Below are positions 1-64,000 of a stretch of DNA of 64,000 nucleotides, piece after piece; within the stretch, counting starts at the first letter, position 1; every line of letters begins with the position of its first letter. The translations under genes and the position numbers were made by a program. The DNA lies in IMG/VR virus record IMGVR_UViG_3300042306_000227, positions 9,268-73,267 of that record, one strand, 5' to 3'. Source of the DNA: a virus. The notes below the pieces were generated by a model, which saw nothing but the letters and a program-made list of their open reading frames with translations, made no database searches and was not told where the DNA came from.

Positions 1-9
1 GGAGGAATC

Positions 10-282
10 ATGTATAGAGGGGAGAGGTTCCCTGGCTTTAATAAGCCAAAGAATGCGCCTGCTGGTAGCCCAAAGAAAAAGGTGGTACTTGCTAAGAAAG
101 GCAATAAGGTTAAAAAGATTGGATTTGGATACAGAGGCATGAGTGATTTCACTAAGCACAAGAACGAAAAAAGAAGAAGAAACTACTTAGCTCGTTCTGG
201 TGGTATTAGAAACAAGTCAGGCGCCTTGACAAGAAATGATATATTCTCCGCCAACTATTGGGCTAGGAGAGTTCTATGGTAG
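10..282 (+). CDS. Small basic phage protein (DUF5754-like)
   Basis: Lys/Arg-rich 90 aa; GFGYRGMSDFTKHKN..RRRNYLAR..SANYWARRVLW pattern recalled from a viral DUF5754-type family; followed by a terminator. Confidence 0.6.
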   Translation: MYRGERFPGFNKPKNAPAGSPKKKVVLAKKGNKVKKIGFGYRGMSDFTKHKNEKRRRNYLARSGGIRNKSGALTRNDIFSANYWARRVLW

Positions 283-315
283 ATTTTTCTGGTTTTCATA
301 TTGATTTTTGGTTAG

Positions 316-344
316 GCCCCTCCACCGCAAAGGAGGGGTTTTTT
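316..344 (+). terminator. Intrinsic terminator
   Basis: GCCCCTCC-accgcaaa-GGAGGGGT followed by a T-run. Confidence 0.8.
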
Positions 345-392
345 AATTGCATTCTTGCAATCCTCTAGTGAAATGAAATGCATGCAATTTTG

Positions 393-400
393 TAGCTTTG
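393..400 (+). promoter_or_regulatory. Bacteroidota -7 promoter box, leaderless configuration
   Basis: TAGCTTTG, 4 nt before the ATG at 405. Confidence 0.7.
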
Positions 401-404
401 CGCC

Positions 405-839
405 ATGCACCTATTTAAGATTTTTAGTTTCGGTAAAGTAATTTACAAAGGCCTCTACGACTCCTTGCAGGTGCTAGATAAGACTACGCCTAGCTTTAAA
501 GGATGTGGTAATGAATTCCATGAAAATAGGGAATGGTGGGTGTCTGTAAACAATAAAAATGAGATTATTGCATACTGTGGTTCTATATATACAGAAGGCA
601 TCTGTATATTCAACAGAGCATGGGTGTCACCTAAGTTAAGAGGAAGGGGTATGCAAAAGAGAATGATAAGATTAAGACTTAAGAGAGCTAGAGAGATATC
701 TAGAATCGTAATCACATATACTACACCAGATAACTACAATAGTGTAAACAATCTAATATCATGTGGGTTTAAGTTATACGGCCCAGAGTATGCATATGGT
801 GGGAGACAAATGTTATACTTCATGCACAACTTAGGATAA
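405..839 (+). CDS. GNAT-family acetyltransferase
   Basis: Motif A-like WVSPKLRGRGMQKRM; motif B-like N..S.NNLISCGF. Confidence 0.85.
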   Translation: MHLFKIFSFGKVIYKGLYDSLQVLDKTTPSFKGCGNEFHENREWWVSVNNKNEIIAYCGSIYTEGICIFNRAWVSPKLRGRGMQKRMIRLRLKRAREISRIVITYTTPDNYNSVNNLISCGFKLYGPEYAYGGRQMLYFMHNLG

Positions 840-872
840 AGTTCGCTAACTTTGCTTTTAAACAAAGGGATA

Positions 873-1445
873 ATGAACATACTACACGGCAAGGCATTGG
901 TGTTGGTAGACCCAGAGGCAAAGGCTAAAAAGAAGATAAGCACACCTTTTGGGGATATTGAATTACACCTAGCTACTGACTTTTCTTGGGATAGTAAAGT
1001 CAAAGAGTCTACCAATGGAATTTTATTAGAAAGCTTTCAGGGCGTACCAAAAGGTACCGAAGTTATTTTTAACCATCGTGCTACTACTCAGGACAATGAG
1101 ATAGACGATAAAATATTTTTAATAGATGGGCCTTTCATATACTTCTACATGGACAATGGTGAACCTGTCCCATTTGACAATCACTATCTCATCAAAAGAA
1201 TCAATAAGCCAAGAATTGAGTCAAAGTTTATGCATATACCAGATAACGTGCCCACAGAGGTTTATGACAACATCTTTGAGATTGTCAAGACCCCTAAAGG
1301 TTGCGATAAGTTCAAAGCAGGACAAAGAGTAATTGCATACAAATACAGCGACTACGCAATACCTTATGCTGTTGATGGAGTACACGGAACGGCAATTAGA
1401 TTAAAAGAAGAAGACATATTAGCATTATATCATGAGCAAATATAA
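873..1445 (+). CDS. Co-chaperonin GroES-like protein (two tandem GroES-like folds)
   Basis: P.DNHYLIK..FKAGQRVI..IRLKEEDILA pattern, with a weaker N-terminal copy; start moved to ATG 873, downstream of TAACTTTG (847-854). Confidence 0.6.
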   Translation: MNILHGKALVLVDPEAKAKKKISTPFGDIELHLATDFSWDSKVKESTNGILLESFQGVPKGTEVIFNHRATTQDNEIDDKIFLIDGPFIYFYMDNGEPVPFDNHYLIKRINKPRIESKFMHIPDNVPTEVYDNIFEIVKTPKGCDKFKAGQRVIAYKYSDYAIPYAVDGVHGTAIRLKEEDILALYHEQI

Positions 1446-1737
1446 TTTAGAAGAAGAGATTAGTCTCTACAGACAAGATGGTATCGTAGGCATGTACTAC
1501 GCATTAAACAAGAAACTCAATGAGCTTACTAAAGCTATTGATGGTGCAGACATTAACTTCTCAGATAAAGACGACAAATCTTTTGATAGGTTGATGAAGG
1601 CAATGGTTGAGTGTAAATACATTGCTGAGAATATGAAATGGCTTCGCACAGAGTTTGCACTTACTGGAGATGAAGCTAAGGATAAGTCACATGCTTCTAG
1701 AAAACCATTAATTGAAACACTTACAAGGAATGCTTAG
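1432..1737 (+). CDS. Hypothetical protein, possible terminase small subunit
   Basis: Helical 101 aa, coupled to neighbours, two genes upstream of terL; assignment is positional only. Confidence 0.45.
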   Translation: MSKYNLEEEISLYRQDGIVGMYYALNKKLNELTKAIDGADINFSDKDDKSFDRLMKAMVECKYIAENMKWLRTEFALTGDEAKDKSHASRKPLIETLTRNA

Positions 1738-2311
1738 TCTTATACAACTAACCAGAACTGAATTAATAGAGATTGTAAGAGATTTAAAAAAACAGCTATA
1801 TGCACTTGAGGCAAAGCGTAAAAGAAATATAGATGTATTAGAGAGAAGAGTTGTTAGGAAGAACGATAAGATAAGAAAGCAAAGTGGAATCATATTTATA
1901 CTAGAGAAAAGACTTTATGGGCAAAAGCTAAAAACAAGCAAGGTAAAGACACAAGCTAAGAATGAGGCGTATGAAGAGGCTACAAATAATATTGTAAACA
2001 AAGAAAAGTCTCTGATTGATATTAGCAAGTACCACATGTCTATACTTGAGTTGTCAGAAGTATTTGGTGAGTCGCCAGCTACAATTGTAGTACTTTTATG
2101 GGCAGGGAGATATGAATACTATTCTAAGAAAGAGTTTAACATCAACTTCCCAGACTCCCCAATAAACTTTGTTAAGTATAATACTACACTGAATAAAAGA
2201 GGGTTATGTAATAAGTGGGATAATAAAAGGTACTACTATTACATATCAGCATCTGGCAAGGATATGATTGCAAGAATTAACAAGTACATAGAAAAACGAA
2301 TGAATGGTTGA
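1730..2311 (+). CDS. Coiled-coil protein with probable C-terminal winged helix
   Basis: N-terminal heptads; C-terminal LNKRGLC..YYISASGKDMI resembles a MarR-type wing; overlaps terL start. Confidence 0.5.
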   Translation: MLSLIQLTRTELIEIVRDLKKQLYALEAKRKRNIDVLERRVVRKNDKIRKQSGIIFILEKRLYGQKLKTSKVKTQAKNEAYEEATNNIVNKEKSLIDISKYHMSILELSEVFGESPATIVVLLWAGRYEYYSKKEFNINFPDSPINFVKYNTTLNKRGLCNKWDNKRYYYYISASGKDMIARINKYIEKRMNG

Positions 2312-4328
2312 GACAGTAGAAATATACGGAATCAAGATTAAGCTACCTGAACGATTTAAAGTTCACAAGCGCTCAGAATACAAACGAGACCAAAAGTTTG
2401 AAAGGATTACATTCCCAGATAGCTTTTACTCAATTGAATTTGCTGAAGACGGAGTTGCGCTGTATAGCGAAGAGCAAGTGCAATACATTACGGATGAGTA
2501 CGAAAAGATGAAGCATGGCTATTGGTTTTATAACAATGGCGTGCCAACATATATCACAGGCCTCCACTACTTCTATTTAAACTACTGGACACTAGAGGAT
2601 GGCTCTAGGCCAGATTACAGAGATGCAGATAGAAGATGGTTTATTTACAGAGAGCATTGTGAATCATTGCCATACTGCTTTGGAGTTATACGTATTAAGA
2701 AGCGTCGTGAGGGAGCTACATCACAAGAGGCATGTGCGCTTGTTTACAAAGCGATTATGAAGCCTAAGTCTAACTGCGGAATAGTAAGTAAGACAGGTAA
2801 TCCAGATGCTAGAGATGTGTTCCAGAAAATGGTTGTGTGGGGATACAAGAACCTACCAGTATTCTTAAAGCCATCTGTGGAAGATGAGACATCTAAAACA
2901 AGTTTAGTATTCTCTCCTCCAAAAAGAAAAACAAAAAGTAATACAAGAACTAAGGGTCAAGTATTTGATGATGACATGGGATTAGAGTCTGTGATTGATT
3001 ACAGAAGCACTGCACTAAACTCATATGACTCTGGTCGTGTTACAGCAATACTTATTGACGAGGGTGGTAAGTGGCCAAAGGATGTGCCTATTAACAAGTA
3101 CTGGCCTATTGTAAGAAAGACCCTAACGAAGGGTATGATTAAAGTAGGTTTTGCTGTTATACCATCTACTGTGAATGACTCTGATAATGGAGGTAATGAG
3201 TTTAAAGAATTATTTGATGGTAGCTATGCTAGCGAAACAAGCAAGTTTACGGCTACAGGATTGTACCAATACTTCTGCCCAGCATACGATGGGTATGAAG
3301 GTTTTATAGATGAGTATGGGATGTCTATTATTGATAAGCCCACGAAAGAACAACAGCAATACATTAAAGAAAAGTTTGGTATTGATATAGAGGTTGGAGC
3401 AAAGGACTTCTTGATGCAACAAAGAACACTTATCAAAGACCCTACTGCCTTATCTGAAGAGGTTAGAATGAACCCATTCTCAGTAGAGGAGGCATTTAAG
3501 ATTGATGCCAAGAAATGTTATTTTGATAGCGAGATGATATACGAGCAGTTGAATATACTTTCAGTAGAGCCTGTCAGAAAAAGAAGAGGTAGATTCTTAT
3601 GGAAGGATGGGGTAAAAGGTGGAGATGTTGTATTCAGCGATGCTACAGATGGGGAATGGAGTGTAATAGAACTACCAGATGTTTCCAACTTATCACAGCA
3701 CGGAGATAGGGGTAGAGTCCCAGGAAACACACCTGTCTATGTGATGGGGGTTGACCCATTCAGAAACTCTATCGTAAACTCAAAGTATGGCTCTATGGGT
3801 TCAGCATGGATGATGAAAAAATTCAATGCCGCAGACCCAGAAAACACAGGATTGCCAGTTGCCCATTACTATGGAAGACCAAGATTAAAGACATTGTTTG
3901 ATGAGGAAATGTTAAAGGCTGCTATCTACTATGGTTGCAAGATAGTATATGAGATGGATGCCAGTGATGATATTGTAAGAACTGCAATGGAGCTTAAGCT
4001 ATTAAACTACTTAAGTAAAACTCCAGATTCTGCTATCAAGCCAGGCAAGGAAGGACAGAAAAATAAAGAGTGGGGAGTTAAGAGTTCTGACCCATACGCA
4101 ATGGGACAACAGCTTGAATTAGCAATCCAGTACACAAATAGTCACATACACAAATTATATTATGAAGAGCTTTTAGAGGAAATGCTTGTTTACGACCATA
4201 TGAATCGTACGGAATATGACCGTACAGTTAGTTTTATGATATCACTCCTTGGGATGATGGGTCATAGGACAAAACAGGAGTCTATGGTTAAAACATTGCC
4301 AATTCAAACCTTTAAGCTTAAATTGTAA
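2304..4328 (+). CDS. terL: Terminase large subunit
   Basis: Walker A-like KKRREGAT, Walker B ILIDEGGK, coupling motif ST, RNase H-fold VMGVDP, C-terminal YDRTVS. Confidence 0.92.
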   Translation: MVETVEIYGIKIKLPERFKVHKRSEYKRDQKFERITFPDSFYSIEFAEDGVALYSEEQVQYITDEYEKMKHGYWFYNNGVPTYITGLHYFYLNYWTLEDGSRPDYRDADRRWFIYREHCESLPYCFGVIRIKKRREGATSQEACALVYKAIMKPKSNCGIVSKTGNPDARDVFQKMVVWGYKNLPVFLKPSVEDETSKTSLVFSPPKRKTKSNTRTKGQVFDDDMGLESVIDYRSTALNSYDSGRVTAILIDEGGKWPKDVPINKYWPIVRKTLTKGMIKVGFAVIPSTVNDSDNGGNEFKELFDGSYASETSKFTATGLYQYFCPAYDGYEGFIDEYGMSIIDKPTKEQQQYIKEKFGIDIEVGAKDFLMQQRTLIKDPTALSEEVRMNPFSVEEAFKIDAKKCYFDSEMIYEQLNILSVEPVRKRRGRFLWKDGVKGGDVVFSDATDGEWSVIELPDVSNLSQHGDRGRVPGNTPVYVMGVDPFRNSIVNSKYGSMGSAWMMKKFNAADPENTGLPVAHYYGRPRLKTLFDEEMLKAAIYYGCKIVYEMDASDDIVRTAMELKLLNYLSKTPDSAIKPGKEGQKNKEWGVKSSDPYAMGQQLELAIQYTNSHIHKLYYEELLEEMLVYDHMNRTEYDRTVSFMISLLGMMGHRTKQESMVKTLPIQTFKLKL

Positions 4329-4353
4329 TATCTTTGTAAAATAAAGAGTTGTA

Positions 4354-6651
4354 ATGTCTAATAACAGTAATGCATTATTGAATTTCCATTCCGCTTCTCC
4401 TGAAAAGAAGAGGACTATGGAATTTGGGTTGAAAATAGCCCAACATATTGAAAAACATTGGAAAAGTGAGTACTACACTGATAGAAACAAGAGAATTGAA
4501 AAAAATATCAAGTTTGCTACAGGAAAACAACCAATGCAAGAATACCTATCTCAAATGAGCTTGGATGGTAAGGATGTATATATTAACATAGATACAACAC
4601 CTCCTCCTATCGCTCCTAAGTTTGTAGAGGTAATCATAGGCAGCTTGATGAAAAGAGAGGAGAAGCCTAGAGTATCAGCTGTAGACCCAGTATCATTACA
4701 ACAGAAGTTTAACGACAAGTCTGACTCTAAGTTCTTAATGGAGAACATGGATTTTGTAAAGGAATTAGAAGGACAGCTAAATACCAAACTTGTAGATGAG
4801 AATCAGTTTATCCCAGAAGATAATGATGACTTAAATCTTTACTACGAGCTAGAGCATAGAATACCAGAAGAAATATTCTTTGAACAAGGTATTCAGTACG
4901 TATGGGACAGCAACTCAACTAATGTAATTAAAAGAAGAGTAATATTTGATGTAGTTACGGCTGGTTATGCTGGAACTAGAACTATAATGGATGAGCAAGG
5001 AAAGATTAAACTTAAGAGATGTATCCCTCAAAATCTAATCTACTCATTCTCTGAGTATGATGACTTTAGAGATGCATCATTTATAGGCGAGGTTCAACCA
5101 ATGAAGATTAGCGAAATTCGTGTACTATACCCAGATTTAGATGAGGAGAAGCTATTCCAAATATCTCAGAAGGCTAAGAACAGACAATCTATTAGCAGAT
5201 GGGATGAGAGATGGAGAAGCGCTGAGACTAGACCATATGACGAGTTAGCGGTAGACATTTTGATGTTTGAATTAAAGACAATTGATAATTTATTATATCA
5301 GGTTAAAAAGACTGCCAACGGCTCTGTAGCTGTTGACAAAAAGGAAAGAATGCCTGAAAGACTTGGAGAGAATAAAGAAATGATTGACAAATCAATCTTC
5401 GTAATCTATCAAGGTGCTTATGTTATTGATAGCAATATCATGATTGAATGGAAGAAGCAGAAGAACATGATTAAACCTTCTATGCCAGAAAGAATGGCTG
5501 AGGCTTATTTCAGTTATTCTCTTTATATGCCAGACAACTACGAGTTAAAGAACTTACCAATGATTCAGCGTATGGAAACATCTATACGTCAAATGACATT
5601 GACACATCTTAAGATTCAACAATTAGTTGCTAAGATGAGACCTTCTGGTTTAATGATTGACATCAACAACCTTAGAAATATATCTTTAGGTGAAGGAAAG
5701 ACAGTTGAGCCATTAGAGTTACAAAAGATTTACGACCAGACTGGTAACATGTACTATAGTGGTCAAGATGAAGAGGGTAACAGACAAGGGCCTCCAATAC
5801 AAGAGCTTACAAATAGCGGTTCTGTAGCTCAGTTACAAGAGCTTATTAATATATTCAACTACTACTTAAGTAGATTAAGAGAAGAAACTGGTATCAATGA
5901 ATTAAGAGATGGTGCAGGCGTTAACCCAAGACTTGGTAACAAACAAATGCAGGCTGGTATAGCAGCGTCTAACAACGCTACTGACTTCATCTATGATTCT
6001 TATATCAATATCATTGAAAACACAATGATGAAGTGTGGTATTTTATTGACTGATGCTGTTAAGTATAAGGTTAAAGAATACTCTAATTTAATTAAGGTTC
6101 CTGTTGATAATAGATATTTTGACATCAAGGTTGAGATGATGCCTGATGATGATTACAGACAATTCTTAGAGCAAATGGTACAATCTGCCTTATCTGGTGG
6201 AGCTATTGACTTTGAGACAGCGTTTAATATTAGAAATATTAAGAATGTTAAGCTAGGAGAACTTTATCTAGCTAGAGCTACTAAGAAGAAGCAAAAAGAA
6301 TCTCAACAACAGGCTCAGCAAAACGCACAAATGAATGCTCAGTCACAGCAAGAGTCATTGCAATTAAAGGCACAAGCTGATATGCAATTAGAGCAAATGC
6401 AGGGTGAGTATAAAGTAGGGGCTGTAAAGGTTGAGCAAGAAATGAGAGGTGATAATGATATGCAGACATTTGTTATGGGTATCTTACAGAAATCATTTGA
6501 AATGGATAAACCATTGACTCCAGAGCTTCAGAATATAGTTAACATGTATTTTCAGAAAGAACAACAAAAACAACTAGCTTTGCAACAGCAGGCTGAACAG
6601 CAAGCCCAACAAGAGGCTATGGCTCAACAACAGGCACAACAACAGGGATAA
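4354..6651 (+). CDS. Portal protein
   Basis: 765 aa directly after terL; PIAPKFVEV and REETGINELRDG segments; Gln-rich C-terminal coiled coil; promoter TATCTTTG 4329-4336. Confidence 0.85.
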   Translation: MSNNSNALLNFHSASPEKKRTMEFGLKIAQHIEKHWKSEYYTDRNKRIEKNIKFATGKQPMQEYLSQMSLDGKDVYINIDTTPPPIAPKFVEVIIGSLMKREEKPRVSAVDPVSLQQKFNDKSDSKFLMENMDFVKELEGQLNTKLVDENQFIPEDNDDLNLYYELEHRIPEEIFFEQGIQYVWDSNSTNVIKRRVIFDVVTAGYAGTRTIMDEQGKIKLKRCIPQNLIYSFSEYDDFRDASFIGEVQPMKISEIRVLYPDLDEEKLFQISQKAKNRQSISRWDERWRSAETRPYDELAVDILMFELKTIDNLLYQVKKTANGSVAVDKKERMPERLGENKEMIDKSIFVIYQGAYVIDSNIMIEWKKQKNMIKPSMPERMAEAYFSYSLYMPDNYELKNLPMIQRMETSIRQMTLTHLKIQQLVAKMRPSGLMIDINNLRNISLGEGKTVEPLELQKIYDQTGNMYYSGQDEEGNRQGPPIQELTNSGSVAQLQELINIFNYYLSRLREETGINELRDGAGVNPRLGNKQMQAGIAASNNATDFIYDSYINIIENTMMKCGILLTDAVKYKVKEYSNLIKVPVDNRYFDIKVEMMPDDDYRQFLEQMVQSALSGGAIDFETAFNIRNIKNVKLGELYLARATKKKQKESQQQAQQNAQMNAQSQQESLQLKAQADMQLEQMQGEYKVGAVKVEQEMRGDNDMQTFVMGILQKSFEMDKPLTPELQNIVNMYFQKEQQKQLALQQQAEQQAQQEAMAQQQAQQQG

Positions 6652-6669
6652 ACATAAAAACAAAAAACT

Positions 6670-7818
6670 ATGACTACAAATGAAGTAAATCCATTTGATA
6701 CTGGTGCATGGAAAGACGATGAGTCTACCACTCCAGATACTAATGGAGAACAAACTACTACTGACGAAACAAAAGTAGACACACAAGACAAAACCACAGA
6801 AGATGGCGAAGCAAAACCAGACACAACCGCAGTGGATGACACCAAGAAGGATGATGGCGTTAACAACGAAGCAGTTGATAAGACGACTGATGAGGGCGAA
6901 TCTGGAGATACTTCTACGCAGGCTGAACCTGAACTAACATTCAAGAATGAGCTTTCTAAAAGAGTATTTGATGCTATCTTATCTGGCAATTATGCAGATG
7001 TTGCTCCTATTATCTACGAGCAGTCTGTGTTATCAAACTTAGATAAACTAAGCCCTCAAGATGCCGTTAAGTTACAAATGCAGTATGAGAATCCTGACAT
7101 GAGTAGCGAAGATATTGAGAAGGAGTTTAAGGACAGATATGAGTTTGAAGAAGAAAAGGTAGATACAGAATTCATGACTGAAGAGGAAATTAAAGCCCAT
7201 CAGAAAAGAGTTGAGAAAGAAAGAAAGTCTTTTGAAAAAGAGTTAAAGCGTGACGCTAGAGATGCTGTAAGGTTTCTATCTGAAAAAAGAGAAGATATTG
7301 ATATTCCTAACATCAACGAGTACATTAACTCAAAAGCTCCACAAGCTCCAGACAATTCTAAAGAAATAGATGAGTACAATGCTTATATGGAGACTGAAAG
7401 AAAGAAGTATGAAGACTCTATTGAGCCTTCTTTAGAAAAAATTACTCCATTTGAGCTAGAGTTTAAGGATGACGAGGTTAACTTTAAAGTAAACTTTGTG
7501 CCTAACAAGGAAGACTTGGAAGGAATGAAGGATAAGCTAAAAGCATTTACCTTAGAAGACTATTTTGGCCCAGAGTATTATAATCAAGAAAAAGGAGAGT
7601 ATAACACAGCTAAATTAGCTGAAGATATATACTGGAGAGAAAACAGGGAGAAGATTGTTAAGTCAATCGTATCTCAGGCAGTAGCTTCGGCTAAAGCAGA
7701 CATGCTAAAAAAGATTAAAGGCGTAAGCATTGGTGACGCCCCATCATCTTCATCATCTTCAAATACATCTAGTAGAAGTGAGTTAGATAACTTTGTAGAT
7801 AAATTATATAGCATGTAA
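6670..7818 (+). CDS. Capsid scaffolding protein
   Basis: Very acidic disordered N-terminus, helical C-terminus; lies between portal and capsid. Confidence 0.65.
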   Translation: MTTNEVNPFDTGAWKDDESTTPDTNGEQTTTDETKVDTQDKTTEDGEAKPDTTAVDDTKKDDGVNNEAVDKTTDEGESGDTSTQAEPELTFKNELSKRVFDAILSGNYADVAPIIYEQSVLSNLDKLSPQDAVKLQMQYENPDMSSEDIEKEFKDRYEFEEEKVDTEFMTEEEIKAHQKRVEKERKSFEKELKRDARDAVRFLSEKREDIDIPNINEYINSKAPQAPDNSKEIDEYNAYMETERKKYEDSIEPSLEKITPFELEFKDDEVNFKVNFVPNKEDLEGMKDKLKAFTLEDYFGPEYYNQEKGEYNTAKLAEDIYWRENREKIVKSIVSQAVASAKADMLKKIKGVSIGDAPSSSSSSNTSSRSELDNFVDKLYSM

Positions 7819-7849
7819 TCCCCGCTATAGTCTCAGTATTATAGCCCTG

Positions 7850-7876
7850 ACCCCTACCTAAAAAGTAGGGGTTTTT
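7850..7876 (+). terminator. Intrinsic terminator
   Basis: ACCCCTAC-ctaaaaa-GTAGGGGT-TTTT. Confidence 0.8.
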
Positions 7877-7906
7877 GTTTATTGTAAACAATTAAAAAAA
7901 TATATA

Positions 7907-7914
7907 TATCTTTG
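7907..7914 (+). promoter_or_regulatory. Capsid-gene promoter -7 box
   Basis: TATCTTTG, ~155 nt upstream of the capsid ATG. Confidence 0.7.
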
Positions 7915-7917
7915 TGT

Positions 7918-8068
7918 TAGATTTTTTATTTAGCAGTGCGCTAAGTTCTTATAGGCCAAGTGCGGTCAACAACATCATCACAACATTATTGGTATTTGTG
8001 CATTAGCACACCATGAGTTCAATTCTCAGGAATGTTCTATTTTTTTAAAACAAAAATGTCAAATAAAA
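7918..8068 (+). promoter_or_regulatory. Structured 5' leader of the major capsid gene
   Basis: Two hairpins with AGUGC-containing loops, then a multibranch domain closed by AACAUU/AAUGUU with a T-loop-like arm. Confidence 0.5.
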
Positions 8069-9418
8069 ATGGCTATTAATCAACCAGCTGGTGTACAGCT
8101 AACAAATGGCGTAGGTCGCCAGTTTGTAAGTGACTTGTCACTTTTGAAGCCTCAATATTTTGAAAAATTTGTTGAGAAGTATGGCAACCAAAACTACACT
8201 CAATTATTAGAGATGGTAGGTTTGAAAGCAGTAGTTCCTTCTCGTGAATTTTTCCACTTTGAGTCTTACGGTAAATTGCATTCTTCTGCAAAGATTACTG
8301 CATCTACCACTACTTCTGTTACTAACACAGGAGTAACTGTAACTTTAACTGCAGGTTCTCACTACAACAGTGGTGCTCAATCTCCTATTCGTGTAGGTGA
8401 GGTTGTTGAAGCTGCTAGCTCTGGAGTTCAGTACAAAATTACAGCAGTAAACAAAGGTACTTCAGGTGCACACACTGCAACTATCGTTCCTTTAAAGAAT
8501 GCAAGTTCTACTTTGGCTGCAGGTGAAGTTTTATTGTTCCGTGGTGTTACAGAAGCTGGTGAAGCATCTGATGCTGCAGATACAATTGCAAACTTAACTG
8601 AGAAGAAGCTTTTCACAACAACTGAAATTCGTGAAGATTTCAAAATCACTGACCGTGCTAAGATTGAAGAAATTTACTTGGATTTCCCAGGTGGTTCTTT
8701 CTACACTTACAAAGGTTTAGATGAGGCTGTAAGACGTTTCATGAATAACAAAGAGTTCAAGTTAATCTTCGGTTCTGATGCTAATAACATCGCAGGTACT
8801 GTAGGTTCTAAAGGTTTAATTCCTCAAATTGAAGCTGATGGCCAAACTTATCAATATGATACAGTTGGTAACACTGCAGGTTTCGGTATTGAAGATTTCC
8901 ATAACTTAGTTCGTCAGATTGATTTCAATGGTGGTGCTCAAGAATACCATTTCTTAATGGATTCTTACTTGAGAACTGCAGTTGATGATTCTTTATTTGC
9001 TAAGTATACTAATGGTGCTATCCAATGGGCTTCTGTTGGTGGTTCTCAGGATGTAGCTATCAAATACGGTTTTGATTCAATCAAGATTGATGGTGTTACT
9101 TTCCACTTGAAGAAATACTTACCATTCAACGCAGAAGCTGTTTACGGACAAGCTTTAGCTAACAATGCTAACAAGTATGACTTCTTCGGTGCGTTAATTC
9201 CAATGAAAGATGGTCGTGATGCTCAAACTGGTGACAAAATCCCTGCTTTACGTGTAGTATGCAATGAGGTTGAAGCTGGTAAAGAAATCAAGGTTTGGGA
9301 AACTGGTGCTTTGGCTAAGGTTCCTACATCTAGCAAAATGGAGTTAAATGTACACCACATGGGTTATTGCGGATTACAAATGTTCGCAGCTAACCAATTC
9401 TTAGTAGTTAAGAAGTAG
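8069..9418 (+). CDS. Major capsid protein
   Basis: 449 aa after the scaffold; strongly biased codons (GGT, CGT, TTC, AAC); own promoter and terminator; GSKGLIPQI segment typical of HK97-fold capsids. Confidence 0.88.
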   Translation: MAINQPAGVQLTNGVGRQFVSDLSLLKPQYFEKFVEKYGNQNYTQLLEMVGLKAVVPSREFFHFESYGKLHSSAKITASTTTSVTNTGVTVTLTAGSHYNSGAQSPIRVGEVVEAASSGVQYKITAVNKGTSGAHTATIVPLKNASSTLAAGEVLLFRGVTEAGEASDAADTIANLTEKKLFTTTEIREDFKITDRAKIEEIYLDFPGGSFYTYKGLDEAVRRFMNNKEFKLIFGSDANNIAGTVGSKGLIPQIEADGQTYQYDTVGNTAGFGIEDFHNLVRQIDFNGGAQEYHFLMDSYLRTAVDDSLFAKYTNGAIQWASVGGSQDVAIKYGFDSIKIDGVTFHLKKYLPFNAEAVYGQALANNANKYDFFGALIPMKDGRDAQTGDKIPALRVVCNEVEAGKEIKVWETGALAKVPTSSKMELNVHHMGYCGLQMFAANQFLVVKK

Positions 9419-9447
9419 TAGTGTTATAGTTTTAAATCCCAATGTAA

Positions 9448-9477
9448 GGCCCTCCAGTTCTCTGGGGGGCTTTTTTT
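9448..9477 (+). terminator. Capsid-gene terminator
   Basis: GCCCTCCAG-ttct-CTGGGGGGC-T7. Confidence 0.85.
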
Positions 9478-9478
9478 A

Positions 9479-9510
9479 TTTGGTAGATTGATTACTGGGG
9501 GTTATTTTTG
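9479..9510 (+). promoter_or_regulatory. Full Bacteroidota -33/-7 promoter with no downstream ORF
   Basis: TTTG (9479-82), 20 nt, TATTTTTG (9503-10). Confidence 0.65.
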
Positions 9511-9513
9511 TTA

Positions 9514-9573
9514 TGCTTAGGTTTTCACTTTCATTTAAATTGTCCACGAGCCCTGTTTCTACAGGGCTTTTTT
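9514..9573 (+). ncRNA. Putative ~60-nt small RNA
   Basis: Own promoter and own terminator (AGCCCTG-tttcta-CAGGGCT-T-run); no ORF; next gene has a separate promoter at 9586-9593. Confidence 0.6.
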
Positions 9574-9609
9574 AATTAAAATACCTATCTTTGCCTAAAA
9601 GGATAAAAC

Positions 9610-10536
9610 ATGGCACTATCAAAAACCAAAAAGGTTTTGGATGAGAATGGCGATATTATTGACCAATCTGAACCAACAACCGAACAGGCTTTATCTGCAG
9701 TCGCAGTAGAAGAAGCCCCAATCGTAAAGAAAAAAGAAGTAAAAAAGGAAGAACCTAAGACTTATGTTTTTAGGTTAATTACAAACGCCTCTCCAAGTGA
9801 CAAGCGTCAATTTCCTCCTCGTTTCATGGTAGCAAACACAGATATTGTGTACGACAGTGAAACTGGTATGAAAAGAGCTGTAAGATACTTGCCTGGCGTA
9901 AACACATTATGGGCTGATGAGCAAGACTCTTTGCCTGAGAATGTTGTAAACAAAAGGCCTAATATCGGATTTATGGATGGATACATGTATGTACCATCTT
10001 CTGATACTATGCTTGTTAAGTTCTTGACTATTAGCAATAGATGCATTAATAACGAGAACAGAGACGAAAATGTTCAACCAACTTACGAGTTGATGAACTT
10101 TGAGGCTATGAGCAAGAAGAAAATAGAATCAGTTAAAACTAAGCATGAGGCTATGAAAGTAGCGCTTTCTGCATCTGATGAAACAATGATGGAGCATGCT
10201 GAATACTTAGGTATTACAAGTATTAATGCTCAGGGTATTGAAAAGGATGAAGATGAGATTCGTGTAGAATACGTAGCTGTAGCTGAAAATAAGCCAGATG
10301 TATTTTTGAAATCATACAATAATCCTACAACAAAAGCGTTTGCATTGATTAAGAGAGCTTTTGCTATCGGTAAAATCACAGAGTCTATTGTTTTAGGTCA
10401 GGTTCATTGGGCTGAGACTCGTTCTCTAATAGCTACAATACCTTCTGGAATTAGCACAATTGACCATTTGGTTAAGTTCTGTTTCAAGGAAGGGGATGGA
10501 CAAAGATTCTACGATAGACTAAAGTCTGAAAAATAG
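9610..10536 (+). CDS. Conserved head-region protein (function uncertain)
   Basis: 308 aa with own promoter (TATCTTTG 9586-93) and terminator. Confidence 0.7.
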   Translation: MALSKTKKVLDENGDIIDQSEPTTEQALSAVAVEEAPIVKKKEVKKEEPKTYVFRLITNASPSDKRQFPPRFMVANTDIVYDSETGMKRAVRYLPGVNTLWADEQDSLPENVVNKRPNIGFMDGYMYVPSSDTMLVKFLTISNRCINNENRDENVQPTYELMNFEAMSKKKIESVKTKHEAMKVALSASDETMMEHAEYLGITSINAQGIEKDEDEIRVEYVAVAENKPDVFLKSYNNPTTKAFALIKRAFAIGKITESIVLGQVHWAETRSLIATIPSGISTIDHLVKFCFKEGDGQRFYDRLKSEK

Positions 10537-10563
10537 TTTCTTAGGTTTTGTTAGTAAATATTA

Positions 10564-10591
10564 AGGAGGTGCTGTAATTAGCACCTCTTTT
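10564..10591 (+). terminator. Intrinsic terminator
   Basis: GAGGTGCT-gtaatt-AGCACCTC-TTTT. Confidence 0.8.
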
Positions 10592-10617
10592 ATTTAAAAT
10601 GCGTAATTTTGTAACAA

Positions 10618-11253
10618 ATGGCTACAACTCAACAATTATACGACAGCGCCCAGTTCTTGATTAACAAGTACGATGGGTCATTCATGGACAATCAGGAGTT
10701 CTTACAGGCATACAATATGGCTGCTTTAGACTACTACAATTTCCTAACAGATAAGGCATTTGCTCAAATGAGTCAGATGGGTATCTACAATACTCCTACG
10801 AACTCTGATTATTATATAACTGAAGCCTTGTCTCCATTTGTGATTGACGAACTATCTTTAGCTTCTCCTTATGCTAAACCAGCAAATTTTGGGAGAATAA
10901 TATACTTAAGAGTTGCTTATAGTTCTGGAACTCAAGCAGCTTCAGTATTTGCGCAAAGAATTGATTTAACTGAGCTTGATAGCAAGTTAAACTCATCTAT
11001 AGACACGCCTATTGTAACAGAACCTATCTTTACAGAGACAACTAATAACTTTAAGATATACCCAGCAGGGCAAACTGGTGTTTGGTTAAGCTATTACAAG
11101 AGACCAGCTGTTTATACTACGGTTGACTCTACAGCAGTAGAGTGGAACGATACAGAAGTAAATCAAGTATTATTTAGAACTATAGGATACTTAGGAATTA
11201 ATTTAAAAGACCCTAGTATCATACAATTCGGAAACATTAAAAAGAATGATTAA
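10618..11253 (+). CDS. Head-tail adaptor / tail ring protein 1
   Basis: FKIYP..LSYYKRP pattern typical of podoviral adaptor rings; position. Confidence 0.65.
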   Translation: MATTQQLYDSAQFLINKYDGSFMDNQEFLQAYNMAALDYYNFLTDKAFAQMSQMGIYNTPTNSDYYITEALSPFVIDELSLASPYAKPANFGRIIYLRVAYSSGTQAASVFAQRIDLTELDSKLNSSIDTPIVTEPIFTETTNNFKIYPAGQTGVWLSYYKRPAVYTTVDSTAVEWNDTEVNQVLFRTIGYLGINLKDPSIIQFGNIKKND

Positions 11254-11843
11254 TGACAAGGAATCAGGCGATAGAGTTAATTAAAAGAACGCACTACGGT
11301 GGGCTTGTTCCTGTTGACGCATCTCACTCAGACAGAGAAGTTAATCTTATGTTAAACATTGGTATTTCTGTGGCTGCTATTCGTAACTACAGAGAAAGCG
11401 TAAATGTAAGCAATGAAGAGTTTATTGGAGATGCATTTTATGTTACATTAAGCAATTTAGCTATTGATTCTAATAACGAAGTTGAAACAAGCTATACTCC
11501 AATTGGATTAAGCGTTGGTATGGTTATCTCTGGTTTATCTGTATCTGGTTTAGAAAAACAGCCTATACCAATTGAAGGAAAAGATGTGTTCTTATGGGAT
11601 GAACTTCCTATGGAGAAAGGTAGAGCTGGGTATCACATTAACGGAAGTAAGATTAAGTTCTTGTCAAAAATACCACTAACATCAAAAACTGTTAGCGTAA
11701 GAATGGCTGGTGTGCCAGATACAAATGATTTAAACAGCGAGTTGAATATACCTTCAGACCAATTATCAGTTGCAATGGAGTATGTAATTAGCTTACTAGA
11801 TAAAAGAAGACAAGAAGATATTGCATCAAGAACAGCAAAATAA
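11253..11843 (+). CDS. Tail ring protein 2
   Basis: TAATG coupling; GYHINGSKIKF..LNIPSD adaptor-like layout. Confidence 0.55.
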   Translation: MTRNQAIELIKRTHYGGLVPVDASHSDREVNLMLNIGISVAAIRNYRESVNVSNEEFIGDAFYVTLSNLAIDSNNEVETSYTPIGLSVGMVISGLSVSGLEKQPIPIEGKDVFLWDELPMEKGRAGYHINGSKIKFLSKIPLTSKTVSVRMAGVPDTNDLNSELNIPSDQLSVAMEYVISLLDKRRQEDIASRTAK

Positions 11844-11849
11844 TAGAAA

Positions 11850-12584
11850 ATGAAATTATCTAAAATAATATACGAATACATAAACCAAGCTGGGCATACA
11901 AATGCTCACTACAGAAGGCTTTATAGTATCGGTGTTCGTGGAGTTAAAGAAGCTGAACTTGATGTGCTTGGTGATGCTAAAGTTACAAGAGTATCTGTAT
12001 TGCCTAATAAAACAGCTAAGTTACCAGATGACTGTCTTAATGTGCTTAACATAGGCGTAGAGAATGGTCTTGGTCAATTAGCTGTTCTAAAGAAAGACCC
12101 AACAATGACTGGGTATAGAAAAGAAAGTGATTTAAGATTAGAACAAGACTTTGGTAAAGTAGCGGTTGATACGACTAGAATAAGAGACTTTGCATATATC
12201 AATGCAATGGAAGGTTCTGCATCTTATAAGGCTTTTGGCGCTTATGATAAAACTAGCTTTGTTGGTTCTTATAAAATAGAAGACGGATTTATTATATTGA
12301 ATCCAGAGTTTGGATATGACTACTTATTAGTAGAAGGTATTATGTCTGTTGACGAAACAGATGTAGATGTAGAACCGATTGCAGAAGAGACTATTATTGC
12401 TTATCTTGCATGGAAGGATGCGCAATATATGCCTACAGGAAGAAAGATGAATTTATCAGAGAAGGCTATGAGAAAAACTGAGTTTTATAATCAAAAGAGA
12501 TTATTAAAGGCTAGAGTTATGAAAGTATTGCCATCTGATGCGAGAAGCGTTACATTTGACAGCGAAAAGCTTATAGTAAAATAA
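11850..12584 (+). CDS. Tail ring / tubular protein 3
   Basis: AKLPDDCLNV..EETIIAYLAW pattern of crAss-like/podoviral ring proteins. Confidence 0.55.
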   Translation: MKLSKIIYEYINQAGHTNAHYRRLYSIGVRGVKEAELDVLGDAKVTRVSVLPNKTAKLPDDCLNVLNIGVENGLGQLAVLKKDPTMTGYRKESDLRLEQDFGKVAVDTTRIRDFAYINAMEGSASYKAFGAYDKTSFVGSYKIEDGFIILNPEFGYDYLLVEGIMSVDETDVDVEPIAEETIIAYLAWKDAQYMPTGRKMNLSEKAMRKTEFYNQKRLLKARVMKVLPSDARSVTFDSEKLIVK

Positions 12585-12585
12585 T

Positions 12586-15500
12586 ATGGCTCAATTTCAA
12601 CAGACTAAGGTTATAGAAGGAGGCTTGAACTCCGATTTAGATAAGGTAGAATTTTTACCGTCAGGTGATTTTATTGATGCTAAAAACATCACCACACATG
12701 GTGGAATAAATAATATTATTGGTAATAGTCAAATCCAATTAAAGGATACAGATGGTACCACAAACTTTACCTTAACTACATCTCACACAATTGTAGGTTC
12801 TGTTCTTAACTCTTTAAGAGATTCTGTTCTATACCTTATTGCACATGCTACAGGCAACCATTTATTGGTTGAGTACAAGCAACAGACCAATACGGCTAAG
12901 ATATTAGTAAAATGTGGAACTGGTGGCAATGCTGAGTCTGGTGCACTTAACTTATCAGAATCAGTTCAAAGCCATAATGTTAGAATTATAAATAGAGCAG
13001 ATACAGCCGAAGAGGGGGACTTATTATTCTGGTTGGATAAAGATTACATTCCAAGAAAGATAAACCTTAGAAAGGCTTCTAATGGAGGATATGGTGCAAC
13101 TATACCTGCGGAATATACAACCGTTATTAAAAAAGCACCTTTATACGCTCCTTTGAGTGTAAATTTAATAAAGTCTACTACTGGAAGTCTAAATACTCAA
13201 AGTAAGATTTATCAGTTTGCATATAGATATATTTACGATGACTATGAAAAGTCTGTATTTTCTCCTATATCAAACGCACTGATTCCTTATTATATTTTTA
13301 ATGAAACAAATATTATACCTACAGATAATGCAACTGCATACAATTCTGTGTCTATGGTATTAAAGTCTGGAGCTGGAAATGTTAAAAATATTGAAATTAT
13401 ATACAGAGAATTTTCTGATGGCATATGGAGCAACTTCTATAGTATAGACACTATAGCATCTAGCACAGGTGATATTACATACGTATTTACTGGAACTGGT
13501 CAAAAGATTCCATTAGATAATTCAGAGGCCCCAGATGTACTTCAATTTGACTATGTTCCAAATACTGCAAGAGCTCAAGAAATTGTAAATGGTAATGTTA
13601 TAGCTTATGGAAACTTTACAGAAGGATATGATAAGACTGCTATTAATGGCACGGCTGCATTGTATTCGGATACTTACCTTGGTACAAACTCAATGTTTTC
13701 AACTGGGGTTGTATTAAACAAGGCTTCAAATATGTTCTTAAGCCCAGGTGGCAAGTATAAAATTGGAGTTGTTTACATGGATGAATATGGTAGAAATGCT
13801 GGTGTATTTACAAAACCAGAGTTTATTGTAGATGTGCCACACGAGCAATGGGATTTAGGGGCTGGTAATAATGTTAGAAAAACACATCTTCCATCTCTTG
13901 CAATTTCAACAGCTGCACCATCTTGGGCTAAGTTTTTTAGACTTGCTATTACAGATGATAATAACTACGAATCTGAAATAATAACAGATATAATTGATTT
14001 TAAGTACGCTTCAGTGTCTTCTACAGCTGGAGAGACTTGTTCTTTATCAAATATAACATTCCCTGCTGCTCCAAATAGCGGCCCAGATAGTTCTTTAATA
14101 ACCTACTTACCTTATAGCGGAAGTAATACATTGAAATTAACTTACAATAATTGTGATACAAATGCTTCTACTACATTGTATTATCCAAATAGCAGTACAT
14201 CATTTGTAGCAAGATATAGAAATAAATTAATCTCAGACCCTACTAGATTCTTGTTTGAATATAAAAAGATAGCTGCTGCTGTTCTAGGAACTCATTATAC
14301 AGTAACAGTTAATTCAGCTGGGAGTGGTGGTGGAACGATACCAGCAACAGATTTTCAGTATGTAACCGCTTCTGGCCAAACTGCAACAATTAGATATGTA
14401 GGTACTACAGTTGTTTCTAATATTAGTTTTAATATAGCATTTAATACAGCATTTGGAAGAGTACCATCAACTGGGAATTTTACATACACAATAGCAGGCC
14501 CATTATCACAAAATGATACTTTTACAGTGACAATGTATGCATCTAGTGCAACTGTAACTGGAGCATTTTTCTTTACTTCATCTTATGGTGCAACACAACC
14601 TAATATTACAATAACAAATAGTACAACATCTGATTTATTTGCTTATGTAAATAGTACTAAATATACTATTGCTGGAAGCGGAACACTAACAACTGATGTG
14701 CCTTCAGGTTATACTGTAAGCGCATTTAGATATAATACAGTAACTGGTTCTGCTACTAATGCAGACATTACAGTATCTGTTTCTGACTCAGGGATACTTC
14801 CTGGTTCTGGTGCAATTATACCAAAGCAATTAATAGCTAGGGTGTCAAATATGGGTTATACTTTTGAAAATGGTGATTATGTATCTTTTGTATACGATTA
14901 CTATAAGGATAAACAAACAAGTGGTCAATACTTAGGCAAAGGTGTAAACAACAGCGTGTTTAGAATTATAGACCAATTACTAGACCCAGATTTTATTGAA
15001 TCTAATGGTACGACTTCTACATTAGAAGGCTCTTGGATACAATTAGAAGAAACAGCTAAATCGTTTTTAGATACAAGTGGTGATACATCTGGTACACCTC
15101 AAATTATAGGTTTAAAGGCTAGGATATTAAGACAAAAGAAAACATCTTCAATAAGCGCAGGTGGTGATGTATTCTATGAAATACCATTAACTTACGCAAC
15201 AGCTGCATACACATTGGATTCAGTTATACAAATGGATTCAGCAGGGGATTGTGTATACAAGTCTGATTATGTTATATTAGAAGGGGAGGGAGCAGCTGGT
15301 TCTGCTACTGAAGTTGGAGGAAAGAATGATACCGTTCAAAGGGTATTCTATAGTTCAGTCCCTACTAAAAGTTATTTAATATCACAAGATAAGGGCTCGC
15401 CTTTATTCTTAGCTAAGATTAATAAACATGGAAGGCCATCTATAGAAGATAGACAAGCTAGACAAAGAACATTCCCTGGAACTATTAGATGGTCTCAGAA

Positions 15501-16479
15501 CTTAGAATTTAATAGTAACATTAATGGTCTTAATAGATTCTTATACTTAGACTTTAAAGATTTAGATGCTTCATTTGGTGCTATCAAAAGGTTATCTGTA
15601 AGAGACAGAATGCTGAGAGTGTACCAAGAAGACAAAGTGGGTATGTTACCTGTGTATCAGTCAATCATAACTAATGCTAGTGGTGGTACAGACTTAACAC
15701 TATCTACTGAGCTATTTAATAATGTTCAATACTACTCTGGTAACTACTCAATAGGTAATGCCACAGGAAGCCTTATTTCAGACTCATATGCGGACTATTT
15801 CGTAGATGACATAAGAAAGGCTATCTGTAGACTTGGACAGGAAGGAATCACTCCTATTACGGTTACAAACAATATGAATAAGTGGGCTACATCAAATATT
15901 AAAGATGATGCAACTTATACTGCTGGTTATGATGCTGAAAATAGATTAGCTATCTTCTCTTCTGTAAAAGGTGCTGATACATTTACAATAGCTTTCTCAG
16001 AAAGGAAAGACAGATTTGAATCATTCTATACATACTATCCAAAGTCAATCATATCTCTAAACAATAAGTTGATTACAACAAATGATAGAGGTGGATTCTG
16101 GATTCATTCTAGTGCTGTTCCAAGATGTAATTTCTATGGCACACAGCAAAACACAAGCATAAGAATTGTGTTGAATGAGAGTCCTATGACCAAAAAAATA
16201 TTTATGACTATGACTCAGATAGGTAACTATCATTGGAACGCTAGCTTAGTAAGAGGCTCTGCAAACACAGTTGACTCATCTATCCCATCGTCTTTCTTTA
16301 GAAAGCAGGAAGGATTTTATAACGCTCCTTTCTTAAGAGATGGAGGAATTGCAACACCAACAGTAGGCAGACCAATACGTGGTAATTCATGTGTAGTAGA
16401 ATTAACTTCTCCGACACCTAGTAATTACGTAACTTTGCTTATGTTAAAATACACATATAACGAATCTAAAATAAATTAA
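12586..16479 (+). CDS. Tail nozzle/stabilisation protein (P22 gp10 / crAss muzzle-like)
   Basis: N-terminal GGLNSDLD..GDFIDAKN; YQFAYRYIYDDYEKSVFSP; C-terminal propeller-like YFVDD..ICRLGQEGITPI. Confidence 0.75.
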   Translation: MAQFQQTKVIEGGLNSDLDKVEFLPSGDFIDAKNITTHGGINNIIGNSQIQLKDTDGTTNFTLTTSHTIVGSVLNSLRDSVLYLIAHATGNHLLVEYKQQTNTAKILVKCGTGGNAESGALNLSESVQSHNVRIINRADTAEEGDLLFWLDKDYIPRKINLRKASNGGYGATIPAEYTTVIKKAPLYAPLSVNLIKSTTGSLNTQSKIYQFAYRYIYDDYEKSVFSPISNALIPYYIFNETNIIPTDNATAYNSVSMVLKSGAGNVKNIEIIYREFSDGIWSNFYSIDTIASSTGDITYVFTGTGQKIPLDNSEAPDVLQFDYVPNTARAQEIVNGNVIAYGNFTEGYDKTAINGTAALYSDTYLGTNSMFSTGVVLNKASNMFLSPGGKYKIGVVYMDEYGRNAGVFTKPEFIVDVPHEQWDLGAGNNVRKTHLPSLAISTAAPSWAKFFRLAITDDNNYESEIITDIIDFKYASVSSTAGETCSLSNITFPAAPNSGPDSSLITYLPYSGSNTLKLTYNNCDTNASTTLYYPNSSTSFVARYRNKLISDPTRFLFEYKKIAAAVLGTHYTVTVNSAGSGGGTIPATDFQYVTASGQTATIRYVGTTVVSNISFNIAFNTAFGRVPSTGNFTYTIAGPLSQNDTFTVTMYASSATVTGAFFFTSSYGATQPNITITNSTTSDLFAYVNSTKYTIAGSGTLTTDVPSGYTVSAFRYNTVTGSATNADITVSVSDSGILPGSGAIIPKQLIARVSNMGYTFENGDYVSFVYDYYKDKQTSGQYLGKGVNNSVFRIIDQLLDPDFIESNGTTSTLEGSWIQLEETAKSFLDTSGDTSGTPQIIGLKARILRQKKTSSISAGGDVFYEIPLTYATAAYTLDSVIQMDSAGDCVYKSDYVILEGEGAAGSATEVGGKNDTVQRVFYSSVPTKSYLISQDKGSPLFLAKINKHGRPSIEDRQARQRTFPGTIRWSQNLEFNSNINGLNRFLYLDFKDLDASFGAIKRLSVRDRMLRVYQEDKVGMLPVYQSIITNASGGTDLTLSTELFNNVQYYSGNYSIGNATGSLISDSYADYFVDDIRKAICRLGQEGITPITVTNNMNKWATSNIKDDATYTAGYDAENRLAIFSSVKGADTFTIAFSERKDRFESFYTYYPKSIISLNNKLITTNDRGGFWIHSSAVPRCNFYGTQQNTSIRIVLNESPMTKKIFMTMTQIGNYHWNASLVRGSANTVDSSIPSSFFRKQEGFYNAPFLRDGGIATPTVGRPIRGNSCVVELTSPTPSNYVTLLMLKYTYNESKIN

Positions 16480-16480
16480 C

Positions 16481-17461
16481 ATGATTGGTCAATTAATAGG
16501 TGCTGGCTTAAGCGCAATAGGTGGTATAGCTGGAGTAATAGGAGGCGGTAAAGCTGCTAAAAGAGCTAAGGCAGAAATGGATAGACTTGGGTCTATGGAG
16601 CCACAGGCTGAAACTGATGCGTTCTATGCCCAAAACGTAGCTGCTGCTGGACAAGCTGGACAAGAGCAAATGAAATATGCAAACCAATTGGCTGGTATGG
16701 GTACTGCTTTTTCTAAAGATATAGCAGCTCAACAATCTCAATTTGGTCAACAATATCAAGCAGGTGCAGAAAAAGCTGCAAGAGGAACAGAAAGATTGGG
16801 CCAAATGGCATTCCAAAGAGGACTAGGGGCGGCTGGTGTAATGGGGATGGATGCGCTTGCGCAAACAGGTGCTACAGCAATGAGAAGTGCTTCTGATAGA
16901 AGAATGGGAGCTGGCATGGCAGGAGCATTAGCAAGAAATCAAATGCAAGGAATTAATCAATTAGTTGGTCAAGGATATCAAGCTCAAACTCAAGGATTAG
17001 GAGCTTTAATGAGTTCTCAGCAAGCGGCAGCTAATATGAGACAACAAGCACTTGGAACTGTTTATCAAACAGGACTTCAAGCTAAGCAATTAGGATTTGG
17101 AGCAGAAACTGCTGGTGTTCAAGGTCAACAACAAGCTGGTCTTACTGGATTCCAATTAGGCTCTCAAGCTGGATTGCAAATGGCTGGAGCAAACGAAAGA
17201 ACAAACCAAGCAAAATGGGAATCATGGGCTAATAAATACCAAGGAGCAAGAGGAGACTTAGCAGCAGCAAACGCACAAAAATCTGCTGGGTGGGGAGCAA
17301 TAGCAGGTGCAGCTGGTTCTGCATTAGGAAGTGGGATATTAGGTGGGTTAGGAGGAGCTGCAAAATCGGCTTCATCTGCTGCATCTGGATTAAACTTAAA
17401 TAGCTTTGCAAGCGGACAGAATCCTGCTGCATTCGGTACTAACTTTATGAAATTCAAATAA
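16481..17461 (+). CDS. Internal virion (ejection) protein, Gly/Ala/Gln-rich
   Basis: Hydrophobic Gly-rich termini with a Gln/Ala coiled middle, as in P22 gp7-type proteins; promoter TAACTTTG 16430-37. Confidence 0.7.
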   Translation: MIGQLIGAGLSAIGGIAGVIGGGKAAKRAKAEMDRLGSMEPQAETDAFYAQNVAAAGQAGQEQMKYANQLAGMGTAFSKDIAAQQSQFGQQYQAGAEKAARGTERLGQMAFQRGLGAAGVMGMDALAQTGATAMRSASDRRMGAGMAGALARNQMQGINQLVGQGYQAQTQGLGALMSSQQAAANMRQQALGTVYQTGLQAKQLGFGAETAGVQGQQQAGLTGFQLGSQAGLQMAGANERTNQAKWESWANKYQGARGDLAAANAQKSAGWGAIAGAAGSALGSGILGGLGGAAKSASSAASGLNLNSFASGQNPAAFGTNFMKFK

Positions 17462-17462
17462 T

Positions 17463-18746
17463 ATGAGTAGAAGACTTGAAAATATACAAACTGGTTTTGT
17501 TGACTATGGCAAAGCAGCAGAAAATCTTAACCAAAACTTTTTGCAGGCTACTAAAATACGATTTGAAGAAGATGATAGGCAAAGACGTATTCAGCAAGAA
17601 GAAGACGCTAGATTAGCTTCTGGTGCACAGTTGTATGCAGGATGGATGGATGAGGTTGATAAGATGGAAAATGGGCTAGATGAAACTTCTAGACTAAAGC
17701 TTGTAGAAAGATTTAATGAAGTAAAGTCAGGATATAGAGGTTTGCAAGAGGCTATTAGCAAAGGAGTTAAGGTTGGTACTCCTCAATACTATGAATTATA
17801 TAATCAGATTAATACAAAGAAAAAATCAGTACTAGAACAAATAGGCGTTATTAAGCAAATAAATGAATCTATTGATTCTGTTGTAAAAAATAGAGCTGCT
17901 GGATTAATAACAAGACCAGAGGTAGAATCTAGAATAAAGACACTAAAGGATTCAGTATTAAATGGAGAATGGAAACCTTCTATGGGCTTGATTACCCCAC
18001 AGGAGGTAGCAATGAGTTCATATAAGCCAGCTCAATCTTTATTTAATTCTATATCTAATTCTATTAAACCTAGAGAAATACAAGATGCAGACTATGACTC
18101 TAGCGGTAAAAAAATAAAAACAACTACTAGACTTGTACCAGGTTTAAGTGAGACACTATCTTCTGTTCAAAGCGTATTAGATAATTCAGCTCAAAGAGAT
18201 ATTTTAGATGTGCCTGTTCAGTTAAATGAATGGAAGTCTAAAAATCCAGAAGAATCAGAAAGATATAAGATATACTTAACTTATATGAATAGTGATGTTG
18301 CAAAAACTGACGAGAGGTACAACGATATTGGTATAAAAACTCCAGAAGAATTTAATGAGTATGATTACACTTTTATGGAGGTAATAGCTAAAAAGTATAG
18401 ACCAAATGCAAAAGAAATAGAGCGTATGGCTCCAAAAGGTTCAGGAAAAGGAAGTATCTCAAAAGAGACTCAAATGAAACTTGATACCATGTTTGATAAT
18501 ATATGGTCTGGAGATGCACAAAAAAGATTAGCAGAAATACAGAGAGTTACTGGAGCATTACAGACAGTAGGATGGAAGGTGACAATGAATGGTAATGTTA
18601 TGACAGCAACTAAAGGAGGAAATAAATTAAGTCCATTTGCTAAGACTGTAACATACAATATAGATTTTTCTCAAAAGAATCCTCAGAATGTATCAGCTAC
18701 TCAGGCAATGCTAAAAGATTATGGGGCTCAAGTGCAGGGATTTTAA
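17463..18746 (+). CDS. Internal virion (ejection) protein 2
   Basis: Helical 427 aa between the small and giant ejection genes. Confidence 0.55.
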   Translation: MSRRLENIQTGFVDYGKAAENLNQNFLQATKIRFEEDDRQRRIQQEEDARLASGAQLYAGWMDEVDKMENGLDETSRLKLVERFNEVKSGYRGLQEAISKGVKVGTPQYYELYNQINTKKKSVLEQIGVIKQINESIDSVVKNRAAGLITRPEVESRIKTLKDSVLNGEWKPSMGLITPQEVAMSSYKPAQSLFNSISNSIKPREIQDADYDSSGKKIKTTTRLVPGLSETLSSVQSVLDNSAQRDILDVPVQLNEWKSKNPEESERYKIYLTYMNSDVAKTDERYNDIGIKTPEEFNEYDYTFMEVIAKKYRPNAKEIERMAPKGSGKGSISKETQMKLDTMFDNIWSGDAQKRLAEIQRVTGALQTVGWKVTMNGNVMTATKGGNKLSPFAKTVTYNIDFSQKNPQNVSATQAMLKDYGAQVQGF

Positions 18747-18789
18747 AATCATCAAAATAAAAACATAACTTTGCTTATATACCAAGGTT

Positions 18790-21700
18790 ATGAATTTTGA
18801 ACAAAATTTTAGTCCATTAGACCCCAACAGTGAAGAGTATCAATCAGTAGATAATTTTGGACAAGAGTTAGACCCTCTTGCGCCTAAAAAACCAAAAACA
18901 ATACCAGGTACAAATGTTCCAATAGGGGGCACTGGTATACCTGTTACAAAGGTAGATAAGCCATTTACTCAAATTGAGAATTCTATTAAGTCTGTTAAGA
19001 CAGCTAATACAGAATACCAAAACTTACTTGCCAAAAAAGGTGGTGCAAGCTCTGTTTATGGAGAAGCCCCTGGCGATGAAATAGAGAGAAATAAGCAATT
19101 TACATCTGCGTTAAAATCACAATCTGACGAGTTATTAAAAAAATATTCTAATGATATTAATAAACCTATAGACCAGGTTATTTCTTCTGGTAAATGGGAG
19201 GAATATATAACTGAATCTGGAGGGTTTAATTACGACAAAGCAAGAGGTTACTTTGACTATGTAGTAAAGCAAAATGGTGGTGGAACATACGTAAGAGACT
19301 TAATGATATCTAAGTTTCAAAATGCAGTAGTTGCCAAGAAAAATGAAAAAGATGTAAAGCCATTCTTAAAAGAAGAGATTGCTAAGACTGGATTAAATCT
19401 AGATAAAGATGGCAATGTAGACTTTGCAAGTATTATAGGTACTGAAAACTTAAAAGCTGGCCAAGAGGCTAAATTAAAGTCTATTGCACCTGCTCAATTT
19501 AACAAATTACAGTTAATAGAAAGCGATTCTGAAAAGCAGGTTAATCAATTACTTAATGCATCAAAAGATGTGTTTAAGCAGGAAGAACTTAAGTTTAATA
19601 CATTAAAACAGCAGGTTCAGGCTCAGTTAACAGCTGGTCAAATAACACAAGAAGAGGCACAGAATACAATTAATGATGCACTATCTGGTATTAATCAAAT
19701 GTCAGAGTCATTAAATAATGATTTTCAGAAAGCTGTTAGAGATATCAGAGTAAAGACTTCTTCTAAGTATGCAAGAATATCTAAAGAGATTGGAGCTATT
19801 GGCTCTGGTATGTCATTAGATGATATTATATCTGGTTTACCAAAAGATAAGCAAAAAGAAGTAAGAGATAGAGTTGAAGCTGCTAAGGCGAAGGTAAATA
19901 TTGCATATGAAAATGCTTACTCAAAATTATCTTCTACAAAAAATGAAGGCAAGAAAGCACAAGAATCTATGATAGGACTTGGTGGACTTGCTGGAAAATC
20001 ATTCTTAAGTGGGTGGAATAATGGCTTAGCTTCATTAGGAGGTTATCTTAACATGAACGGAATTGATAACAGTTTTGCAGATTGGTTAAGAGCTCATTCT
20101 ACAACAGGAGAAGAATTAGCTCCAGCACAATACGAGTGGAGTGGTAAAGAATGGTATAAAAGAGGTATCTCTTCTGCTATGCAATCAACAGGTATGAGTC
20201 TACCTACAATGGCACCTACATTAGCTATTACAGCAGCTGGAACAGCAGCTGGAGTACCTGCGGTAGGTCTTGCTGTTATAAATGGTGTATTAGGATATTT
20301 AGGAGAAAGAAACCAAAACTCATTTGAAGTATACGATAAAGAGATTAAGAAAGGTAGTAATCCAAATGATGCTTTAATTAAAGCGGAAACATTTGAAAGA
20401 ATGTCTGTTTCTGAATTGCCATTCCATTTATTAGGAGGTTTAGCTGACGTTAAATTATTCCAACTTGGAGCAAGTGCTACAAAGAGTGCAGGCAAGGGAG
20501 TTAAGTCTATTGTTACAGAATATGGGAAAAGCTTTGGAGGGGAATTATTAGAAGAGTATCCAACTGAGTTATTACAAAACTATAATCAAGCAAAACTTGA
20601 TGGGTATAAAGGTAGCTTATTTGAATATGGAGCATCTAACCCAGAATTATTTTTAGATACATTAGTATCTACATTAGGTCAAGGCAGTGTGTTTGCTGGT
20701 GCTGGTAAAGTATTTGGGGCATTCACAAGCGCAGCCCCAGAATCAAGAATTCAGTTTTATACTGACATGATTCAAAAGAATGGGATTGAATATGCTAAGA
20801 CGGTTGCGAAGAAGTATTATGATTCAGGTATATTAGATGGTGCAACTGCAACTTCTGTGTCAGCTGAAATTGATGATGCTTCTAAAATATATTCAGACTT
20901 ATTAGAGTCTGGTTTAGATGACAATGCTGCTAAATTGTATGTAGCAATGCATTATCAGTCTAAGAGCTTATCTTCAAAAGCGGATAATAAAAAAGAATCT
21001 GTAATGGGTTCTCTTGCTAAGTTACAGCTTGCTAATACACAATCTCAAATGAAGGAATTAGCTAATGGAACACTCCCATATGTTGTTATGGAGATACCAG
21101 GAGGCGAAAACTCTTCAAGAGTAATATCATTACAAGACTTTAACACACTTACTCCTGCTCAAAAAACAAATGTAATACAAGCATCTAACTCAATCAGTGT
21201 AATAAATGATGAAGACGCTAACACGTCATTACAAGAGCAAAAGAAGCAGTTAGGCAATACACCTAATGCTCCTGTTGGTCTATTTACCAATAACATTAAA
21301 ACAACTCAAGATGCCACTCAAGAAAGCACAAGGGAAGAGCAAATCAGCACTGAACAAGGCGGTATCAGCCAATATCAGGGAACTCAACCAATCCAAGAAC
21401 AAGCGACCAATGAAACAAAAGATAGCAATCGCCCTATCAGCGGCACGAAGAAAGTAATAACGCTTCAGAATATAAATGAGATTGAACAGATTGAAGGCAA
21501 TAATACTCAGAAAAAAGTATTAGGCGATGTAAAAAATGTTACGTCATCAATAGCTGGATTTGTTCAGCAAGATACAGGCAGCGAATTAAAGGTTAATATA
21601 CACGACCAAAACTCATTTACACAGGCTGTATTAGAAGCTGGTGGAACACAACAAGATGCAAAGTCAAAAGGGTTCTATATGTCTTCAGATGGAAACATAC

Positions 21701-24700
21701 ATTTAAACATGGACAATGTTTCAGAGGACACAATGTTACACGAAGGATTCCATCCTGTGTTAGACTATATAGAAAAAAATAGTCCAGACACAATGAATAG
21801 CCTTTTTGAGCAATTAAAGTCTATACCTCAAGCTCAAGATTTTGTTCAGAAAGCTGAGGCTGCTTACAATGAGAATGGTAGTATTACTGTTAAAAAAGAA
21901 GCAATTACAGACTTTATAGCTAACGTAGCTAATGGTAACGTTAAGGTTGATGCTACTAATTTAGAGACATTAAAGAATTATATAATAGGGTTGTTAAATA
22001 AGTTAGGGTTAAATCTTAAGCAGAATAGAATTTTAAATTTAGAAACTGCAGAAGACTTAAAGAATCTAGCTACATTTATAACAGAAAAGTTTACCTCTGG
22101 AAGTGAAATAACACAATCAGAACTTGGAAAATTTGTAGAAACCAAACCTACTGCTGAAAATCCAATTGCAAAATCTGGACAACTTCAATTTAGTAAAACA
22201 ATATATGGTGAGTCTGGTATAGAAAAATCTCCAGCACTGGATAGTGACGAGTTTGTTCAAGCTGTTCAAGATGGTAGAATATCTGTATCTAACCCATATC
22301 AATCTTTGATGGGTAAGTTTTTTGGGATTACATTCCCAGATGATTTATTTACTGGAGAACTAAAAGTAAATGGAGAAACTGTAGGTTTTGGGTTCGGTGG
22401 AGTTTTTTATGTTGCAAAATTTGGAGCTAAAGGATTAGCTTGGGCATCAGTTGGCAAGCAGTCAGCAAGCAACTTTACTATACAAGCTAATGCAAGCTTA
22501 AAAAAGAATAACGGAGAAGGTATTATTGTTTTATCAAAAGGAGATGATATTAAGCATGCTACATCTCTTCAAGCAAAGGTTGCATTTATTAATACATTAT
22601 TGAAGTACGCTGAAAACAATAATCAAGGAGAGTCTTTGGTTAAGTCTATAAGAAAAATATATAATATTGGTAACGCAAAGAGTCCTAGTAAAATTATTGA
22701 GTACTTTAATAATTACCTAGCTTCTGGAAGAATGGAATCTGGTCAAACAATGTTTGATGCTAAGGGTTCATTTGACAACTTAATGACTTCTATAATAAAA
22801 GAAGCGCAGCCTGTTATTACAAAAATGTTTCAAGATATGGGGCTTGAAGGAGATACATATTTTGATAAAACTCAATTAAGAAAGGATAATAAAATAGCTA
22901 CTACAAAGGGTTTAAAGTCTTTGTATGCAGACATGCTTCAAGAAGACTTTTTAAAAGGAGCTCCTAAAGGTGGCATATATGCAGCTATTAAATTTAGTAG
23001 CGAGTTAGAATATGTAGTTGATAAATCACATCCTTCTTATCCATATGTAATAAAAACTAAAGATGGCTCTCCTGTTAAATTAGAAGTTTTTAGTAAAACA
23101 TTTAATGCATATGGTAAAGATGTTGCAGTAAAAGGTGTTGAAAGAAATACACAAAATGCATTTGGAGTAGTAACAACAACAAAGCCTAATTTCCAAATTA
23201 ATGAGGAAATGGAAGGCAATAAATCAGAGCATATTTTATCTAATAAGTTAGATGCTTATGAAGCAATATCAAAAGGTAAATCTGCTCCACAATTCCAAAA
23301 AGATATAGTACCTACAGGTGGTGTCCCATCTGTGCCAGGAGAAACAGGAGTTGGAGAAGCAAATCAACCATCAGGATTGCCAGAAAAGAAAAAGTATTCT
23401 TGGGAGAAGGGTACATCTGGTAAGCCAGAGCCAGGAGAGACTATGATTAAGACATCTACTGGAAGATATGTCGCTATTGAGACTATGGCTGGTCAAATGA
23501 TGGATAGAGATAAGGTTATTAATGAAATAAAGAAAGCAGAACCTTCATTCTTTTCAAAGCACATTAGAGATATAAGAACTAAATGGCGTGACAATCAATA
23601 TAATGTATTAAAATCTCTTTCTGAAATAGGCAAAAGCGGGATGCTTGTAAAGCATTATTTACTTACAAGAAATAGCGCATCTGCAACTGCAACTGCAGCA
23701 GTAGAATCTGCTATTAAAGAAATATATGGGAAGATATCAAAGAAGAAAACCTTTAATATCAATGGAGCTAAGGTCACAGAATATGTTTTGTTTAATCAAA
23801 TGATTAATTATCAAAGGGTTATATCAATACAAGAACAAATGAACGATGCTTATAAGACTATGATAAGCTCTGAGCCTGGTTCACAAGAATATAACAAAGC
23901 AAAAAAGAAATTGCTTGATAACAATATGATTGATGTGAATGGTGATTATGTAGGAGAAAGTTTAGATACTGAATTCGCAATGGGTAATGTCACTGCAACT
24001 CAATCAAAAGCTTTGCTTTATGAGATAAGAGAATCAATAGGAGAAGAGTCTTTTGATAAGTTAATGAATGCTTCTGAGAAATATAGCAACCATTTTAATA
24101 AGATGATGAAAGAAAGATATGAGGCTGGTTTAATATCAGAAGACACATACAAATATCTTTCAAAGTTCTACTATGCTCCAGGCAGATACGTTAGTGATGT
24201 TTTAATTGACCCTATACTATCTATTGCAAAAACAACTCCAACATATCAAAGTACTTCTATATTGAAAATGAGGAGTCTTGCTGGAGGTACAGAAAGATTA
24301 AATCTAAATGATTACGAAGGATTATTAAGAGCTGTAACATATGCGTCTGAATATTCAATAGCAGAGAATAGGGCAACAAATAGATTCTATGACTTAATAT
24401 CAGAAAATAAAACACAGTTCAATAGTAGTGGTATTAGACTTGGTACAAAATTAGTTCCTATTGAAGCAGAAGGCCCAGTTAAGTTTGATATTATTGATGA
24501 AAAGGTAATAGCTATACAAGAAGGTAAAGCAAAGTCTGCATTAGAATTACCTAGTGGACAAAAGCAATTGCCTTATAAAGGTATTCAAAAGCCATCAGAT
24601 ATGCCAGTCGGTAAGTATATTCAACCAATTGATATTGTACTAGATGAAGATGGAAATAAGTTTAGAGTAGTATACGAAACTCCTAAAGTAGGTGAAGATA

Positions 24701-26745
24701 TTATTAAAACATATTATAATGGTCAACAATATGATATTATAGTTCCAGCTTGGTTTGCTGATGCATGGTATAACAGGAATATGGCTACAGGAGATACGTC
24801 TTCCTTAATAGCTAAAATAACTGGAGCAAATGTTTTAAGGCTAGTAGCTACTGGTATTAACCCTGTATTCGGTATTGCTCAAATTGTACCAGATACAATA
24901 TCAGCATATGCATCCACACTAGAAGAAAGAAAACTTCCTTTGCTTATAGACTACCCTAGGTTCTTTATAAAGACATTAGCTGCTTCAAGGGATATTATGA
25001 AAAAAACAGATGATTTTAAAGAAGCGACTAAATATGGAGCTACTACAAATTTCTACAACGGAGGTTCTGTTTCTTTTGAAAGAGGATTGATGGGTCTAGA
25101 GGATAAGTCTTTAGAGAAGGTTGTAGAAGAGTGGAATGTGCCTGTGTTAAAACAGTATGTTATGGGGTCTAAAAGAATCACAGAGACTACAGAACAAATG
25201 ACAAAAGTTGCTATATATAAAGAGATAAGAGACAGAAAAATAAAAGAATTTAAGCAGGAGAATAATAGAGAGCCAAACTCGCAAGAACTAGAAGACATAA
25301 AAATAGAGTCTGGGTCTATGGCAAGAGGTACTGCTGATTTCCATAGAAAGGGTTCTAGCGCATCTAATGTGAATAAGGTTATACCATACTTAAATGCAGC
25401 TATACAAATTAACAGAGCTGTATTAAGGTCTATTAAAAAGAATCCAATGAAAGCTGTATACTACTCTATGGAGTATATGGGTCATGCTGCTGTATTTAGT
25501 TTAATGGCTATGGGAGCTGGTGATGATGATGAATTAAAAGAAAAGAAAAGAAGGGCATACTTAGGTCTTAGTGAATTTGAGAGGGATAATAACTTTTTAA
25601 TGTACTTTAATGAGTCAGAAGGAAAGTTTGTAGCTCAAAAACTACCTTCATTCTTAGTCCCATTTAATGCATTTTCAAGAAGGCTTACAGAAAGAATATA
25701 CCTTGAGAAAAAAGAGATTACACCAAAAGACATTCGTGAAATTGCGTCTAGTGTAGCAGATATGTTCCCTTTATTGCAAATATTAAATGTTGAAAAAACT
25801 TTATCTAGAAACCCAGCATATAGCTTTGCAGCAAAACTATTCTTCAATAGAGACCCTTATAGACAAGAAGCGGTAGCTAAATACGATGAGTCTACAAAAA
25901 ACTACCTAGAAGGAGCTATGATAGGGAAAGAGCAATCTTCTGCATTTTCAAGAAAAATAGGTGAGTTAACAAAAAATGGAGTGCCATTATTCCCAGAAGG
26001 TATTTCTCCAAAAAGACTTGATGCGGCACTTGGCTCTATACCATTCCAATCTAACCCAATATCAGCATTCCCATTATTTGCGGCAGATGCAACAAGTATA
26101 ACAATGGAAGAATTTGAAGAAAAGTACGGCAAGAATGCTGCTAGTATCATTCTGTCTGCAAGTGGAATCTCAAAAAGATACTTTAAGGGCGGAAGTAGAA
26201 TAAATCAAAATTTAGCTGGATTATCACTTGAGAATATAAAAGACAGAGGCGAAATGAAAAACAAGATAGCTGAAATGATTCTGCCAAAGTTTGAAGAATT
26301 TACAAAGAATATGACTAGAGAAGATGCATTTGTAAAGGCAACTGAAGATTTTATATCAAATGAGTTTGATAAGTTAACGGTTGAGCAAAAGATAATAGCT
26401 CAAGGATATATAACTGGCGACCTTAGAGGTAGAATATTTAATGTTACAAAAGACAAGCAAGTATCTCAAATATTAAATATGGAAGACCCTAATGCTAAGA
26501 TAGATGCTATATTGTACACAATGAAGAATGTTAGAACCACAGATAGCTCAAGAGATGCATTTATAAACGAGCTTGTTCAAAATGGGATAACAGCTAACGA
26601 GTCTTTTGGTAGAATGTTAGCAGTAAGAGGTGAACAAGAACTTCCAAACCCAGAGACTGGTGTAATGGAGAAGAATAACAGGTATGAAAAAGAGGTAGGA
26701 GAGCTGTTGAAGAAACTGACAATAATCTTTGAAAAGTCTCAATAA
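18790..26745 (+). CDS. Giant internal virion protein with zincin-like HExxH and LPD38-like C-terminal region
   Basis: 2651 aa; TMLHEGFH at 21739-21753; DFHRKG..IPYLNAAIQ..ERDNNF pattern near the C-terminus. Confidence 0.7.
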   Translation: MNFEQNFSPLDPNSEEYQSVDNFGQELDPLAPKKPKTIPGTNVPIGGTGIPVTKVDKPFTQIENSIKSVKTANTEYQNLLAKKGGASSVYGEAPGDEIERNKQFTSALKSQSDELLKKYSNDINKPIDQVISSGKWEEYITESGGFNYDKARGYFDYVVKQNGGGTYVRDLMISKFQNAVVAKKNEKDVKPFLKEEIAKTGLNLDKDGNVDFASIIGTENLKAGQEAKLKSIAPAQFNKLQLIESDSEKQVNQLLNASKDVFKQEELKFNTLKQQVQAQLTAGQITQEEAQNTINDALSGINQMSESLNNDFQKAVRDIRVKTSSKYARISKEIGAIGSGMSLDDIISGLPKDKQKEVRDRVEAAKAKVNIAYENAYSKLSSTKNEGKKAQESMIGLGGLAGKSFLSGWNNGLASLGGYLNMNGIDNSFADWLRAHSTTGEELAPAQYEWSGKEWYKRGISSAMQSTGMSLPTMAPTLAITAAGTAAGVPAVGLAVINGVLGYLGERNQNSFEVYDKEIKKGSNPNDALIKAETFERMSVSELPFHLLGGLADVKLFQLGASATKSAGKGVKSIVTEYGKSFGGELLEEYPTELLQNYNQAKLDGYKGSLFEYGASNPELFLDTLVSTLGQGSVFAGAGKVFGAFTSAAPESRIQFYTDMIQKNGIEYAKTVAKKYYDSGILDGATATSVSAEIDDASKIYSDLLESGLDDNAAKLYVAMHYQSKSLSSKADNKKESVMGSLAKLQLANTQSQMKELANGTLPYVVMEIPGGENSSRVISLQDFNTLTPAQKTNVIQASNSISVINDEDANTSLQEQKKQLGNTPNAPVGLFTNNIKTTQDATQESTREEQISTEQGGISQYQGTQPIQEQATNETKDSNRPISGTKKVITLQNINEIEQIEGNNTQKKVLGDVKNVTSSIAGFVQQDTGSELKVNIHDQNSFTQAVLEAGGTQQDAKSKGFYMSSDGNIHLNMDNVSEDTMLHEGFHPVLDYIEKNSPDTMNSLFEQLKSIPQAQDFVQKAEAAYNENGSITVKKEAITDFIANVANGNVKVDATNLETLKNYIIGLLNKLGLNLKQNRILNLETAEDLKNLATFITEKFTSGSEITQSELGKFVETKPTAENPIAKSGQLQFSKTIYGESGIEKSPALDSDEFVQAVQDGRISVSNPYQSLMGKFFGITFPDDLFTGELKVNGETVGFGFGGVFYVAKFGAKGLAWASVGKQSASNFTIQANASLKKNNGEGIIVLSKGDDIKHATSLQAKVAFINTLLKYAENNNQGESLVKSIRKIYNIGNAKSPSKIIEYFNNYLASGRMESGQTMFDAKGSFDNLMTSIIKEAQPVITKMFQDMGLEGDTYFDKTQLRKDNKIATTKGLKSLYADMLQEDFLKGAPKGGIYAAIKFSSELEYVVDKSHPSYPYVIKTKDGSPVKLEVFSKTFNAYGKDVAVKGVERNTQNAFGVVTTTKPNFQINEEMEGNKSEHILSNKLDAYEAISKGKSAPQFQKDIVPTGGVPSVPGETGVGEANQPSGLPEKKKYSWEKGTSGKPEPGETMIKTSTGRYVAIETMAGQMMDRDKVINEIKKAEPSFFSKHIRDIRTKWRDNQYNVLKSLSEIGKSGMLVKHYLLTRNSASATATAAVESAIKEIYGKISKKKTFNINGAKVTEYVLFNQMINYQRVISIQEQMNDAYKTMISSEPGSQEYNKAKKKLLDNNMIDVNGDYVGESLDTEFAMGNVTATQSKALLYEIRESIGEESFDKLMNASEKYSNHFNKMMKERYEAGLISEDTYKYLSKFYYAPGRYVSDVLIDPILSIAKTTPTYQSTSILKMRSLAGGTERLNLNDYEGLLRAVTYASEYSIAENRATNRFYDLISENKTQFNSSGIRLGTKLVPIEAEGPVKFDIIDEKVIAIQEGKAKSALELPSGQKQLPYKGIQKPSDMPVGKYIQPIDIVLDEDGNKFRVVYETPKVGEDIIKTYYNGQQYDIIVPAWFADAWYNRNMATGDTSSLIAKITGANVLRLVATGINPVFGIAQIVPDTISAYASTLEERKLPLLIDYPRFFIKTLAASRDIMKKTDDFKEATKYGATTNFYNGGSVSFERGLMGLEDKSLEKVVEEWNVPVLKQYVMGSKRITETTEQMTKVAIYKEIRDRKIKEFKQENNREPNSQELEDIKIESGSMARGTADFHRKGSSASNVNKVIPYLNAAIQINRAVLRSIKKNPMKAVYYSMEYMGHAAVFSLMAMGAGDDDELKEKKRRAYLGLSEFERDNNFLMYFNESEGKFVAQKLPSFLVPFNAFSRRLTERIYLEKKEITPKDIREIASSVADMFPLLQILNVEKTLSRNPAYSFAAKLFFNRDPYRQEAVAKYDESTKNYLEGAMIGKEQSSAFSRKIGELTKNGVPLFPEGISPKRLDAALGSIPFQSNPISAFPLFAADATSITMEEFEEKYGKNAASIILSASGISKRYFKGGSRINQNLAGLSLENIKDRGEMKNKIAEMILPKFEEFTKNMTREDAFVKATEDFISNEFDKLTVEQKIIAQGYITGDLRGRIFNVTKDKQVSQILNMEDPNAKIDAILYTMKNVRTTDSSRDAFINELVQNGITANESFGRMLAVRGEQELPNPETGVMEKNNRYEKEVGELLKKLTIIFEKSQ
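21311..21457 (+). CDS. Overprinted small basic protein (48 aa) nested in the giant gene
   Basis: MPLKKAQGKSKSALNKAVSANIRELNQSKNKRPMKQKIAIALSAARRK; A-rich start context aacattaaaacaactcaagATG. Confidence 0.65.
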   Translation: MPLKKAQGKSKSALNKAVSANIRELNQSKNKRPMKQKIAIALSAARRK

Positions 26746-26785
26746 TCAAACTAAAGTATTAAGTATCTTTGTAAAAATATAGAAA

Positions 26786-27331
26786 ATGGCAATATTTCAA
26801 GCAGATTTAAAGGTAGACGTAGCATACGATGCTACTAGCGTCACCTTTACCGATAATAGCAACTATGGTGGCACAGAAACCTCTGGAGGAGGGGCTGCTA
26901 TAAACACATCTAATGTGACAGCTAAAGTGGTAAGAGTTTACCGTACAACAGACACGGTGACTCCATTCAAGACATTCACATTTACCAATAGTGCAACTAT
27001 GACTTTCGTAGCTAGTGGGAATAATAACCTACCTAGCGGAGCTTATAGATTTGAGTTTGAGCTTACAACTACTGGCGTGACACTTACAGCTGCCCAAAAG
27101 CAGGATTATGGTGTATACCCAATTAATGTGGTTGAGAAGTCAAAGTACCTAAAGGCTGTGTTAAATATGAAGAATAGTCAGACTTTGAGAGATGATAAGG
27201 TGTACATGAAGAACTTGACGCTATTTGCGGCTGAGTTAGACCTGTCTGATTACATGGCTGAGCTAGGAGACATCCAGTCTAGCCAAGATGCAATAGACAG
27301 AATTAATAACTATGTAGTAAAATTATTCTAA
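26786..27331 (+). CDS. Virion structural protein
   Basis: Thr-rich beta N-terminus; own promoter TATCTTTG 26764-71. Confidence 0.55.
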   Translation: MAIFQADLKVDVAYDATSVTFTDNSNYGGTETSGGGAAINTSNVTAKVVRVYRTTDTVTPFKTFTFTNSATMTFVASGNNNLPSGAYRFEFELTTTGVTLTAAQKQDYGVYPINVVEKSKYLKAVLNMKNSQTLRDDKVYMKNLTLFAAELDLSDYMAELGDIQSSQDAIDRINNYVVKLF

Positions 27332-27594
27332 TGTATACAAGTACAGAGTTAAACAACATAAGAAATTCTGGCATTAGATTATGGTCAGCATGGGCTAAAG
27401 AGGGTTATTCTCAAATGACTAATACTCTTAACCCTGACACATATGACCGTCAGGTAATGTTTTATTTAGTAAATGTAGCTTTAAAGTTCGCAATAGACAC
27501 AGACCAGACAGACGAGGCTGTTCAACTAGTAAATCTACTTGTTGCAATGGATTCATTTGCTGATGGAACTAAACTTGCGTTCCCAATCATATAG
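27331..27594 (+). CDS. Hypothetical protein
   Basis: TAATG-coupled 87 aa ORF. Confidence 0.6.
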   Translation: MYTSTELNNIRNSGIRLWSAWAKEGYSQMTNTLNPDTYDRQVMFYLVNVALKFAIDTDQTDEAVQLVNLLVAMDSFADGTKLAFPII

Positions 27595-27595
27595 T

Positions 27596-28801
27596 ATGCC
27601 ATCATTAAATATAAATAGCTTAAACATAACAGAGGAAGGCAACTCAGTCTCTGGTGAGGGTAATGTAGGGGTAATAACTCCTACCTTATTCAGCACAGAA
27701 GACCAGCCTGTTCTATCAACTGGTTTTGCTATTAATGCATTAAGCACTGAGGAAGAGGCTAGCTCAATTACAGGGCACTCTAACAGCAGTGGGCTTGTGC
27801 CAGAAAGAATTGACCTTAGTGGGATAGATTTAGGAGGCCCAGGAGGTATTGTACCAAAGGTTGTGATAGATAATATCTACAACTCAAATAAGATTCAGCA
27901 GTGGGAATATGCTTATAATAAGAGCGTAAAAGCTGTGTCTCTTACCAATAACGGAAGGATTTACACAATCAGAATAACCTTCTTAGATGATAGTTTTGTA
28001 GAAGACGATGTTGAGATTAATGTGTCTGTAATGGACTTATTAGGCCAATGGAACGCATCTACTAACACACCTACTTTGACTAATGGTATTGGTAACAGAG
28101 GAGATATTTACAAGTGTAATTTCGCAGGTACAGCTAACTTCGGTGGAGTACCTATTGTGTTCAATGCTGGCGACTTAGTGATGTATGACGGAAGTGTTTG
28201 GGATAAGGTATCTTCTGGTATTGGAACAGGAATCTTTGCTAGAAATGTGTACTCTTTTACAGCAACCGCTGGACAGACTACCTACACATTCCCATACATA
28301 CCAAATCAGGTAGATGTATTCTATAACGGTTCTAGGCTACCAGCAGCTAATTTTACTGCAACAAGTGGTGCAAGTGTTACATTGTTATTTAGTCCTATCG
28401 CTGGTGATTTGTTAACATTCAATGCATATGTGAGTGTTACTACAGCTTTGGCTGGTGGAGGTACTGCTGGCTCTATTGCAAAATGGAGTGCTACAAGTGA
28501 ATTAACTAACGCTGTACCTGGGACAGATTATCAACAACCAATCACATTAACAACTAACGGAAGCGGAGGAAATGCTACCTTTGTTGGCAATGTATTGAAC
28601 ATTCCTAGAGAGAATTATGTGCATGACCAGCAGACTGCTTCGGTGTCTTGGGTTATAACACATAATATGAATAAGTATCCAGCTGTAAACATAGTAGATA
28701 CTGCGAATGACGAGGTGATAGGAGATGTAAAATATAATTCATTAAATCAAATAACAATAACCTTTACTGCTGCGTTTAGTGGAAAGGCTTACTTAAATTA
28801 A
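27596..28801 (+). CDS. Tail fibre/appendage protein
   Basis: WNASTNTPTL module, FTATAGQT..VDVFYNGSRL module, C-terminal WVITHNMNKYP domain; start moved to ATG 27596. Confidence 0.7.
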   Translation: MPSLNINSLNITEEGNSVSGEGNVGVITPTLFSTEDQPVLSTGFAINALSTEEEASSITGHSNSSGLVPERIDLSGIDLGGPGGIVPKVVIDNIYNSNKIQQWEYAYNKSVKAVSLTNNGRIYTIRITFLDDSFVEDDVEINVSVMDLLGQWNASTNTPTLTNGIGNRGDIYKCNFAGTANFGGVPIVFNAGDLVMYDGSVWDKVSSGIGTGIFARNVYSFTATAGQTTYTFPYIPNQVDVFYNGSRLPAANFTATSGASVTLLFSPIAGDLLTFNAYVSVTTALAGGGTAGSIAKWSATSELTNAVPGTDYQQPITLTTNGSGGNATFVGNVLNIPRENYVHDQQTASVSWVITHNMNKYPAVNIVDTANDEVIGDVKYNSLNQITITFTAAFSGKAYLN

Positions 28802-28808
28802 AAACAAA

Positions 28809-29783
28809 ATGGCAAAGAAGTTTTTGGTCAATTTAGACCTAGCGAAAAACCAGATTCTGAACGCAGCGATTCAGAACTTATCATCAGCACCTAGCTCTCC
28901 AGTTCAGGGTCAGGTGTATTACAATACTGGAGATAACAGAATTTACTTCTGGGATGGCACAGCTTGGATAGACATGTCAGGAGATATTCGTGACGTAATC
29001 GGAGGTGCTGGGTTAGCTGCAGCTACTTCTAATGGTATTATTACCTTAGATGTGAATGTAGATAATTCTACAGTAGAGATTGCAACAGATACAATTAGAG
29101 TAAAGGATGGTGGAATTACAACTGCAAAACTTGCGAATGTATCTACCGATTTGACTACAAATAGTGGTTCTACAGCAGTACCTACAGCAGCAGCTGTTAA
29201 GTCTTATGTAGACGCAAATATAGGTGGATTAGGAAATCTAGAAGGTGCATGGGATGCTTCTAGTGGCTCTTTCCCAGTTGGTTCTGCTCCAACAGCAGGT
29301 ACTAAGTCTGGAGATTATTGGTACGTATCTGTAGCAGGTACTACAGGTGGTGTAGCGTTTAATGTAGGAGATGTGATTATTGCAAAAATCAATAGCGCAT
29401 CTACTTCAAGTGCTGCTGACTGGATTCAATTAGAAGTAAACAGAGACCAAGCTACAGAAAGTACTTTAGGTCTTGTAAGAATTGCAGACCAAACAGCTGT
29501 TAACGCAGGTACTGATGATACAGAAGCAATTACTCCTCTTAAATTAAAGACTTACCTAGATGCAAATGTAGGAGGATATACTACATTAATAGGCAATGGG
29601 ACTAATACTTCTTTTAATGTAATTCATGGTCTTAATACTGCAGCTTTAATTATTGCTGTATACGATAATGCGACAGGCGAAGAAGTAATGGTAGATATTG
29701 TTAATGTTGACTCAATTCAAGTTATAGTATCTTTCGCAGTAGCTCCTTCAACAAATGCATATCGTGTAGTAATTAAAAAATAA
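28809..29783 (+). CDS. Tail fibre/appendage protein
   Basis: VKDGGITTAKL, AVKSYVD, AITPLKL fibre motifs; C-terminal VIHGLNT..YRVVI domain. Confidence 0.7.
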   Translation: MAKKFLVNLDLAKNQILNAAIQNLSSAPSSPVQGQVYYNTGDNRIYFWDGTAWIDMSGDIRDVIGGAGLAAATSNGIITLDVNVDNSTVEIATDTIRVKDGGITTAKLANVSTDLTTNSGSTAVPTAAAVKSYVDANIGGLGNLEGAWDASSGSFPVGSAPTAGTKSGDYWYVSVAGTTGGVAFNVGDVIIAKINSASTSSAADWIQLEVNRDQATESTLGLVRIADQTAVNAGTDDTEAITPLKLKTYLDANVGGYTTLIGNGTNTSFNVIHGLNTAALIIAVYDNATGEEVMVDIVNVDSIQVIVSFAVAPSTNAYRVVIKK

Positions 29784-29786
29784 TAG

Positions 29787-32700
29787 ATGTCTAAAAGATT
29801 CTTAAGTGGAATAAATGTAACTGGTTCAGCTGCCCTTAATACGGTGGCTGATGCAGGTTCTAATACAGACAAGTTTCTCGTATTAGACTCAAGTAATGTG
29901 GTGTCATATAGAACTGCTGCTGAATTATATGCTGACTTAGGAATAGGTTCTTTACCTTCTGGATATACTTCTACTTTAAAACATGAAGTAAAGGCTGGAC
30001 AGACAATAAGCAAAGGACAAGCTGTTTATGTATCATCTTCGGATGGTACTAATATGATTATATCAAAAGCATCAAATGTGTCAGAAGCAACTTCTTCTAA
30101 GACAATGGGATTGCTTGAAACTAGCTTGTCTACTAATGGTAAAGGAAATGTAATTACAGAAGGTTTACTTGCAGGATTGAATACAAATGGAGCTACTGCT
30201 GGAGACCCAGTATGGTTAGGGGTAGATGGAGCTTTAATCTTTGGATTAGCCAACAAGCCTTACGCTCCTGCTCACTTGGTATTTATAGGTATCGTAACTA
30301 GAGCTAACGCTAATAACGGAGAAATCTTTGTTAAAGTGCAGAATGGGTTTGAGCTTAAAGAAATTCATGATATTGATTTAATTACAACTACTCCTATTGA
30401 TGGTCATATATTAGGATACAACGGAACATTATGGGTAAATAAAACAATCGCAGGATGGTTGGGATATACTCCAGCAAATGATGCTTCAGTAGTTAAACTA
30501 TCTGGCGCACAGACAGTTGGTGGTTTAAAAACATTCAGTGCAAGTATTATTGCAAATATTGGTGTTTTATTAAAAAATGGTGCTGTATCAGCTTTAAATG
30601 GTTATACAGCAATAGGTGGTTCTTCAAGTAATGGGATTGAAATTGTTTTTAGTCCAGGTGGTTCTACTCAAAGTTTGTTATTTCAAACTTCTGCTGCTTA
30701 TTCTTATACATTCCCTACTGCTACAGGTACTATAGCATTAACAAGTGATTTAAATTCTTATGTTCCTAATACAAGAACACTTACGATTAACGGAACCACT
30801 TACGATTTAAGTGCAAATAGGTCTTGGACTATATCTGCAAATCAGAATGCAAGAACAGAATACGAGTTTACTACGAATGGCTCTACAGCTACATATACGG
30901 CTACTTATTCTGTAGGGCAGGTTGATGTCTTTTATAATGGTTCTAAATTATCATCTGCAGAGTTTACAGCTACAAATGGAACTAGCGTTACTTTAGCATT
31001 TACTCCTCCAAGTGGACAGGTTGTTGAAGTAGTAGCTTGGGAGACTGGTGGAGGTATTTCTAATAGCAGAACACTTACAATAAATGGTACTGCTTATGAT
31101 TTATCTGCTAATAGAAGCTGGACAATTGATAATGCAAGTTTAGGAGCACAGCCTCAGCTAAATGGTACTGGTTTTGTAAAAGTATCAGGAACAACTGTTT
31201 CTTATGACAATAGTACATACTTAACAACAAGTTCTGCTCTTAGTACTTACATGCCTTTATCTGGTGGTATTTTTACAGGAACTACAAGGATGGATGGAAG
31301 CGGTGGAACTACTCCATCAATTACAATGATTTTTAATTCAGGCATTAATAGACTATTAGCGCCTCTTTTAAGATTGTATGGAGCAACAAATGAAACTTCA
31401 AACTATGTTGAATTGTTTGGCTCTCTTGCAACACAAAATAGAACAATACAATTACCTGATGCGAGTGGGACAATTGCACTAACATCAAACCTATCATCTT
31501 ACTTACCATTATCTGGTGGTACGCTTACTGGTGCATTGAGCGGAACAAGTGCTACATTTTCAAGTACTGTAACTGGCTCTAGATTCAATTCAGGAGGTGC
31601 AGGATATAGAATAACAGCGTTTGGCACATTAAGTCAAACGGTATCAGGCGAAATGACTATTTTAGGTCATAATGTTGTAGCTGACCAATCTGCTGCAAAC
31701 ACCGTAACTGTGTTGAATGGTGGGTGGTATTCATCTATGATTAAAATGTATTACAATGAAGGTATAACTTTCCATACAAGCGAAACAGTATTTTCTGCAA
31801 ATGCTATCTATCCTATGGCATCTACCGAAAGAATAAGGATAACAAACGGTGGGACTTTAGGCATTGCAACTTCAAGCCCTATCGGTGGTGTATTCAAATT
31901 ACAAGTAGGTGATGGTAGCGCTGATACAAGAGCAATTATTGTTTCAAATCAAGTTTATCAATTAGGATTTAGAAATGGTGCTGGAAGTCCAGTGTTTTAT
32001 GAGGGCAGTGATACAAGTGGTAATAAAATATTCTCAAATAATGCTGGAAGCGAGTTAATGAGAATTACAACTAATGGCCATTTTTGTATTGGTACGATAA
32101 GCCCTGTTAGCTTAGGTGGAAGTTTAGGTCTTACAATGGGTACTACAACTTCAGGTAGGAATATAGTTTTATATTCATCTAGTAATGGGAACAATGGATT
32201 AATTCAATTTATAGATTTAAATGGCAATGATGGTTTGCAAATAGGTTCTAGCACAGTTGATAGTTATTTTTATAGCTATCGTGATAAACCAATGGAATTT
32301 TTTACTAATGGAACTAAAAGAGTAACAATACAAGGTGATGGCCAAACAAGATTTCAAAGTTCAATTATTCTTACAAATGGACAAATAAACTCTTTAGGTA
32401 CAGGAGGTGGCGGACAGCCTATGTATTTAAACTTTGCTGGTAACGGAGCAGTATATGCAGGTAGCTCTTACGCAGTATTGTATGCTGGTTCTGATAGAAG
32501 AATTAAATCAAATATTGAAAACGCTGAACCTACTCTTAACAAAATATTAGGCTTAACGCCAAGAACTTTTAAGTATAAGGAAAGACCAGAGTTTACTAAC
32601 TACGGATTCATTGCTCAAGAGCTAGAGGAGATTATGCCTGAATTAGTTAAAACTTCTGAAGGTATTACAATTTGTAATGGGGAAGAAATAGTAAATCAAA

Positions 32701-32816
32701 AAAGTATTGAAAGTTATGGTTTAGCTTGGGCATCAATTTTAGTAAAGGCGATGCAAGAACAACAAGACCTAATAACTGAACTAACAGAAAAAGTAAACGC
32801 ATTAGAGAATAAATAA
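29787..32816 (+). CDS. Tail fibre with C-terminal intramolecular chaperone (Peptidase S74)
   Basis: SDRRIKSNI..GFIAQEL..LVKAMQEQ; ERIRIT repeats. Confidence 0.85.
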   Translation: MSKRFLSGINVTGSAALNTVADAGSNTDKFLVLDSSNVVSYRTAAELYADLGIGSLPSGYTSTLKHEVKAGQTISKGQAVYVSSSDGTNMIISKASNVSEATSSKTMGLLETSLSTNGKGNVITEGLLAGLNTNGATAGDPVWLGVDGALIFGLANKPYAPAHLVFIGIVTRANANNGEIFVKVQNGFELKEIHDIDLITTTPIDGHILGYNGTLWVNKTIAGWLGYTPANDASVVKLSGAQTVGGLKTFSASIIANIGVLLKNGAVSALNGYTAIGGSSSNGIEIVFSPGGSTQSLLFQTSAAYSYTFPTATGTIALTSDLNSYVPNTRTLTINGTTYDLSANRSWTISANQNARTEYEFTTNGSTATYTATYSVGQVDVFYNGSKLSSAEFTATNGTSVTLAFTPPSGQVVEVVAWETGGGISNSRTLTINGTAYDLSANRSWTIDNASLGAQPQLNGTGFVKVSGTTVSYDNSTYLTTSSALSTYMPLSGGIFTGTTRMDGSGGTTPSITMIFNSGINRLLAPLLRLYGATNETSNYVELFGSLATQNRTIQLPDASGTIALTSNLSSYLPLSGGTLTGALSGTSATFSSTVTGSRFNSGGAGYRITAFGTLSQTVSGEMTILGHNVVADQSAANTVTVLNGGWYSSMIKMYYNEGITFHTSETVFSANAIYPMASTERIRITNGGTLGIATSSPIGGVFKLQVGDGSADTRAIIVSNQVYQLGFRNGAGSPVFYEGSDTSGNKIFSNNAGSELMRITTNGHFCIGTISPVSLGGSLGLTMGTTTSGRNIVLYSSSNGNNGLIQFIDLNGNDGLQIGSSTVDSYFYSYRDKPMEFFTNGTKRVTIQGDGQTRFQSSIILTNGQINSLGTGGGGQPMYLNFAGNGAVYAGSSYAVLYAGSDRRIKSNIENAEPTLNKILGLTPRTFKYKERPEFTNYGFIAQELEEIMPELVKTSEGITICNGEEIVNQKSIESYGLAWASILVKAMQEQQDLITELTEKVNALENK

Positions 32817-32831
32817 TAATAACTTTGTATA

Positions 32832-35501
32832 ATGGGTAAGACAAAAGATTTAGGACACTTAGCACACATAGTAGTATACGATGCAGAAAACCATATAACA
32901 GTTCCTGCTGGAATTACTATGCATACAAATCAGCTAGTAGCATCCCAAGCATGGGTAACTACAGCTTTGGGTTCTTATGCATTGTCATCTGCTCTAGGTT
33001 CATATGTGCCTACATCTAGGACTATAACAATAAATGGTACAACATTTGATTTAAGCGCTAATAGAAGCTGGGATATAACTTCAATGATATATCCTGCTGC
33101 TGGTATTGCTTTGTCTACAGGTACAGGATGGGGTACTTCTATAACCAATAACTCAGGTAACTGGAATACAGCTTTTGGATGGGGTAATCACGCTTCAGCG
33201 GGGTACTTGACAGGAATAACTTCTACTCAAGTAACGACAGCTTTAGGGTTTACTCCTGTAACAAATGCTAGAACTATTACAATTAATGGGACGGCATATG
33301 ATTTGAGTACAGACAGGAGTTGGACTGTAAGTGGAACAGATAGTACTAAACTCCCCTTAGCTGGTGGCACAATGACTGGAAGTATTGAAATGGCTACTTC
33401 TGGAACTAGTTATATTAGAATGGGTAGATTTCCTAATTCAACATCAAATGGCGGTGAGGCTTGGATAGGTAGAGCTTCTGACAGAAGTGCTGGTACTATG
33501 ACTGTTCAATTAGGTTCTGCAAATAGTTCATTTTTTGAAGTAGTTGATTATGGTTGGACTACAGTTACTTTAAAAGTAGGAATGAATGATTTTTCTTATA
33601 AGGGGAATGCTGTAATTCACGCTGGTAATATTGGTTCTCAATCAGTATCAACTGCAAGTGCTGCATCTAGTGCAACCTTTTTAACACAAGCTAATGCTAC
33701 ATGGGGAGCTAGACTACAAATAGGGGGTAATGGTGACCCAGGAGCTATTGCTAATATAGCTGTTGTTCAAGCTACAGATGGTAATTTACACATGGATAGC
33801 GGTACTGGCAAATCCATGTATTTAAATTATTATCGTAATGGAGTAATATATTTAAATGGAGCTACTTATTATATTAGTTCTAATGGAGCTAATTATAATG
33901 GAACAGCTGCGAATGCAGGTAATGCTGATACACTGGATGGATATCATGGTTCAAATTATCCTGGTAAAAATGGCAATACTTATTATCAAGTAGAAACATG
34001 GCTTCAATTAACAGGAGTTCATGGATTATACTGCCCTTCTGTAAATAATGCTCACTTATACCCAAATGATGCTTCTTATGGAGCTTGGAGAATATCAGGA
34101 ACTAGAAATGGATGGAATGGTATTCATTTTGGAGGTGGTAATGGCATGACTCTAATGATGAATGAAACAGAGTTTGGATTTCATAGAGAAGGTATTGGAT
34201 GGTCAGCTAGATTTACAAGCGGTACTGGTCATTTTAATATATCAGGTAGTGCAGCAAGTGCTAGTAGCGCTAGCTCAGCTACTTCTGCGGAATATTTCCC
34301 AACAGCATATGTTGGAGGTCAGCAAACTAATCCTCAAGTTTATTTTAATAATGGAATTGGCTTAAAGGCTGCAATGACAGGTGCTTGGTCTGTATGGTCT
34401 GATACATTATGGGTTAATGGATATTCTGGTGGTGATGTCCCTTGGATGTGCGCACTTCACTTTTTAAGAAATAGTGAACCAAGATTTGCTATTAGTGCGC
34501 AACAAAGGCAAAGTACAAGTTATGGCTCTTTTTATGAAGTAATTACATCTTATAATATTGCATCTCAAACAGTTGCTAATTTATCAGGATTTAATAAGAG
34601 TGAACCAACATTTGCAAATGTGTATAATACTGGATGGTTTAGAAACTATGCGGATAGTGGATTATATAACCAAGACTATGGATGTCATTTGGTTAGAAAC
34701 GGTCAATCATCTCATGGTGCTTGGTCTATTTTTGGATATACTAAAGCTGGGTATATTGGTATGAACTTAAGAGACCCTCAGACTTACAATAATAACCTGA
34801 TGTACGAGAATGGCAACGGAGGCATGTATACAGAAAATGCAAACGGTTGGCAATGGTATTATAACAGAGGTTCAAACTGTTTAGGTCTTGGAGGCTCTAC
34901 TACATACAACTGGGTTAGAGCTGTTGTAAATGGTAAACTTAAAATTGAATCTGATTCTATCCATACAGGATGGGCATATTTTGATAGCAATCTTCAACTT
35001 GCTGGTGGTGGTAATATTCTTTACAACGAATATAATCTTTGGTATGTATGGAGAAACTGGGGGGGATGGGGTGGAGAATGGATTAATCGTAATGGTGGTG
35101 ATATGATTATGAACCTATATGCTGTTTATGCAGTGACAGGTAGCGTATCGGATATTAGGTACAAAAAAGATATTACACCTTTATCGTATGGATTGAATGA
35201 AATCATGCAAATGAATCCGATTAAGTATCATTACAACTTACCTAAAGAATCAATGTTAGCTAACGACCCTGATTACTTCTTAGGATTTTCTGCACAAGAA
35301 ATGCAAAATATTATTCCAGAAGCTGTTCACGAAAAGATGGGAGATTCATCAGAGACTATGACTGGCATGCTTGCAATCACTATGGATGAGATAATACCTG
35401 TATTAGTGAATGGCATAAAAGAGCAACAAGTAATGATACGCAACCAAAATAATAAAATCAATAAACTAGAAGCACTAGTAAACCAACTATTAAATAATTA
35501 A
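32832..35501 (+). CDS. Tail fibre with C-terminal S74 chaperone
   Basis: SDIRYKKDI..GFSAQEM..LVNGIKEQ; leaderless promoter 32820-27. Confidence 0.85.
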   Translation: MGKTKDLGHLAHIVVYDAENHITVPAGITMHTNQLVASQAWVTTALGSYALSSALGSYVPTSRTITINGTTFDLSANRSWDITSMIYPAAGIALSTGTGWGTSITNNSGNWNTAFGWGNHASAGYLTGITSTQVTTALGFTPVTNARTITINGTAYDLSTDRSWTVSGTDSTKLPLAGGTMTGSIEMATSGTSYIRMGRFPNSTSNGGEAWIGRASDRSAGTMTVQLGSANSSFFEVVDYGWTTVTLKVGMNDFSYKGNAVIHAGNIGSQSVSTASAASSATFLTQANATWGARLQIGGNGDPGAIANIAVVQATDGNLHMDSGTGKSMYLNYYRNGVIYLNGATYYISSNGANYNGTAANAGNADTLDGYHGSNYPGKNGNTYYQVETWLQLTGVHGLYCPSVNNAHLYPNDASYGAWRISGTRNGWNGIHFGGGNGMTLMMNETEFGFHREGIGWSARFTSGTGHFNISGSAASASSASSATSAEYFPTAYVGGQQTNPQVYFNNGIGLKAAMTGAWSVWSDTLWVNGYSGGDVPWMCALHFLRNSEPRFAISAQQRQSTSYGSFYEVITSYNIASQTVANLSGFNKSEPTFANVYNTGWFRNYADSGLYNQDYGCHLVRNGQSSHGAWSIFGYTKAGYIGMNLRDPQTYNNNLMYENGNGGMYTENANGWQWYYNRGSNCLGLGGSTTYNWVRAVVNGKLKIESDSIHTGWAYFDSNLQLAGGGNILYNEYNLWYVWRNWGGWGGEWINRNGGDMIMNLYAVYAVTGSVSDIRYKKDITPLSYGLNEIMQMNPIKYHYNLPKESMLANDPDYFLGFSAQEMQNIIPEAVHEKMGDSSETMTGMLAITMDEIIPVLVNGIKEQQVMIRNQNNKINKLEALVNQLLNN

Positions 35502-35503
35502 TT

Positions 35504-35977
35504 ATGGCATACAAAATAAACAAAGAAATAGTAACATCTAAGGGTGTTACATCTGAGGCTTACGTAAGAATATCTAAGTATGAAATTGATAAAGCTGGTG
35601 ATGCTAGCTTTAAGATTGAAGTATTTTTAAATCAAGAATCTTCTACAACAGTAGATGGTGGATTGTTTAATCCTGCTTCTGCAACAATTGCAGATATAGG
35701 CCCTTATGTTGTAGTACCTCTTAAAAAAACTATACAAGTAGCTGTGCCAAATAAAAGAACAGAAGTGGTAGATGTCCCAGAAGAACTAGACGAGGAGGGT
35801 AATGTAATTAAGATGGCTACAAAACAATACGTTGAATTTGAAGGGGAAGATTTGGTTGATAGAACTGTACCTGATTTAACTCCTGTAGAAAATGGAACTG
35901 TTTTTGAGTTTGGTTATGCTAAATTAAGAGATGTATTAGTATCTTTGTACGGAGAGGAAAATATTGAAATTGTATAA
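35504..35977 (+). CDS. Putative fibre assembly/chaperone protein, paralogue A
   Basis: TSEAYVRI..VPDLTP..FEFGYAKL shared with the next gene. Confidence 0.55.
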   Translation: MAYKINKEIVTSKGVTSEAYVRISKYEIDKAGDASFKIEVFLNQESSTTVDGGLFNPASATIADIGPYVVVPLKKTIQVAVPNKRTEVVDVPEELDEEGNVIKMATKQYVEFEGEDLVDRTVPDLTPVENGTVFEFGYAKLRDVLVSLYGEENIEIV

Positions 35978-35995
35978 TATTTAAATAAACAAATA

Positions 35996-36481
35996 ATGGC
36001 ATTAAAAATCACAACACAGATTGGTACAGACAAAGGTATCACATCTGAGGCTTACGTAAGAATCGCAGACTATCAAGTATCTAAGTACGGTAGTGCTAGC
36101 TTTAGAATTGAATTATTCCAAACTCAGGCTGACTCAGTAGTTACTAATGGTATGATGTATCCGACCCCTTCTACTGGCGGCCAGGCTCGTAACCAACAAG
36201 TAGGTGATAACCTATGGGTTGCTATGACTAAAGAAGTAGAAGCTACAAGAACAGTACAAAGAAATGTAGAAGTAGTAACAGACGCTGTTTTAGATTCAGA
36301 GGGAGAGGTTATAACTCCTGCAAGTTCTACTTGGGAAATGCAAGATGTGGAAGAAACATACACAGCTACAGTTCCTGACTTGACTCCTTTAGAAGACGAG
36401 ACTATCTTTGAATTCGGCTATGCTAAGCTTAAAGATAAATTAGTAGGATTATTTGGAGCTGAGAACGTAGTAGATTGTTAG
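35996..36481 (+). CDS. Putative fibre assembly/chaperone protein, paralogue B
   Basis: Paralogue of 35504-35977; 23-nt identical DNA block. Confidence 0.55.
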   Translation: MALKITTQIGTDKGITSEAYVRIADYQVSKYGSASFRIELFQTQADSVVTNGMMYPTPSTGGQARNQQVGDNLWVAMTKEVEATRTVQRNVEVVTDAVLDSEGEVITPASSTWEMQDVEETYTATVPDLTPLEDETIFEFGYAKLKDKLVGLFGAENVVDC

Positions 36482-36504
36482 TATCTTTGCTTAAATAGTA
36501 AGCA

Positions 36505-39219
36505 ATGAGTTTAAAAGCAATAGATACTGGTTTTCTCAGGAATTTAGTTTCATACGATAATATAGGTAACATTTCGTTACCTGCTAGTTTGTCTATTTTT
36601 GTCAATAAAGAAGTAGCTACAAAAGAATACGTAGACGCTCAGAATAGTGGTCAGGTTCTACAATCTAGAACTTTGACTATTAATGGGGTTACTTACGACC
36701 TTTCAGCAAATAGAAGTTGGACTATAGATTCTATGGTATATCCGTCAGCAGGTATCGCTTTATCAAGTGGTACTGGCTGGGGAGCTTCTATTACAAATAA
36801 TTCAGCAAATTGGAATACTGCGTTTGGATGGGGTAATCATGCTTTAGCTGGATACCTTACATCATTTACAGAGACAGACCCCACAGTCCCATCTCATGTA
36901 AAGGCTATTACTACAACTAAGATAAGCGATTGGGATGCTGCATTTGGATGGGGGAACCATGCATCTGCAGGTTATGAAATTGCGTCTAACAAATCAAATA
37001 ATGCTGCTTTAGGAAACTCTAGTACGTTATATCCAACGCAAGCAGCAGTAAAATCTTATGTTGATTCTGCTGTGACTGGTGGAGTAAACATACAAGGTGA
37101 TTGGAATGCAAATACCAATACTCCTAATATATCAGGCACTACTACTACTGGATTTACATGGAGGGTTTCCGTAGCTGGTTCAACTAATTTAGGTGGAATT
37201 ACTACTTGGAATGTTAATGACTTAGCTGTTAAAACAGCAGCTGGTTGGATTAAAATTGATAATAGTTCATCTGTTATTTCTGTATATGGTAGACAAGGTG
37301 TTGTTGTAGCTAATGCTGGGGATTATAATACATCTCAAGTTACCGAAGCTGTTGGTAGTTTATACTTTACTACAGCTAGAGCTAGAGCGTCATTTAGCGC
37401 AGGCACAAATGTATCAATAGATGCAAATGGTGTAATTAGCTCAGTAAATACAACTTATAATAATTTTACCAGAACGGTTGCAGGCTTAGTGCCAAACCCA
37501 GGAGGCTCTTCAACTACTCGTTATTTAAGAGAGGATGGTACATGGGTAATACCACCTGATACAATTGTAACATCATTAGCATGGACTAGCATTACTAGTA
37601 GACCAACTAAATTATCTGACTTTACAAATGACTTAGGAAACTATGGTTCATTTTTAACAGCATACACTGACACATTAGCTACTGTTACAAATAGAGGAAA
37701 TTCTACAGCACAAAATATAGTTTTTAGTAATGGAAGGAAGGGGCTTGTAGGTGTTTATGATGCTGCACAGACTCAAGCAATATTTGCTATGGGTGCTGCT
37801 TATGTTTTAGCAGATGGAGGTGCTTCAAATAATATAGGAAATCTTTACGGACTAGCTTGGTCATATAATCCAGACTACGGAGGCGCAGGTAATAATCCGC
37901 AATCAAAAGCAGGGTTAAATCATCAGTTATTGTTGATGCAAGCAGGTGTTACTACCGCAGCAATAGGTTCTGGTATATGGACAAGTGGAAATATATCTGC
38001 AGCTAATTTTAGTGGTTCACATAGTGGTACTTCTTCAGGAACAAATACAGGAGACCAAGTAAATATTAGTGGTAATGCTGCGACAGCGACGTCAGCTACA
38101 TCAGCTACAATATCAACTTTTTTGTCATCTCCTGATGGAGATAGATTAGCAGGCAGTAAATTACCTAATGGTACTGTAAGAGCAATTAGGTTTGATTTTG
38201 CAAATGCAAACTCTATTACAGGTGCAACAGGAAATTATGCAGGTGTAATGACTTATTCTCCTTGGGATGGTACTGTAGCTTCTACTGGAGACTCTTCATA
38301 TCAATTAGCATTTATTAATGAAACAGGTGTTAACGCAAGTGGAGCCCCTGGCCTTAGATTTAGAAATGGTATTGACTCAACTTGGAATGGTTGGACATCA
38401 ATAATAACATCTTCTAATATAGGTTCTTATACAGCAGGTGGTGTTGCTTGGGGTAATGTGTCTGGAAGACCAACGGCATTAAGTCAATTTACAAATGATT
38501 TAGGGAACTATGGAGGCTGGGTTGTTAGAAGTGGCGACAGCATGAGTGGTAGACTTACTATTAATAGTGGGGGGAATAATTTGCCATTGCATGTTCTTTC
38601 TGTAGAACCTTATATACAACTTCAGGCAACAGGAGAAACGAATTCTACATCTTTTAGAATGTATCCTACAGGTGGTTTTAATGCTTCAATAGGTAATTAC
38701 GCTACAGGGGAATTGTGCCTTGTTGCCGCAAACAGCGAGGCTGTCTTTATTAACAGCAATAGCATACGTGTAAATAAATATAGATTTAATGGGAATGGCA
38801 CATTATCTGGTAATGGATTAGTTGAAATTGTTGATATGGCTAATGTTGGAATGGCAACACAAGCAAATTCATATAGATGGTATAGTGCTAATGCTGCTAA
38901 TATATTAATGTCATTAAATACATCAGGACATCTTACTGCTAACGCATTCTTTGAAGCATCAGATATTAGATACAAAAATGTAACCGAGACTAATCCAGAT
39001 ATTAGTGGGCTTGGTATTGATGTGATTAAATTTACTAGACACGGAAGTGATATAGTAAGATATGGTTATTCTGCACAGCAAGTGCAATCAGTTATACCAG
39101 ATGCTGTAGAAGGTAAAGATGTACTAACTGTAAACTATATGGATGTTCATACTTTAAAGATTGCATCTTTAGAAAGAAGAGTTAAAGAATTAGAAGAAAG
39201 ACTAAAAAGCACATTATAA
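36505..39219 (+). CDS. Tail fibre with C-terminal S74 chaperone
   Basis: SDIRYKN..GYSAQQV; ETDPTV, WGNHASAGY and RYLREDGTW fibre motifs; promoter 36482-89. Confidence 0.85.
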   Translation: MSLKAIDTGFLRNLVSYDNIGNISLPASLSIFVNKEVATKEYVDAQNSGQVLQSRTLTINGVTYDLSANRSWTIDSMVYPSAGIALSSGTGWGASITNNSANWNTAFGWGNHALAGYLTSFTETDPTVPSHVKAITTTKISDWDAAFGWGNHASAGYEIASNKSNNAALGNSSTLYPTQAAVKSYVDSAVTGGVNIQGDWNANTNTPNISGTTTTGFTWRVSVAGSTNLGGITTWNVNDLAVKTAAGWIKIDNSSSVISVYGRQGVVVANAGDYNTSQVTEAVGSLYFTTARARASFSAGTNVSIDANGVISSVNTTYNNFTRTVAGLVPNPGGSSTTRYLREDGTWVIPPDTIVTSLAWTSITSRPTKLSDFTNDLGNYGSFLTAYTDTLATVTNRGNSTAQNIVFSNGRKGLVGVYDAAQTQAIFAMGAAYVLADGGASNNIGNLYGLAWSYNPDYGGAGNNPQSKAGLNHQLLLMQAGVTTAAIGSGIWTSGNISAANFSGSHSGTSSGTNTGDQVNISGNAATATSATSATISTFLSSPDGDRLAGSKLPNGTVRAIRFDFANANSITGATGNYAGVMTYSPWDGTVASTGDSSYQLAFINETGVNASGAPGLRFRNGIDSTWNGWTSIITSSNIGSYTAGGVAWGNVSGRPTALSQFTNDLGNYGGWVVRSGDSMSGRLTINSGGNNLPLHVLSVEPYIQLQATGETNSTSFRMYPTGGFNASIGNYATGELCLVAANSEAVFINSNSIRVNKYRFNGNGTLSGNGLVEIVDMANVGMATQANSYRWYSANAANILMSLNTSGHLTANAFFEASDIRYKNVTETNPDISGLGIDVIKFTRHGSDIVRYGYSAQQVQSVIPDAVEGKDVLTVNYMDVHTLKIASLERRVKELEERLKSTL

Positions 39220-40124
39220 TGGGTACAGCAGCTACAATGAGAGGATTAAATGCTTTGGGTTTACAAAGAAAATCTTCAACAATACCAGCAAGCACTAATA
39301 AATTAGTCACAAAAGAAGAGTTGAATACATATTATTATGTAGACAATGAAAGTGCAGGGATAAGTTCGTACCCAAATAATAGAATTATAACATATGAAAA
39401 TATAAGAGATGGTATATTCTCTAAACCAAGACCTCAGTATTATCAATATGATGTAACAAGAAGTAGTATCCCTGGGGCAACTGGTGCATATTTTAATTAT
39501 ATAGGAACAGATGGAGGAACATATACTGTTCTTCAAAATTCCTATGGATATGTAGGAAGGTTTTGTATGCAAGAAAATACATACACAAATAACCAATTTC
39601 AAGTTTATTCTATATCTCAAGTTGGACTTTGTTATCCAACTCCAAATGCATCATATCCGCAACCATATATTTCTGATGGGTATTTGTTTTTTAATAACTT
39701 AGGTTCATACCAAGTTGAAGACATTAAAATTCATCAAATAGTAGACGTTAAAAGGCTTTCTGATGAAACAAGAGATAATGTTATTATTGGAGAGGCTATT
39801 GTTGGTACAGGAACAGGACTTTATTTAGTAGCAGATGCAGATAGTGAAGAGGAAGTTGACCGTGGTATTTGGGATTTTATAATAACTTTTTTAGTAATAG
39901 CTGCTACGTGGTTTATTGGTGGTACAAAAAAATCTACATCTCAATTAAGATATGAAAGTCAAGGTGTTTATATAAACGGCTCTCTTTCAATGGCTAGTAT
40001 TAAAAACGCAACAGGCTCAAACCAGTTTTATGTATCTTTTAAAGTAAACAGTGGTTTTGGAGTTTATGTAGCAATATTTGGATATGAAACAAATCAATTA
40101 AATCCTCCTGTAGTATTATTTTAA
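39219..40124 (+). CDS. Fibre-associated protein
   Basis: TAATG-coupled to the fibre gene; contains a hydrophobic stretch GIWDFIITFLVIAATWFIGG. Confidence 0.6.
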   Translation: MGTAATMRGLNALGLQRKSSTIPASTNKLVTKEELNTYYYVDNESAGISSYPNNRIITYENIRDGIFSKPRPQYYQYDVTRSSIPGATGAYFNYIGTDGGTYTVLQNSYGYVGRFCMQENTYTNNQFQVYSISQVGLCYPTPNASYPQPYISDGYLFFNNLGSYQVEDIKIHQIVDVKRLSDETRDNVIIGEAIVGTGTGLYLVADADSEEEVDRGIWDFIITFLVIAATWFIGGTKKSTSQLRYESQGVYINGSLSMASIKNATGSNQFYVSFKVNSGFGVYVAIFGYETNQLNPPVVLF

Positions 40125-40125
40125 T

Positions 40126-40290
40126 ATGAAAGATATAGTAGAATTAGCTCAAGAAAGGCTTGAAATATGTTTAAAATGTGAGCATAATATTGACACATCT
40201 CATGGGATGATTTGCGAAAAATGCGGTTGTCCAATCATGAAAATTATATATAGCCTAGATGGGCATGGGTGTAATGAAAAAAAGTGGTAA
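40126..40290 (+). CDS. Small Cys-rich putative Zn-binding protein (54 aa, not in ORF track)
   Basis: My translation: MKDIVELAQERLEICLKCEH..CEKCGCP..CNEKKW; starts 1 nt after the previous stop. Confidence 0.65.
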   Translation: MKDIVELAQERLEICLKCEHNIDTSHGMICEKCGCPIMKIIYSLDGHGCNEKKW

Positions 40291-40344
40291 AAATTTGGTA
40301 CAATCTTTGTAGTACTATAACTTTGTAAACAAATATATATTTCT

Positions 40345-40803
40345 ATGAAACTAACGTTAGGTCAAATTGTAACACTATTTGAAGAATTAAATGGCCGTCT
40401 ACTTAACAGAGAGACTGGCGAAAGAAGCAAAGGTGTGTTATCTCACAAGCTAAGCATCAGAGCTAAGTACTTGTTAAACACTGAGTTAAACAAGGCTGTA
40501 GCTGAAGAAGTTAAGTCTTATGAAGAAGCACGTCTTGAAATCTTTAAAGAATTAGGTAATCAAGAAGGTGAATCTTATGTAGTGGCTCCTGAAAATCAGG
40601 AAGAACTTATTAAGAGAATCCAAGAATTGGAGTCTATTGAAAAAACAATAGCTGTACCTAAATTAAAGGTTGAGGAGTTATTTAGCATTGAAACTGATGA
40701 CTATTTCCCAATCTTACTTGAGGTATTATTAGGCAAGAAGGAAGAAGCTAAGGCTGAACCTACTGCAGCAGTTGAAGAAGCAACTGTTGTCCCTATGAAC
40801 TAG
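40345..40803 (+). CDS. Hypothetical acidic helical protein
   Basis: 152 aa with own promoter (TAACTTTG 40318-25) and terminator. Confidence 0.65.
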   Translation: MKLTLGQIVTLFEELNGRLLNRETGERSKGVLSHKLSIRAKYLLNTELNKAVAEEVKSYEEARLEIFKELGNQEGESYVVAPENQEELIKRIQELESIEKTIAVPKLKVEELFSIETDDYFPILLEVLLGKKEEAKAEPTAAVEEATVVPMN

Positions 40804-40830
40804 TACGACTGACATACATATGGTTATTTC

Positions 40831-40857
40831 CGAGCCCTGTTTCTACAGGGCTTTTTT
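40831..40857 (+). terminator. Intrinsic terminator identical to the one at 9547-9573
   Basis: CGAGCCCTGTTTCTACAGGGCTTTTTT. Confidence 0.8.
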
Positions 40858-40876
40858 ATTTTAGTACCTTTGCATT

Positions 40877-41341
40877 ATGAAGTACTTATTATATTTATTG
40901 TTAATATTGAGCACATCTAGTATGGCTCAAGATGTGACTATATCTGTCCAAAACAGCATTAAATTAGGTGATTTGGCAGGTAATAGAAAAATAGAGTTTG
41001 GTGTAGCTAATATCATTGAAGAGATAATCCAAGAGAAAGGATACTCAATTAACCCAAAATCTAAAAATATTATCTTTGCCGAGTTGATTTATATGGATGT
41101 AGTGAAGACTAAAAGCAATCTATCAGTATTCCATAAAGACAATACAGATGTCGTGATAAGAATCAAGGGGTATATTTCCAAAGACGGAAGTAAAAGCAAG
41201 CCAATCTTGGTAGAAGGTAGCGCATCCGAGGTGTCAACATCAACAATACTTGTCGGAACAGACGGCAAGTTCAATCAACAAAATTTAACAACTGCAATAA
41301 AAAAGGCTTGCTATGAACTTATTGAGAAAATTAATCCTTAG
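40877..41341 (+). CDS. Exported protein, possibly CsgG/TolB-N-like alpha/beta fold
   Basis: Signal peptide ..SSMA/Q; FGVANIIEEII..FNQQNLTTAIKKAC parallels GLGVANISMEYL..FNQSTIGTATKKAL of 44400; leaderless promoter 40865-72. Confidence 0.55.
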   Translation: MKYLLYLLLILSTSSMAQDVTISVQNSIKLGDLAGNRKIEFGVANIIEEIIQEKGYSINPKSKNIIFAELIYMDVVKTKSNLSVFHKDNTDVVIRIKGYISKDGSKSKPILVEGSASEVSTSTILVGTDGKFNQQNLTTAIKKACYELIEKINP

Positions 41342-42959
41342 TCTTGTCACTATTTTTGGAATATTTGTGACAAATGCGCAGATTCCTACAATATATTTAG
41401 AAAAGTCTAATATAACTAAGAACATAAAGGACACGTCTATCTTAAAGGGAGACACTGTTGATATGGTGGTTATGTATAAGGAGGAACTATCTTCTACCAG
41501 AACGCTATACTTTGACTTTCAGTATAACTATAGAACATTTACTATATTAGGTGTAACTAGTTTTAGTGGAGATAGTAGTGCTATGCCTGCAAATGCTACA
41601 ATGAGTATTCAGAATAGCTTCCATCCAGGATTTACCTATCAAAGAACAGCTCAAAATACAACAACAAATGGTTCACAGAACTATAACTATGCTAACTATA
41701 CGTATTCACCAAGCAGCAATAATGCTATCCAAAGAATCTATACTACAGTTACTTCAAATAGTAATCTACGTAATGGGAAATATATCAGGATACGTATTAA
41801 GGTAAACGCAACTACAGCTGGAACAGCTTATGATAGTTTGTATATGAACTTTGTATCTGGCTGGAAATCAGATGGTACTTATATTGATACGTATATGCCT
41901 CTACCTAAAAGCACATTCATAACACTAGACGCTAATGCTAATACTTTGGTTACTGGTAATATATATAAAAGTCCTTCTGTTCAGACTAATATCAAGTTTA
42001 CCGACTCCGCTTCAGGAATATCTACTTTATTATATCCTGATGTAAATGGTGTTTTTAAAGCTTCTACGGAGCTTGCATCAAATAGAACATACAAAGTATC
42101 AGTTGGTATAGATAGTATCGCTAGTGTAGCTAAAAATGCTATTACGGTATCAGATGCTACAGCCGCCTTAAATGAGTTTGGTTCTGTTAACCTAAATGGC
42201 ACTTTTAATAAGACTAACCTAAAGACAGGTGCTGCTTGGCTAGCTGCTGATGCTAACTATAATGGTTCTTTTGATGCTGCCGACCCATACTTGATATTGG
42301 CTCATGTGGCCAATACGCTGACAATGGTTCCTAATATATACACATATAAAAGAGCTGATTTTAGTAAAGATACTTTACCAGTTCAGAATTTTATCTATTT
42401 CCGTACTACTACTGCCAATCAAGCATTAGATTTAAACTATCTAATTGCAGGTGATATTAATAGAAGCCATAGCTCACAGGTTGTAGCCACAGATGGAACA
42501 ATCCAATCATTTTCATTGGTTAATACTCCAATAGTAAAAAAAGCTGTTTTAGTAAGCCTAGAAAATGCTGTGATTGAGTCTGATAATATATCTATACCTA
42601 TGAATATCAATTCAGACGGATTAAGCTTATGCGGATTGCAGTTTGAGTTTGCATATGATGCAACTAAAATTCAGTTGCAAGAAATAAAGGCCAATACAAA
42701 CGCATCTTGGCTAAACTTCTATACAAACGAGAATGGGTATGTTAAGTTTGGTGGTATAGATAAGACTTTAAAAGAGCCTATATCTGGAACAACGATTCCA
42801 TTTACAATTAAATTCAAGGCATTAACGCCTGGTGTTGATATAAATACTAATGTATGGGTAACAGATAATATGGATGCGTCTGATAACAGAGGTAATCAAG
42901 TTGGTATTAAGTTAAACACTGCACAGATTCGTTTAATCGGTATAAATAATTTTAAATAA
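41313..42959 (+). CDS. Exported cohesin/dockerin-like protein
   Basis: Signal peptide ..TNA/Q; cohesin-like YFDFQYN and GLQFEFAYDATKIQL domains; EF-hand/dockerin-like ADANYNGSFDAAD. Confidence 0.65.
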   Translation: MNLLRKLILSLVTIFGIFVTNAQIPTIYLEKSNITKNIKDTSILKGDTVDMVVMYKEELSSTRTLYFDFQYNYRTFTILGVTSFSGDSSAMPANATMSIQNSFHPGFTYQRTAQNTTTNGSQNYNYANYTYSPSSNNAIQRIYTTVTSNSNLRNGKYIRIRIKVNATTAGTAYDSLYMNFVSGWKSDGTYIDTYMPLPKSTFITLDANANTLVTGNIYKSPSVQTNIKFTDSASGISTLLYPDVNGVFKASTELASNRTYKVSVGIDSIASVAKNAITVSDATAALNEFGSVNLNGTFNKTNLKTGAAWLAADANYNGSFDAADPYLILAHVANTLTMVPNIYTYKRADFSKDTLPVQNFIYFRTTTANQALDLNYLIAGDINRSHSSQVVATDGTIQSFSLVNTPIVKKAVLVSLENAVIESDNISIPMNINSDGLSLCGLQFEFAYDATKIQLQEIKANTNASWLNFYTNENGYVKFGGIDKTLKEPISGTTIPFTIKFKALTPGVDINTNVWVTDNMDASDNRGNQVGIKLNTAQIRLIGINNFK

Positions 42960-43312
42960 TGAAAAGAATCAGTATCATCACATGCTTAGTATTGCTTGTA
43001 GTATCATGCAAAAAAATACAATATTATCCAGAGCAACAAGCTAAAACACCTGAAAAACAGGGGTATGTTAATGTGTCTCCTGTACCTACATTAGGTCAAA
43101 TCACAATGAGTTTTAACCTACAACCATCTATCAAGTATAATGTTACAATCAAGGATATGAGCGGTAAAGTTTACAAATCTTATGGGGTAAGCTCAATAGA
43201 TGGCTTATTGGTAAAGCAGGATAACCTAACTGGATTAGCAAGTGGAACATATGACTTAATTTTGATGAATATAAATGGCTCAGAAACTAGAACCCCAATA
43301 ATTATAAAATAA
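42959..43312 (+). CDS. Lipoprotein consisting of a T9SS type A C-terminal sorting domain
   Basis: Lipobox LVVS/CKK; VSPVPT..IKDMSGKV..LTGLASGTYDLIL..PIIIK. Confidence 0.65.
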   Translation: MKRISIITCLVLLVVSCKKIQYYPEQQAKTPEKQGYVNVSPVPTLGQITMSFNLQPSIKYNVTIKDMSGKVYKSYGVSSIDGLLVKQDNLTGLASGTYDLILMNINGSETRTPIIIK

Positions 43313-43318
43313 AATACA

Positions 43319-43618
43319 ATGGCAGAAGAACAAGAAAGCACAGGTAGTTCTATGAAAAATGTTATCATAGGATTCATTAGCACAATCACTCTAGGAGTAG
43401 GTGGTTGGATTACAACAAAATTAACAGGAGGAGATGAGAAAGAAACCCCAACACAAACAGCGGCTCCAGTCATTAATATCAATCAAACGCAACAACAAGC
43501 TGCAGGAGGTGGTAAGACTGTTATCATTAAAGAAAAGGCGTCAGAACCTGCAAAGCCAGCTGCAACTCCTAAGAAAAAAGAGGGCGATGATTTTAAGGAA
43601 GAGGCTCCTAAATGGTAA
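43319..43618 (+). CDS. Single-pass membrane protein
   Basis: VIIGFISTITLGVGGWI followed by a disordered tail. Confidence 0.65.
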   Translation: MAEEQESTGSSMKNVIIGFISTITLGVGGWITTKLTGGDEKETPTQTAAPVININQTQQQAAGGGKTVIIKEKASEPAKPAATPKKKEGDDFKEEAPKW

Positions 43619-43621
43619 TAT

Positions 43622-43765
43622 ATGGCAAAGAAGACGTCAAAGCCTAAAGCGAAACGAAGTATTCGCTCAGGTGTTAAAAAGAGTAAATTAGTAAAACAAA
43701 ATCAAGAAGTAATATATAACGTATGGACAACGCTAAACAGCCAACAGGTTTTAAAGAACTTTTAA
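43622..43765 (+). CDS. Small basic protein (47 aa, not in ORF track)
   Basis: My translation: MAKKTSKPKAKRSIRSGVKKSKLVKQNQEVIYNV..; fills the gap between two genes. Confidence 0.45.
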   Translation: MAKKTSKPKAKRSIRSGVKKSKLVKQNQEVIYNVWTTLNSQQVLKNF

Positions 43766-44286
43766 ACGCAATGATGGAACGCAGATGGTATATTACCGCT
43801 GCTGTTCTTGGTGGGTTTATTTTAATTATCGCAGGGATATTTGTAGCAGTATCTAACAATGCTTCTATGGCAGGGGAATGGAAAGAGTTATTAATGTTAT
43901 TATTGGGTGCCTTTATTGGTAGCTATGGTAAGATTATAGACTACTGGTTCTCTGATACAGACAAGGATAAAATGTTAGTACAGAAGATGGATGAAGAAGA
44001 TGGTGTTTCTATGTCTCACACAAATGACATGAAAGAAACTAACAAGCCATTTGGCCCTACCATTCCTGATGCATTTGTTCAAGGAGCTGCTGCAGCTAGA
44101 GATTTAGCTGTTACAGAAAACAGACAAAACTTTGAACTTAAAAGAGACCAACAAGAACACGAACAAGAGATGGAGAAGTTAGAGTTTGAATACCAAGCAC
44201 ACAGACAATGTGAGCATGAGTGGGGAGATTCTGACGGAGACGGAGAACTTGAGTGTCAAAAGTGTGGATTATTGAAAGATAAATAA
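43723..44286 (+). CDS. Two-TM membrane protein with C-terminal Zn-ribbon-like tail
   Basis: Two hydrophobic helices, IIDYWFS motif (holin-like), CEHEW..CQKC. Confidence 0.65.
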   Translation: MDNAKQPTGFKELLNAMMERRWYITAAVLGGFILIIAGIFVAVSNNASMAGEWKELLMLLLGAFIGSYGKIIDYWFSDTDKDKMLVQKMDEEDGVSMSHTNDMKETNKPFGPTIPDAFVQGAAAARDLAVTENRQNFELKRDQQEHEQEMEKLEFEYQAHRQCEHEWGDSDGDGELECQKCGLLKDK

Positions 44287-44290
44287 AAAC

Positions 44291-44398
44291 ATAAGTCAGA
44301 AACCGCAAAATCTGACTCATATATCAATCAATCTTGAGCCGTTTATCAATCGTATTCGGCTCATTTTTGAGCGATAAGTATAATTTAAATGAGCGATA
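44291..44398. repeat. Palindrome cluster upstream of the csgG-like gene
   Basis: ATAAGTCAGA-N10-TCTGACTCAT; TGAGCCG-N15-CGGCTCA; GCTCA-N4-TGAGC; direct repeat TGAGCGATA x2. Confidence 0.6.
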
Positions 44399-44399
44399 T

Positions 44400-45122
44400 A
44401 TGAAAATTATAAAATCTTGTTGTACCATAATTATAATCCTTTGCTTTATTAATGGTCAAGCTCAGGTAGCGACAACTAAGACAGAGAACTATAAAGCTAG
44501 TTTTGAGACTAAGATTGACATCAGTCAGTACATGGACTATGATGGGCCGACTATACCAATTCAAATACTTAAATGCGGAATAAATGACGAAATGTATGAA
44601 ATGTATCCAGAACTTAAGGAAAAGAGGGTTGGTTTGGGCGTGGCAAACATCTCTATGGAGTACCTGGAAAACCTCAATCGCTTCACTTTCACGGAGGACA
44701 AGACTGAGATTAAGAATAGAATGGTTAAACAATTCCAGGCCTCTCAAGCAGGAATTTCTCAAGATAAGTTGGATGGAAGAGGAAAGATTAGACTAGCACA
44801 TTACTTTGTTGAGATTGAGTGCTATGATTATTCTGTTTCAGAAGATGAAGAGATTAGGGTAAAAGATGGCATTAAGGAGACTGTTGTCACAAGAATAGGA
44901 TTACAGGTAAGATTTACGGATGCGCAGACAGGTGAAATCATAGCTGCATCTGGATTGGGAGAAGCTAAAACTACACGAGAAGCAAGCCTATTGAATGACG
45001 AGAATCTTAGTGAAGTTAAATTTAATCAGTCAACGATAGGAACTGCAACAAAGAAAGCACTAGATATTGCGTGTGCTCGCATCCTATCAAGAATGATTAA
45101 AAAGAATGTATTCCCTAAATAA
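44400..45122 (+). CDS. csgG: CsgG/HfaB-like exported protein
   Basis: Signal peptide ..GQA/Q; GLGVANI..LENLNRFTFTE..IGLQVRFTDAQTGEIIAASG CsgG-family pattern; start moved to ATG 44400. Confidence 0.65.
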   Translation: MKIIKSCCTIIIILCFINGQAQVATTKTENYKASFETKIDISQYMDYDGPTIPIQILKCGINDEMYEMYPELKEKRVGLGVANISMEYLENLNRFTFTEDKTEIKNRMVKQFQASQAGISQDKLDGRGKIRLAHYFVEIECYDYSVSEDEEIRVKDGIKETVVTRIGLQVRFTDAQTGEIIAASGLGEAKTTREASLLNDENLSEVKFNQSTIGTATKKALDIACARILSRMIKKNVFPK

Positions 45123-46344
45123 AACACTTTTTCGTACGATATTCTGTACACTTTTGACACTTTCATTGACGAGTGCAAAAGCGCAGATACTTACAAGTAC
45201 ATTTATAGACCCATGTAGCAAGAAGGTCACAGTCTTTGTAGTGCCAATTCAAGGTACTACAATTGTGTTTATGGGTAAGTCTAAATACATAACAGCTCAG
45301 GATGTAAAGTCAGGTGCTTTAATGACTTGGGTAAATCAAGTATACGCAGAGTATTCAGCGCCATGCCCTGTTACACAACTTACTCAACAATTAACACAGC
45401 AAACGGTAACAAATTCAGTTTCAGCAGCAGTAAGTTCAGCAGCATCAAGTGCCGCTGCGAGTGCTGCTAGCAGTGTAAGTGTTCCAACTCCTGCTCCTGC
45501 TCCTGCGCCATCTTCTGCACCTTCTAGCCAACCAACTTCCTCTCAGAGTGATGGTAGCTCTAGCTCTAGCTCGTCTCAGAATGATGGTAGTTCTAGCGAA
45601 AGCAGTTCTGAGTCCTCTGAAAGTAAATCTGAGAGTAAATCCGAGGATAAAAAAGAAGAAAAGAAAGAAGAGAAGAAAGAGGAAAAGAAAAAGTCTTCCG
45701 CAAAGGCAGGACAAACCCCATTGATTTTTTCGTCTGATTTGAGTGCGGTTCAGCAGTTTCAAGGTGACTTTAATTTAATGGCAAATTTAGGCGTTTCTAG
45801 AGCATCTATGGCAGGAGACGTGTCTTACGGCTCTACATTGACAATCTTCTCAAATTTAAGACAATTTGCCCTATCTACAAGGTATTCTAAGATGGATATT
45901 CAGAATGGGACTTTATGTGGCGTAGGGACAACTTCTTACACAATGGCATATAATGATGGAGGCATCATACATATACTAGGTAAATCATATGTAATGTCCC
46001 ATAAGTCATACATTTATGGCTATGCCTTGACTATTATTAATACATCTATCCCATTTGAGGCTGTAAAACAACAATTCTGGACTTCTTCTATAGTGTTATT
46101 TGGCATGAAGCCATACGTTTACAGCAAAAGATTGACTATAACACCAGAGGTTTTTTTAATGTCTAACCCACTGAGTTATACAAGTAAATCAAAGGATTTG
46201 ACATCTATGAGTCAATTAAGCTACATATTAGGCTCATCATTTGACATAGCATTGTCTAAGAGATTTAGACTTGCAACTAATATTAAATACATGGGGCCGC
46301 TTCATACAATTGGATTGCAGTTAGGAACAAAGTTTAACCTATAG
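45106..46344 (+). CDS. Exported protein with Ser/Glu linker and probable C-terminal outer-membrane beta-barrel
   Basis: Signal peptide ..AKA/Q; paired Cys N-domain; S/P/E/K low-complexity linker; alternating beta strands ending IGLQLGTKFNL. Confidence 0.6.
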   Translation: MYSLNKTLFRTIFCTLLTLSLTSAKAQILTSTFIDPCSKKVTVFVVPIQGTTIVFMGKSKYITAQDVKSGALMTWVNQVYAEYSAPCPVTQLTQQLTQQTVTNSVSAAVSSAASSAAASAASSVSVPTPAPAPAPSSAPSSQPTSSQSDGSSSSSSSQNDGSSSESSSESSESKSESKSEDKKEEKKEEKKEEKKKSSAKAGQTPLIFSSDLSAVQQFQGDFNLMANLGVSRASMAGDVSYGSTLTIFSNLRQFALSTRYSKMDIQNGTLCGVGTTSYTMAYNDGGIIHILGKSYVMSHKSYIYGYALTIINTSIPFEAVKQQFWTSSIVLFGMKPYVYSKRLTITPEVFLMSNPLSYTSKSKDLTSMSQLSYILGSSFDIALSKRFRLATNIKYMGPLHTIGLQLGTKFNL

Positions 46345-46345
46345 T

Positions 46346-46565
46346 TGCATGAATTTTTCTGATTTTTCATGCACTGAATTAGAAATATATATCTAAAATG
46401 TAATTTATTTGTACCTATTTTATATTCTATTGCGTATAATTAGAAGTATATTTCCAATTTTATATGCGAAAGGGTATAATGTGTCATAAAAAGCACTTTT
46501 TGACTTATATATGTCCCATATAAGTCACATTGACTTACAAGCTCATGCAAATACACTATAAGTTT
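46346..46565. repeat. Array of overlapping ~20-40-bp imperfect palindromes
   Basis: TGCATGAA-N12-TTCATGCA; TGACTTATAT-N7-ATATAAGTCA; TTGCGTATAA..TTATATGCGA; AATTAGAArTATATwTCyAA x2. Confidence 0.7.
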
Positions 46566-46584
46566 TATTCATTAAATTTGCAAT

Positions 46585-47187
46585 ATGAAAAAGATATTAC
46601 AGGGTGCTGTATTGGTGATAGTTGTCGGTCTTATATTCTCAAAGATGACAGGGGTTAAAAACCCATTCTCGCCTAAGATAAAATATATTGCAGGTAAACC
46701 TTACGAGGTTATTAAGCATGAGATAGATACTGTTGACATTATTAAGACTAAGGTGATTACCAAACAAGGTAAGGACATCTACCACGATACGACAATCTTC
46801 GTGCAAGTCCCAATGAATGTAGACACATTAGAAATTATTAAAATGTATTTCGCCAAGAATGTATACAAGGATACCTTACGTTTACCTGACAGCTTAGGAT
46901 ATGTTGTACTATTGGACACCATTAGTAAGAATACGATTGAGTCTAGGATGTTCACAGCTAATGTGAAGCAAAGAACTATTAAAGAGACTACCATTGTTAA
47001 AGAGCTACCTAAGACCAAGTTATTTTGGGGTGTAGGAGCGTCATTTGACAAGGTAAACTTTGTAAACAACGTACAGGTAAATCTACTTTTAAATACAAAG
47101 TGTGATAAGCTATACAATGTAGGAGCAGGAATTGACATCAATAAGACACCGTTTGTTAACGCATCTATTTACTGGAAAATAAAATAA
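46585..47187 (+). CDS. Membrane-anchored lysis accessory (spanin-like) protein
   Basis: N-terminal TM, DT-rich middle, C-terminal beta strands ending YWKIK; first gene of the lysis unit (promoter 46573-80). Confidence 0.5.
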   Translation: MKKILQGAVLVIVVGLIFSKMTGVKNPFSPKIKYIAGKPYEVIKHEIDTVDIIKTKVITKQGKDIYHDTTIFVQVPMNVDTLEIIKMYFAKNVYKDTLRLPDSLGYVVLLDTISKNTIESRMFTANVKQRTIKETTIVKELPKTKLFWGVGASFDKVNFVNNVQVNLLLNTKCDKLYNVGAGIDINKTPFVNASIYWKIK

Positions 47188-47189
47188 TT

Positions 47190-47435
47190 ATGAAAGATTT
47201 TTTACTTAGAATGTTCAGCGATAAGTCTGACATAAATCAAAAGGCTGTGTTAGGATTTGTATCGTTTCTGTTAATGGCTATATATGCCCTAACAGATGTG
47301 GTTACAGGAGCAATAGGAATTACGTTTGTTATTGAGCCTATAGTATTTAACGGATTGATGTACACAGCTTTGACTATGTGTGGCATCACAGGTGTAGAGG
47401 CTGTATTTGGTAACAAGAACATAAAAGATAAATAA
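47190..47435 (+). CDS. Putative holin
   Basis: 81 aa, two TM helices, charged C-terminus, coupled to the endolysin. Confidence 0.6.
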   Translation: MKDFLLRMFSDKSDINQKAVLGFVSFLLMAIYALTDVVTGAIGITFVIEPIVFNGLMYTALTMCGITGVEAVFGNKNIKDK

Positions 47436-48034
47436 TGAATCTAGATAGATTAAAAGGTCACATCCCAGACTCAGTAATAAATCAGATACCAGAAGTGTCT
47501 ACTAAATTTGGTGTTAATACTCCACAGAGATTAGCTCATTTCTTAGCTCAAACAGGTCATGAAAGTGGTGGGTTCAGAGTAACAACAGAGAATTTAAACT
47601 ATAGCGCAAAAGGTTTGTGTGGTATTTTTAAGAAATACTTTACACCAGAAAGCGCACAAGAATATCAACGTAAGCCAGAAAAGATTGCTAATATTGTGTA
47701 CGCAAACAGAATGGGTAATGGTAATCAGGCTAGTGGAGATGGGTTTAAGTTTCGTGGTAGAGGTTATATCCAATTAACAGGTAAAACTAACTACCAAGCA
47801 TTTGATAAAACAGTAGAAGATAACATTGAAGCAAACCCTGATTTGGTTGCTACAAAATATCCTTTATTATCAGCTGCATGGTTTTGGAGTAAGAACGGAT
47901 TAAATGCAATAGCTGATACAGGTGCAGGAGAAGATGTGGTAACTAAAATTACAAAAAGGGTTAACGGAGGCACTATCGGTCTTGCTGATAGAATAGCTCA
48001 TTTTAAAGAATATTATAATCTATTAAAAGCTTAA
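47435..48034 (+). CDS. Endolysin, glycoside hydrolase family 19
   Basis: AHFLAQTGHESGGF..ENLNYS..FRGRGYIQLTGKTNY..TKRVNGGTIGLADR. Confidence 0.93.
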   Translation: MNLDRLKGHIPDSVINQIPEVSTKFGVNTPQRLAHFLAQTGHESGGFRVTTENLNYSAKGLCGIFKKYFTPESAQEYQRKPEKIANIVYANRMGNGNQASGDGFKFRGRGYIQLTGKTNYQAFDKTVEDNIEANPDLVATKYPLLSAAWFWSKNGLNAIADTGAGEDVVTKITKRVNGGTIGLADRIAHFKEYYNLLKA

Positions 48035-48036
48035 CA

Positions 48037-48222
48037 ATGAGTCAAGGAGTATCAGAAGCATCAGGAATGGTAGGTGTGCCAGCAACCATATTAACATGGC
48101 TTAATTACATGAACATAATGACTATGACCCCTGTGTTACAATTCTTAGTAACATTGTTATCCCTTGTGTGGCTAGTCATACAGATAGGAGGATGGGTTAG
48201 TAAAAAACTTAAAAAGAAGTAA
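48037..48222 (+). CDS. Small membrane protein (holin/antiholin-like)
   Basis: Hydrophobic 61 aa with basic tail. Confidence 0.55.
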   Translation: MSQGVSEASGMVGVPATILTWLNYMNIMTMTPVLQFLVTLLSLVWLVIQIGGWVSKKLKKK

Positions 48223-48503
48223 TGTCTAAAAATAAGTTAGCAGGTAAGCACCCAAGCTATAACGCTCTTAATTGGTCAAAGGAATCTATTGAACGTAAGA
48301 AAAAATACGACAAGAAATATCATGCAACCAAAGAAAGAAAGAAGTATAGAGCTGAGCTTAACAGAGCTAATAGAAAGGCAGGCACCTATGGTAATGGGGA
48401 TGGGAAAGATATGTCTCACACTAAAGGAGGCGCATTGACTAGAGAGAGTCAATCTAAGAATAGAGCAAGGAATGGCAGGAATGGACTTAGCTCTCGTAAG
48501 TAA
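48222..48503 (+). CDS. Small basic protein with degenerate HNH-like motif
   Basis: GDGKDMSH..SKNRARNG. Confidence 0.55.
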   Translation: MSKNKLAGKHPSYNALNWSKESIERKKKYDKKYHATKERKKYRAELNRANRKAGTYGNGDGKDMSHTKGGALTRESQSKNRARNGRNGLSSRK

Positions 48504-48504
48504 A

Positions 48505-48924
48505 CTACTTAATTAGTATCAAGTCTTTTATAGGTATAAGAATCATCTTAGATGTGTTGTTGTCTCCACCCATCACAATCTTATACTTATCCATATTTTC
48601 TTCTATAAAACGTTTCAACTTTTCTGTTGTAATAACTAGTATCAAGTCTGCCGACACAATCTTATACACCCAATGACAAGCCTCTGTAGTATTGATTCCA
48701 GATTCTTTACCTCTGCTCATTAGCTCAATAGCTATGTTGCCTGTTCTGTGTGCCATGTAGTCTGACTTAACCTCAAACTTGCTACCATTAAATACATCAG
48801 CCACCATCTGCTCTTGCTCTCTGCCTCTTTTAAGGTCAGTCCTGAAGTTGCCATACTTTTTCTTTGGAGCGGTATTCTTTATATCATATCCGCTGAACTT
48901 CACATCTGGTTCTTGTTGAATCAT
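48505..48924 (-). CDS. PD-(D/E)xK nuclease-like protein
   Basis: FEVKSD..TGNIAIE..SGINTTEA. Confidence 0.65.
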   Translation of the reverse strand: MIQQEPDVKFSGYDIKNTAPKKKYGNFRTDLKRGREQEQMVADVFNGSKFEVKSDYMAHRTGNIAIELMSRGKESGINTTEACHWVYKIVSADLILVITTEKLKRFIEENMDKYKIVMGGDNNTSKMILIPIKDLILIK

Positions 48925-49151
48925 GTTGTTATGCCTTTTATCTCTTTGATTATATCTATTTTTAAGAGCCTAGCATCCTTCCACTTATCATATTTTGTCT
49001 TTGTCTTTCTCTCTATTCCTGCACAGGATAAAGCCCTGTTCCTTTGGTATTCCGTCAGTTCGTAGTCTATTAAAGACTTTTCTGTCACAACTATCTCAGA
49101 CACTATCTTCTCCGATGGTATCCCCAATGTCACCTTTGCTAGGTATATCAT
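48921..49151 (-). CDS. Hypothetical protein
   Basis: 76 aa, overlap-coupled. Confidence 0.5.
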   Translation of the reverse strand: MIYLAKVTLGIPSEKIVSEIVVTEKSLIDYELTEYQRNRALSCAGIERKTKTKYDKWKDARLLKIDIIKEIKGITT

Positions 49152-49545
49152 ATATTTCTATTTGAAGTATGTCTTCCTTTTCTTTATGGTAGTACGATTC
49201 ATAAACAATAGAGCTTATGTGTTTTACATTATCATCCTTTACAAGGCTAGAGCCTTTCGCATAATCTAAAAACACCTTGCTCCAAAAACCTAATCTATTC
49301 TCTATATCAAATGTAGTCTTATTTGATGAATACGTATACTTGATTAGTAGCTTGTTCTTTGTCTTCTTATTAAATAACTTCCTGTCTATAAATAATGATA
49401 GAGCTTTCTTTGCCTTGTCAACAACACCTTTCCTTACACTCCAATGAGTATTAGAATAGAAAAGATTCATAGATGTGTATCTCTTCTTCCTGCTAACGAT
49501 AAAGTAGCTAGGTATATTGTTTATTGTGACATTAAATTTTCTCAT
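49096..49545 (-). CDS. RusA-like Holliday junction resolvase
   Basis: SMN..HW..FDIEN..KVFLD..VKDDN; start moved to ATG 49545, after the terminator. Confidence 0.65.
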   Translation of the reverse strand: MRKFNVTINNIPSYFIVSRKKRYTSMNLFYSNTHWSVRKGVVDKAKKALSLFIDRKLFNKKTKNKLLIKYTYSSNKTTFDIENRLGFWSKVFLDYAKGSSLVKDDNVKHISSIVYESYYHKEKEDILQIEIYDIPSKGDIGDTIGEDSV

Positions 49546-49573
49546 AAAAAGAAGGGGATGCCAAAGCACCCCC
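49546..49573 (-). terminator. Intrinsic terminator after the SSB-like gene
   Basis: Minus strand GGGGTGC-tttg-GCATCCCC-TTCTTTTT. Confidence 0.65.
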
Positions 49574-49637
49574 ATTACTTAAATTTTAGTTAATTGTAGT
49601 CTATCTATTAATTGTTGTATCAATGGATAGATTTTAA

Positions 49638-49889
49638 TTAGAACCCCAAGTCATCATTAACTACAGGCTGATAAGCAGGCTTAGCTGCAGCAGGTGCTTG
49701 CTTCTCTTCAGCTAACTCAACTAATCCACCTAAGAAGGCTGTACCTGTCTTAGATTGCTTTAGCCATAAAGCTGTTCTGTACTTTACTCCATTGATTTCT
49801 AAGCTTCCGCTGTAGTCAGGACTCTTTTCTGATTTCTTGTCTGCGTTTTTAAAAATCGCAATTGTGTTTTGGTTTTTTACTTCTGCCAT
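49638..49889 (-). CDS. ssDNA-binding protein-like (DUF736-type)
   Basis: IFKN..KSPDYSG..ALW; acidic aromatic tail DDLGF. Confidence 0.7.
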   Translation of the reverse strand: MAEVKNQNTIAIFKNADKKSEKSPDYSGSLEINGVKYRTALWLKQSKTGTAFLGGLVELAEEKQAPAAAKPAYQPVVNDDLGF

Positions 49890-49913
49890 GTTGATTTTAT
49901 TTTTGGTTTAAAA

Positions 49914-50144
49914 TTACTTTGCTGTTATCTTAATAGAGTATCCTGATTTTTCTAGATAGTCTATTATAGATTGTAGTGATACCTTTCTTCTTTCCCCACT
50001 AGCTGTTGTGTATTCTCTAAAAAAATTCACATATGTGTTGTAACATCCTTCAGGAGCTCTTTCACCCTTTGTTTCCATCATTGAATCATACAAGCTAGGG
50101 TAAGCTTTCTTTAATGAACCTTGTGTAAATCCTTCTTTTGCCAT
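49914..50144 (-). CDS. Hypothetical protein
   Basis: 76 aa, coupled. Confidence 0.55.
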   Translation of the reverse strand: MAKEGFTQGSLKKAYPSLYDSMMETKGERAPEGCYNTYVNFFREYTTASGERRKVSLQSIIDYLEKSGYSIKITAK

Positions 50145-50521
50145 TATAATTCTCTTTTAAAATTGAATATTTTTATTATCTTAATATCTGTTAATACTCC
50201 CTTTACGATACTCAACTTTATTTGGTAAAAATGTGTGCCTGGCATAGACGAACAAGATATAGTATCATCAAACAACTGCTTTATCTTGCTAGTTAAACGC
50301 ATCTCCATGGTCTTACCAAATATAGAATGTGGCTTATCTACCAATTCTAATTCATAATCCTGCATGAACATTTGTTTTGACTTAGGATTGAATATGTATA
50401 TATCATACTCGTTATTTAAATCCTTAGTCTGCCATTCAGAAATGGTATCCCAAAATTCATCCTTTTTGATTATTTCAGGAAGCCATTCTGTAGGTATACT
50501 AATCGTGTCATATCTAGACAT
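50144..50521 (-). CDS. Hypothetical protein
   Basis: 125 aa with own promoter (TAGTTTTG, 50547-54). Confidence 0.6.
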   Translation of the reverse strand: MSRYDTISIPTEWLPEIIKKDEFWDTISEWQTKDLNNEYDIYIFNPKSKQMFMQDYELELVDKPHSIFGKTMEMRLTSKIKQLFDDTISCSSMPGTHFYQIKLSIVKGVLTDIKIIKIFNFKREL

Positions 50522-50578
50522 TTTGTTTGCTGTGTTTGTTCTTTTACAAAACTACCCACAAACATTAACATTTTCTAC

Positions 50579-51370
50579 CTATTTTATCCACATTGGTAGC
50601 CCAAGTGTATGAATCTCTTCAACACCTGTCTTTGAGTATCCACTTACAGGATATCCTGCATCCATCCACATCTTAAATTCACCGAGCAATCGTGTTAGTT
50701 CTTGAATACCATAATCAACATAAGCCCTGTCTGCTTGAAAAACTGTTGTGATGTATGGGTAAACACTCTCTACTACTATGTACATAAATGGAGGATACTC
50801 ATCTCTCTCTATTATTCCAAGTTCTCTAAGAGCTAGTGTATACACAGCCGCTTGGATGTAATATTTTTTATTAAAGAAATCTTTAGGCACCTCATTAGGG
50901 TCTGCTGTTTTAGATGTCTTCAACTCTACTATGTATGGATTATCTAACATGTACCCAATACCATCAATGAATCCTCGCATTGGCATAGTCATTATATTAA
51001 TAATGAACTGCTTCTCTGTTTCTTTCATGTTATCAAGAACAGACTTAGCTTTCTTATACGAATACACTGACTCTTGCATGTCCTTTGCTTGTTGCCAAAC
51101 ATCAGGGTCAATAACCTCTAATCCTTTGTTAGCTAATTCAAACTCCTCCTTTGCCTCCTTGTCTGCCTTCTTACGAAGGTCAAACTTAGGAGACACGATG
51201 TATTTAGAAGCCTCTTTTGGTTCCAATATGAGGGTATGGACAAGGCTACCTAACTGCATCTGAGGGGATGTTGTTTTAGGTTGGGTAATATACTTTATGT
51301 AGTGTAGTGGCGATATAGCAAAGTTTGATAACGAGCTAAACGACAATGGTCTTTCGTTAATATCAATCAT
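50579..51370 (-). CDS. Exonuclease VIII-like PD-(D/E)xK nuclease (DUF3799 type)
   Basis: LSFSSL..GSLVHTLILEP..RGFIDG..VELKT..YYIQAAVY. Confidence 0.85.
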   Translation of the reverse strand: MIDINERPLSFSSLSNFAISPLHYIKYITQPKTTSPQMQLGSLVHTLILEPKEASKYIVSPKFDLRKKADKEAKEEFELANKGLEVIDPDVWQQAKDMQESVYSYKKAKSVLDNMKETEKQFIINIMTMPMRGFIDGIGYMLDNPYIVELKTSKTADPNEVPKDFFNKKYYIQAAVYTLALRELGIIERDEYPPFMYIVVESVYPYITTVFQADRAYVDYGIQELTRLLGEFKMWMDAGYPVSGYSKTGVEEIHTLGLPMWIK

Positions 51371-51783
51371 TAGAAAAAGTTTTGTGGTGTAGGTATAGTC
51401 TTACTAGAAGATGCCTGCTCTCCTGATGCGTCTGTGTCTTTATCAGTAACTAAGCCTAACATACTAGATAGGGCGTATCTTCTAAAGTAAGTTACACCTG
51501 AGCCATATGCTTGGTATTCATTCATGCCTCCTAATAATTGTACATATGGTATTGGCGTAGATGACTCTAAGAATTCTTCTGATGGTACATGGTATAGAAT
51601 TGTCTTAATCGTATTATCCTGTAATGGCTGAGATACAACTAATCCATGCTTTTTTAGTAATGGGTTGATAACGCTGTAGATTTTAGGTAAATCTGCATAT
51701 GTGTACTTGTGTCCTATAGTATCTTTATGGATAACAGGGCATTCTTGTTGGAAATCTCCCAACGCTTTCATTAGGTTTTTCAT
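51370..51783 (-). CDS. erf: ERF-family single-strand annealing protein
   Basis: YADL..QAYGSGVTYFRRYALSSMLGLVTDKDTDA. Confidence 0.9.
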   Translation of the reverse strand: MKNLMKALGDFQQECPVIHKDTIGHKYTYADLPKIYSVINPLLKKHGLVVSQPLQDNTIKTILYHVPSEEFLESSTPIPYVQLLGGMNEYQAYGSGVTYFRRYALSSMLGLVTDKDTDASGEQASSSKTIPTPQNFF

Positions 51784-52023
51784 TTACTTGGTTTTATATT
51801 CTTTCTCAATTAATAAATCAATATAGTGCTTTGCCTTCTCTAAATCCTGCAATCCATTCTTAGACTTGTGTCTGCATACATACTTGATAACATTAGCCTC
51901 CATGTATGGTATATTGTTCTCGTATATGAACTCAATAGGCTGAATCTTCATCTTATTGTAATGCGTTCCTCCTATTTGTACCTTTGTTGGTGTTATTTGT
52001 TCATTTTCATCAAAAAACATCAT
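51784..52023 (-). CDS. DUF3310 (T7 gp1.7 / SaV-like) protein
   Basis: QIGGTHY..IQP..NVIKYVCR..KNGLQDLEKAKHY. Confidence 0.85.
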   Translation of the reverse strand: MMFFDENEQITPTKVQIGGTHYNKMKIQPIEFIYENNIPYMEANVIKYVCRHKSKNGLQDLEKAKHYIDLLIEKEYKTK

Positions 52024-52074
52024 AGCTTTTGGTTTAGGTATACAAATATAGTTACTTGATTGTAAACATCCAAA

Positions 52075-52389
52075 TTAATCTATGTATTTTTTCAAAGATT
52101 CTAATATATCCTTGCAATCATCTTCTGTAACTAGACTCATCAATAAAACCACCTCTGATATGTAATGAACTCTATCGTCTTCCATATCTGATTCTATTAA
52201 CGCCTTAGCCCCAGGATTCATAAACCTAATTGCGTTAGACAACTTATTATAATCCTTTATAATTGAGTAACATATGTTCTTGTACTCTGTAGCTATTGGA
52301 TACTGCCTTACGCTTTCTGCATATAAAGCTGACGCTTTCATTAACCTCATTAGAGATGCTATTTCTGCTCCTATTTTATTTACGTTCAT
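52075..52389 (-). CDS. Hypothetical protein
   Basis: 104 aa in the early/middle operon. Confidence 0.55.
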   Translation of the reverse strand: MNVNKIGAEIASLMRLMKASALYAESVRQYPIATEYKNICYSIIKDYNKLSNAIRFMNPGAKALIESDMEDDRVHYISEVVLLMSLVTEDDCKDILESLKKYID

Positions 52390-52485
52390 TGCGAATTTCT
52401 TTTACTCTTATATAAACATAGATTCCCATAAAAATCCAACATATTACTGCTAGTGTTATTTGTAGATACTTAAGCCATTCCATAA

Positions 52486-52761
52486 TTATTCTGTTTTATT
52501 TAAAATGATTTCTAATATTTCAAGAGCCTCTCTTGGATGCTGTTCCTTGTACATGTCAATGCCAATCTCATATCTGCTAATTATCTGCCTGTTAACAAAA
52601 TTCTCAGTGAATAGTGAATCGTTTACAGATATAAGCCTGTTATTTTCAGCCTCTAGCTCAGCTATTTTAGCTTCTAGCTTTTTGCTAGTCATCTCTGAGT
52701 AACAGCTTATCAAAAACACAATGCATATAATTAGCCAAAAATATTTTGAATTTATTTTCAT
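52486..52761 (-). CDS. Membrane-anchored coiled-coil protein
   Basis: N-terminal hydrophobic helix followed by heptads. Confidence 0.55.
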   Translation of the reverse strand: MKINSKYFWLIICIVFLISCYSEMTSKKLEAKIAELEAENNRLISVNDSLFTENFVNRQIISRYEIGIDMYKEQHPREALEILEIILNKTE

Positions 52762-53022
52762 ATAGACTTAATTATCCGCTTAACTTCAAAGATAACATGT
52801 GCTGTCAAATACAAAGTACAAGCCAATGGCACAGATACTAGAAGGAAAAATGATAGTTGTCCTGCTTTCTTTATAAGATGTTTCATAGTCTTAGATTTCA
52901 ATTGTGAATACAAAACACCCAATCATAATATGCCAAGAATCCCAATATACTACATGGAATCCAAATCCTTTTACGATGTCAATGGCTACTTTCTTTGTGT
53001 TTAATAGGTTTTTCATTTGTGT

Positions 53023-53268
53023 TTATTTTATTATTCTGAATATGAACTCTCTGTTTTCTTCAATGAACCTCTTTCGTTTTATTGGGTTTAATGAATTCTT
53101 AATAGTCTCATGGTTTATGCCTGTTCTTCTACTAGCATCACATATTGACTTGTAGCTCACTTCCTGCTTCGTGTCCAAGTATATTTTCCTCACAGGTATC
53201 CTGTTCTCCAATCCCTTTACTTCCATCATTTTCATTTTCTTTTTCGTATATTTTTCTAATGTTATCAA
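53023..53268 (-). CDS. NUMOD1-like DNA-binding protein
   Basis: YKSICDASRRTGINHETI; true start probably ~53235. Confidence 0.65.
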   Translation of the reverse strand: MITLEKYTKKKMKMMEVKGLENRIPVRKIYLDTKQEVSYKSICDASRRTGINHETIKNSLNPIKRKRFIEENREFIFRIIK

Positions 53269-53731
53269 TCACGTGCTGATATCTAAGTGCAAATGGTTGA
53301 CTAGTTGACAATAGGTCATCAAAAGTTTTTATCCCATGAATAACAGTTGTATGGTCATATCCTTTATAGAATTTTGATTGCAACTCTGAACCTATTTCTT
53401 TAAGGTTATAGCCCATTAATCTTGCTATTTTAAAGTAGATAAATCTATACTCAGTAGCATCTCTACTTCTTAATATAGATGTTATTCTAATTAGCTTCCT
53501 GTTTATCTTTCTATCTCCAAACTCACGCTCCATTATATCATTGATTACATTTACCAATTCATATAATTTTATTCTAGGCAAATAACTCCTGTCATCATAT
53601 AGAGTAATAACATGGGGCGTGTATCCTATCTTTTCATGGAACTCTTTTTTAAACCTGCTAATTAACCTGTCTTCTAGTGTTTTTTTGTACAGCTTAGTAA
53701 CTTCTTCTAAGTACTCATTTTCACTAATCAT
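53138..53731 (-). CDS. DnaA domain IV (Bac_DnaA_C)-containing protein
   Basis: RSRD..YR..LKEIG..DHTTVIHG signature; promoter TAATTTTG at 53743-50. Confidence 0.8.
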   Translation of the reverse strand: MISENEYLEEVTKLYKKTLEDRLISRFKKEFHEKIGYTPHVITLYDDRSYLPRIKLYELVNVINDIMEREFGDRKINRKLIRITSILRSRDATEYRFIYFKIARLMGYNLKEIGSELQSKFYKGYDHTTVIHGIKTFDDLLSTSQPFALRYQHVIDNIRKIYEKENENDGSKGIGEQDTCEENILGHEAGSELQVNM

Positions 53732-53779
53732 CGCTTTTTTTTCAAAATTAAGTAAATGTTGTATACAAACAAAATATAT

Positions 53780-55582
53780 CTAGAAATTTATTTCTGATTG
53801 TATATTGTTATGCGATGCTAATGGGAATAATCCATATTGGTCAATGAATCCAACACGAGTATACCTGAACTCAATAGGCTCTTTGTATTTACCTTTTACT
53901 AATCCATACAATTGGTCTCTATCAGTCTTGGCTACATAAACAGAGCATCCGTTATTTTTTATACCACCATCCACATCATCATAGCTGTGTCTGTGTACGC
54001 ATATGAATTGGTCTGCCTTGTTGTATAGCATTGAACCCATCTCTGCATGTGCAGGTGTAGGCATCCTGTCCTCTCTCTGAGACTCGGTATTCGTATGTGC
54101 TGTTAACCAAAGGTTTATACCTGTTTTCAATGAGTAGTTCCTGAACTGAGTGTACGCATCAATCACAGCGTTATATCTTTCCTTACCTGCTAGCTTAAGA
54201 TAATTGAATGGGTCAATCAACGCACCATCAATTGAATGCACCTGTCTAACCTTATCAATTAAATCAAGCACCTGATACGGCTCAAGTAAATCCTCATTCT
54301 TCAGGATGATGAATCTATTGCTTACCCACTTATTAGATTTAATAATCTCCTCCTCCTTGCTATCTTCAATTCTCTTTCCTAGATAGTATTGATTAAGAAT
54401 CAATCTAACGCTCTCAACAGAATTCTCACCACAATAAACAGCCCATTTCCAATTGTGTAGTCTAGCGGCTAAGTTCAAAAACCATAACGCAAAAGAAGTC
54501 TTACCGCTATGCCCATGACCTAAAACTACCGTCAACGCCTTCTTTATAAACTTAAAGTGTGGGTCTAACTCTTGATAACCACAATCTAATCCTTTATCAA
54601 ACTCACCTCTCTTGTACTTTAGAAGAAAGTCTAAGCCTTCCTGTTCTGTCTGTATGAACTTATATAAATCCTCCTCTCTCATAGACTCTTGAAGGGACAT
54701 CTTTATAAACTCATCTTGTATCTCTACCAAGGGAGATAGTAATCCATGCTCTAATCCGTTATTTAAAGTGATTTTAGCGGCCTTGTAGTCATCTTCACCC
54801 AATTCGTGTCTGCGTGTCTCTAATGCACCTAAAAGGGCTTGTACGCCTATATCCTCCTGAACTAAACCACCTGCTATGAATCCACCAAGTAGCCTTCCTG
54901 CCTTCAACATCTTATGATTTCGCTCTCCTTCCTTAGCATTCAGGAATAGATTACATACCATCTCTAGCTTTCTAAAGTCTGTTTTAGTAGCTAGTGTTGG
55001 CTCTGATGGTAATATCAATCTCTCCTCTCTGATTATATCTGTGAATATTAAGCTCTCCTCATTCACATGGATATCAGGGTCATGGCTCACAAATAATAAT
55101 CTAGATATGTTACTACATGCAGGGTCAATGCCATCATACTTACTGATAATAGCTCTGTAATGTGCTGAGTAATCCTCCTGTGATTGTATTCTCATTAAGC
55201 AATGGATTCCTTTACCAGAAGATGAACGCCAGATAGCTAAGATAAATGGGTCTGCCTTTAGCATATCTATCTTATCCTGTATCTCTTCATCTGTAGAATC
55301 CTTCATGTCAAAGTCTAATGGAGCTAACCCTGAGTAGTGACTGATACCTTCGTTAGTTCTATCTCCTGCCTTAAACTGACCTCCCCATATGATTGCAGGA
55401 AGTTCTTTCTTATTTAACACACCATTCTTTACCTGAGAAACCTTATCAGCCCATCTACCTATCTTAATCCATGTCAATGCATTGGCTACTGATATATATT
55501 TCACATCATTAGTCTTCAACATACTAGGATAAATGCTTATTAAACTCTCTAAAATATTGTTCTCTGTTATAGTATTACTCAT
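53780..55582 (-). CDS. Primase-helicase fusion (BT4734/VirE-N primase + PriCT-like + SF4 helicase)
   Basis: KKELPAI..LDFD..SSSGKGIH; GERN; Walker A GHGHSGKT; LIDPFN; LTAH; NKAD. Confidence 0.85.
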   Translation of the reverse strand: MSNTITENNILESLISIYPSMLKTNDVKYISVANALTWIKIGRWADKVSQVKNGVLNKKELPAIIWGGQFKAGDRTNEGISHYSGLAPLDFDMKDSTDEEIQDKIDMLKADPFILAIWRSSSGKGIHCLMRIQSQEDYSAHYRAIISKYDGIDPACSNISRLLFVSHDPDIHVNEESLIFTDIIREERLILPSEPTLATKTDFRKLEMVCNLFLNAKEGERNHKMLKAGRLLGGFIAGGLVQEDIGVQALLGALETRRHELGEDDYKAAKITLNNGLEHGLLSPLVEIQDEFIKMSLQESMREEDLYKFIQTEQEGLDFLLKYKRGEFDKGLDCGYQELDPHFKFIKKALTVVLGHGHSGKTSFALWFLNLAARLHNWKWAVYCGENSVESVRLILNQYYLGKRIEDSKEEEIIKSNKWVSNRFIILKNEDLLEPYQVLDLIDKVRQVHSIDGALIDPFNYLKLAGKERYNAVIDAYTQFRNYSLKTGINLWLTAHTNTESQREDRMPTPAHAEMGSMLYNKADQFICVHRHSYDDVDGGIKNNGCSVYVAKTDRDQLYGLVKGKYKEPIEFRYTRVGFIDQYGLFPLASHNNIQSEINF

Positions 55583-55752
55583 AGTATAGTATGTATTATT
55601 ATTAATGTATTATTCCTTGTATTATTCATTGTATTATTATGGTAGAAAATTTTTTCATGGGGGTATGAAGTTTTTTTCAGGGGGGTATAGAAAATTTCTT
55701 CATGGGGGTATAGAAATTATTTTCAGGGGGTACTAGAAGATTTTTTCCTACC
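55583..55752. promoter_or_regulatory. Putative replication origin: five iterons plus AT-rich unwinding element
   Basis: Five ~22-bp repeats (minus strand, approx. TGAAAAAATTTTCTATACCCCC) next to AATAATACA x4; lies between the initiator and primase-helicase genes. Confidence 0.7.
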
Positions 55753-56052
55753 CATTGGCTTAGCATACACATTTGTATCAGCCAACATAATATACCTTTT
55801 TGAGTATCCTTCTACATCTGCCCTCTCATAGTTTACAATGATATGACCTGCTCCTTTTAACTCGTTAATCCAATTTGTGATGGTTCTGTTAGACACCTTG
55901 TATAATGTGCTAAAGTATGTGTTGTTTGCCCAACAATAGCCCTTTTCATTGCATAGGGCTGTGATTTCCCCATACAATAGCTTAGAATTGGGCGTTAGCT
56001 TCTTATCATACCTGACAGATGCAGGTATAATAGCATAGTACGACTTGTCCAT
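55723..56052 (-). CDS. Replication initiator N-terminal HTH (HTH_36 / replisome-organiser type)
   Basis: YYAIIPASVRYD..KLLYGEITALCN..GYCWANNTYF..RTITNWINEL. Confidence 0.85.
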   Translation of the reverse strand: MDKSYYAIIPASVRYDKKLTPNSKLLYGEITALCNEKGYCWANNTYFSTLYKVSNRTITNWINELKGAGHIIVNYERADVEGYSKRYIMLADTNVYAKPMGRKKSSSTP

Positions 56053-56054
56053 AC

Positions 56055-56279
56055 TTATTTGTTTTGGTTATAGGTTTCGCTGTAGTATTGATTAAAAGAT
56101 TTATTCCAAGAATTATCTCTAAATGCATTCAATAGCTGCTCTCTTTCTTTTTCAAGTGCTACTAGTTTTCTTTCACATAAAAAATCAATAAGACCTGATG
56201 TTTGGGTATCTCCTGCATCCTTTGATGCTTTTGATAATGATTCAAATTCTTCAAATAGTAATTGCATTGCTGTTTTCAT
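56055..56279 (-). CDS. Hypothetical phage protein
   Basis: MKTAMQ..EKEREQL..QYYSETY. Confidence 0.6.
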   Translation of the reverse strand: MKTAMQLLFEEFESLSKASKDAGDTQTSGLIDFLCERKLVALEKEREQLLNAFRDNSWNKSFNQYYSETYNQNK

Positions 56280-56281
56280 AG

Positions 56282-56608
56282 TTATTTGTTTAATAGTTTA
56301 TCAAGCCTTATACTAAGTACAGCATTCTTGCGCATTAACTCCTCGCTCAGCTTCTTGTATTTGTTCTTGTTTCTAGATATACCCTCTATAGTGGTTTTAA
56401 GAGCTAGAACATACTCATCCTGTCTATTCCTTACCCCATTCTTTTTAAGAGTAGCATTCTCATCCTTTAACTCTGCTATCTCTGATTCTAGAATGCCTAC
56501 CTGAAAGCCATAATCCTTTATCTGCCTATGTAACTCTGCAATGACCTCATCCTTTGAGTATACTCGTTTTACCTGTAGCAATACCTCTCTTTCGGTAAAT
56601 GATTTCAT
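56282..56608 (-). CDS. Coiled-coil hypothetical protein
   Basis: Heptad repeats; coupled. Confidence 0.6.
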   Translation of the reverse strand: MKSFTEREVLLQVKRVYSKDEVIAELHRQIKDYGFQVGILESEIAELKDENATLKKNGVRNRQDEYVLALKTTIEGISRNKNKYKKLSEELMRKNAVLSIRLDKLLNK

Positions 56609-56724
56609 GATTGATATATCAGTTTTCTTAGTTGTTTAATTAGAATCTCTCTCTGTGCTTCTAGGATTGCCAATGCCTTCTTTACCTGCTCAATGTCGTT
56701 CATGTCTATATTCATATCAAAAAA

Positions 56725-57132
56725 TTAAGATTGCAAATCTAATGCATTGCTTAATTCATCTTCTATTTTAGACACGAATAATTTATAATTATTAATTGCA
56801 TACACTGAATTGGGGTTAGATGCCATGTAACTAATTGATTGACAGCTCACTCCTAAATAGTTAGCCAAATGGGAAACTTTTATGGCGTACCTATTTATAA
56901 GTATAAAAACTATCATCTTTTTTGCTTGCTTGGCATCTGATGATTTTCTCCATGAAATGATTTCTTCCACAGAAACATTATAAATTTCAGTAATACGATT
57001 GACAACATATTGAATAATTTTTTGATGAATGTCATCATCCCCAATTTTCTTGAGGATGACAACACATCTTTTATTATCCTTTAGGCATTCTTGCTTTAGC
57101 TCATCAATAAGCCTTTGGATTTTGTCTGACAT
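56725..57132 (-). CDS. Second DnaA domain IV-like HTH protein
   Basis: YNVSVEEIISWRKS..AKKMIVFIL..LANYLGVSCQSISY; start moved to ATG 57132. Confidence 0.6.
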   Translation of the reverse strand: MSDKIQRLIDELKQECLKDNKRCVVILKKIGDDDIHQKIIQYVVNRITEIYNVSVEEIISWRKSSDAKQAKKMIVFILINRYAIKVSHLANYLGVSCQSISYMASNPNSVYAINNYKLFVSKIEDELSNALDLQS

Positions 57133-57425
57133 TAGATTGTTATTTTGATACATTTAACTACAGACTTGGTTTTCTTTGGCTCTCTTTCTAGGATATTAGC
57201 TGATAGCCTGTTACCCCATTTTTTAACCACCACAAACCTTTCATTGCTCACAGGTTCCTCAAACATCAGGTCAAACTTGCTCCTATGCTTGTTGTGGTGC
57301 TGTTTGCCATCAGACTTGTTCCATGCTAGGAATGATTTTTGTCCTGCTACTAAACCTAAAATTAGGTCTTTTGTCTCTCCGATTTGGTTAACTTGTAAAC
57401 CATTTTTTGTTCTTAGATTTTTCAT
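57132..57425 (-). CDS. Hypothetical protein
   Basis: 97 aa, A-rich start region. Confidence 0.55.
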   Translation of the reverse strand: MKNLRTKNGLQVNQIGETKDLILGLVAGQKSFLAWNKSDGKQHHNKHRSKFDLMFEEPVSNERFVVVKKWGNRLSANILEREPKKTKSVVKCIKITI

Positions 57426-57579
57426 TTGTTTTTATTTTTTGGTTAATGAAAATTATTGTTTTAAGAAATAGTACATCAATCCGAATATGAAATACATGGG
57501 TATCATCATCCATATATTATCAGATGCGCTTATGTCTTTGTCCCATAGAAACGCACCAATACCCAATGCTATTGCGACC

Positions 57580-57870
57580 TCAATCACCTTTTTTATTTTC
57601 TTCATCCTTGAATATGTTTTTTAAAATTTCCTCACCTTCCATCTCTCGTTCAAATTGCCTGTAGCCATCGTTCATAGATAGTGTCATTGCTTTGCTTAAT
57701 ACTAGCAAATCAATTACGCTCTTACCTGATAAATCGCTACATGCTTTGATTAGATGCGATGCTTGTAAACATCTTACCTTTTTAAACTGCTCGTCTTTTG
57801 ACATAACTGCTTCTAGTGTTAGCTGTGATGCTATGCTGACAATTAGTTCAACGCCTTTCAAATTCTCCAT
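57580..57870 (-). CDS. Hypothetical protein
   Basis: 96 aa. Confidence 0.5.
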   Translation of the reverse strand: MENLKGVELIVSIASQLTLEAVMSKDEQFKKVRCLQASHLIKACSDLSGKSVIDLLVLSKAMTLSMNDGYRQFEREMEGEEILKNIFKDEENKKGD

Positions 57871-58036
57871 TGTTGTATGTTGTGTTATTAATTAATCCTG
57901 TTCCTTTGCAATCTTTACATTCGTATGCTTTTTCATAATCTAAACCTTGCTCCTCACTTCCTGCATAGTCTAAATAGAATCCATCACCCTTGCATGTGGG
58001 ACATGTGATTGTGATTTGTACATGCGCTTGTTTCAT
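57848..58036 (-). CDS. DnaJ-type zinc finger protein
   Basis: CPTCKGDG..CKDCKGTG. Confidence 0.7.
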   Translation of the reverse strand: MKQAHVQITITCPTCKGDGFYLDYAGSEEQGLDYEKAYECKDCKGTGLINNTTYNNGEFERR

Positions 58037-58230
58037 GATGTTTCGTTTATTTCGTTTAAGAATGCTTTTTCTTTGATAGGGTCACTCACCCATAGGTTAT
58101 ATAACTCCTCTAGTTGTTTATATCTATCTTCTGAATACCACGCATTGTGATACAATTCTGCGATAAATATTTGTCTTTCTCTAGGTGTCAAATCTGTGAA
58201 TGTTGATACCTGTTGTTTTAATATGCTCAT
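58033..58230 (-). CDS. Hypothetical early protein
   Basis: 65 aa, coupled. Confidence 0.55.
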   Translation of the reverse strand: MSILKQQVSTFTDLTPRERQIFIAELYHNAWYSEDRYKQLEELYNLWVSDPIKEKAFLNEINETS

Positions 58231-58237
58231 TGTTTTT

Positions 58238-58540
58238 TTAATTTAAATTGTCAAATGCCCTGTTAATTATATCGTTTATTGCTTGGATGTTAGGCTTATG
58301 TTCATCCTCATCAAAATCAATTGTATTGATTAACTCTTTAGCACGATGATTGATGATAGTTATGGCTGTCTGTATCTCTGCATCATCCCATAGTTGTTCT
58401 ATCTTAGTGACATACAGGATGGATGTTATTACAGCATCCATGAAATCATTGTAGTCATCATCGTTCTGAATAGCTACATCTACTACTATCTTAGTTAATA
58501 TATTTATCAGGACTTCCTGACCTGTCATGCTCATGCTCAT
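58238..58540 (-). CDS. Acidic hypothetical early protein
   Basis: 100 aa, Asp-rich. Confidence 0.55.
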   Translation of the reverse strand: MSMSMTGQEVLINILTKIVVDVAIQNDDDYNDFMDAVITSILYVTKIEQLWDDAEIQTAITIINHRAKELINTIDFDEDEHKPNIQAINDIINRAFDNLN

Positions 58541-58752
58541 ACGATATGATTTATTTTTTTATACTTGTTGTTACATAAATTCACTACAGAAAAATACAAT
58601 ACATCATTCTCATGAACTCCCATGTCACTAAACACCCACCACTTGTCATGTCCCTGATTATTGTATTCATGTGTAGCATAATACTTGTTCTCATCCATTG
58701 ATACTTCAAAATGTTCTTTGGTATCAATCTTAATTAAATTTACTTTGTCCAT
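58537..58752 (-). CDS. Hypothetical early protein
   Basis: Start moved to ATG 58752, just after the upstream stop. Confidence 0.5.
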   Translation of the reverse strand: MDKVNLIKIDTKEHFEVSMDENKYYATHEYNNQGHDKWWVFSDMGVHENDVLYFSVVNLCNNKYKKINHIV

Positions 58753-58753
58753 G

Positions 58754-58957
58754 TTAATTGGTTTTTGTTGCGATGAATAAAATATGTACATAAGGTGAAT
58801 CATAAGGTACATTCAATTGGTCACATACTTGGTTCCATGACTCAATGTCTTGTACAAAATCTTCAGGATATAGTGTAAGATACTTTGGTGTGGGAGCTAT
58901 GTCCCACTTGCCAATAGTTAATACTTTCTGCTGTTGCTCTGTTAAAAATTTTTCCAT
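58754..58957 (-). CDS. Hypothetical early protein
   Basis: 67 aa. Confidence 0.55.
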   Translation of the reverse strand: MEKFLTEQQQKVLTIGKWDIAPTPKYLTLYPEDFVQDIESWNQVCDQLNVPYDSPYVHILFIATKTN

Positions 58958-58959
58958 GT

Positions 58960-59967
58960 TTATATGTTTTCATAGTTATCAAATGAATTGTTATATTCCT
59001 CTATCTCTGAGTAGATAGGCTTAGCACCTATGTACATCTTCTCACATTCACTGCATAGATGGAATCCATCGTATCTGTGTGATGCCACATTTACATTACA
59101 TTCATCGCAATGGTACAATCCTTCAACTTCTTTTTCAAATTGTCCTGTCTCTGTACCCATCAATGTAAGGTATCCGTAATCCTTAGCACATGATGTGCAA
59201 CAATCAAACTTCTTCTCGTATGATGTCTTGTATACCCAATCATCACAATCTAGGCAATGGATGTAGTCACCTGCCTGATGTTTAATTTCTGCTGAGTCTC
59301 TGTCAATATGAAAGTCTAACTTGCTTTGTGTAGCACCTTTGTCCCAATCATAGTTGTACTTGTTAGTCTTCTTGCTGTCATACTTGTGAATCTTAGTGCC
59401 ACCATAATCTAACCATTCGCTAGGCTTGTAGTTGCTGTTGCTGAACAATACACCTGTCTCTGTATCTGTAACGCATGCATGCTCGTTAACGATATATACC
59501 TTGTTGTCAATAGTCAGGAATGCAAACTTGCTACCTACAATGTCTCTGCCTATCAAATCCATGATAGCCTTCTGTTTGTAAAAGTCTCTAGGTAACTTGC
59601 GTAATACCTGCTCCATGTATTGGTATGTGTCACTGCGCTTGGCTGTTGATGGGAATTGTCTGATGATACCATTGTGAACGAATACCAAACCTTTGTTGAT
59701 AAGAAATGGATGTGTATTCTCATAGTCTACATTACTGCCTGTGGCAATCCTGCCATGACCTATGAAATGTGATTGAGGATATTTAGCAACAGCATCCTGA
59801 TACTTATTCCATAATTGCTTTGCATCAGGCTTTGCTGACTTAACGATGACTAGCCTGTCACCTGTGGTGTATACGAATCCGAATCCTTGAGGATTGTTTT
59901 CTATGATGGTGTTGAAATGGTCTTGCTTTAAGACTTGCTTAGGTTTTTTTACAAAGAATGTACACAT
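58960..59967 (-). CDS. Class II (Ntn) glutamine amidotransferase with C-terminal Cys clusters
   Basis: Catalytic Cys2; NPQGFG; HGRIATG; NTHPF; HNGII; SDT; four CxxC motifs; promoter TAACTTTG at 59991-98. Confidence 0.9.
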   Translation of the reverse strand: MCTFFVKKPKQVLKQDHFNTIIENNPQGFGFVYTTGDRLVIVKSAKPDAKQLWNKYQDAVAKYPQSHFIGHGRIATGSNVDYENTHPFLINKGLVFVHNGIIRQFPSTAKRSDTYQYMEQVLRKLPRDFYKQKAIMDLIGRDIVGSKFAFLTIDNKVYIVNEHACVTDTETGVLFSNSNYKPSEWLDYGGTKIHKYDSKKTNKYNYDWDKGATQSKLDFHIDRDSAEIKHQAGDYIHCLDCDDWVYKTSYEKKFDCCTSCAKDYGYLTLMGTETGQFEKEVEGLYHCDECNVNVASHRYDGFHLCSECEKMYIGAKPIYSEIEEYNNSFDNYENI

Positions 59968-60083
59968 AGTTTTGATTATTTGATTGTTTACAAAGTTAGT
60001 TATAATATTTTGTTTGACAAAATTTGTAGGGGATTAAATTAATCTAGGAATAGATATGTCGCTTCCCCTACAGCCATGAAAAA

Positions 60084-62237
60084 TTAAAAAGGATTTTGAG
60101 ATGAATCAGTTAATAAGTTTAGACTCAATTCATGTTCATTGAATATATACACGAATCTATTACCATCTAGTCTCTTAGCTAGAGCGCATATATATGTGCC
60201 ATCCTCGTGTCTGATAAAGTTCATGTAGTACCTTTCAGATGACAAAGTAGATAGCTTAAATTCAGCCCTGAAACACATGTTTGTTGTATCTGTGAATCTA
60301 GATGTGGTAATTAGCATTGCAAATATTCTGTTGAAAAATGACATCTCGCTCTGAGAATATGTTTGACATACTTGCATATCATTGTCTCTGCATGAATCAA
60401 ATAATCTTTCTGTCTGTGAATTAATAACCGATACAGGCAATGTCTCATAGTTTAATACAGAGCTAATCACACCACCAATAGTATTCAATGCTTTTTTCAC
60501 CATGATACTAAAGTTACTGCTGTATTCACATGGTGTGCCTAATGATACCATGCTGTTTGGCGCAAAGAATTGACATAGCTGTTCATTTGTCGCTCTCAAA
60601 TTGTTTACATAAATTTCATCTGAAAGGAATGCTGTATTCAATTCTGTTCTTGACCTTGATGATAGTTCTCTGTATCTTACTACATCCTGAGCGAATGATG
60701 GTTCTTCTGTCACATCTGTAGAACGCTCCTGTCTGTATGAATCATCCACATTATTTGCGCTGTATGTACCTAATGTAGGCAAATCATCTGAGAATCTACT
60801 AGCATCAAAACTTCCACCTGTCACCTGTGTATCAGGTAAGTCTACATGGAATACTCTTTCTCTAGGTGCTTCTGTAGGTACTTCTGTAGTCTCTGTAGGA
60901 GTAATGATACTCATGCTCATCATCTGCTCAACTTTCTTAATCGTGTTAATTGTAACGATACCACATTTGTACTTAGCTGATAATGTGATGAATGTCTTGA
61001 ACTTGTTCTTGAACTTATCCATGTCACCATTGCACACTACATTAAGCATAAAATTATATAGCTTAGAATTCTTTTTAGCCATCTCAAGGATAACCTTGTT
61101 ATGTGTCTTACCATACAGGTCATTTAATACTATGCGCATCAAATCAATTCTGTTCTTAAGGATGGTGTTGCTCTTAATTGCAGGGAATATTCTGAATTCA
61201 AGAATCTCATTGTTCTTCACATAGAATGATTGGTATTTTCTAGGTGAGCGAAGGTATGTACCAAACTGCTGTGCTTGGCAATAGCTGTTGTTTAAACGCT
61301 TCTCATAGATTGAATAGAATATTGGTAAACTTCCTTTCACTTTCTTAAGGATGTCCTTAGATTGTACACCATTGATTGATACATTGATGTGACCGCCACA
61401 TCTGTCGCTAGTTTCCGCATCCAATATGTCTCTAACAGGTGCAAGTACTTCATTGATGACTGCATCATTGTTCAATGGCAATACAGGAGAAATCAATTCA
61501 AATCCACCATCACCTAAACTTCCATCTCTCTCTTTCTTAAATCCTGTCTCAAACGCTAGTTTAATAGCATTCTCTCTGTCCCTGAATGTATAGTCTTGCT
61601 TCTCTGCTTCAAAACCAAAGTTAACTGCACCTAGAGTCTTGTCCATGTACTTTGTGAAATTAGATGCAATCTTTGGATGCCATGCTGAATAATGATAACC
61701 TAGCAATGTATCTGTTCCCCAAATTTGGCTGTCATCTGTAACCTTTACAAGTCTTCCAACTTCCACCAATGACTCTGTTAAATCAGGTGCAATCATATCA
61801 TCACTGATAACAATAACTTTAATCTTGTATCCGTTATGCTCTCTGTTTTCATCAATGTAATACTTCATACCGAATTCATTTACTAGCAAATCAAATAGTG
61901 AACTGCTGATATGAATTTCTGTATCATTTAGCTTTAATCTTATTCTGCTTCCACCTGAATGTGTTGAATACAATTGTGGTACGATTATTCTTCCGCTGTT
62001 CATTTTAGCTAGTCTGAACATGTTAGCATATCTGCTTTCACTATTCGTTCCTGATGAGTAAACGCTCTCGTAATCATAGACTGCATCACTTGTCATTGAA
62101 CTTGATGTCATGACTACAAACTTTTGGATGTACTTGTTAGAGAATGCATCCAATGGTAATAAAAATTTGTTTCTGCTTCTCTCATTTACAGGTGTCAATA
62201 CAGAGAATTTTCTAGGTTGTTTTTTAACTTGATTCAT
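60084..62237 (-). CDS. Amidoligase (COOH-NH2 ligase / glutamine-synthetase-like fold) with flanking domains
   Basis: FGFEAE..DGSL..GFELISP..CGGHIN..LEFRIF; start moved to ATG 62237. Confidence 0.8.
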   Translation of the reverse strand: MNQVKKQPRKFSVLTPVNERSRNKFLLPLDAFSNKYIQKFVVMTSSSMTSDAVYDYESVYSSGTNSESRYANMFRLAKMNSGRIIVPQLYSTHSGGSRIRLKLNDTEIHISSSLFDLLVNEFGMKYYIDENREHNGYKIKVIVISDDMIAPDLTESLVEVGRLVKVTDDSQIWGTDTLLGYHYSAWHPKIASNFTKYMDKTLGAVNFGFEAEKQDYTFRDRENAIKLAFETGFKKERDGSLGDGGFELISPVLPLNNDAVINEVLAPVRDILDAETSDRCGGHINVSINGVQSKDILKKVKGSLPIFYSIYEKRLNNSYCQAQQFGTYLRSPRKYQSFYVKNNEILEFRIFPAIKSNTILKNRIDLMRIVLNDLYGKTHNKVILEMAKKNSKLYNFMLNVVCNGDMDKFKNKFKTFITLSAKYKCGIVTINTIKKVEQMMSMSIITPTETTEVPTEAPRERVFHVDLPDTQVTGGSFDASRFSDDLPTLGTYSANNVDDSYRQERSTDVTEEPSFAQDVVRYRELSSRSRTELNTAFLSDEIYVNNLRATNEQLCQFFAPNSMVSLGTPCEYSSNFSIMVKKALNTIGGVISSVLNYETLPVSVINSQTERLFDSCRDNDMQVCQTYSQSEMSFFNRIFAMLITTSRFTDTTNMCFRAEFKLSTLSSERYYMNFIRHEDGTYICALAKRLDGNRFVYIFNEHELSLNLLTDSSQNPF

Positions 62238-62265
62238 GGCTGTGAATTTTTGGTTATTGGTTAAA

Positions 62266-62457
62266 TTATTTGATTGATTTTTGAGCATTGTCATAGTACA
62301 TGTAACTTCCTAATGCACCTGTCGTAAACACAAAGCATATGATTGCTAGATTGACAGCTGTTGGTTCCATTGTCATGAAACCTAATACAGGAATGAACAT
62401 TGTCACGATTGACAATAAAACTGCTAATACCATGTTGATTTTGTAATAATTACTCAT
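62266..62457 (-). CDS. Early two-TM membrane protein
   Basis: Two hydrophobic helices. Confidence 0.6.
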   Translation of the reverse strand: MSNYYKINMVLAVLLSIVTMFIPVLGFMTMEPTAVNLAIICFVFTTGALGSYMYYDNAQKSIK

Positions 62458-62692
62458 TTGATTAAGATTTACTGATTGATTAAATTGTTATAAATACAGG
62501 TTCTTTTTTGCTGTCACTTTCGTATACATAAAAAAAGTAATTAGGGAAATAGCTTTGCAACCTTTCTACTTCTTTCTCTGCCTCATGTTTAGTTTTATAA
62601 TAGCCATGTGAACCAATGTTTCCATAGCCTGAATCCTCAATGACATGATAATACTTCCTCATTTGATTAAGATTTATGATTGATAAAATTGT
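62453..62692. repeat. ~35-bp direct repeat over two early start regions
   Basis: CTCATTTGATTAAGATTTA(C)TGATTGATWAAATTGT at 62453-62488 and 62658-62692. Confidence 0.75.
62480..62662 (-). CDS. Hypothetical early protein (60 aa)
   Basis: MRKYYHVIEDSGYG..; true start lies in the repeated start-region block. Confidence 0.6.
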   Translation of the reverse strand: MRKYYHVIEDSGYGNIGSHGYYKTKHEAEKEVERLQSYFPNYFFYVYESDSKKEPVFITI

Positions 62693-62846
62693 GAACGATG
62701 GTGAATAAAGATGGCGCAAAGTTTCCCTGTAATTCATGCAGTACAATTGTTCCATCTGTGTTGATAGCTTCTACCTGATACACATCAAATTCATGTGTGT
62801 AATCATCTGTGAACGATACATAATCGTATACTTTAAATTGTCCCAT
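62667..62846 (-). CDS. First early gene (59 aa, not in ORF track)
   Basis: My translation: MGQFKVYDYVSFTDDYTHEFDVYQVEAINTDGTIVLHELQGNFAPSLF..; A-rich start region just after the ribozyme. Confidence 0.65.
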   Translation of the reverse strand: MGQFKVYDYVSFTDDYTHEFDVYQVEAINTDGTIVLHELQGNFAPSLFTIVHNFINHKS

Positions 62847-62865
62847 GTTAAATGGTTTTTTAATT

Positions 62866-62917
62866 ACTATTTCATCCTTTCGGAATCATCAGCACACATA
62901 ACACATGTGTGTATAGC
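62866..62917 (-). ncRNA. Hammerhead ribozyme, type III topology
   Basis: GCUAU-A / CACACAU-guguu-AUGUGUG / CUGAUGA / UUCC-gaaa-GGAU / GAA-AUAGU; predicted cleavage after AUA, between 62912 and 62911. Confidence 0.85.
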
Positions 62918-62949
62918 ATCGCAATCCCTAGTATGCTCATCTGTATGCT

Positions 62950-63178
62950 CTATGTCTGTTCCTGTACTTAGATAACGATTTACATCGTGATGGGTACATT
63001 ATCTGTAGCTACATGCAGTCTATTGTATAAAAGTTCATGCTTTCAAGCTAACTACTAGCATGATGTGTATGCATTCAATCATGGCGTAGTGTACTTGGTG
63101 TGTCTCTGTAGCCTGTCTACTTTTGTTCCTGTACTTATAGTGTGCTTGTCAGCAGTTTTGGGTACATTGTCCGTAGAT
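62950..63178 (-). ncRNA. Duplicated structured RNA motif in the early leader
   Basis: Two copies of CUACrGAyAAUGUACCC-[variable hairpin]-UAAGUACAGGAACA. Confidence 0.55.
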
Positions 63179-63251
63179 GTCGTTGATTGTCAATCAGTTA
63201 TGTATTGGATATACATGTAACGCATTGATTATCAATAACTTAGGCGTAAAC

Positions 63252-63288
63252 TTCAAAGAACTTGTCGTGCATTGACATCACAATACTA
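63252..63288 (-). promoter_or_regulatory. Early promoter followed by a hairpin and boxA-like site
   Basis: TAGTATTG (-7 variant), then UGUC-N7-GACA hairpin, then GUUCUUUGAA. Confidence 0.55.
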
Positions 63289-63420
63289 CATCATGTATGT
63301 ATACAAACATCAATTGCACCCAAATATTTTTCAAGATATTTTTTTAGACACAGATAACACAATGTGAATCAATCAGATGCAACAGAAAAAAAATTTTAAA
63401 AAAAGTTATCAGGACAGCAA

Positions 63421-63835
63421 ACAGGGATAATTGCAAACGTTTGCGGAAATATTTGCGGAAGAAATACACAGGACAAAATCAGGGACATATATAGTATGTG
63501 ATTGTTAACAGACAACAGAAGGAAACAGGACACAATGTATACAGGAGAAAACACAGGAGAGAATAGTTATAACTAAGAACTTAGTCACACACAGGAGAGA
63601 CACAGGAAGACAGGCAAAGGTCATTTCGGATTATTACACAGGGACAAAATACACAGGAGATAGGTAAGCATGACAGATACACAGGAGAAAAAGCATATAG
63701 GTGTATGGGCAATGTTACGCATACAGGCTTACATAGGCATCTGATAACACTATAACACATTGATTGATAATGAATTAGGTTAGTAACCTACATTAGGATT
63801 GACCTACCCACTCAGGCAAAGCAGTTTCCCACAGG
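63421..63835. repeat. Co-oriented ACAGG repeat field in the terminal non-coding region
   Basis: 13 ACAGG copies counted, including four exact ACACAGGAGA. Confidence 0.75.
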
Positions 63836-64000
63836 TTAGGCATGGCCTGTCATTAATACTGGAACCCTACGCTATCAGATTGATGCCCTTATTCTTAATA
63901 GGCTGGAATGGGCAAATGTGTATGCAGATTGCAAGGTGCAGAAAGACCTACCCATGTGCTGAAAGCATATGTACCCAGTCTGCAGAACGTTAAGTTGCTG

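Follow-up and report, generated by a model that had tools for sequence, protein, structure and literature searches.

A complete small gene for a strongly basic 48-residue protein is confirmed to lie, out of frame, within the giant virion-module gene of a phage, and we consider it probable, from the sequence comparisons below, that the locus is truly dual coding, with two products: a giant protein made by read-through and a 48-aa protein that is initiated independently. The small ORF is intact at positions 21311-21457 (+) of the window (the whole 64,000-nt stretch analysed, positions 9,268 to 73,267 of IMG/VR record IMGVR_UViG_3300042306_000227), where it consists of 48 codons plus a stop and reads MPLKKAQGKSKSALNKAVSANIRELNQSKNKRPMKQKIAIALSAARRK; its frame is +1 relative to that of the host ORF at 18790-26745 (21311-18790 = 2521 = 3x840+1). 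Homologues with E values down to 6.8e-12, an intact ORF in 25 of 25 fetched viral loci and a coding pattern of substitutions place it far beyond chance, and the first-pass annotation, which had proposed a complete small basic gene inside the giant gene, was right on this point; no stops occur in the small frame of close relatives. The features concerned are the following.

18790..26745, +, giant virion-module ORF of 2651 aa, host to the small gene (ORF list)
21291..21310, +, A-rich, weakly folded leader and putative Shine-Dalgarno-less initiation region, inside the host coding sequence (PWM, folding)
21310..21459, +, Q/E/T/S/G-rich linker, host codons 841-890 (translation, composition)
21311..21457, +, small ORF nested out of frame (+1) in the host gene, 48 codons and a stop, product with a net charge of +13
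21455..21460, +, tandem stops TAA TAA closing the small frame (sequence)
21739..21753, +, HEGFH (HExxH) motif, host aa 984-988 (regex scan)

Start site of the embedded ORF

A second in-frame ATG lies upstream at 21266 and, in the stop-to-stop frame, could give a product of 63 aa. M-P-L is the start in all homologues, and is invariant in 34 of 34 aligned family members, stand-alone genes included, which supports 21311 over 21266; a start-context PWM built from 44 gene starts of the window scores the two sites at +3.76 and -3.96, respectively, and places ATG 21311 sixth of 197 internal ATGs. The A-rich start context remarked on in the first-pass annotation also holds up, with 55% A in the 20 nt upstream of ATG 21311 compared with 38% gene-wide. 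Across 56 distinct nested copies the proportion of A at -20 to -1 is 0.62 against a background of 0.37, and the MFE of the -30 to +30 segment is -2.07 versus -8.32 kcal/mol, although these start-site statistics rest on related sequences and the Wilcoxon p-values attached to them are not independent-sample probabilities. We propose that the small protein would be initiated independently at ATG 21311, from the same late mRNA as the giant protein, by way of an A-rich, unstructured leader without a Shine-Dalgarno sequence, which is the type of leader expected for Bacteroidota hosts.

The geometry of the locus, in which the small frame is offset by +1 and closed by two stops in tandem, would also suit a reading without independent initiation, in which ribosomes translating the giant gene shift by +1 near 21311 and stop at the TAA TAA, yielding, besides the full-length protein, a truncated N-terminal product with a basic tail. 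We regard this as improbable, since the M-P-L is invariant even in the stand-alone genes, which necessarily start there, and since an in-frame stop lies 1-19 codons before the ATG at every locus (only 2 codons before it in loci L004 and L025). The leader, moreover, is A-rich and unfolded, as at real gene starts, and no slippery motif was seen on inspection by eye.

The small-protein family and its arrangements

The 48-aa peptide matches the phrog_2423 profile over most of its length (E 4.8e-5, 24.3 bits, peptide residues 1-48 aligned with positions 1-40 of the 52-position profile; PHROGs carry no curated cut-off). A search of 5.8 billion proteins returned 39 called proteins of 49-72 aa with 54-78% identity (best E 6.8e-12), and the 15 representatives at E<=1e-3 are nearly all 49-78 aa long and aligned from residue 1. 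The relationship extends to the Pfam family DUF6496 (PF20106), which is matched by 11 of 34 family members at E<=0.1: P0038, with 28.3 bits, clears the 24-bit gathering score, and two nested members fall narrowly under it (L021 with 22.8 bits and L019 with 20.9). The window peptide itself matches no Pfam family at E<=1, and PF20106 finds nothing at E<=10 in a six-frame translation of the phage's own genome; by its sequence, the peptide is linked to DUF6496 through intermediates and is not a formal member.

Among cultured phages, free-standing relatives include gp47 of Ralstonia phage RSB1 and gp60 of Pseudomonas phage K4. These share with the window peptide their size, the MPL start, the ..S.NI.EL.. 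and ..KQ.IAIALS.A.. patterns and a basic tail, and all of the genes lie in late or structural regions; gp47 and gp60 are free-standing with no function assigned, however, unlike the copy in the window, which lies out of frame within another gene. A tblastn search of cultured phages with the 48-aa peptide gave RSB1 as its sole match (E 2), a search with a more typical family member gave 10 records, and blastn with window positions 20800-22000 gave none. A profile search of Flavobacterium phage elemoD, from the closest cultured genus examined, likewise had no matches, which is weak evidence of absence. In the ESM Atlas the family corresponds to unnamed viral clusters and to one cluster with DUF6496 on 32% of its members. 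Literature searches returned nothing on DUF6496, and no prior description turned up in those that dealt with genes overlapping or embedded in others, with internal proteins of the virion or ejection proteins, or with genes fused across one lying between them.

Related loci come in three arrangements. Among 110 loci, the window included, the small ORF is nested in a giant ORF in 68, stands alone in 41 and is fused in frame in one, a nested to stand-alone ratio that is no unbiased frequency because the query alignment was rich in nested forms; 80 of the loci are metagenomic, the best 80 of 124 matches to that alignment. The set of 25 fetched viral loci comprises 19 nested and six stand-alone copies, and the 90 distinct small-ORF DNAs divide into 56 nested, 33 stand-alone and one fused. 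In the 68 nested loci a complete ORF thus lies on the same strand and in another frame inside a longer ORF, with an identical frame relation in every one, and the ATG and stop of the small ORF are kept across loci. The stand-alone family that the first-pass annotation had pointed to, and for which it had suggested a homology search, is real: genes with this pattern, 46-58 aa in length, occur in the 41 loci as well as in RSB1 and K4. The fused form, in locus L108, is a 650-aa protein that begins with a phrog_2423 domain (E 2.8e-17) and is encoded beside a gene for a 'DNA ejection protein', and the small domain is present in 72 longer proteins.

At least 54 distinct embedded forms are represented in uncultured Bacteroidota-type phages. 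Standard gene callers are unable to report a gene embedded in this manner, and a conserved protein is consequently absent from annotations. The occurrence of one family as free-standing, embedded and in-frame fused forms is informative for the evolution of overlapping genes.

Selection on the two reading frames

Differences among nested copies concentrate at third positions of the small frame. They amount to 0.259, 0.190 and 0.413 at codon positions 1, 2 and 3 among 18 non-redundant nested copies, and the 341 differences in 26 independent nested pairs (these too are related sequences) are distributed 88/44/209. Of these differences, 204 are synonymous in the small frame but change the giant frame's amino acid, which is 59.8% versus 20.3% of possible mutations (a x2.94 excess), and only 32 are synonymous in the giant frame but change the small protein (9.4% versus 20.6% possible, a deficit of x0.46). 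Stand-alone copies yield a near-identical pattern (x2.59 and x0.46). This was the frame-specific comparison in relatives advocated by the first-pass annotation, and it finds the small frame constrained in nested pairs; to judge from these patterns, the small frame is under selection for its amino acid sequence.

The giant frame at the overlap is under constraint of a different kind, in that its amino acids are, by the same comparisons, essentially free to vary and selection acts against stops alone. It is open across the small ORF in all 68 nested loci, and the 20 of these checked for stops contain none, compared with 4-7 per stand-alone copy (n=6). A simulation puts the probability of an open frame, given the small protein sequence and the codon usage of the window, at ~4e-4 per lineage. 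Stop-creating changes make up 4.4% of possible mutations in the giant frame and 12 of the 254 differences in stand-alone pairs, but none of those in the 26 nested pairs. Both frames are accordingly under selection, the host frame for stop-freedom alone, and the earlier claim that both remain coding stands in the form of these signatures, the third-position excess in one frame and the missing stops in the other. The cost of embedding is visible here, with stop-creating synonymous codons purged and the protein sequence kept.

These observations are difficult to reconcile with the giant ORF being other than one protein, that is, a gene A, the small gene and a gene B, with an open frame between them that has no function. 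Precisely such a separated layout is found in the 41 stand-alone loci, whose downstream gene B is ~23% identical to C parts of the giant genes. We nevertheless consider this reading very unlikely, as it would leave the missing stops, the openness of the frame in every nested locus and the lack of stop-creating differences to chance, and as the N part has no stop at its end.

The small ORF is also, by sequence comparison, the only conserved DNA island within the mosaic part of the giant gene. A blastn comparison of L001, the nearest relative, with window positions 18846-23365 gives a sole match at 21308-21444 (95.6%), and in L004 and L009 the match is the small ORF alone; L001 nevertheless shares 96.5% identity with the window in the 1297-aa protein encoded next door, despite the unmatched flanks in the giant gene. 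The N part of the window's giant gene has no homologue in any locus examined, and its middle module, absent in L001, is present after the nested ORF of L051, L057, L067 and L069. An island between two hypervariable, shuffled modules might owe its conservation to the nucleic acid itself, whether as a junction at which exchangeable modules recombine, as a folded RNA or as a site for binding, with the ORF incidental. The prospects of this explanation are as slim as those of the preceding one: 209 of the 341 differences fall at third positions of the small frame, as in stand-alone genes, the ATG and stop are kept in all loci, DNA conservation stops at the ORF borders, and the start region is under selection for weak folding rather than for a structure. 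A role as a junction could exist in addition to coding. That the nested copies are silent, unused relics of a once-free gene is the least credible reading of all, given that purifying selection in nested-only pairs is as strong as in stand-alone genes, that all 54 distinct nested proteins are intact and that the 73,267-nt virus record contains no other copy.

The two proposed products and the origin of the overlap

On the reading that we favour, dual coding, we infer that both products are made, the 2651-aa gene being read straight through into a mosaic virion-module protein. Genes for terminase, portal and virion proteins precede the giant gene, in that order, and those for tail fibres follow it, such that the host gene is situated between tube- and portal-side genes and the tail fibres. 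Flavobacterium phage elemoD has the same order, with a giant gp72 annotated 'structural protein' in its record, to which host aa 933-1434 are 21.7% identical (E 6e-9). The 'giant ejection gene' of the first-pass annotation is thus borne out as to size and virion-module position, and, judging by position, size and this weak homology, the host gene probably specifies a packaged or ejected protein.

The giant protein opens with ~30 conserved aa, continues with an N part unique to it and a middle module subject to shuffling, ends in a C part that is again conserved, and lacks a significant match to PHROG, Pfam or PDB sequences. Its frame across the overlap (aa 841-890) reads DATQESTREEQISTEQGGISQYQGTQPIQEQATNETKDSNRPISGTKKVI and is 0.60 Q/E/T/S/G compared with 0.34 for the whole protein, in agreement with the low-complexity linker described earlier; host codons 841-890 would serve as a flexible linker only. 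The sole HExxH of the giant protein, HEGFH, lies 95 aa past the embedded gene and could point to a peptidase module of the zincin type; of the 56 distinct nested loci, 23 have such a motif in the 700 aa that follow the nested ORF. Apart from this bare motif, no effector, LPD or peptidase domain was detected in the host protein by profile. The post-ORF module of the window matches no Pfam profile, and its BLASTP comparison with P0105, a longer protein that has both the small domain and LPD23, a domain of large polyvalent proteins, is not significant (E 3.2); PHROG searches with other giants and with flanking genes A and B matched only families of unknown function. In being very large, mosaic, multi-module and encoded among virion genes, the host gene resembles Elemovirus gp72 and the polyvalent proteins as outlined by Iyer et al. 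2017 (PMC5512222), but the window's giant protein contains no polyvalent-protein domain by profile.

The product of the internal start would be a strongly basic two-helix protein related to phrog_2423 and DUF6496. Its AF2 model (pLDDT 87.7, helices 11-27 and 34-46) predicts a two-helix hairpin with a net charge of +13. A sequence search of solved-structure databases was empty, and fold searches with the model gave no match at E<=0.001 in either PDB (best E 2.3) or BFVD (best E 0.45). The top BFVD matches are uncharacterised small phage proteins, RSB1 among them. The earlier suggestion of a DNA-condensing core protein found support in no test, and no characterised protein was matched by either fold or sequence; that the protein is packaged and binds nucleic acid or acidic partners is a guess, and a rather doubtful one. 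Since the genes are always in late or structural modules and are fused in frame to large virion or ejection proteins in some phages, the protein would seem to work with large virion or ejection proteins, and the basic phrog_2423 / DUF6496-related family is a likely partner of these.

As to the origin of the overlap, the wider-distributed frame is taken as the older under the Keese-Gibbs criterion, as presented in PMC8227390, and by this the small frame is older because its family is spread far beyond the overlap. We infer from sequence distributions that the small gene was there first and that the frame of a long gene later extended over it, in which case reading over adjacent genes would be one way for giant virion proteins to grow. 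A codon-usage test of which frame is ancestral did not favour the small one, as the log-odds score inside the overlap favours the giant frame (0.187 versus -0.52); the overlap is among the 7 of 372 segments in which the small frame fares relatively best. A neighbour-gene tree, from which L016 and L019-L025 were left out because the neighbour gene is absent there, requires one change, with four stand-alone rows forming one clade among 16, and has no reliable root, so that the stand-alone loci in this phage group could be either ancestral (fusion) or secondary (fission). The first-pass claim that a whole gene was absorbed is consistent with a family wider than the overlap, but codon usage and a tree without direction lend it no help.

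We put forward only tentatively, as a scenario that may well be wrong, that no new gene was invented within an old one here, but that a growing, modular injected protein swallowed an older free-standing gene, now read out of frame as a linker, and that the embedded gene is a shuffling junction tying the two productions together. If so, the embedded gene alone would stay in place while the modules on either side are exchanged at will, providing a homologous junction for shuffling, production of the small basic partner would be coupled to that of the giant protein, and the separated, embedded and in-frame-fused series would allow the birth and resolution of overlapping genes to be studied.

The arrangement resembles that of the spanin genes Rz/Rz1 of lambda and 18.5/18.7 of T7, in which a larger gene of a dsDNA phage contains an entire small gene in its +1 frame; according to a spanin survey (PMC6139136), spanin pairs are separate genes in other phages and the embedded member is usually missed by gene callers. 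The proteins and functions are unrelated, and the small protein has no lipobox or membrane anchor. That survey reports no family that mixes embedded with overlapped or separated members (PMC6139136), whereas the present family has embedded, separated and in-frame fused forms together. In classical overprinting, as described for phiX174 and many RNA viruses (PMC8227390), two frames are likewise under asymmetric constraint, but in that model it is the embedded frame that is new; in the present case this frame is spread more widely and the host linker has no homologues, and the long gene appears, on this distribution, to have extended across a small gene that was already present. The hosts also differ from those of spanins, in that the small gene lies in a virion-module gene of 2-3.8 thousand residues and the overlapped segment is a linker unconstrained in sequence.

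A small gene inside the giant gene

As the first-pass annotation had proposed, a complete small gene lies in a shifted frame inside the giant gene, intact from ATG to TAA.

21311-21457, + strand: small ORF, 48 codons from ATG to TAA, with a second TAA directly after
18790-26745, + strand: giant ORF of 2651 aa, containing the whole of the small ORF

The small ORF, translated as MPLKKAQGKSKSALNKAVSANIRELNQSKNKRPMKQKIAIALSAARRK, is one base 3' of the giant frame (the +1 frame), and over the same DNA the giant frame (aa 841-890) is 60% Q/E/T/S/G, against 34% in the full giant protein. An alternative ATG upstream and in frame at 21266, in a poor start context, would give 63 aa; homologues start at MPL without exception. 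The window covers bases 9268-73267 of a 73,267-nt virus record, in which the small gene occurs only once.

The family of stand-alone phage ORFs invoked in the first-pass annotation proves to be real. The peptide matches phrog_2423 (E 4.8e-5) and, in a collection of 5.8 billion proteins, 39 called proteins of 49-72 aa with 54-78% identity (best E 6.8e-12); among cluster representatives, searched exhaustively with HMMER, 15 match at E<=1e-3, nearly all of 49-78 aa and aligned from residue 1. The cultured-phage members (RSB1 gp47, Pseudomonas phage K4 gp60 and Burkholderia phage BCSR129) are all free-standing 'hypothetical proteins' encoded in late or structural parts of the genome. The window peptide matches no Pfam family; DUF6496 is matched by 11 of its 34 aligned relatives, with the related protein P0038 passing the cut-off (28.3 bits vs 24) and two nested relatives scoring 22.8 and 20.9 bits. 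No paper found in our literature search mentions DUF6496. One of the 15 representatives, the repetitive 615-aa protein P0040, matches the 48-aa query in eight stretches (27% identity, E 1.6e-8); either low complexity, making the match an artefact, or tandem repetition of the motif may explain this.

Nested and free-standing copies under selection

The small ORF is intact in all 25 viral loci; a giant ORF encloses it in 19 of them, and in the other six it stands free with a large gene on either side. With four genome-collection loci and the best 80 of 124 metagenome loci added, the 110 loci (window included) comprise 68 nested, 41 stand-alone and one fused in frame, a split that does not give population frequencies because the sample is enriched for query-like sequences. 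Some contigs appear among both the viral and the metagenome loci, so we also count distinct small-ORF DNAs, of which this sample holds 90 (56 nested, 33 stand-alone, one fused). The frame relation is identical in all 68 nested loci of the same sample, the host frame being the small frame minus one. Four stand-alone loci (L006, L007, L017 and L018) have at positions 9716-9997 a 93-aa ORF that overlaps the last ~250 nt of the upstream gene A, shares the small gene's frame and ends one codon before its ATG; its 71-87% identity between these loci may reflect conservation of gene A alone.

The first-pass annotation held that both frames remain coding and suggested a frame-specific substitution test in relatives; on this comparison dual coding of 21311-21457 is well supported, by an excess of third-position changes in the small frame and by a giant frame without stops. 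Pairwise comparison of 18 non-redundant nested copies gives differences of 0.259, 0.190 and 0.413 at small-frame codon positions 1, 2 and 3, the least variable position being the giant frame's own third, and in 26 independent nested pairs 209 of 341 differences fall at small-frame third positions. Changes silent in the small frame that alter the giant protein account for 59.8% of the nested-pair differences but 20.3% of possible mutations, whereas those silent in the giant frame that alter the small protein are depleted (9.4% vs 20.6%). Ten stand-alone pairs give substitution-class ratios very close to those of the nested pairs, and the nested gene therefore evolves like a free gene; where the substitution-class table lists a few 'stop in small frame' changes, these are an artefact of scoring multi-base codon changes base by base. 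Across the small ORF the giant frame has no stops in 20 of 20 nested loci checked, against four to seven in each of six stand-alone loci, and is open in only 4 of 10,000 random synonymous encodings of the same small protein (window codon usage). None of the nested-pair differences creates a giant-frame stop, as 4.4% of possible mutations would, and 12 of 254 stand-alone-pair differences do. The giant frame here is kept open and is otherwise almost free to vary, and so behaves as expected of a linker.

Judged from its sequence, the small-ORF leader carries the signature expected of Shine-Dalgarno-less initiation, which is typical of Bacteroidota. On a position matrix built from 44 window gene starts, the 20 nt before ATG 21311 score 3.76 (sixth of 197 internal ATGs), where real window starts average 1.97 in leave-one-out scoring. 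In the 56 distinct nested copies, drawn in part from the best 80 of 124 metagenome loci, positions -20 to -1, which are giant-only coding DNA, are 62% A vs 37% background, and the -30 to +30 fold is -2.07 vs -8.32 kcal/mol, comparisons whose p-values overstate independence because the sequences are related. The A-richness of +1 to +30 is due to lysine codons.

A conserved island in a mosaic gene

A neighbouring 1297-aa protein is 96.5% identical between the window and locus L001, yet between 18846 and 23365 the two are similar in DNA only at 21308-21444 (95.6%). The same island is found in L002 and L008 (77%), and it is the one match of L004 and L009 in this region. The giant N part (aa 33-840) has a homologue in none of the fetched loci; the middle module (aa 890-1525) is missing from L001 and follows the nested ORF in L051, L057, L067 and L069 (31-49% identity). 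The giant gene is conserved over its opening ~30 codons and in its C part. Between the giant genes at window 18790-26745 and L001 7987-16252, neither the N part nor the middle module is shared at all; given the near-identical neighbour, this suggests that modules flanking the embedded gene on either side were replaced recently. The giant start with ~40 nt before it (18751-18853) is 81-88% identical in DNA to L001, L002 and L008, and the ~800 codons that follow are unrelated; this DNA could serve as a signal for packaging or incorporation, or simply be a start region that is conserved.

That the gene was absorbed is plausible. The small family has a far wider distribution than the overlap; codon usage gives the small frame no advantage. 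By the phylogenetic-distribution criterion, under which the wider frame is the older (as set out in part of PMC8227390), the small frame would be the older, and the overlap more likely arose by fusion over an older small gene than by any other route; that the stand-alone clade split secondarily is less likely. In an unrooted 16-row tree built on the neighbouring virion protein (L016 and L019-L025, where the gene is missing, left out), the four stand-alone loci form one well-supported clade and one change suffices. Nested and stand-alone members occur together in every loop-length class of the small protein, a hint that the transition happened more than once.

Among known architectures lambda Rz/Rz1 comes closest, its small gene being likewise in the +1 frame. 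In the spanin survey, in the portions bearing on this point, spanin genes are embedded, overlapped or separated in different phages, no family mixes embedded with separated members, and a stop-loss route to embedding is merely imagined (PMC6139136). Unlike the spanin families described there, the small-ORF family shows separated, embedded and in-frame fused forms within one family. Our literature search found no earlier description of such an embedded gene.

Genome setting and possible role

Gene order in the window is large terminase, portal, virion proteins, the 1297-aa virion protein, two smaller genes, the giant gene and tail-fibre genes. Flavobacterium phage elemoD has the same order, and its giant gp72, annotated 'structural protein', matches giant aa 933-1434 (21.7% identity, E 6e-9); the portal shares 26% identity with portals from Flavobacterium podophages (Elemovirus) and Cellulophaga phages. 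Related contigs occur in four MAGs, labelled Chitinophagaceae, Ferruginibacter, Gillisia and Candidatus Fokinia. Together these relatives make a Bacteroidota host likely. The MAG holding L032, a contig with a nested copy, is labelled Candidatus Fokinia solitaria, probably a binning artefact because the remaining three matches are Bacteroidota.

The sole strongly hydrophobic segment of the giant protein (aa ~478-505, nt ~20221-20304; Kyte-Doolittle >1.6 over 19 residues) may be membrane-inserting. An HExxH motif lies at 21739-21753 (aa 984-988), and many giants have one (HEGFH, HEGAH or HEAFH) 85-390 aa past the nested gene, equivalent sites being present in L009, L051, L054, L057, L066, L067, L019-L025 and others; within 700 aa after the nested ORF it occurs in 23 of 56 distinct nested loci (metagenome part, best 80 of 124). 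A profile search with the region gave no match; the motif could be the signature of a zincin-type peptidase module akin to the MPTases of polyvalent proteins.

AlphaFold2 (34-row alignment, pLDDT 87.7) confidently predicts for the small protein, of net charge +13, a two-helix hairpin (helices 11-27 and 34-46) after a basic N-terminal tail; sequence and fold searches found no characterised relative. The clues to function come from context. The small gene is situated among late or virion genes in all cases, and 72 longer proteins carry the domain, some of them as fusions of 423-894 aa with the domain at the N terminus. Of these fusions, P0105 has LPD23, a domain of large polyvalent proteins, and HExxH. 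In L108 the fusion gene lies beside a gene that matches 'DNA ejection protein'.

1491-3443 of locus L108: in-frame fusion, with the domain at the N terminus of a 650-aa protein

Large polyvalent proteins are described, in the relevant part of PMC5512222, as packaged in capsids and injected with DNA. Location, fusions and this precedent favour a role alongside large packaged proteins, and the specific DNA-condensing role suggested earlier would be a guess. The in-frame fusion proteins of L108, P0083, P0085 and P0105 share a C-terminal G-rich block of the type '...VP.G.YV(I/V)P..VV...GEG...'.

What the first reader, a model, noticed from the sequence alone, without database searches (positions are those of the whole stretch)
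40865..46344. Phage-encoded envelope machine: CsgG-like pair + cohesin/dockerin + T9SS-CTD lipoprotein + membrane anchors + beta-barrel
Seen: one tightly coupled unit with its own promoter, between tail and lysis genes. Four products have signal peptides followed by Gln (Bacteroidota Q-rule), one is a lipoprotein, two are inner-membrane proteins. No curli subunit or amyloid repeat is present. Known: CsgG forms oligomeric secretion pores, csgG-like genes occur in some aquatic phages without established function, and cohesin-dockerin pairs are assembly modules. Inference: a trans-envelope complex built in the infected cell, for superinfection exclusion, surface display/aggregation of hosts, or controlled release. 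I know of no description of this combination as a system.
Basis: partly seen in the sequence, partly recalled or inferred. Interest (0 to 1): 0.85.

Follow-up and report, generated by a model that had tools for sequence, protein, structure and literature searches.

The report
Phage envelope cassette linked to lysis genes
A lake-water phage of Flavobacterium-type bacteria carries a widely conserved, phage-only block of seven or eight exported and membrane proteins, one a probably non-pore relative of the curli channel CsgG; the block tends to sit beside the phage's cell-bursting genes and its job is untested.

Summary
The block is real. 40877-46344 holds seven tightly packed genes after a terminator-like hairpin and a TAnnTTTG motif, on the late arm between tail fibres and holin-like/endolysin genes. 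Confirmed: four signal peptides followed by Gln, one lipoprotein (g3, borderline T9SS-sorting-domain match), two inner-membrane proteins, a cohesin domain (g2), a CsgG-fold protein (g6) and a 12-14-strand barrel (g7). The gene order recurs in the IMG/VR loci I fetched. g6 has 5022 homologs but one close hit in 185,579 species genomes.

Corrections: phage g6 has no lipobox, and its hairpin is conserved and charged, so it is probably not a CsgG-type pore. Distant relatives fuse the domain to caspases or kinases. g1 is only weakly CsgG-like. The barrel is not specifically FapF-like.

New here: the cassette tracks the endolysin. Of 27 endolysin-anchored loci, 18 hold g6; in two, the endolysin lies inside the cassette. 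g2 copies and small lipoproteins occur 1:1 or 2:2 in 54 of 65 loci.

Best reading (about 0.4): a late envelope module coupled to lysis and release. Main rival: surface display of swappable lectins. Function is untested. This scan saw the same cassette before on other DNA (46 notes). I found no paper on it.

The parts
40832..40853 (+). terminator-like hairpin that closes the tail-fibre unit upstream
   Evidence: 9-bp stem with 5 G-C pairs followed by a T run; sequence read
40865..40872 (+). TACCTTTG, a match to the Bacteroidota -7 promoter consensus TAnnTTTG (consensus recalled), 4 nt before the g1 ATG
   Evidence: the same arrangement precedes + strand genes at 405, 10618, 32832 and 46585; promoter function inferred
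40877..41341 (+). g1, 154 aa, signal peptide then Gln; small periplasmic alpha/beta protein, weakly CsgG/LpoB/YajG-like
   Evidence: 17 of 26 family members hit PF03923 Lipoprotein_16 below cut-off (best E 4.2e-6); hhalign to the g6 family gives 78% over 28 columns; some relatives carry an N-terminal TM anchor instead of the signal peptide
41313..42959 (+). g2, 548 aa, signal peptide then Gln; C-terminal cohesin domain and one EF-hand-type dockerin-like loop; the family has swappable sugar-binding heads
   Evidence: Pfam Cohesin 31.2 bits vs cut-off 24.1, residues 424-525; family of 28: Cohesin 16, Lectin_C 5, Por_Secre_tail 3, PA14 2, Dockerin_1 2, GLEYA 1
42959..43312 (+). g3, 117 aa lipoprotein (lipobox VVSC) whose mature part is a T9SS type-A sorting-domain-like beta-sandwich with no cargo
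   Evidence: TIGR04183 23.6 vs 23 bits, covering profile 1-72 of 72; Pfam PF18962 21.8 vs 27; homologous to the paired small lipoproteins of other cassettes (hhalign 97.9%, E 3.4e-13)
43319..43618 (+). g4, 99 aa bitopic inner-membrane protein; low-complexity periplasmic tail ending in the conserved motif KKKEGDEFKExxPxW
   Evidence: TM at 15-33; alignment of 35 sequences with an invariant terminal Trp
43622..43765 (+). 47-aa very basic ORF, overlapping the g5 start by 43 nt; may or may not be a gene
   Evidence: ORF; an ORF family of 24 members in 24 loci at the same place
43723..44286 (+). g5, 187 aa, two TM segments (one scored, one read from the alignment) and a charged, probably cytoplasmic tail with an invariant acidic motif and a C-terminal CxH...CxxC knuckle; the topology (N-in/C-in) is inferred and holin-like
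   Evidence: 37 invariant columns in 23 sequences; all 30 nearest Atlas clusters carry no Pfam family, and the three rows shown are viral
44400..45122 (+). g6, 240 aa, signal peptide then Gln; CsgG-fold periplasmic protein without lipobox or amphipathic membrane hairpins; the most conserved gene of the cassette
45106..46344 (+). g7, 412 aa, signal peptide then Gln; small two-Cys N-terminal domain, about 100 aa of disordered A/S then E/K-rich linker, then a C-terminal 12-14-strand outer-membrane barrel
   Evidence: AF2 mean pLDDT 68.1 for the whole model, about 68-91 per 10-residue block over the barrel; VIA: CymA Z 18.7, EspP 17.7, NalP 17.1, FapF 14.1; alignment
46585..47187 (+). g8, 200 aa with an N-terminal TM/signal anchor; first gene of the next unit (TAAATTTG 4 nt before its ATG); often adjacent to g7 in other phages; role unclear
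   Evidence: in other phages a g8 homolog sits just before the large terminase
47190..47435 (+). g9, 81 aa small membrane protein with two or three hydrophobic segments, holin-like; in other phages a homolog sits inside the cassette between g5 and g6
47435..48034 (+). GH19-type endolysin
   Evidence: phrog_181 endolysin E 4.3e-72; Pfam Glyco_hydro_19 E 2.1e-10

Best explanation
A late-expressed, phage-only 'envelope cassette' that works with the lysis genes at the end of infection.

Its products are sorted to every layer of the host envelope:
- g4 and g5 to the inner membrane;
- g1 and g6 (CsgG-fold, soluble) to the periplasm;
- g3, a lipoprotein, to the outer membrane;
- g7, a beta-barrel on a long flexible tether, into the outer membrane;
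- g2, an exported cohesin/lectin-type protein, paired one-to-one with the small lipoprotein.

I think it most likely handles the periplasm and outer-membrane step of release, as a stand-in or adjunct for spanins. Possible roles: the lipoprotein g3 and the membrane-anchored g4 as a bridging pair, and g5 and the g9-type proteins as holin-like timers.

Shown: sorting signals, predicted folds, conserved gene order, restriction to phages, and linkage to the endolysin. Inferred: late timing, any physical complex, and the whole mechanism.
For: 1. Position. The block lies on the structural/late arm, between the tail fibres and a holin-like/endolysin unit, and carries the same TAnnTTTG-N4-6-ATG start arrangement as those units.
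2. Anchoring on the endolysin alone. Of 27 loci with at least 6 kb on both sides, 18 hold g6 within 9 kb and one more holds a cassette that runs off the locus end.
3. Several different arrangements are seen: cassette-g8-g9-endolysin; g8-endolysin-cassette; endolysin between g5 and g6 (L224); endolysin between g6 and g7 (L223).
4. g9-type small membrane proteins sit between g5 and g6 in many cassettes. g5 has a holin-like build: two TM segments (one scored, one read) and a charged tail, with its topology inferred.
5. g3 is the only lipobox-bearing ORF my rule finds on the + strand of 36-49 kb, and it directly precedes the bitopic g4. No other spanin candidate lies near the endolysin.
6. In L199, which lacks the cassette, the slot after the endolysin holds a 100-aa TM protein, a 113-aa lipoprotein and a 143-aa protein with a signal peptide and a C-terminal TM.
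7. Virulent-phage signature: 487 IMG/VR stretches against 1 close hit in 185,579 species genomes, a 2.7-kb contig.
Against: 1. In the g6-anchored set, roughly 50 of the 80 loci show no GH19-family endolysin within 8 kb. Other endolysin types were checked only through families with 6 or more members.
2. In the large phages the flanks are DNA-metabolism genes. In immuto the endolysin is about 6 kb away.
3. The endolysin-anchored set is one endolysin family at 70% identity or more, and its loci are related, so the counts are not independent.
4. g4's periplasmic part is low-complexity, not the coiled coil of known i-spanins.
5. Seven genes, lectin-type heads and a 75-94% conserved g6 are not what known lysis proteins look like.
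6. No expression or phenotype data exist.
Confidence: 0.4

Rival explanations
1. Surface re-dressing. The cassette places exchangeable sugar-binding cohesin proteins (g2) on the infected cell, anchored by the small lipoprotein and helped by g6 and g7. The purpose would be to mask receptors (superinfection exclusion, or protecting progeny from sticking to debris) or to aggregate host cells.
For: The g2 family carries Lectin_C (5 of 28), PA14 (2), GLEYA (1) and a true T9SS sorting domain (3, best E 1.6e-7). g2 copies and small lipoproteins between g1 and g4 number 1:1 in 32 loci and 2:2 in 22 loci, never 2:1 or 1:2, out of 65 loci. The predicted outer parts evolve fast and the inner parts slowly: median identity g2 27%, g7 35%, g1 42%, g4 49%, g5 65%, g6 79% over 66 loci. 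In the window the cassette lies next to the tail-fibre genes.
Against: Window g2 and g3 have no recognised route across the outer membrane: g2 has no T9SS domain of its own, and g6 is probably not a pore. The link to the endolysin is not explained by this reading, although release at lysis could serve as the route. 11 of 65 loci have no small lipoprotein between g1 and g4. The loci are not independent.
Confidence: 0.3
2. Interference with the host type IX secretion system. The cargo-less, lipid-anchored sorting-domain protein g3 (two copies in other phages) acts as a decoy that occupies the T9SS, shutting down export of surface adhesins and gliding proteins late in infection.
For: The whole mature part of g3 aligns to the T9SS type-A sorting domain (TIGR04183 23.6 vs 23 bits, profile 1-72 of 72). 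g3 is homologous to the paired lipoproteins of other cassettes. The host phylum uses the T9SS (established knowledge, recalled).
Against: The match is borderline (Pfam 21.8 vs 27), and such beta-sandwiches are common. This reading gives no role to g1, g4-g7, or to the 1:1 pairing with g2. A profile search of solved structures found no T9SS domain (best E 0.03, an unrelated adhesin).
Confidence: 0.1
3. A curli-like (type VIII) or Fap-like secretion system. g6 forms an outer-membrane channel, with or without the g7 barrel, that exports an unfolded substrate encoded in or near the cassette.
For: g6's best fold matches are all CsgG (top 8 rows, Z 10.7-12.6; Foldseek E 1.6e-7). Foldseek ranks FapF first for g7 (E 6.5e-6). 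Phage csgG/csgF clusters are known in pelagimyophages and phage Melnitz (passages of PMC7029224 and PMC9004378).
Against: None of the 53 distinct phage g6 N-termini printed has a canonical lipobox. The TM1-equivalent hairpin is about 6 residues shorter than in E. coli CsgG. It reads S-V-S-E-D-E-E...K-D-G and is conserved in 59 sequences. Distant relatives use the domain fused to caspase or Ser/Thr-kinase modules. VIA re-ranking puts FapF (Z 14.1) below CymA, EspP, NalP and OmpG. No Pfam or PHROG match to CsgA/B/E/F or a Fap subunit.
Confidence: 0.07
4. The proteins are virion or assembly components of the tail-fibre region.
For: In the window's clade the block directly follows the tail-fibre genes.
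Against: The proteins carry Sec signal peptides, a lipobox and membrane anchors. No core cassette gene has a clear PHROG match; the only hits are weak and to unrelated or unnamed families (g4 E 1.3e-4, g5 E 0.0093, g7 E 4.3e-4 through its low-complexity linker). In other phages the block lies among replication genes.
Confidence: 0.03

Closest known systems
csgG/csgF 'curli-like' clusters of pelagimyophages (HTVC008M group) and Methylophilales phage Melnitz (PMC7029224, PMC9004378; passages read)
   Same: Phage-borne CsgG-fold gene in a small conserved cluster of exported proteins, no amyloid subunit, function unknown; a role in regulating lysis has been proposed for Melnitz. The best BFVD fold match of g6 is a CsgG of an uncultured Caudovirales phage (E 2.2e-7).
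   Different: Those proteins are described as close to proteobacterial CsgG, with a modelled barrel and a CsgF partner. Here there is no CsgF, no lipobox and no amphipathic hairpins. The partners are different: cohesin/lectin protein, sorting-domain lipoprotein, two inner-membrane proteins and a barrel. The host phylum is Bacteroidota.
E. coli curli channel CsgG (PDB 4uv2, 4uv3, 6l7a)
   Same: Same core fold (VIA Z 12.6, rmsd 3.6, 155 residues aligned). Profile-to-sequence E 2.9e-4. A shared Y-P motif in the loop that forms the constriction in CsgG (the alignment is; the role of the loop is recalled).
   Different: No lipid anchor; a shorter, charged hairpin in place of TM1; a polar TM2 region; 218 vs 262 mature residues (the CsgG length is recalled); no CsgE/F/A/B.
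Two-component spanins (lambda Rz/Rz1 type; recalled knowledge)
   Same: A small outer-membrane lipoprotein gene (g3) next to a gene for a bitopic inner-membrane protein with a periplasmic tail (g4). Located with holin-like and endolysin genes. In L199 spanin-like genes occupy the cassette's slot.
   Different: g4's tail is low-complexity, not a coiled coil. g3 is a 95-aa beta-sandwich rather than a short Pro-rich peptide. Five further conserved genes belong to the block. No homology to any spanin PHROG.
Cohesin-dockerin assemblies (cellulosomal and non-cellulosomal; recalled knowledge)
   Same: A Pfam-passing cohesin domain and a canonical 12-residue Ca-loop pattern (DxNxNGxxDxxD) in g2. Modular, exchangeable heads within the family.
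   Different: No enzymes are attached. Only one clear dockerin loop is present. Cohesin and dockerin-like element lie in the same chain. The genes are phage-encoded and targeted to a diderm envelope.
Flavobacterium phage vB_FspM_immuto_2-6A gp013-gp018 (NC_055915; host Flavobacterium sp. LMO8)
   Same: The only cultured phage group hit in the 50,697 phage records (4 records of this one phage group). gp017 is 55.7% identical to g6. Its neighbours are annotated as a C-type lectin protein, a cohesin protein and hypothetical proteins.
   Different: A reduced cassette in a 160-kb myovirus, among DNA-metabolism genes. All core genes are annotated only as hypothetical.

Membership tests
CsgG (PF03783, curli/type VIII secretion channel) | Sequence match to the family model | tested here: inconclusive
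   Window g6 has no Pfam hit at E up to 1. However, 21 of 41 aligned family members hit PF03783 (best E 3.7e-23), and the family profile finds E. coli CsgG in the PDB at E 2.9e-4. This shows homology to the superfamily, not membership of the curli clade.
CsgG (PF03783, curli/type VIII secretion channel) | CsgG core fold | tested here: met
   AF2 model with pLDDT 80.6. Foldseek top hit 4uv2, E 1.6e-7. The top 8 VIA rows are all CsgG, Z 10.7-12.6; the next rows (CT253, PelC, FlgT/LPHT ring, LptE) score Z 8.7-9.6.
CsgG (PF03783, curli/type VIII secretion channel) | N-terminal lipobox Cys (outer-membrane lipoprotein) | tested here: not met
   The 53 distinct phage g6 N-termini printed end in a signal-peptidase-I type site followed by Q (N in three). 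Most distant bacterial relatives in A1 have a lipobox.
CsgG (PF03783, curli/type VIII secretion channel) | Two amphipathic beta-hairpins (TM1, TM2) that build the membrane barrel | tested here: not met
   The hairpin at residues 145-165 reads SVSEDEEIRVKDGIKETVVTR. It is conserved and charged on both faces in 59 sequences and about 6 residues shorter than in CsgG. The TM2 region is polar. This is judged from sequence pattern only.
CsgG (PF03783, curli/type VIII secretion channel) | Nonameric ring | not tested
Curli operon | CsgA/B subunits and CsgE/F accessory proteins nearby | tested here: not met
   No Pfam, PHROG or NCBIfam match among the cassette products.
Cohesin (PF00963) | Pfam gathering score | tested here: met
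   g2 residues 424-525 score 31.2 bits against a cut-off of 24.1. 16 of 28 family members match at E up to 0.01.
Dockerin type I (PF00404) | Two EF-hand loop-helix repeats; Pfam match | tested here: inconclusive
   No Pfam hit in window g2. 2 of 28 relatives hit below cut-off (best E 0.0027). One canonical loop, DANYNGSFDAAD, is read. The second element (GDINRSHSS) is atypical.
T9SS type-A C-terminal sorting domain (TIGR04183 / PF18962) | Model score | tested here: inconclusive
   g3 scores 23.6 against NCBIfam's cut-off of 23, but 21.8 against Pfam's 27.
T9SS type-A C-terminal sorting domain (TIGR04183 / PF18962) | Sits at the C-terminus of a secreted cargo protein | tested here: not met
   g3 is a lipoprotein made of the domain alone (39-117 of 117 residues).
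Two-component spanin | Small outer-membrane lipoprotein plus type II inner-membrane protein, adjacent genes in the lysis region | tested here: inconclusive
   g3 has the lipobox, g4 has an N-terminal TM, and the genes are 6 nt apart, with the endolysin about 3.8 kb downstream. However, g4 has no coiled coil and there is no spanin PHROG hit.
Holin (class II-like) | Small protein, two TM segments, N-in/C-in, charged C-terminus, next to the endolysin | tested here: inconclusive
   g5: one TM segment passes my hydropathy cut-off, a second is read from the alignment, and the tail is charged; the orientation is inferred. It directly precedes the endolysin in L224. There is no holin family match, and at 187 aa it is long for a holin; its conserved core is about 95 aa.
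FapF (Pseudomonas amyloid exporter) | 12-strand barrel with plug helix, disordered linker and N-terminal coiled coil | tested here: inconclusive
   Foldseek ranks FapF first (E 6.5e-6). VIA gives Z 14.1, below CymA 18.7, EspP 17.7 and NalP 17.1. The linker and helices of the model have pLDDT below 50.

The most novel reading that the evidence does not exclude
Bacteroidota phages have their own multi-protein machine for the last, outer-membrane step of host lysis and virion release. It is built from a CsgG-fold periplasmic protein, an outer-membrane barrel on a tether, a lipoprotein/inner-membrane pair and holin-like proteins. A swappable lectin-cohesin protein tunes it to the host's surface glycans. 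This would be a functional replacement for spanins that no one has described.
Probability: 0.25. Interest if true: 0.88.

Novelty: categorically new. Interest (0 to 1): 0.78.

Why it matters
The central gene has about 5000 homologs in public data. It stays 75-94% identical across phages of very different genome size, with contigs up to 287 kb, yet has no name, no Pfam family and no PHROG. The cassette therefore looks like a major unexplained function of freshwater Bacteroidota phages.

If it is part of lysis, it would fill a gap: how many phages of this phylum breach an outer membrane with no recognisable spanin annotated. Few flavobacterial phages have one (passages of PMC8776804). If it is a lectin display system, it is a new way for phages to reshape host surfaces.

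Either way it is directly testable, because one cultured phage-host pair carries it: phage immuto on Flavobacterium sp. LMO8.

Tried and rejected
1. Complex prediction of g6 (residues 23-240) with the g4 tail (36-99): verdict 'no answer', score 0.00 twice, controls not run. This is not evidence either way.
2. DNA-level search of 50,697 phage records with the whole block: no match.
3. Expression: no RNA holder is listed among the sequencing runs. 20 of the 21 listed runs, from 19 studies of lake or fresh water, hold the DNA. I did not lay reads.
5. Relatives cannot be drawn for a virus record. A sample of 301 genomes from the phylum of the one bacterial-bin hit gave 24 genomes with matches. Of these, 23 were weak CsgG-family matches (at most 67 bits) and one was the phage-like contig (275 bits). 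This was uninformative on context.
6. g7 as specifically FapF-like: rejected after VIA re-ranking.
7. A second, N-terminal cohesin in g2: no similarity to the C-terminal one (E 2.1).
8. g8 as a lysis gene: its homologs also sit just before the large terminase in other phages, so its role is left open.
9. The g7 family against Pfam (37 members): only low-complexity noise. The barrel region has 61 homologs, none named.
10. The profile of g3 against solved structures: nothing convincing.
11. The hairpin after g7 (46346-46376) folds no better than shuffled sequence (z -1.49).

Full report
WHAT IS THERE. The window is most of a 73-kb IMG/VR virus record. Its + strand runs from terminase, portal and virion proteins through three tail-fibre-like genes (29787-39219). 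The - strand from 48505 holds RusA, exonuclease, Erf and primase/helicase genes. The finding lies at the far end of the structural arm.

A terminator-like hairpin (40832-40853) closes the upstream unit. TACCTTTG (40865-40872) follows, 4 nt before the ATG of the first gene. The same TAnnTTTG-N4-6-ATG arrangement precedes + strand genes at 405, 10618, 32832, 40877 and 46585. The TAnnTTTG consensus of Bacteroidota promoters is recalled, not from a call. The block therefore looks like one unit, followed by a separate unit of g8, a small membrane protein g9, a GH19 endolysin (phrog_181, E 4.3e-72) and two small ORFs.

The genes are g1 to g7 as listed under parts. Neighbours overlap or lie within 6 nt, except for 113 nt before g6.

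- Four products (g1, g2, g6, g7) have signal peptides whose predicted cleavage site is followed by Gln. The 'Q-rule' of Bacteroidota is recalled.
- g3 has the lipobox VVSC, the only one my simple rule finds on the + strand of 36-49 kb.
- g4 has one scored TM segment. In g5 one segment passes my hydropathy cut-off and a second is read from the alignment.
- g2 passes Pfam's cohesin cut-off (31.2 vs 24.1 bits). It contains one canonical EF-hand-type loop but has no dockerin Pfam hit.
- g3 aligns end to end with the T9SS type-A sorting domain. It scores just above NCBIfam's cut-off (23.6 vs 23) and below Pfam's (21.8 vs 27).

g6 IS CsgG-FOLD BUT PROBABLY NOT A PORE. Window g6 hits no Pfam family and no solved chain by sequence. 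It does have 5022 homologs at E up to 0.001 among 5472 candidates. The 120 listed are unnamed or 'hypothetical' and carry no Pfam family. It has 216 representatives at the 50% identity level.

In an alignment of 41 full-length members, 21 hit PF03783 CsgG (best E 3.7e-23) and 8 hit LpoB. The profile finds E. coli CsgG at E 2.9e-4. The AF2 model (pLDDT 80.6) matches CsgG first, by Foldseek at E 1.6e-7 and by VIA-align. In VIA the top 8 rows are all CsgG (Z 10.7-12.6), ahead of CT253, PelC, FlgT and LptE at Z 8.7-9.6.

Three defining features of the channel fail:
- All 53 distinct phage N-termini printed have a signal-peptidase-I type site followed by Q (N in three), while most distant bacterial relatives have a lipobox.
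- The TM1-equivalent hairpin is about 6 residues shorter than in CsgG. It reads SVSEDEE...KDG...K, conserved and charged on both faces in 59 sequences.
- The TM2 region is polar.

Distant relatives carry this domain fused to a caspase domain (P0210, P0224, P0232) or, following a long linker, to a Ser/Thr kinase (P0250, P0263). It is therefore a general periplasmic module. The best-conserved stretch of g6 (residues 101-134, 98% mean column conservation) overlaps the least confident part of the model (121-130). That pattern would fit a partner-binding site; this is inference.

g1, g7, g4, g5.
- g1 is only weakly CsgG-like. hhalign to the g6 family gives 78% over 28 columns, around the helix motif (G)xGxxNxxxExL. 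17 of 26 members hit PF03923 below cut-off.
- g7 has a small two-Cys N-terminal domain, a long A/S then E/K-rich linker, and a C-terminal domain ending ...GxKxxL. The AF2 model has a mean pLDDT of 68.1, about 68-91 per block over the barrel, which has about 12-13 strands. Foldseek ranks FapF first. VIA ranks CymA, EspP, NalP and OmpG above FapF (Z 18.7 to 14.1). I therefore call it a 12-14-strand barrel with an N-terminal tether and nothing more specific.
- g4 ends in an invariant Trp within KKKEGDEFKExxPxW.
- g5 has 37 invariant columns in 23 sequences, including GSYGKIIDY and SDxDKDKxLVQKxDEEDG, plus a CxH...CxxC knuckle. Short forms of 115-116 aa keep only the two-TM core.

CONSERVATION AND DISTRIBUTION. 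A scan of IMG/VR with g6 found 487 stretches encoding relatives, of 492 pattern matches. The best 80 are 75-94% identical, on contigs from about 5.6 to 287 kb.

In these loci and 12 g1-anchored loci the order recurs: g1, g2 (one or two copies), small lipoprotein(s), g4, g5, g9-type or similar small membrane protein, g6, optional inserts, g7. The single g3 and the paired lipoproteins are homologous (hhalign 97.9%).

Between g1 and g4, counts of g2 and lipoprotein genes are 1:1 in 32 loci, 2:2 in 22 and 1:0 in 11, out of 65 loci, and never 2:1 or 1:2. Some loci are the same contig fetched twice and many are related, so these are not independent events.

Over 66 loci with g6 below 85% identity, median identity to the window is g6 79%, g5 65%, g4 49%, g1 42%, g7 35% and g2 27%.

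Inserts in other phages include a class-3 lipase, a GT2 glycosyltransferase, a metallophosphoesterase and a TonB-dependent-receptor-like protein. The g2 family carries Lectin_C, PA14, GLEYA and, in 3 of 28 members, a clear T9SS sorting domain.

In 185,579 species genomes only one close g6 relative appeared, on a 2.7-kb contig of a metagenomic bin. The nearest Atlas clusters of g6 and g5 shown are 100% viral. Among 50,697 phage records only the four records of Flavobacterium phage immuto match (55.7% identity). There a lectin protein, a cohesin protein and hypothetical proteins flank the homolog. The DNA occurs in lake and fresh-water metagenomes.

LINK TO LYSIS (the main new result). I re-anchored the survey on the endolysin alone. 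Of 80 loci, 27 have at least 6 kb on both sides. 18 of these hold g6 within the locus, and one more (L237) holds g1-g5 running off the end.

The arrangements differ:
- cassette-g8-g9-endolysin (the window's clade);
- g8-endolysin-g1...g7;
- in L224, the endolysin (8764-9600) between g5 and g6;
- in L223, the endolysin (8517-9350) between g6 and g7.

g9-type genes lie between g5 and g6 in many cassettes. Of the 8 loci without the cassette, 7 carry a longer endolysin of 275-280 aa among unrelated genes. L199, which has the same g9-g8-endolysin order as the window, carries after the endolysin a 100-aa TM protein, a 113-aa lipoprotein and a 143-aa protein with a signal peptide and a C-terminal TM. 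That is a spanin-like set in the cassette's slot.

Against this reading:
- Roughly 50 of the 80 g6-anchored loci show no GH19 endolysin within 8 kb.
- The flanks in the large phages are DNA-metabolism genes.
- The endolysin set is a single family of related phages.

MECHANISM. I commit, at about 0.4, to a late envelope module coupled to lysis and release. The strongest rival (0.3) is display of swappable lectins for receptor masking or aggregation. It explains the variable heads, the 1:1 lipoprotein pairing and the conservation gradient better, but not the endolysin link. The two could be one story, with lectins released or exposed at lysis to coat debris. Minor rivals are a T9SS decoy role for g3, a true secretion pore, and virion parts.

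KNOWN AND NEW. Phage csgG/csgF clusters in pelagimyophages and phage Melnitz are the nearest published thing. Their function is also unknown, and a role in lysis control was proposed for Melnitz (passages of PMC7029224 and PMC9004378). They share only the CsgG-fold gene with this cassette.

Six full-text searches found no paper on this cassette. Subscription journals are not covered, and I read no supplements.

This scan has met the same cassette on other DNA: 46 notes hold the search words and 69 windows share sequence words with g6.

NOT DONE. There is no experimental or expression evidence. The one complex job gave no verdict.

Noticed in passing
window 18790-26745 (+): A single 2651-aa ORF in the structural arm with no PHROG match at E up to 1e-5.
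   Followed up: no
window 43622-43765 (+): A 47-aa, very basic ORF between g4 and g5, overlapping the g5 start. An ORF family of 24 members in 24 loci sits at the same place. It may be a real small gene or conserved out-of-frame sequence.
   Followed up: partly
window 405, 10618, 32832, 40877, 46585 (+): Five + strand genes start 4-6 nt after a TAnnTTTG motif. This suggests near-leaderless late transcripts.
   Followed up: partly
L141 8893-9537; L122 8983-9621, and similar loci: g8 homologs (47-59% identical) sit in other phages between a 222-aa ORF and the large terminase, downstream of a 1300-1970-aa protein with a cytidyltransferase-like N-terminus. The role of g8 is therefore unclear.
   Followed up: partly
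L025 10651-13131 and L059 9869-11068: Some cassettes carry a phage-encoded TonB-dependent-receptor-like protein (CarboxypepD_reg, Plug and barrel domains) followed by a 400-aa protein with no family.
   Followed up: no
L059 12811-13674; L063 8684-9532 (a family of about 280 aa): An extra exported protein between g6 and g7 in many cassettes. It has a Trp/Gly/Asn-rich N-terminal region and a barrel-like C-terminus ending in F or K. No Pfam or NCBIfam match.
   Followed up: no
P0210, P0224, P0232, P0250, P0263: The bacterial CsgG-like domain of this subfamily occurs fused to caspase (Peptidase_C14) domains and to Ser/Thr protein kinases.
   Followed up: partly
L095 / G001:C299: A 2.7-kb contig in a metagenomic bin labelled Thiobacillus carries a 73%-identical g6. 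It is probably a phage fragment binned with a bacterium.
   Followed up: partly
window 48222-48503 (+): A 93-aa, strongly basic protein after the endolysin unit (phrog_6437, E 4.4e-24, function unknown). It is conserved in the window's clade.
   Followed up: no

Follow-up and report, generated by a model that had tools for sequence, protein, structure and literature searches.

The sequence described here, referred to as the window, comprises the final 64,000 bases of the 73,267-base virus record IMGVR_UViG_3300042306_000227. One protein of this phage, 1297 aa long, has a match to the muzzle protein family of Crassvirus (E 2.6e-18), and the public sequencing runs in which the stretch carrying the hammerhead motif was found are lake and freshwater metagenomes; the source is a freshwater crAss-like phage. 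The start and the end of the record are the same over 7.2 kb (genome positions 1–7205 and 66073–73267, the latter equivalent to window 56806–64000), with 99.5% identity. The 36 differences that separate these copies are all confined to window 63447–63922, and a G+C-rich hairpin is located immediately beyond the point where the record stops. This 7.2-kb "terminal repeat" looks like the product of wrap-around assembly of population (strain) variants rather than true genome ends.

The site of interest lies within a region of ~1.5 kb that contains no genes, flanked on one side by a leftward gene cluster that includes a primase/helicase and on the other side by rightward genes. One protein of the leftward cluster (335 aa, window 58960–59967, minus strand) has an N terminus resembling class-II glutamine amidotransferases, starting from Cys2, which is followed by cysteine-rich, zinc-ribbon-like repeats. 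The window contains no detectable tRNA or tmRNA. The features of the minus strand, with the evidence on which they are placed, are as follows; L001 is a locus of a close relative and L003 is a metagenome contig, both described below.

63294–63400, minus strand: upstream segment near-identical in L001, with an abrupt end at ~63293 (alignment with L001)
63196–63293, minus strand: window-specific leader of ~98 nt, from the breakpoint of conservation with L001 to the module (alignments with L001 and L003)
62919–63195, minus strand: conserved non-coding module of ~285 nt, common with L003 3343–3630 (blastn, 91.7%)
63185–63193, minus strand: 5′ strand of closing helix P1, pairing with 62926–62919 (RNAalifold and both single-sequence folds)
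63087–63172, minus strand: internal repeat unit 1 of the module (repeat families D5 and D9)
62920–63005, minus strand: internal repeat unit 2 of the module (repeat families D5 and D9)
62919–62926, minus strand: 3′ strand of closing helix P1, ending 1–2 nt before stem III of the hammerhead
62866–62917, minus strand: type III hammerhead motif (sequence, local fold, descriptor scan and pair comparison with L003; no Rfam match)
62917–62913, minus strand: 5′ strand of stem III (sequence)
62912/62911, minus strand: A62912 as position 17, with the predicted cut between A62912 and C62911 at the AUA site (sequence)
62911–62905 with 62899–62893, minus strand: 7-bp stem I, loop of 5 nt (sequence)
62892–62886, minus strand: CUGAUGA core (sequence)
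62885–62882 with 62877–62874, minus strand: stem II with a U·U first pair and a GAAA loop (sequence)
62873–62870, minus strand: GAAA core (sequence)
62870–62866, minus strand: 3′ strand of stem III; 62918/62865 may form a sixth pair
62667–62846, minus strand: first gene after the ribozyme, 59 aa, corresponding to the C-terminal part of a 135-aa protein in L001

The hammerhead put forward in the initial annotation, with its complete core, AUA site, stems, and U-U pair, can be read directly in the sequence. Core nucleotides C3 U4 G5 A6 N7 G8 A9, as well as G12 A13 A14, are present on the minus strand at 62892–62886 and 62873–62871, respectively, the A15.1–U16.1 pair is formed by A62870 and U62913, and position 17 is occupied by A62912, a residue other than G. 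The three helices around the core comprise 7 bp (I), 3 bp preceded by the U·U pair (II), and 5–6 bp (III), with helices I and II closed by loops and helix III open. The sole deviation from the usual arrangement is found at the beginning of stem II, where the G10.1–C11.1 pair is absent and U62885 is placed opposite U62874. Such a U10.1–U11.1 start of stem II is documented as a natural hammerhead variant (PMC3088659), and the account by Perreault et al. 2011 (PMC3088659) describes this mismatch as the one that supports the most cleavage of all mispaired combinations. The motif is present in a single copy, in non-coding sequence and in the sense orientation. It does lie shortly before the first ATG, as had been noted, with 19 bases separating it from the ATG at 62846 and with the predicted cut located 66 nt before that codon.

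The Rfam hammerhead models, which the initial annotation had named as a check, failed to detect the motif, whether at the gathering score or at E ≤ 10, in stretches of 701 b and 86 b. A search of the whole genome with RF00008 (gathering score 48.5 bits) also gave no match to it, and no further Rfam ribozyme class was found in 62700–63400. A descriptor of the type III hammerhead, requiring a stem I of at least 5 bp, a stem II of at least 3 bp after a tolerated first mismatch, and a stem III of at least 4 bp, matched the non-redundant genome of 66,072 b only once, at the motif described here. The same descriptor matched 2 of 400 random genomes generated with an order-1 Markov model, and looser settings matched 47 and 105 of the 400. 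Since a chance of ~0.5% per genome would yield many accidental cases across the very many windows that were scanned, it is the recurrence in L003 that raises the motif above the level expected of accidental matches. The minimum free energy fold of the local 66 nt is the three-way junction, at −12.9 kcal/mol (z = −1.09, with 28 of 200 shuffled sequences as stable). In longer transcripts, the hammerhead fold lies 2.2–5.0 kcal/mol above the minimum and takes a share of ~0.06–1% of the ensemble, values given by an energy model that ignores tertiary contacts. Taken as it reads, the sequence most probably represents a genuine type III hammerhead of the U10.1·U11.1 variant.

The stretch upstream of the motif had been described as having no credible ORF, and this holds: there is no ORF of at least 30 aa with a start codon on the minus strand in 62847–63343, and the longest stop-to-stop frame in the gene-free stretch of that strand is 43 aa. 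The duplicated RNA motif reported in the same place is also present, as families D5 (22 nt, 86% identity) and D9 (18 nt, 89%), the copies being spaced by 167–168 nt, and so is the long inverted repeat, at ~63243–63183. In the window-specific leader (~98 nt, 63196–63293) there is a single TTGAYAATCAA palindrome, along with the 5′ half of an imperfect hairpin of some length. Only two exact copies of this palindrome occur in the window, at 63183–63193 and 63225–63235, 42 nt apart, and they look like operators. The copy at 63183–63193 doubles as the 5′ strand of the closing helix of the module, and another copy with one mismatch is present further upstream, at 63764–63774. The region upstream, conserved also in L001, includes at least six copies of a 10–12-nt motif, ACACAGGAGA (plus strand), in window 63460–63700; this array could represent protein-binding sites or an origin-like region. 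A stretch of ~160 nt with a higher G+C content (window 63800–63960) is near-identical to L001 4700–4860 and has no Rfam or tRNA match.

The initial annotation had also called the upstream RNA structured, a description that its folding energy does not bear out, the 454-nt leader being no more stable than shuffled sequences (z = −0.72, 20 of 100 as stable). With two loci known, the support for structure in the module is thin. The closing helix P1, which pairs the two ends of the module, has eight pairs in the RNAalifold consensus of the window and L003, with one compensatory change, the C63189–G62922 pair of the window being replaced by U–A in L003. When the 20 substitutions of L003 were placed on the single-sequence fold of the window, in a comparison of two loci only, four pairs were broken against a random mean of 6.0, and 3558 of 20,000 random placements were as good; in the reverse test, again limited to two loci, eight pairs were broken against 7.9 at random, with 12,604 of 20,000 placements as good. 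Neither test reaches significance. The consensus fold of the two repeat units is weak (−3.6 kcal/mol).

When metagenome contigs were scanned for two conserved blocks of the internal repeats, a single contig, L003, was retrieved. Window 63202–62906 aligns with L003 3340–3636 at 91.7% identity over 300 columns, with 19 mismatches and three gaps (blastn), and the similarity of the module continues weakly to 62906, that is, into the first bases of the hammerhead. The flanks of the shared block are unrelated on both sides. Both the indels in the block, which measure 1 and 2 nt, and the lack of conservation of its small frames argue that the shared module is non-coding. All eight ORFs of L003 lack a match in the window genome (E ≥ 0.2), and the contig carries tryptophan-halogenase and major-tail-protein PHROGs; L003 is a contig of a different, otherwise unrelated phage.

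Approximately 45 nt past the module, L003 has a type III hammerhead of its own (3668–3725), which aligns with the whole RF00008 model with a score of 33.5 bits that falls short of the gathering score (E 2.6e-5), and which is also matched by the type III descriptor. No other ribozyme class was found in L003 3200–3900, and the descriptor gave no match in L001, in L002, or in the locus of Cellulophaga phage phi14:2. The hammerheads of the window and of L003 have a common layout, with an AUA site, a 7-bp stem I capped by a 5-nt loop, and a stem II of four positions. Stems I and III of the two contain standard pairs in 25 of 26 cells, and 7 of the 13 pairs differ on both sides. Their stem sequences are different, and outside the core the two motifs cannot be aligned, which indicates that they were not inherited jointly with the ~92%-identical module. 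No gene on the same strand directly follows the hammerhead in L003, the next ORFs (3751–4084) being on the opposite strand; the feature common to both loci is, by this comparison, a hammerhead placed 3′ of the module, and not one placed 5′ of a gene. For the discrete ncRNA of ~365 nt that had been proposed, the outcome is divided: a conserved non-coding module of ~285 nt with a hammerhead next to it exists, and it recurs in L003, whereas an unusual structure is not supported.

The closest relative of the window phage is represented by two loci, L001 and L002, of one IMG/VR contig. L001 is near-identical to the window upstream, down to ~63293, and its genes are 96% identical, with the segment equivalent to 63293–62837 replaced by a short leader and the gene for the 135-aa protein. 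This nearest relative lacks both the module and the ribozyme. Two DNA runs from other samples contain the stretch: a contig of run X5 covers 62829–63038 with no differences, and a contig of run X7 covers 62658–63446 with five differences, none of them in 62866–62917. A gene of ~60 aa (window 62453–62657) is absent from both L001 and the X7 contig, where 62452 is joined to 62658, and represents a presence/absence polymorphism. Strain variants diverge from the window at loose ends located at 62853, 62838, and 62872, just upstream of the first gene.

Outside these samples, the unit is rare. No match was found among GenBank phages by blastn with 2 kb, and tblastn with the neighboring 736-aa protein gave one weak match. 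Scans of IMG/VR with the promoter stretch and with the coding motif returned L001 and L002 only, and those with the hammerhead stretch and three module motifs returned none; metagenome contigs scanned with the coding motif, and prokaryote genomes in two scans, also gave zero hits. The module is missing from all 33 IMG/VR loci that encode relatives of the 118-aa gene adjacent to it in L003. The closest of these loci, L005, shares with L003 only ~20 nt past the stop codon before the two diverge, and among the relatives of this gene the descriptor matched in its loose form only, elsewhere in L007 and L008. A search of related phages for the same arrangement, as had been suggested, has therefore given a mixed result, with the unit absent from L001, but with the module and a hammerhead present in the unrelated L003. 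The same is true of conservation more generally: it fails in L001, from which the whole unit is missing, yet L003 and two independent lake metagenomes, the latter with an unchanged hammerhead, contradict the view that the unit is not conserved. The absence of the unit from L001, as well as from the 33 loci with relatives of the L003 gene, marks it as a rare and dispensable accessory cassette. As read from these alignments, the module and the ribozyme are an accessory cassette in a mosaic spot, swapped between strains.

Signals that might direct transcription of the cassette were also evaluated. The segment 63294–63400 is a candidate promoter and transcription-start region. The boxA-like site reported earlier could not be recovered: with up to 3 of 12 mismatches to the boxA consensus allowed, there was no match in 62847–63300, and the matches across the window are at the chance level (104 found, 99 expected). 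A scan for sigma-70 promoters was likewise not above chance (six found, 7.7 expected), and no terminator-like site was detected in 62400–64000. Contigs from RNA libraries fall in the gene-free stretch, X20 at 63004–63157 (six differences) and X19 at 63232–63393 and 63387–63456, and none fall on the genes at 62000–62846; these are low-depth contigs from libraries that may hold DNA, in runs chosen with the same stretch, and they are not counted as evidence of transcription. The early timing claimed for the leftward transcript is suggested by the gene order. In crAss-like phages, the virion RNA polymerase is encoded downstream of the muzzle protein gene, and in the window this position is taken by a 2651-aa protein (18790–26745). 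It has neither a DFDxD-type motif nor a Pfam match, and the idea that the transcript is early because it is made by the virion polymerase is not backed by this candidate.

The arrangement of these elements suggests a mechanism in which the leader of the leftward gene cluster would include, on the minus strand of 63195–62866, an accessory RNA cassette made of two parts. The first part would be the module of ~285 nt, with its ends paired in the closing helix, and the second part the adjoining type III hammerhead. RNA polymerase would make the module, the ribozyme, and the genes as a single RNA, in which the hammerhead would fold and cut between A62912 and C62911. The cut would free the module, together with any 5′ leader, as an RNA with a 2′,3′-cyclic phosphate end and without the use of a terminator, and the downstream mRNA would be left with a 5′-OH end and a leader of 66 nt. 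That two unrelated phages have the same module, each with a different hammerhead, points to the cutting free of an ncRNA at its 3′ end during ongoing transcription. We consider it probable, at roughly 60%, that the ribozyme forms the 3′ terminus of a mobile ncRNA of the phage, with the polymerase transcribing onward into the genes. A more specific proposal is tentative, namely that the module may be a new class of horizontally mobile phage ncRNA, which would obtain its 3′ end from interchangeable hammerheads, be set free where the leftward transcript begins, and act in trans, for instance through two repeat units that titrate a host defense protein or RNA-binding protein.

An active hammerhead could instead serve the processing of the mRNA, removing a long leader and giving the message of the first gene a 5′-OH end and a short A-rich leader, with a change in stability or translation, while the upstream RNA would be a degraded by-product. 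The position of the cut, 66 nt before the ATG, would suit this function, as would the exchange of the leader cassette between strains, and processing of polycistronic transcripts is among the roles proposed for bacterial and phage hammerheads in reviews (PMC6765202). The L003 hammerhead, however, has no same-strand gene directly after it, the ORFs at 3751–4084 being on the other strand, and a conservation of 91.7% between unrelated phages, in a module whose flanks are not conserved, is hard to explain for a leader that is discarded, so that we regard this explanation as unlikely. It is similarly improbable that the motif is inactive in cleavage and resembles a hammerhead by accident or as the remains of one, in which case the 430-nt gap would be a recombination scar or a long 5′ UTR in a mosaic region. 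The lack of an Rfam match and the non-standard pair at 10.1/11.1, the most conserved pair of the stems, would agree with this explanation, as would the preference for other folds in a long context and the absence of the motif from the nearest relative; in addition, one strain variant diverges inside the motif, at 62872, so that the 3′ strand of stem III is common to a leader that does not have the remainder. On the other hand, the descriptor matched only 2 of 400 random genomes, the motif is found in non-coding sequence and in the sense orientation, a U·U pair at 10.1/11.1 is a documented natural variant (PMC3088659), and an independent hammerhead that does match RF00008 occupies the same place after the module of L003.

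Even less probable, in our view, is that the module acts as DNA, either as a protein-binding region or as a non-autonomous mobile element of small size bounded by short terminal inverted repeats, in which case the hammerheads would be unrelated punctuation. Its ends do form an imperfect inverted repeat of 8–9 bp, it is associated with the operator-like TTGAYAATCAA palindromes, and its occurrence in two unrelated phages is sporadic. Nevertheless, the change on both sides of the terminal repeat retains complementarity, as fits an RNA helix, a hammerhead follows the module in the same orientation in both loci, and no transposase is found nearby.

If the reading of the module as a mobile ncRNA is true, phage hammerheads would gain a defined role as terminator-free makers of the 3′ ends of ncRNAs. 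The combination of one module with two different hammerheads makes such a role directly testable. Within one phage population, the cassette occurs in certain strains and is absent from others, the pattern expected of accessory functions in host interaction. Among the long non-coding RNAs of crAss-like phages that still lack an explanation, the module would be a second candidate, one defined by its sequence.

Such RNAs are known from the crAss-like phage phi14:2, in which abundant early long non-coding RNAs originate from the intergenic regions g004–g005 and g005–g006, with no function assigned to them (bioRxiv 10.1101/2020.03.07.982082). Both phages are crAss-like and both have a long gene-free stretch beside a gene cluster opposite in strand to the structural genes. 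They differ in that the phi14:2 region has no sequence similarity to the window stretch (blastn, phage collection) and no hammerhead at E ≤ 1, and in that a transcript is known there, whereas the RNA of the window is predicted from sequence. The long gene-free region of phi14:2 (4031–4502) contains a tmRNA match of 46 bits, compared with a gathering score of 47 bits (E 2.6e-16). Outside phages, ribozymes of eukaryotic retroelements are described as cutting a defined RNA out of a longer transcript, no terminator being involved (PMC6765202); the principle of release is the same as that proposed here, although those cases are eukaryotic and the present one is from a phage.

Intergenic hammerheads are common in phages and prophages, with thousands known, and their purpose is still called undefined in the accounts cited here (PMC6155905, PMC6765202). 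The window motif shares with them the core, the three-stem junction, the type III topology, the intergenic place, and the sense orientation (PMC3088659, RF00008), and its rare U·U start of stem II is shared with variants reported by Perreault et al. 2011 (PMC3088659). As a hammerhead, it is one more phage member, of the rare U·U variant. Compared with the phage hammerheads in these descriptions, it differs in being below the level of Rfam detection, in its single copy, in not flanking a small gene, and in adjoining a conserved non-coding module, a second copy of which is found in an unrelated phage, followed by a different hammerhead. What is new, on the comparison of the two loci, is that a single conserved non-coding module, shared horizontally, is combined with two different hammerheads.

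Follow-up and report, generated by a model that had tools for sequence, protein, structure and literature searches.

The nut sites (boxA/boxB) of phage lambda and the put sites of HK022 are small antitermination RNAs that occur twice per phage, in early transcripts. Each sets a short hairpin with a GNRA-like loop beside constant single-stranded sequence, and the copies differ from one another by compensated stem changes. IS200/IS605 elements and their short derivatives (PATEs) carry subterminal hairpins and lack terminal inverted repeats. In T4-type phages, PeSLs (promoter-early stem-loops) are described as a strong sigma-70 promoter combined with a stable, often G/C-rich terminator hairpin, present many times per genome and flanking ORFans (PMC2839356, PMC4122927). 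For the crAss-like phage phi14:2, abundant ncRNAs were reported to arise from long intergenic regions from the earliest time point, and that study reports no common motif upstream of the early transcripts (bioRxiv 10.1101/2020.03.07.982082).

The element described here is a ~300-bp non-coding cassette (62912..63206, minus strand). Coordinates refer to the window, a 64,000-nucleotide stretch of phage DNA comprising bases 9268–73267 of a 73,267-bp virus record. The cassette carries two related stem-loops, copies A and B, and its nearest described behaviour is that of the PeSL cassettes of T4-type phages. Like PeSLs, it presents short conserved non-coding stem-loop motifs in a variable early region of a phage genome, bordering the insertions, deletions and replacements that distinguish close relatives, where they may supply homology for module exchange. 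The cassette is nevertheless not a PeSL, since the defining promoter and terminator features are lacking: a sigma-70-like site is found in copy B only, so that the promoter match is not conserved, and there is no terminator-like hairpin (0 terminator-like sites in 62400–64000). PeSLs lie in many copies at the boundaries of indels; here there are just two copies, with no ORF between them and with unpaired sequence as their constant part. The cassette does form an indel between close relatives in two lineages, and one of its junctions lies in a repeated palindrome.

By analogy with nut and put, the locus presents two GNNA-loop hairpins beside constant unpaired sequence, with compensated stems, in what would be an early leader. 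Unlike nut and put, which lie in two divergent operons, the two copies stand in tandem in one leader, and the element is absent from the closest relative (L127) and lies at an operon end in the second phage that carries it (L134). The likeness to IS200/IS605 elements and PATEs would consist in a pair of similar, imperfect hairpins that point the same way and lie close to either end of a short mobile segment. However, the segment here is single-copy, its internal loops are large and constant, its junction falls in a shared palindrome, and neither a Y1 (HUH) transposase (no match to PF01797 in the record) nor further copies, in the related records and bacterial genomes scanned, were found. As to a clean insertion, L127 has a replacement rather than an empty site, and homology between L134 and its relative L140 ends inside the shared palindrome. 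Finally, long non-coding stretches lie at the early end of a crAss-related genome, as in phi14:2, the likeness being one of position, and the evidence for transcription here is one short contig.

Genome and setting

Bases 1–6641 of the virus record are identical to bases 66073–72713, and the last 554 bp are ~96% identical to the head copy, so the genome unit is ~66,072 bp, assembled past its own start. Compared end to end, record 1–7205 and 66073–73267 (window 56806–64000) share 6641 bp repeated exactly and then ~560 bp at ~96%, and a ~50-bp patch is wholly different between them (window 63447–63500 versus record 6642–6700). Both alleles of this patch are present in lake runs, the loose ends of X11 at 63456 and 63485 matching the other allele. 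The genome is that of a 66-kb podophage, crAss-related and of Bacteroidota type. One ORF, of 1297 aa, has matches to families of the Crassvirus muzzle protein (PF25731, 2.6e-18; PF25729, 4.2e-07), and a portal PHROG match and a primase/helicase are also present. The start codons, read by eye, are without Shine-Dalgarno sequences. An ORF of 2651 aa (18790–26745, plus strand) occupies the position where crAss-like phages carry a virion RNA polymerase; it matches no PHROG family and no significant Pfam family, its best Pfam match being below threshold (PF22750, 17.9 bits against a cut-off of 26), and it contains no DFDxD or DxDxD motif.

Bacteroidota-type promoters (TTTG-N17-21-TAnnTTTG) occur eight times in the genome unit, against 2.5 ± 1.6 in 100 shuffles, and seven of the eight lie 10–70 nt upstream of co-oriented ORFs. 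The scan of the genome unit placed none of them upstream of the first leftward operon, so that the promoter there would be of an unrecognised kind, and no host-type promoter was found upstream of the cassette on the minus strand. The motif lies within a ~1.4-kb non-coding region between the leftward gene block, whose first ATG is at 62846 (minus strand), and the rightward block, which opens with an ORF at record 7470 (plus strand).

Distribution of the cassette

The second occurrence of the cassette is on L134, a 5-kb metagenome contig that encodes a tryptophan halogenase and a major tail protein. By blastn the two cassettes align over 300 columns at 92% identity (L134 ~3337–3636), with weak similarity continuing to ~62899, and beyond the cassette neither blastn nor tblastx found any other similarity between L134 and the window. 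Homologues of the neighbouring gene of L134 are on contigs of 4–237 kb, so L134 derives from a different tailed phage, probably a large one. In both phages the cassette is co-oriented with its neighbouring genes; here it occupies the leader of the leftward operon, in L134 the 3' end of an operon. It was found in lake and freshwater runs of 16 studies. No coding frame in the cassette is kept between the window and L134, where 1- and 2-nt indels shift the only ORFs, and the possibility of a coding sequence was dropped on this ground.

The closest relative, L127 (a 67,211-bp record), has a neighbouring 736-aa protein that is 92% identical, and its DNA is 94% identical up to window 63293. The segment 62838..63292 (minus strand) has no counterpart in L127; 295 other bp stand there instead and mostly code for the N-terminal part of a longer first gene, and a search for the cassette in the whole 67,211-bp record reached E 0.06 at best, over 20 nt. 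The first leftward gene of the window (62667–62846, minus strand; 59 aa) corresponds to the C-terminal part of a 135-aa L127 protein (L127 5426–5833), and the place of the N-terminal 76 codons of that protein is taken in the window by the non-coding segment. L140, in turn, is 86% identical to L134 over 2.6 kb up to a palindrome and lacks the cassette, the homology between the two stopping inside the palindrome, ATAACTGATTGATAATCAAC. The cassette is thus a discrete, dispensable and non-coding unit in a region evolving by module exchange. In each of two unrelated phage lineages some close relatives have it and others do not, and it appears to have moved horizontally between these lineages.

In the window, a degenerate copy of the family to which the palindrome belongs, AAC-NN-ATTGA-NNN-TCAAT-NN-GTT, marks the 5' edge of the cassette (63182..63199), the point where the homology of L134 and L140 ends, a second and better copy with the core ATTGATAATCAAT lies 20 nt upstream of the cassette (63219..63241), and a third copy is found in the intergenic region at 63763–63775. 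The palindrome family is repeated after the neighbouring gene in L140 (3377–3466), L141 (3315–3363) and L142 (3350–3415), each time with a T run behind it. Standing just past the neighbouring gene and ahead of this run, the palindrome looks like a terminator in L141 and L142. The family is common to the crAss-related phage and unrelated large tailed phages, is often in tandem directly behind a gene and is terminator-like, possibly bidirectional.

The sequence-only reading matched the motif to no ribozyme or riboswitch, and a search of the whole window against Rfam bore this out with no matches at the gathering score. With a permissive E-value, the region 62700–64000 gave only two C/D snoRNA models, at 63192–63320 beside the motif (E 0.63 and 4.2), and no tRNA or tmRNA was found. 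A loose pattern of the motif matched at least 118 loci in viral contigs and, read in register, none of these has the extended flanks. Stricter patterns gave one match in viral contigs, a chance match inside a GC-rich ORF of L128, and three in metagenome contigs, of which only L134 is related. The three pattern matches in representative bacterial genomes, where we estimate that ~5 would be expected by chance, share the pattern alone. Neither a stem-free pattern nor the central 25-mer had a match in viral contigs, and blastn against GenBank phages gave no match. A covariance model built from the two copies, which had been suggested as a route to homologues in phage metagenomes, recovered nothing new in the window, L127, 33 loci surrounding homologues of the L134 neighbouring gene or four whole related records. 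The known distribution is very narrow, comprising two phage lineages.

Two related stem-loops

The motif had been proposed from the letters of the window as an RNA element repeated twice, and the sequences quoted for it were confirmed on the minus strand, with copy B at 63116..63178 and copy A at 62949..63011 (~63 nt each). The word TGTTCCTGTACTTA, said to be identical at 62957 and 63124, has exactly two exact occurrences in the 64-kb window, among 15 matches with three or fewer mismatches. Taken alone, this 14-mer is the weaker evidence, as exact repeats of at least 14 nt arose in 7 of 500 dinucleotide shuffles. A repeat scan paired 62949–62970 with 63116–63137 (86%) and 62991–63008 with 63159–63176 (89%) at a spacing of 167/168, and the two copies are identical at 16 of 18 positions in the 5' block, 9 of 20 in the centre and 14 of 15 in the 3' block. 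In a local alignment with the part that contains copy A, copy B scores 26, compared with 11.4 ± 1.6 and a maximum of 18 in 300 shuffles. The similarity of the copies is far above chance, and they recur jointly in the unrelated contig L134. The constancy of the internal loops was likewise borne out, the unpaired flanks and internal loops being the most constant part of the copies.

A degenerate third copy had been suspected between A and B. The covariance model finds none there at E≤10, and the two short words that hinted at it, GCTACAGA and AAGTACA, are not conserved in L134. The centre of the cassette between the copies (63056..63084, minus strand) is identical in the window and L134, has no variants listed in the four runs examined and can form a hairpin, CAUGAU-13 nt-AUCAUG. 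A micro-ORF of 15 codons (MIECIHIM...) starts in this centre at 63082 and has 12 codons in L134.

On the minus strand of copy B, the outer stem UCUAC/GUAGA pairs 63177–63173 with 63120–63116, the inner stem UGUAC/GUACA pairs 63166–63162 with 63134–63130, and the apical hairpin UGCU-GACA-AGCA spans 63154–63143. In copy A, the inner stem UGUAC/GUACA pairs 62998–62994 with 62967–62963 and the apical hairpin ACGAU-GUAA-AUCGU spans 62988–62975, with no conserved outer stem. Each copy thus has a 5-bp inner stem and an apical hairpin (4 bp in B, 5 bp in A) with a GNNA tetraloop, and the outer stem is present in copy B only, helix 1 being 75% paired over four sequences. The chance of at least four and at least five Watson–Crick pairs in random central segments of the same length and composition, calculated post hoc, is 0.018. 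The apical stems had been described as swapped in sequence and yet both paired. The pairing stands, but the hairpins align in register, with two identical pairs (G-C and U-A) and two compensatory ones in the four-sequence alignment, and they are therefore diverged homologues rather than swapped or unrelated inserts.

Thermodynamic support for the fold is poor to marginal. The stems of 5 and 4–5 bp correspond to −8.7 to −11.8 kcal/mol. Copy B has its energy minimum in the proposed fold (−11.8 kcal/mol, z −2.31); copy A (z −0.09) has a different minimum-energy fold on the minus strand. Taken as a whole, the cassette gives z values of −0.17 (minus strand) and +0.67 (plus strand) for the window, and of +0.67 and +1.26, respectively, for L134.

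Natural variants of the stems

Variant sequences from metagenomes bear directly on the pairing. In X11 record 10 (one contig at a depth of 4.4, read as a list of differences), copy A has 62964 G>A together with 62997 C>T and 62966 A>G together with 62995 T>C, which turn the inner stem from TGTAC/GTACA into TATGC/GCATA with two pairs altered on both sides. If 17 substitutions fell at random on the 229 nt that the contig covers, at least two compensatory double changes among 14 pairs would arise with a probability of 8e-5. In copy B, 63133 A>G is carried by L134 and by X16, X17 and X11 variants, and in L134 and X16 record 19 a C inserted behind 63163 pairs with the 63133 G, so that inner pair 4 changes from A-U to G-C with a bulged A. 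Altogether, the inner stem has three compensatory changes among the metagenome-contig variants. The outer stem of copy B in L134 and X16 has a C-G pair changed to U-G. Among the differences listed for the stretches that the four runs cover, a list that leaves out nine, none falls in a loop or an apical hairpin of copy A or copy B. Covariation on the four full sequences alone is not significant, the observed score being reached in 94 of 500 shuffles.

The internal covariation noticed in the sequence-only reading is thus joined by natural variants of the inner stems of both copies, and the stems are maintained through compensatory change. Because the inner stems change in a compensatory manner and the apical pairs of A and B are compensated between the copies, base pairing is under selection. 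Within one variant genome the stems of A and B differ from each other, which would argue for pairing and against either a half-site for a shared protein or pairing between the copies. For this reason, an operator for a dimeric protein (TGTAC-N26-GTACA) and a long-range interaction between the copies were both dropped.

Strand and transcription

The folding molecule would be RNA of the minus strand. On this strand the two loops read GACA and GUAA (GNNA), the internal loops are A/C-rich, and the outer-stem change of L134 converts a C-G pair into U-G, a change that would read as the mismatch C-A on the plus strand. The co-orientation of the element with its neighbouring genes in both phages points the same way. 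In favour of the plus strand, the inner helix there extends to 8 bp in both copies, two G-U pairs included.

A 154-nt contig from one metatranscriptomic run spans 63004–63157, although the contig alone does not establish transcription. It ends 2 nt from the start that a sigma-70-like site would predict, a coincidence that was given no weight because the end of a contig is not that of an RNA and host promoters belong to a different type. A sigma-70-like site, TTGACA-16-GACAAT, overlaps copy B with a 10/12 match and has no equivalent in copy A. On the plus strand, copy B contains TTG-N20-TACTTTTG, which matches the Bacteroidota -7 box and is likewise absent from copy A. Promoter-like sites are not enriched in the region (6 against 7.7 ± 2.2). 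DNA hairpin early promoters of the N4 type, read by a virion RNA polymerase, were also considered and were dropped on the grounds that L127 lacks the cassette and that there is no large ORF with DFDxD.

Possible roles of the cassette

On the evidence above, the element is real, structurally constrained, mobile and non-coding. Our working interpretation, which we hold tentatively and at somewhat less than even confidence, is that of a horizontally exchanged non-coding RNA or leader cassette in which the two paralogous stem-loops are protein-recognition or processing modules. In this phage the minus-strand RNA would form part of the leftward operon's leader, and in the other phage it would be attached to an operon's 3' end. 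The two modules would act as recognition sites of combined sequence and shape, in which a protein reads the constant loops and the stems merely present them. Candidate partners are a nuclease that processes the RNA, a factor for stabilisation or antitermination, and a host factor that the modules would titrate. The cassette may have spread by recombination at short conserved intergenic hairpins, that is by PeSL-type shuffling with no transposase. A bolder version, to which we give little credence, is that the cassette is a new small mobile phage RNA, a non-coding 'moron' traded between unrelated lake phages. Its modules would then capture, or be cut by, a specific protein, for example as a decoy for a host defence or RNA-binding factor, or the cassette might be a protein-independent antitermination element for the Bacteroidota RNA polymerase.

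The modules might instead act as DNA, as hairpins in single-stranded or supercoiled DNA that form the ends of a small non-autonomous mobile element of the IS200/IS605 or PATE kind, or that are sites of recombination or replication priming. A discrete and patchy cassette, 92% identical between unrelated phages, with two similar hairpins in direct orientation near its ends, no terminal inverted repeats (by eye) and an AT tract and origin-like iteron array 250 bp away would suit such an element, and compensatory changes maintain the stems on both strands. However, the genome is without a Y1 transposase, each genome has one copy of the cassette, and there is none in the records of four large relatives or in the scanned representative bacterial genomes. 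The stems are short (5 + 4–5 bp) around large and constant bubbles, the hairpin feet lie 35–50 nt from the cassette ends, and a junction within a conserved palindrome fits homologous exchange better than transposition. The GNNA loops and the U-G change also favour RNA. We regard a DNA-level role as unlikely. A transcription-signal cassette resembling a PeSL, in which the constant blocks are promoter or attenuator signals, the hairpin is an attenuator and the repeats serve mainly as homology for shuffling, seems similarly improbable. Gain and loss of cassettes are concentrated in this region, copy B overlaps the 10/12 sigma-70-like site and matches the Bacteroidota -7 box on its plus strand, and PeSLs are described as promoter and stem-loop cassettes that mediate shuffling (PMC2839356, PMC4122927). 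Yet neither promoter-like match is kept in copy A, and the recognisable promoters of this phage are TTTG-N17-21-TAnnTTTG and not sigma-70-like. The region shows no enrichment of promoter-like sites and no terminator-like sites, the copies are only two, flank no ORF and have no further counterpart in the genome, and compensatory stem changes are not expected of promoter boxes.

A further possibility is that the copies were left behind neutrally by a local duplication and serve no function today, or that they mimic a CRISPR repeat as an RNA anti-CRISPR. A mimic of this kind would be nearly identical to a CRISPR repeat of the host, its short native loop included. The copies are few, weakly folding and dispensable, and the outer-stem arms of copy B, AUCUAC...GUAGAU, resemble those of the Cas12a repeat hairpin. 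Two independent sets of compensatory changes and loops that are invariant among strains argue for constraint, however, and the outer stem, which copy A lacks, would close a loop of 52 nt in copy B. The one look-alike in related loci, ATCTACTGTTGTAGAT in L172, lies in an apparently uninterrupted coding frame (by eye). The Cas12a-repeat look-alike was dropped on these two counts, being confined to copy B and, in L172, apparently coding, and we consider a neutral or mimic origin rather improbable. Least of all do we expect a self-cleaving ribozyme or ligand-sensing riboswitch present in two copies, the new class that the sequence-only reading implied. Constant unpaired nucleotides, variable but compensated stems and the absence of a match to any known family would agree with such an RNA. 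Against it stand a fold of marginal stability with only 9–10 base pairs and no multi-helix core, junction or pseudoknot, copies that lie 167 nt apart, and the want of association with a gene class, the cassette being in a leader in one phage and at an operon 3' end in the other. Its extremely narrow distribution, two lineages, and its dispensability in the closest relative L127 weigh in the same direction, and this reading is very improbable.

The exchange of non-coding cargo between unrelated phages is little studied, especially in Bacteroidota phages, and to our knowledge almost nothing is known of RNA-level regulation in these phages. The cassette offers a compact case, with two modules in ~300 bp, natural variants whose stems stay paired, and natural phage strains that either have or lack the cassette. 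If it is a functional RNA, it would provide a testable non-coding 'moron' and would show, beyond the T4 group, how modules are exchanged at conserved hairpins between genes; if it is not, it would be an ordinary leftover of mosaicism.

Neighbouring repeats and modules

A sequence ATCTACTGTT(G/A)TAGAT, resembling the Cas12a repeat hairpin, is present in three viral contigs, L170–L172 (for example L172 4735–4750), in an apparently uninterrupted coding frame (by eye), where it is probably coincidental.

Downstream of the cassette on the minus strand, a second cassette of 205 bp with a 60-codon ORF (MRKYYHVIEDSGYG..., 62444–62676, minus strand) lies between 28-bp direct repeats that are 93% identical. 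L127 lacks it, as do contigs of X10, X11 and X16 (loose ends at 62649), and one other X11 contig, record 9, covers it. It is a gene-cassette polymorphism at a repeated junction.

On the other side, an array of at least eight iterons with the core ACAGGA occupies 63460–63700 (plus strand). Six of them are ACACAGGA, the consensus is ~AYACAGGAGA, and six of the eight plus-strand occurrences of ACACAGGA in the window fall within the array. The array adjoins an AT tract (63390–63420) and two tandem AAAyrTTTGCGG repeats (63435–63458), and it looks like an origin or a regulator array. The 3' block of the motif (GTACAGGAAC, minus strand) holds the iteron core ACAGGA in inverted orientation, and L134 has ACACAGGAAG directly after its cassette.

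Just beyond the window end, at record 7207–7250, lies a G+C-rich inverted repeat (GGGTCGGCCGCCC...GGGCGGGCCGCCC) in a genome that is otherwise 36% G+C. Short repeats of the type TACGA(A/T) follow it, upstream of the first rightward gene, and this hairpin region is also present in L127.
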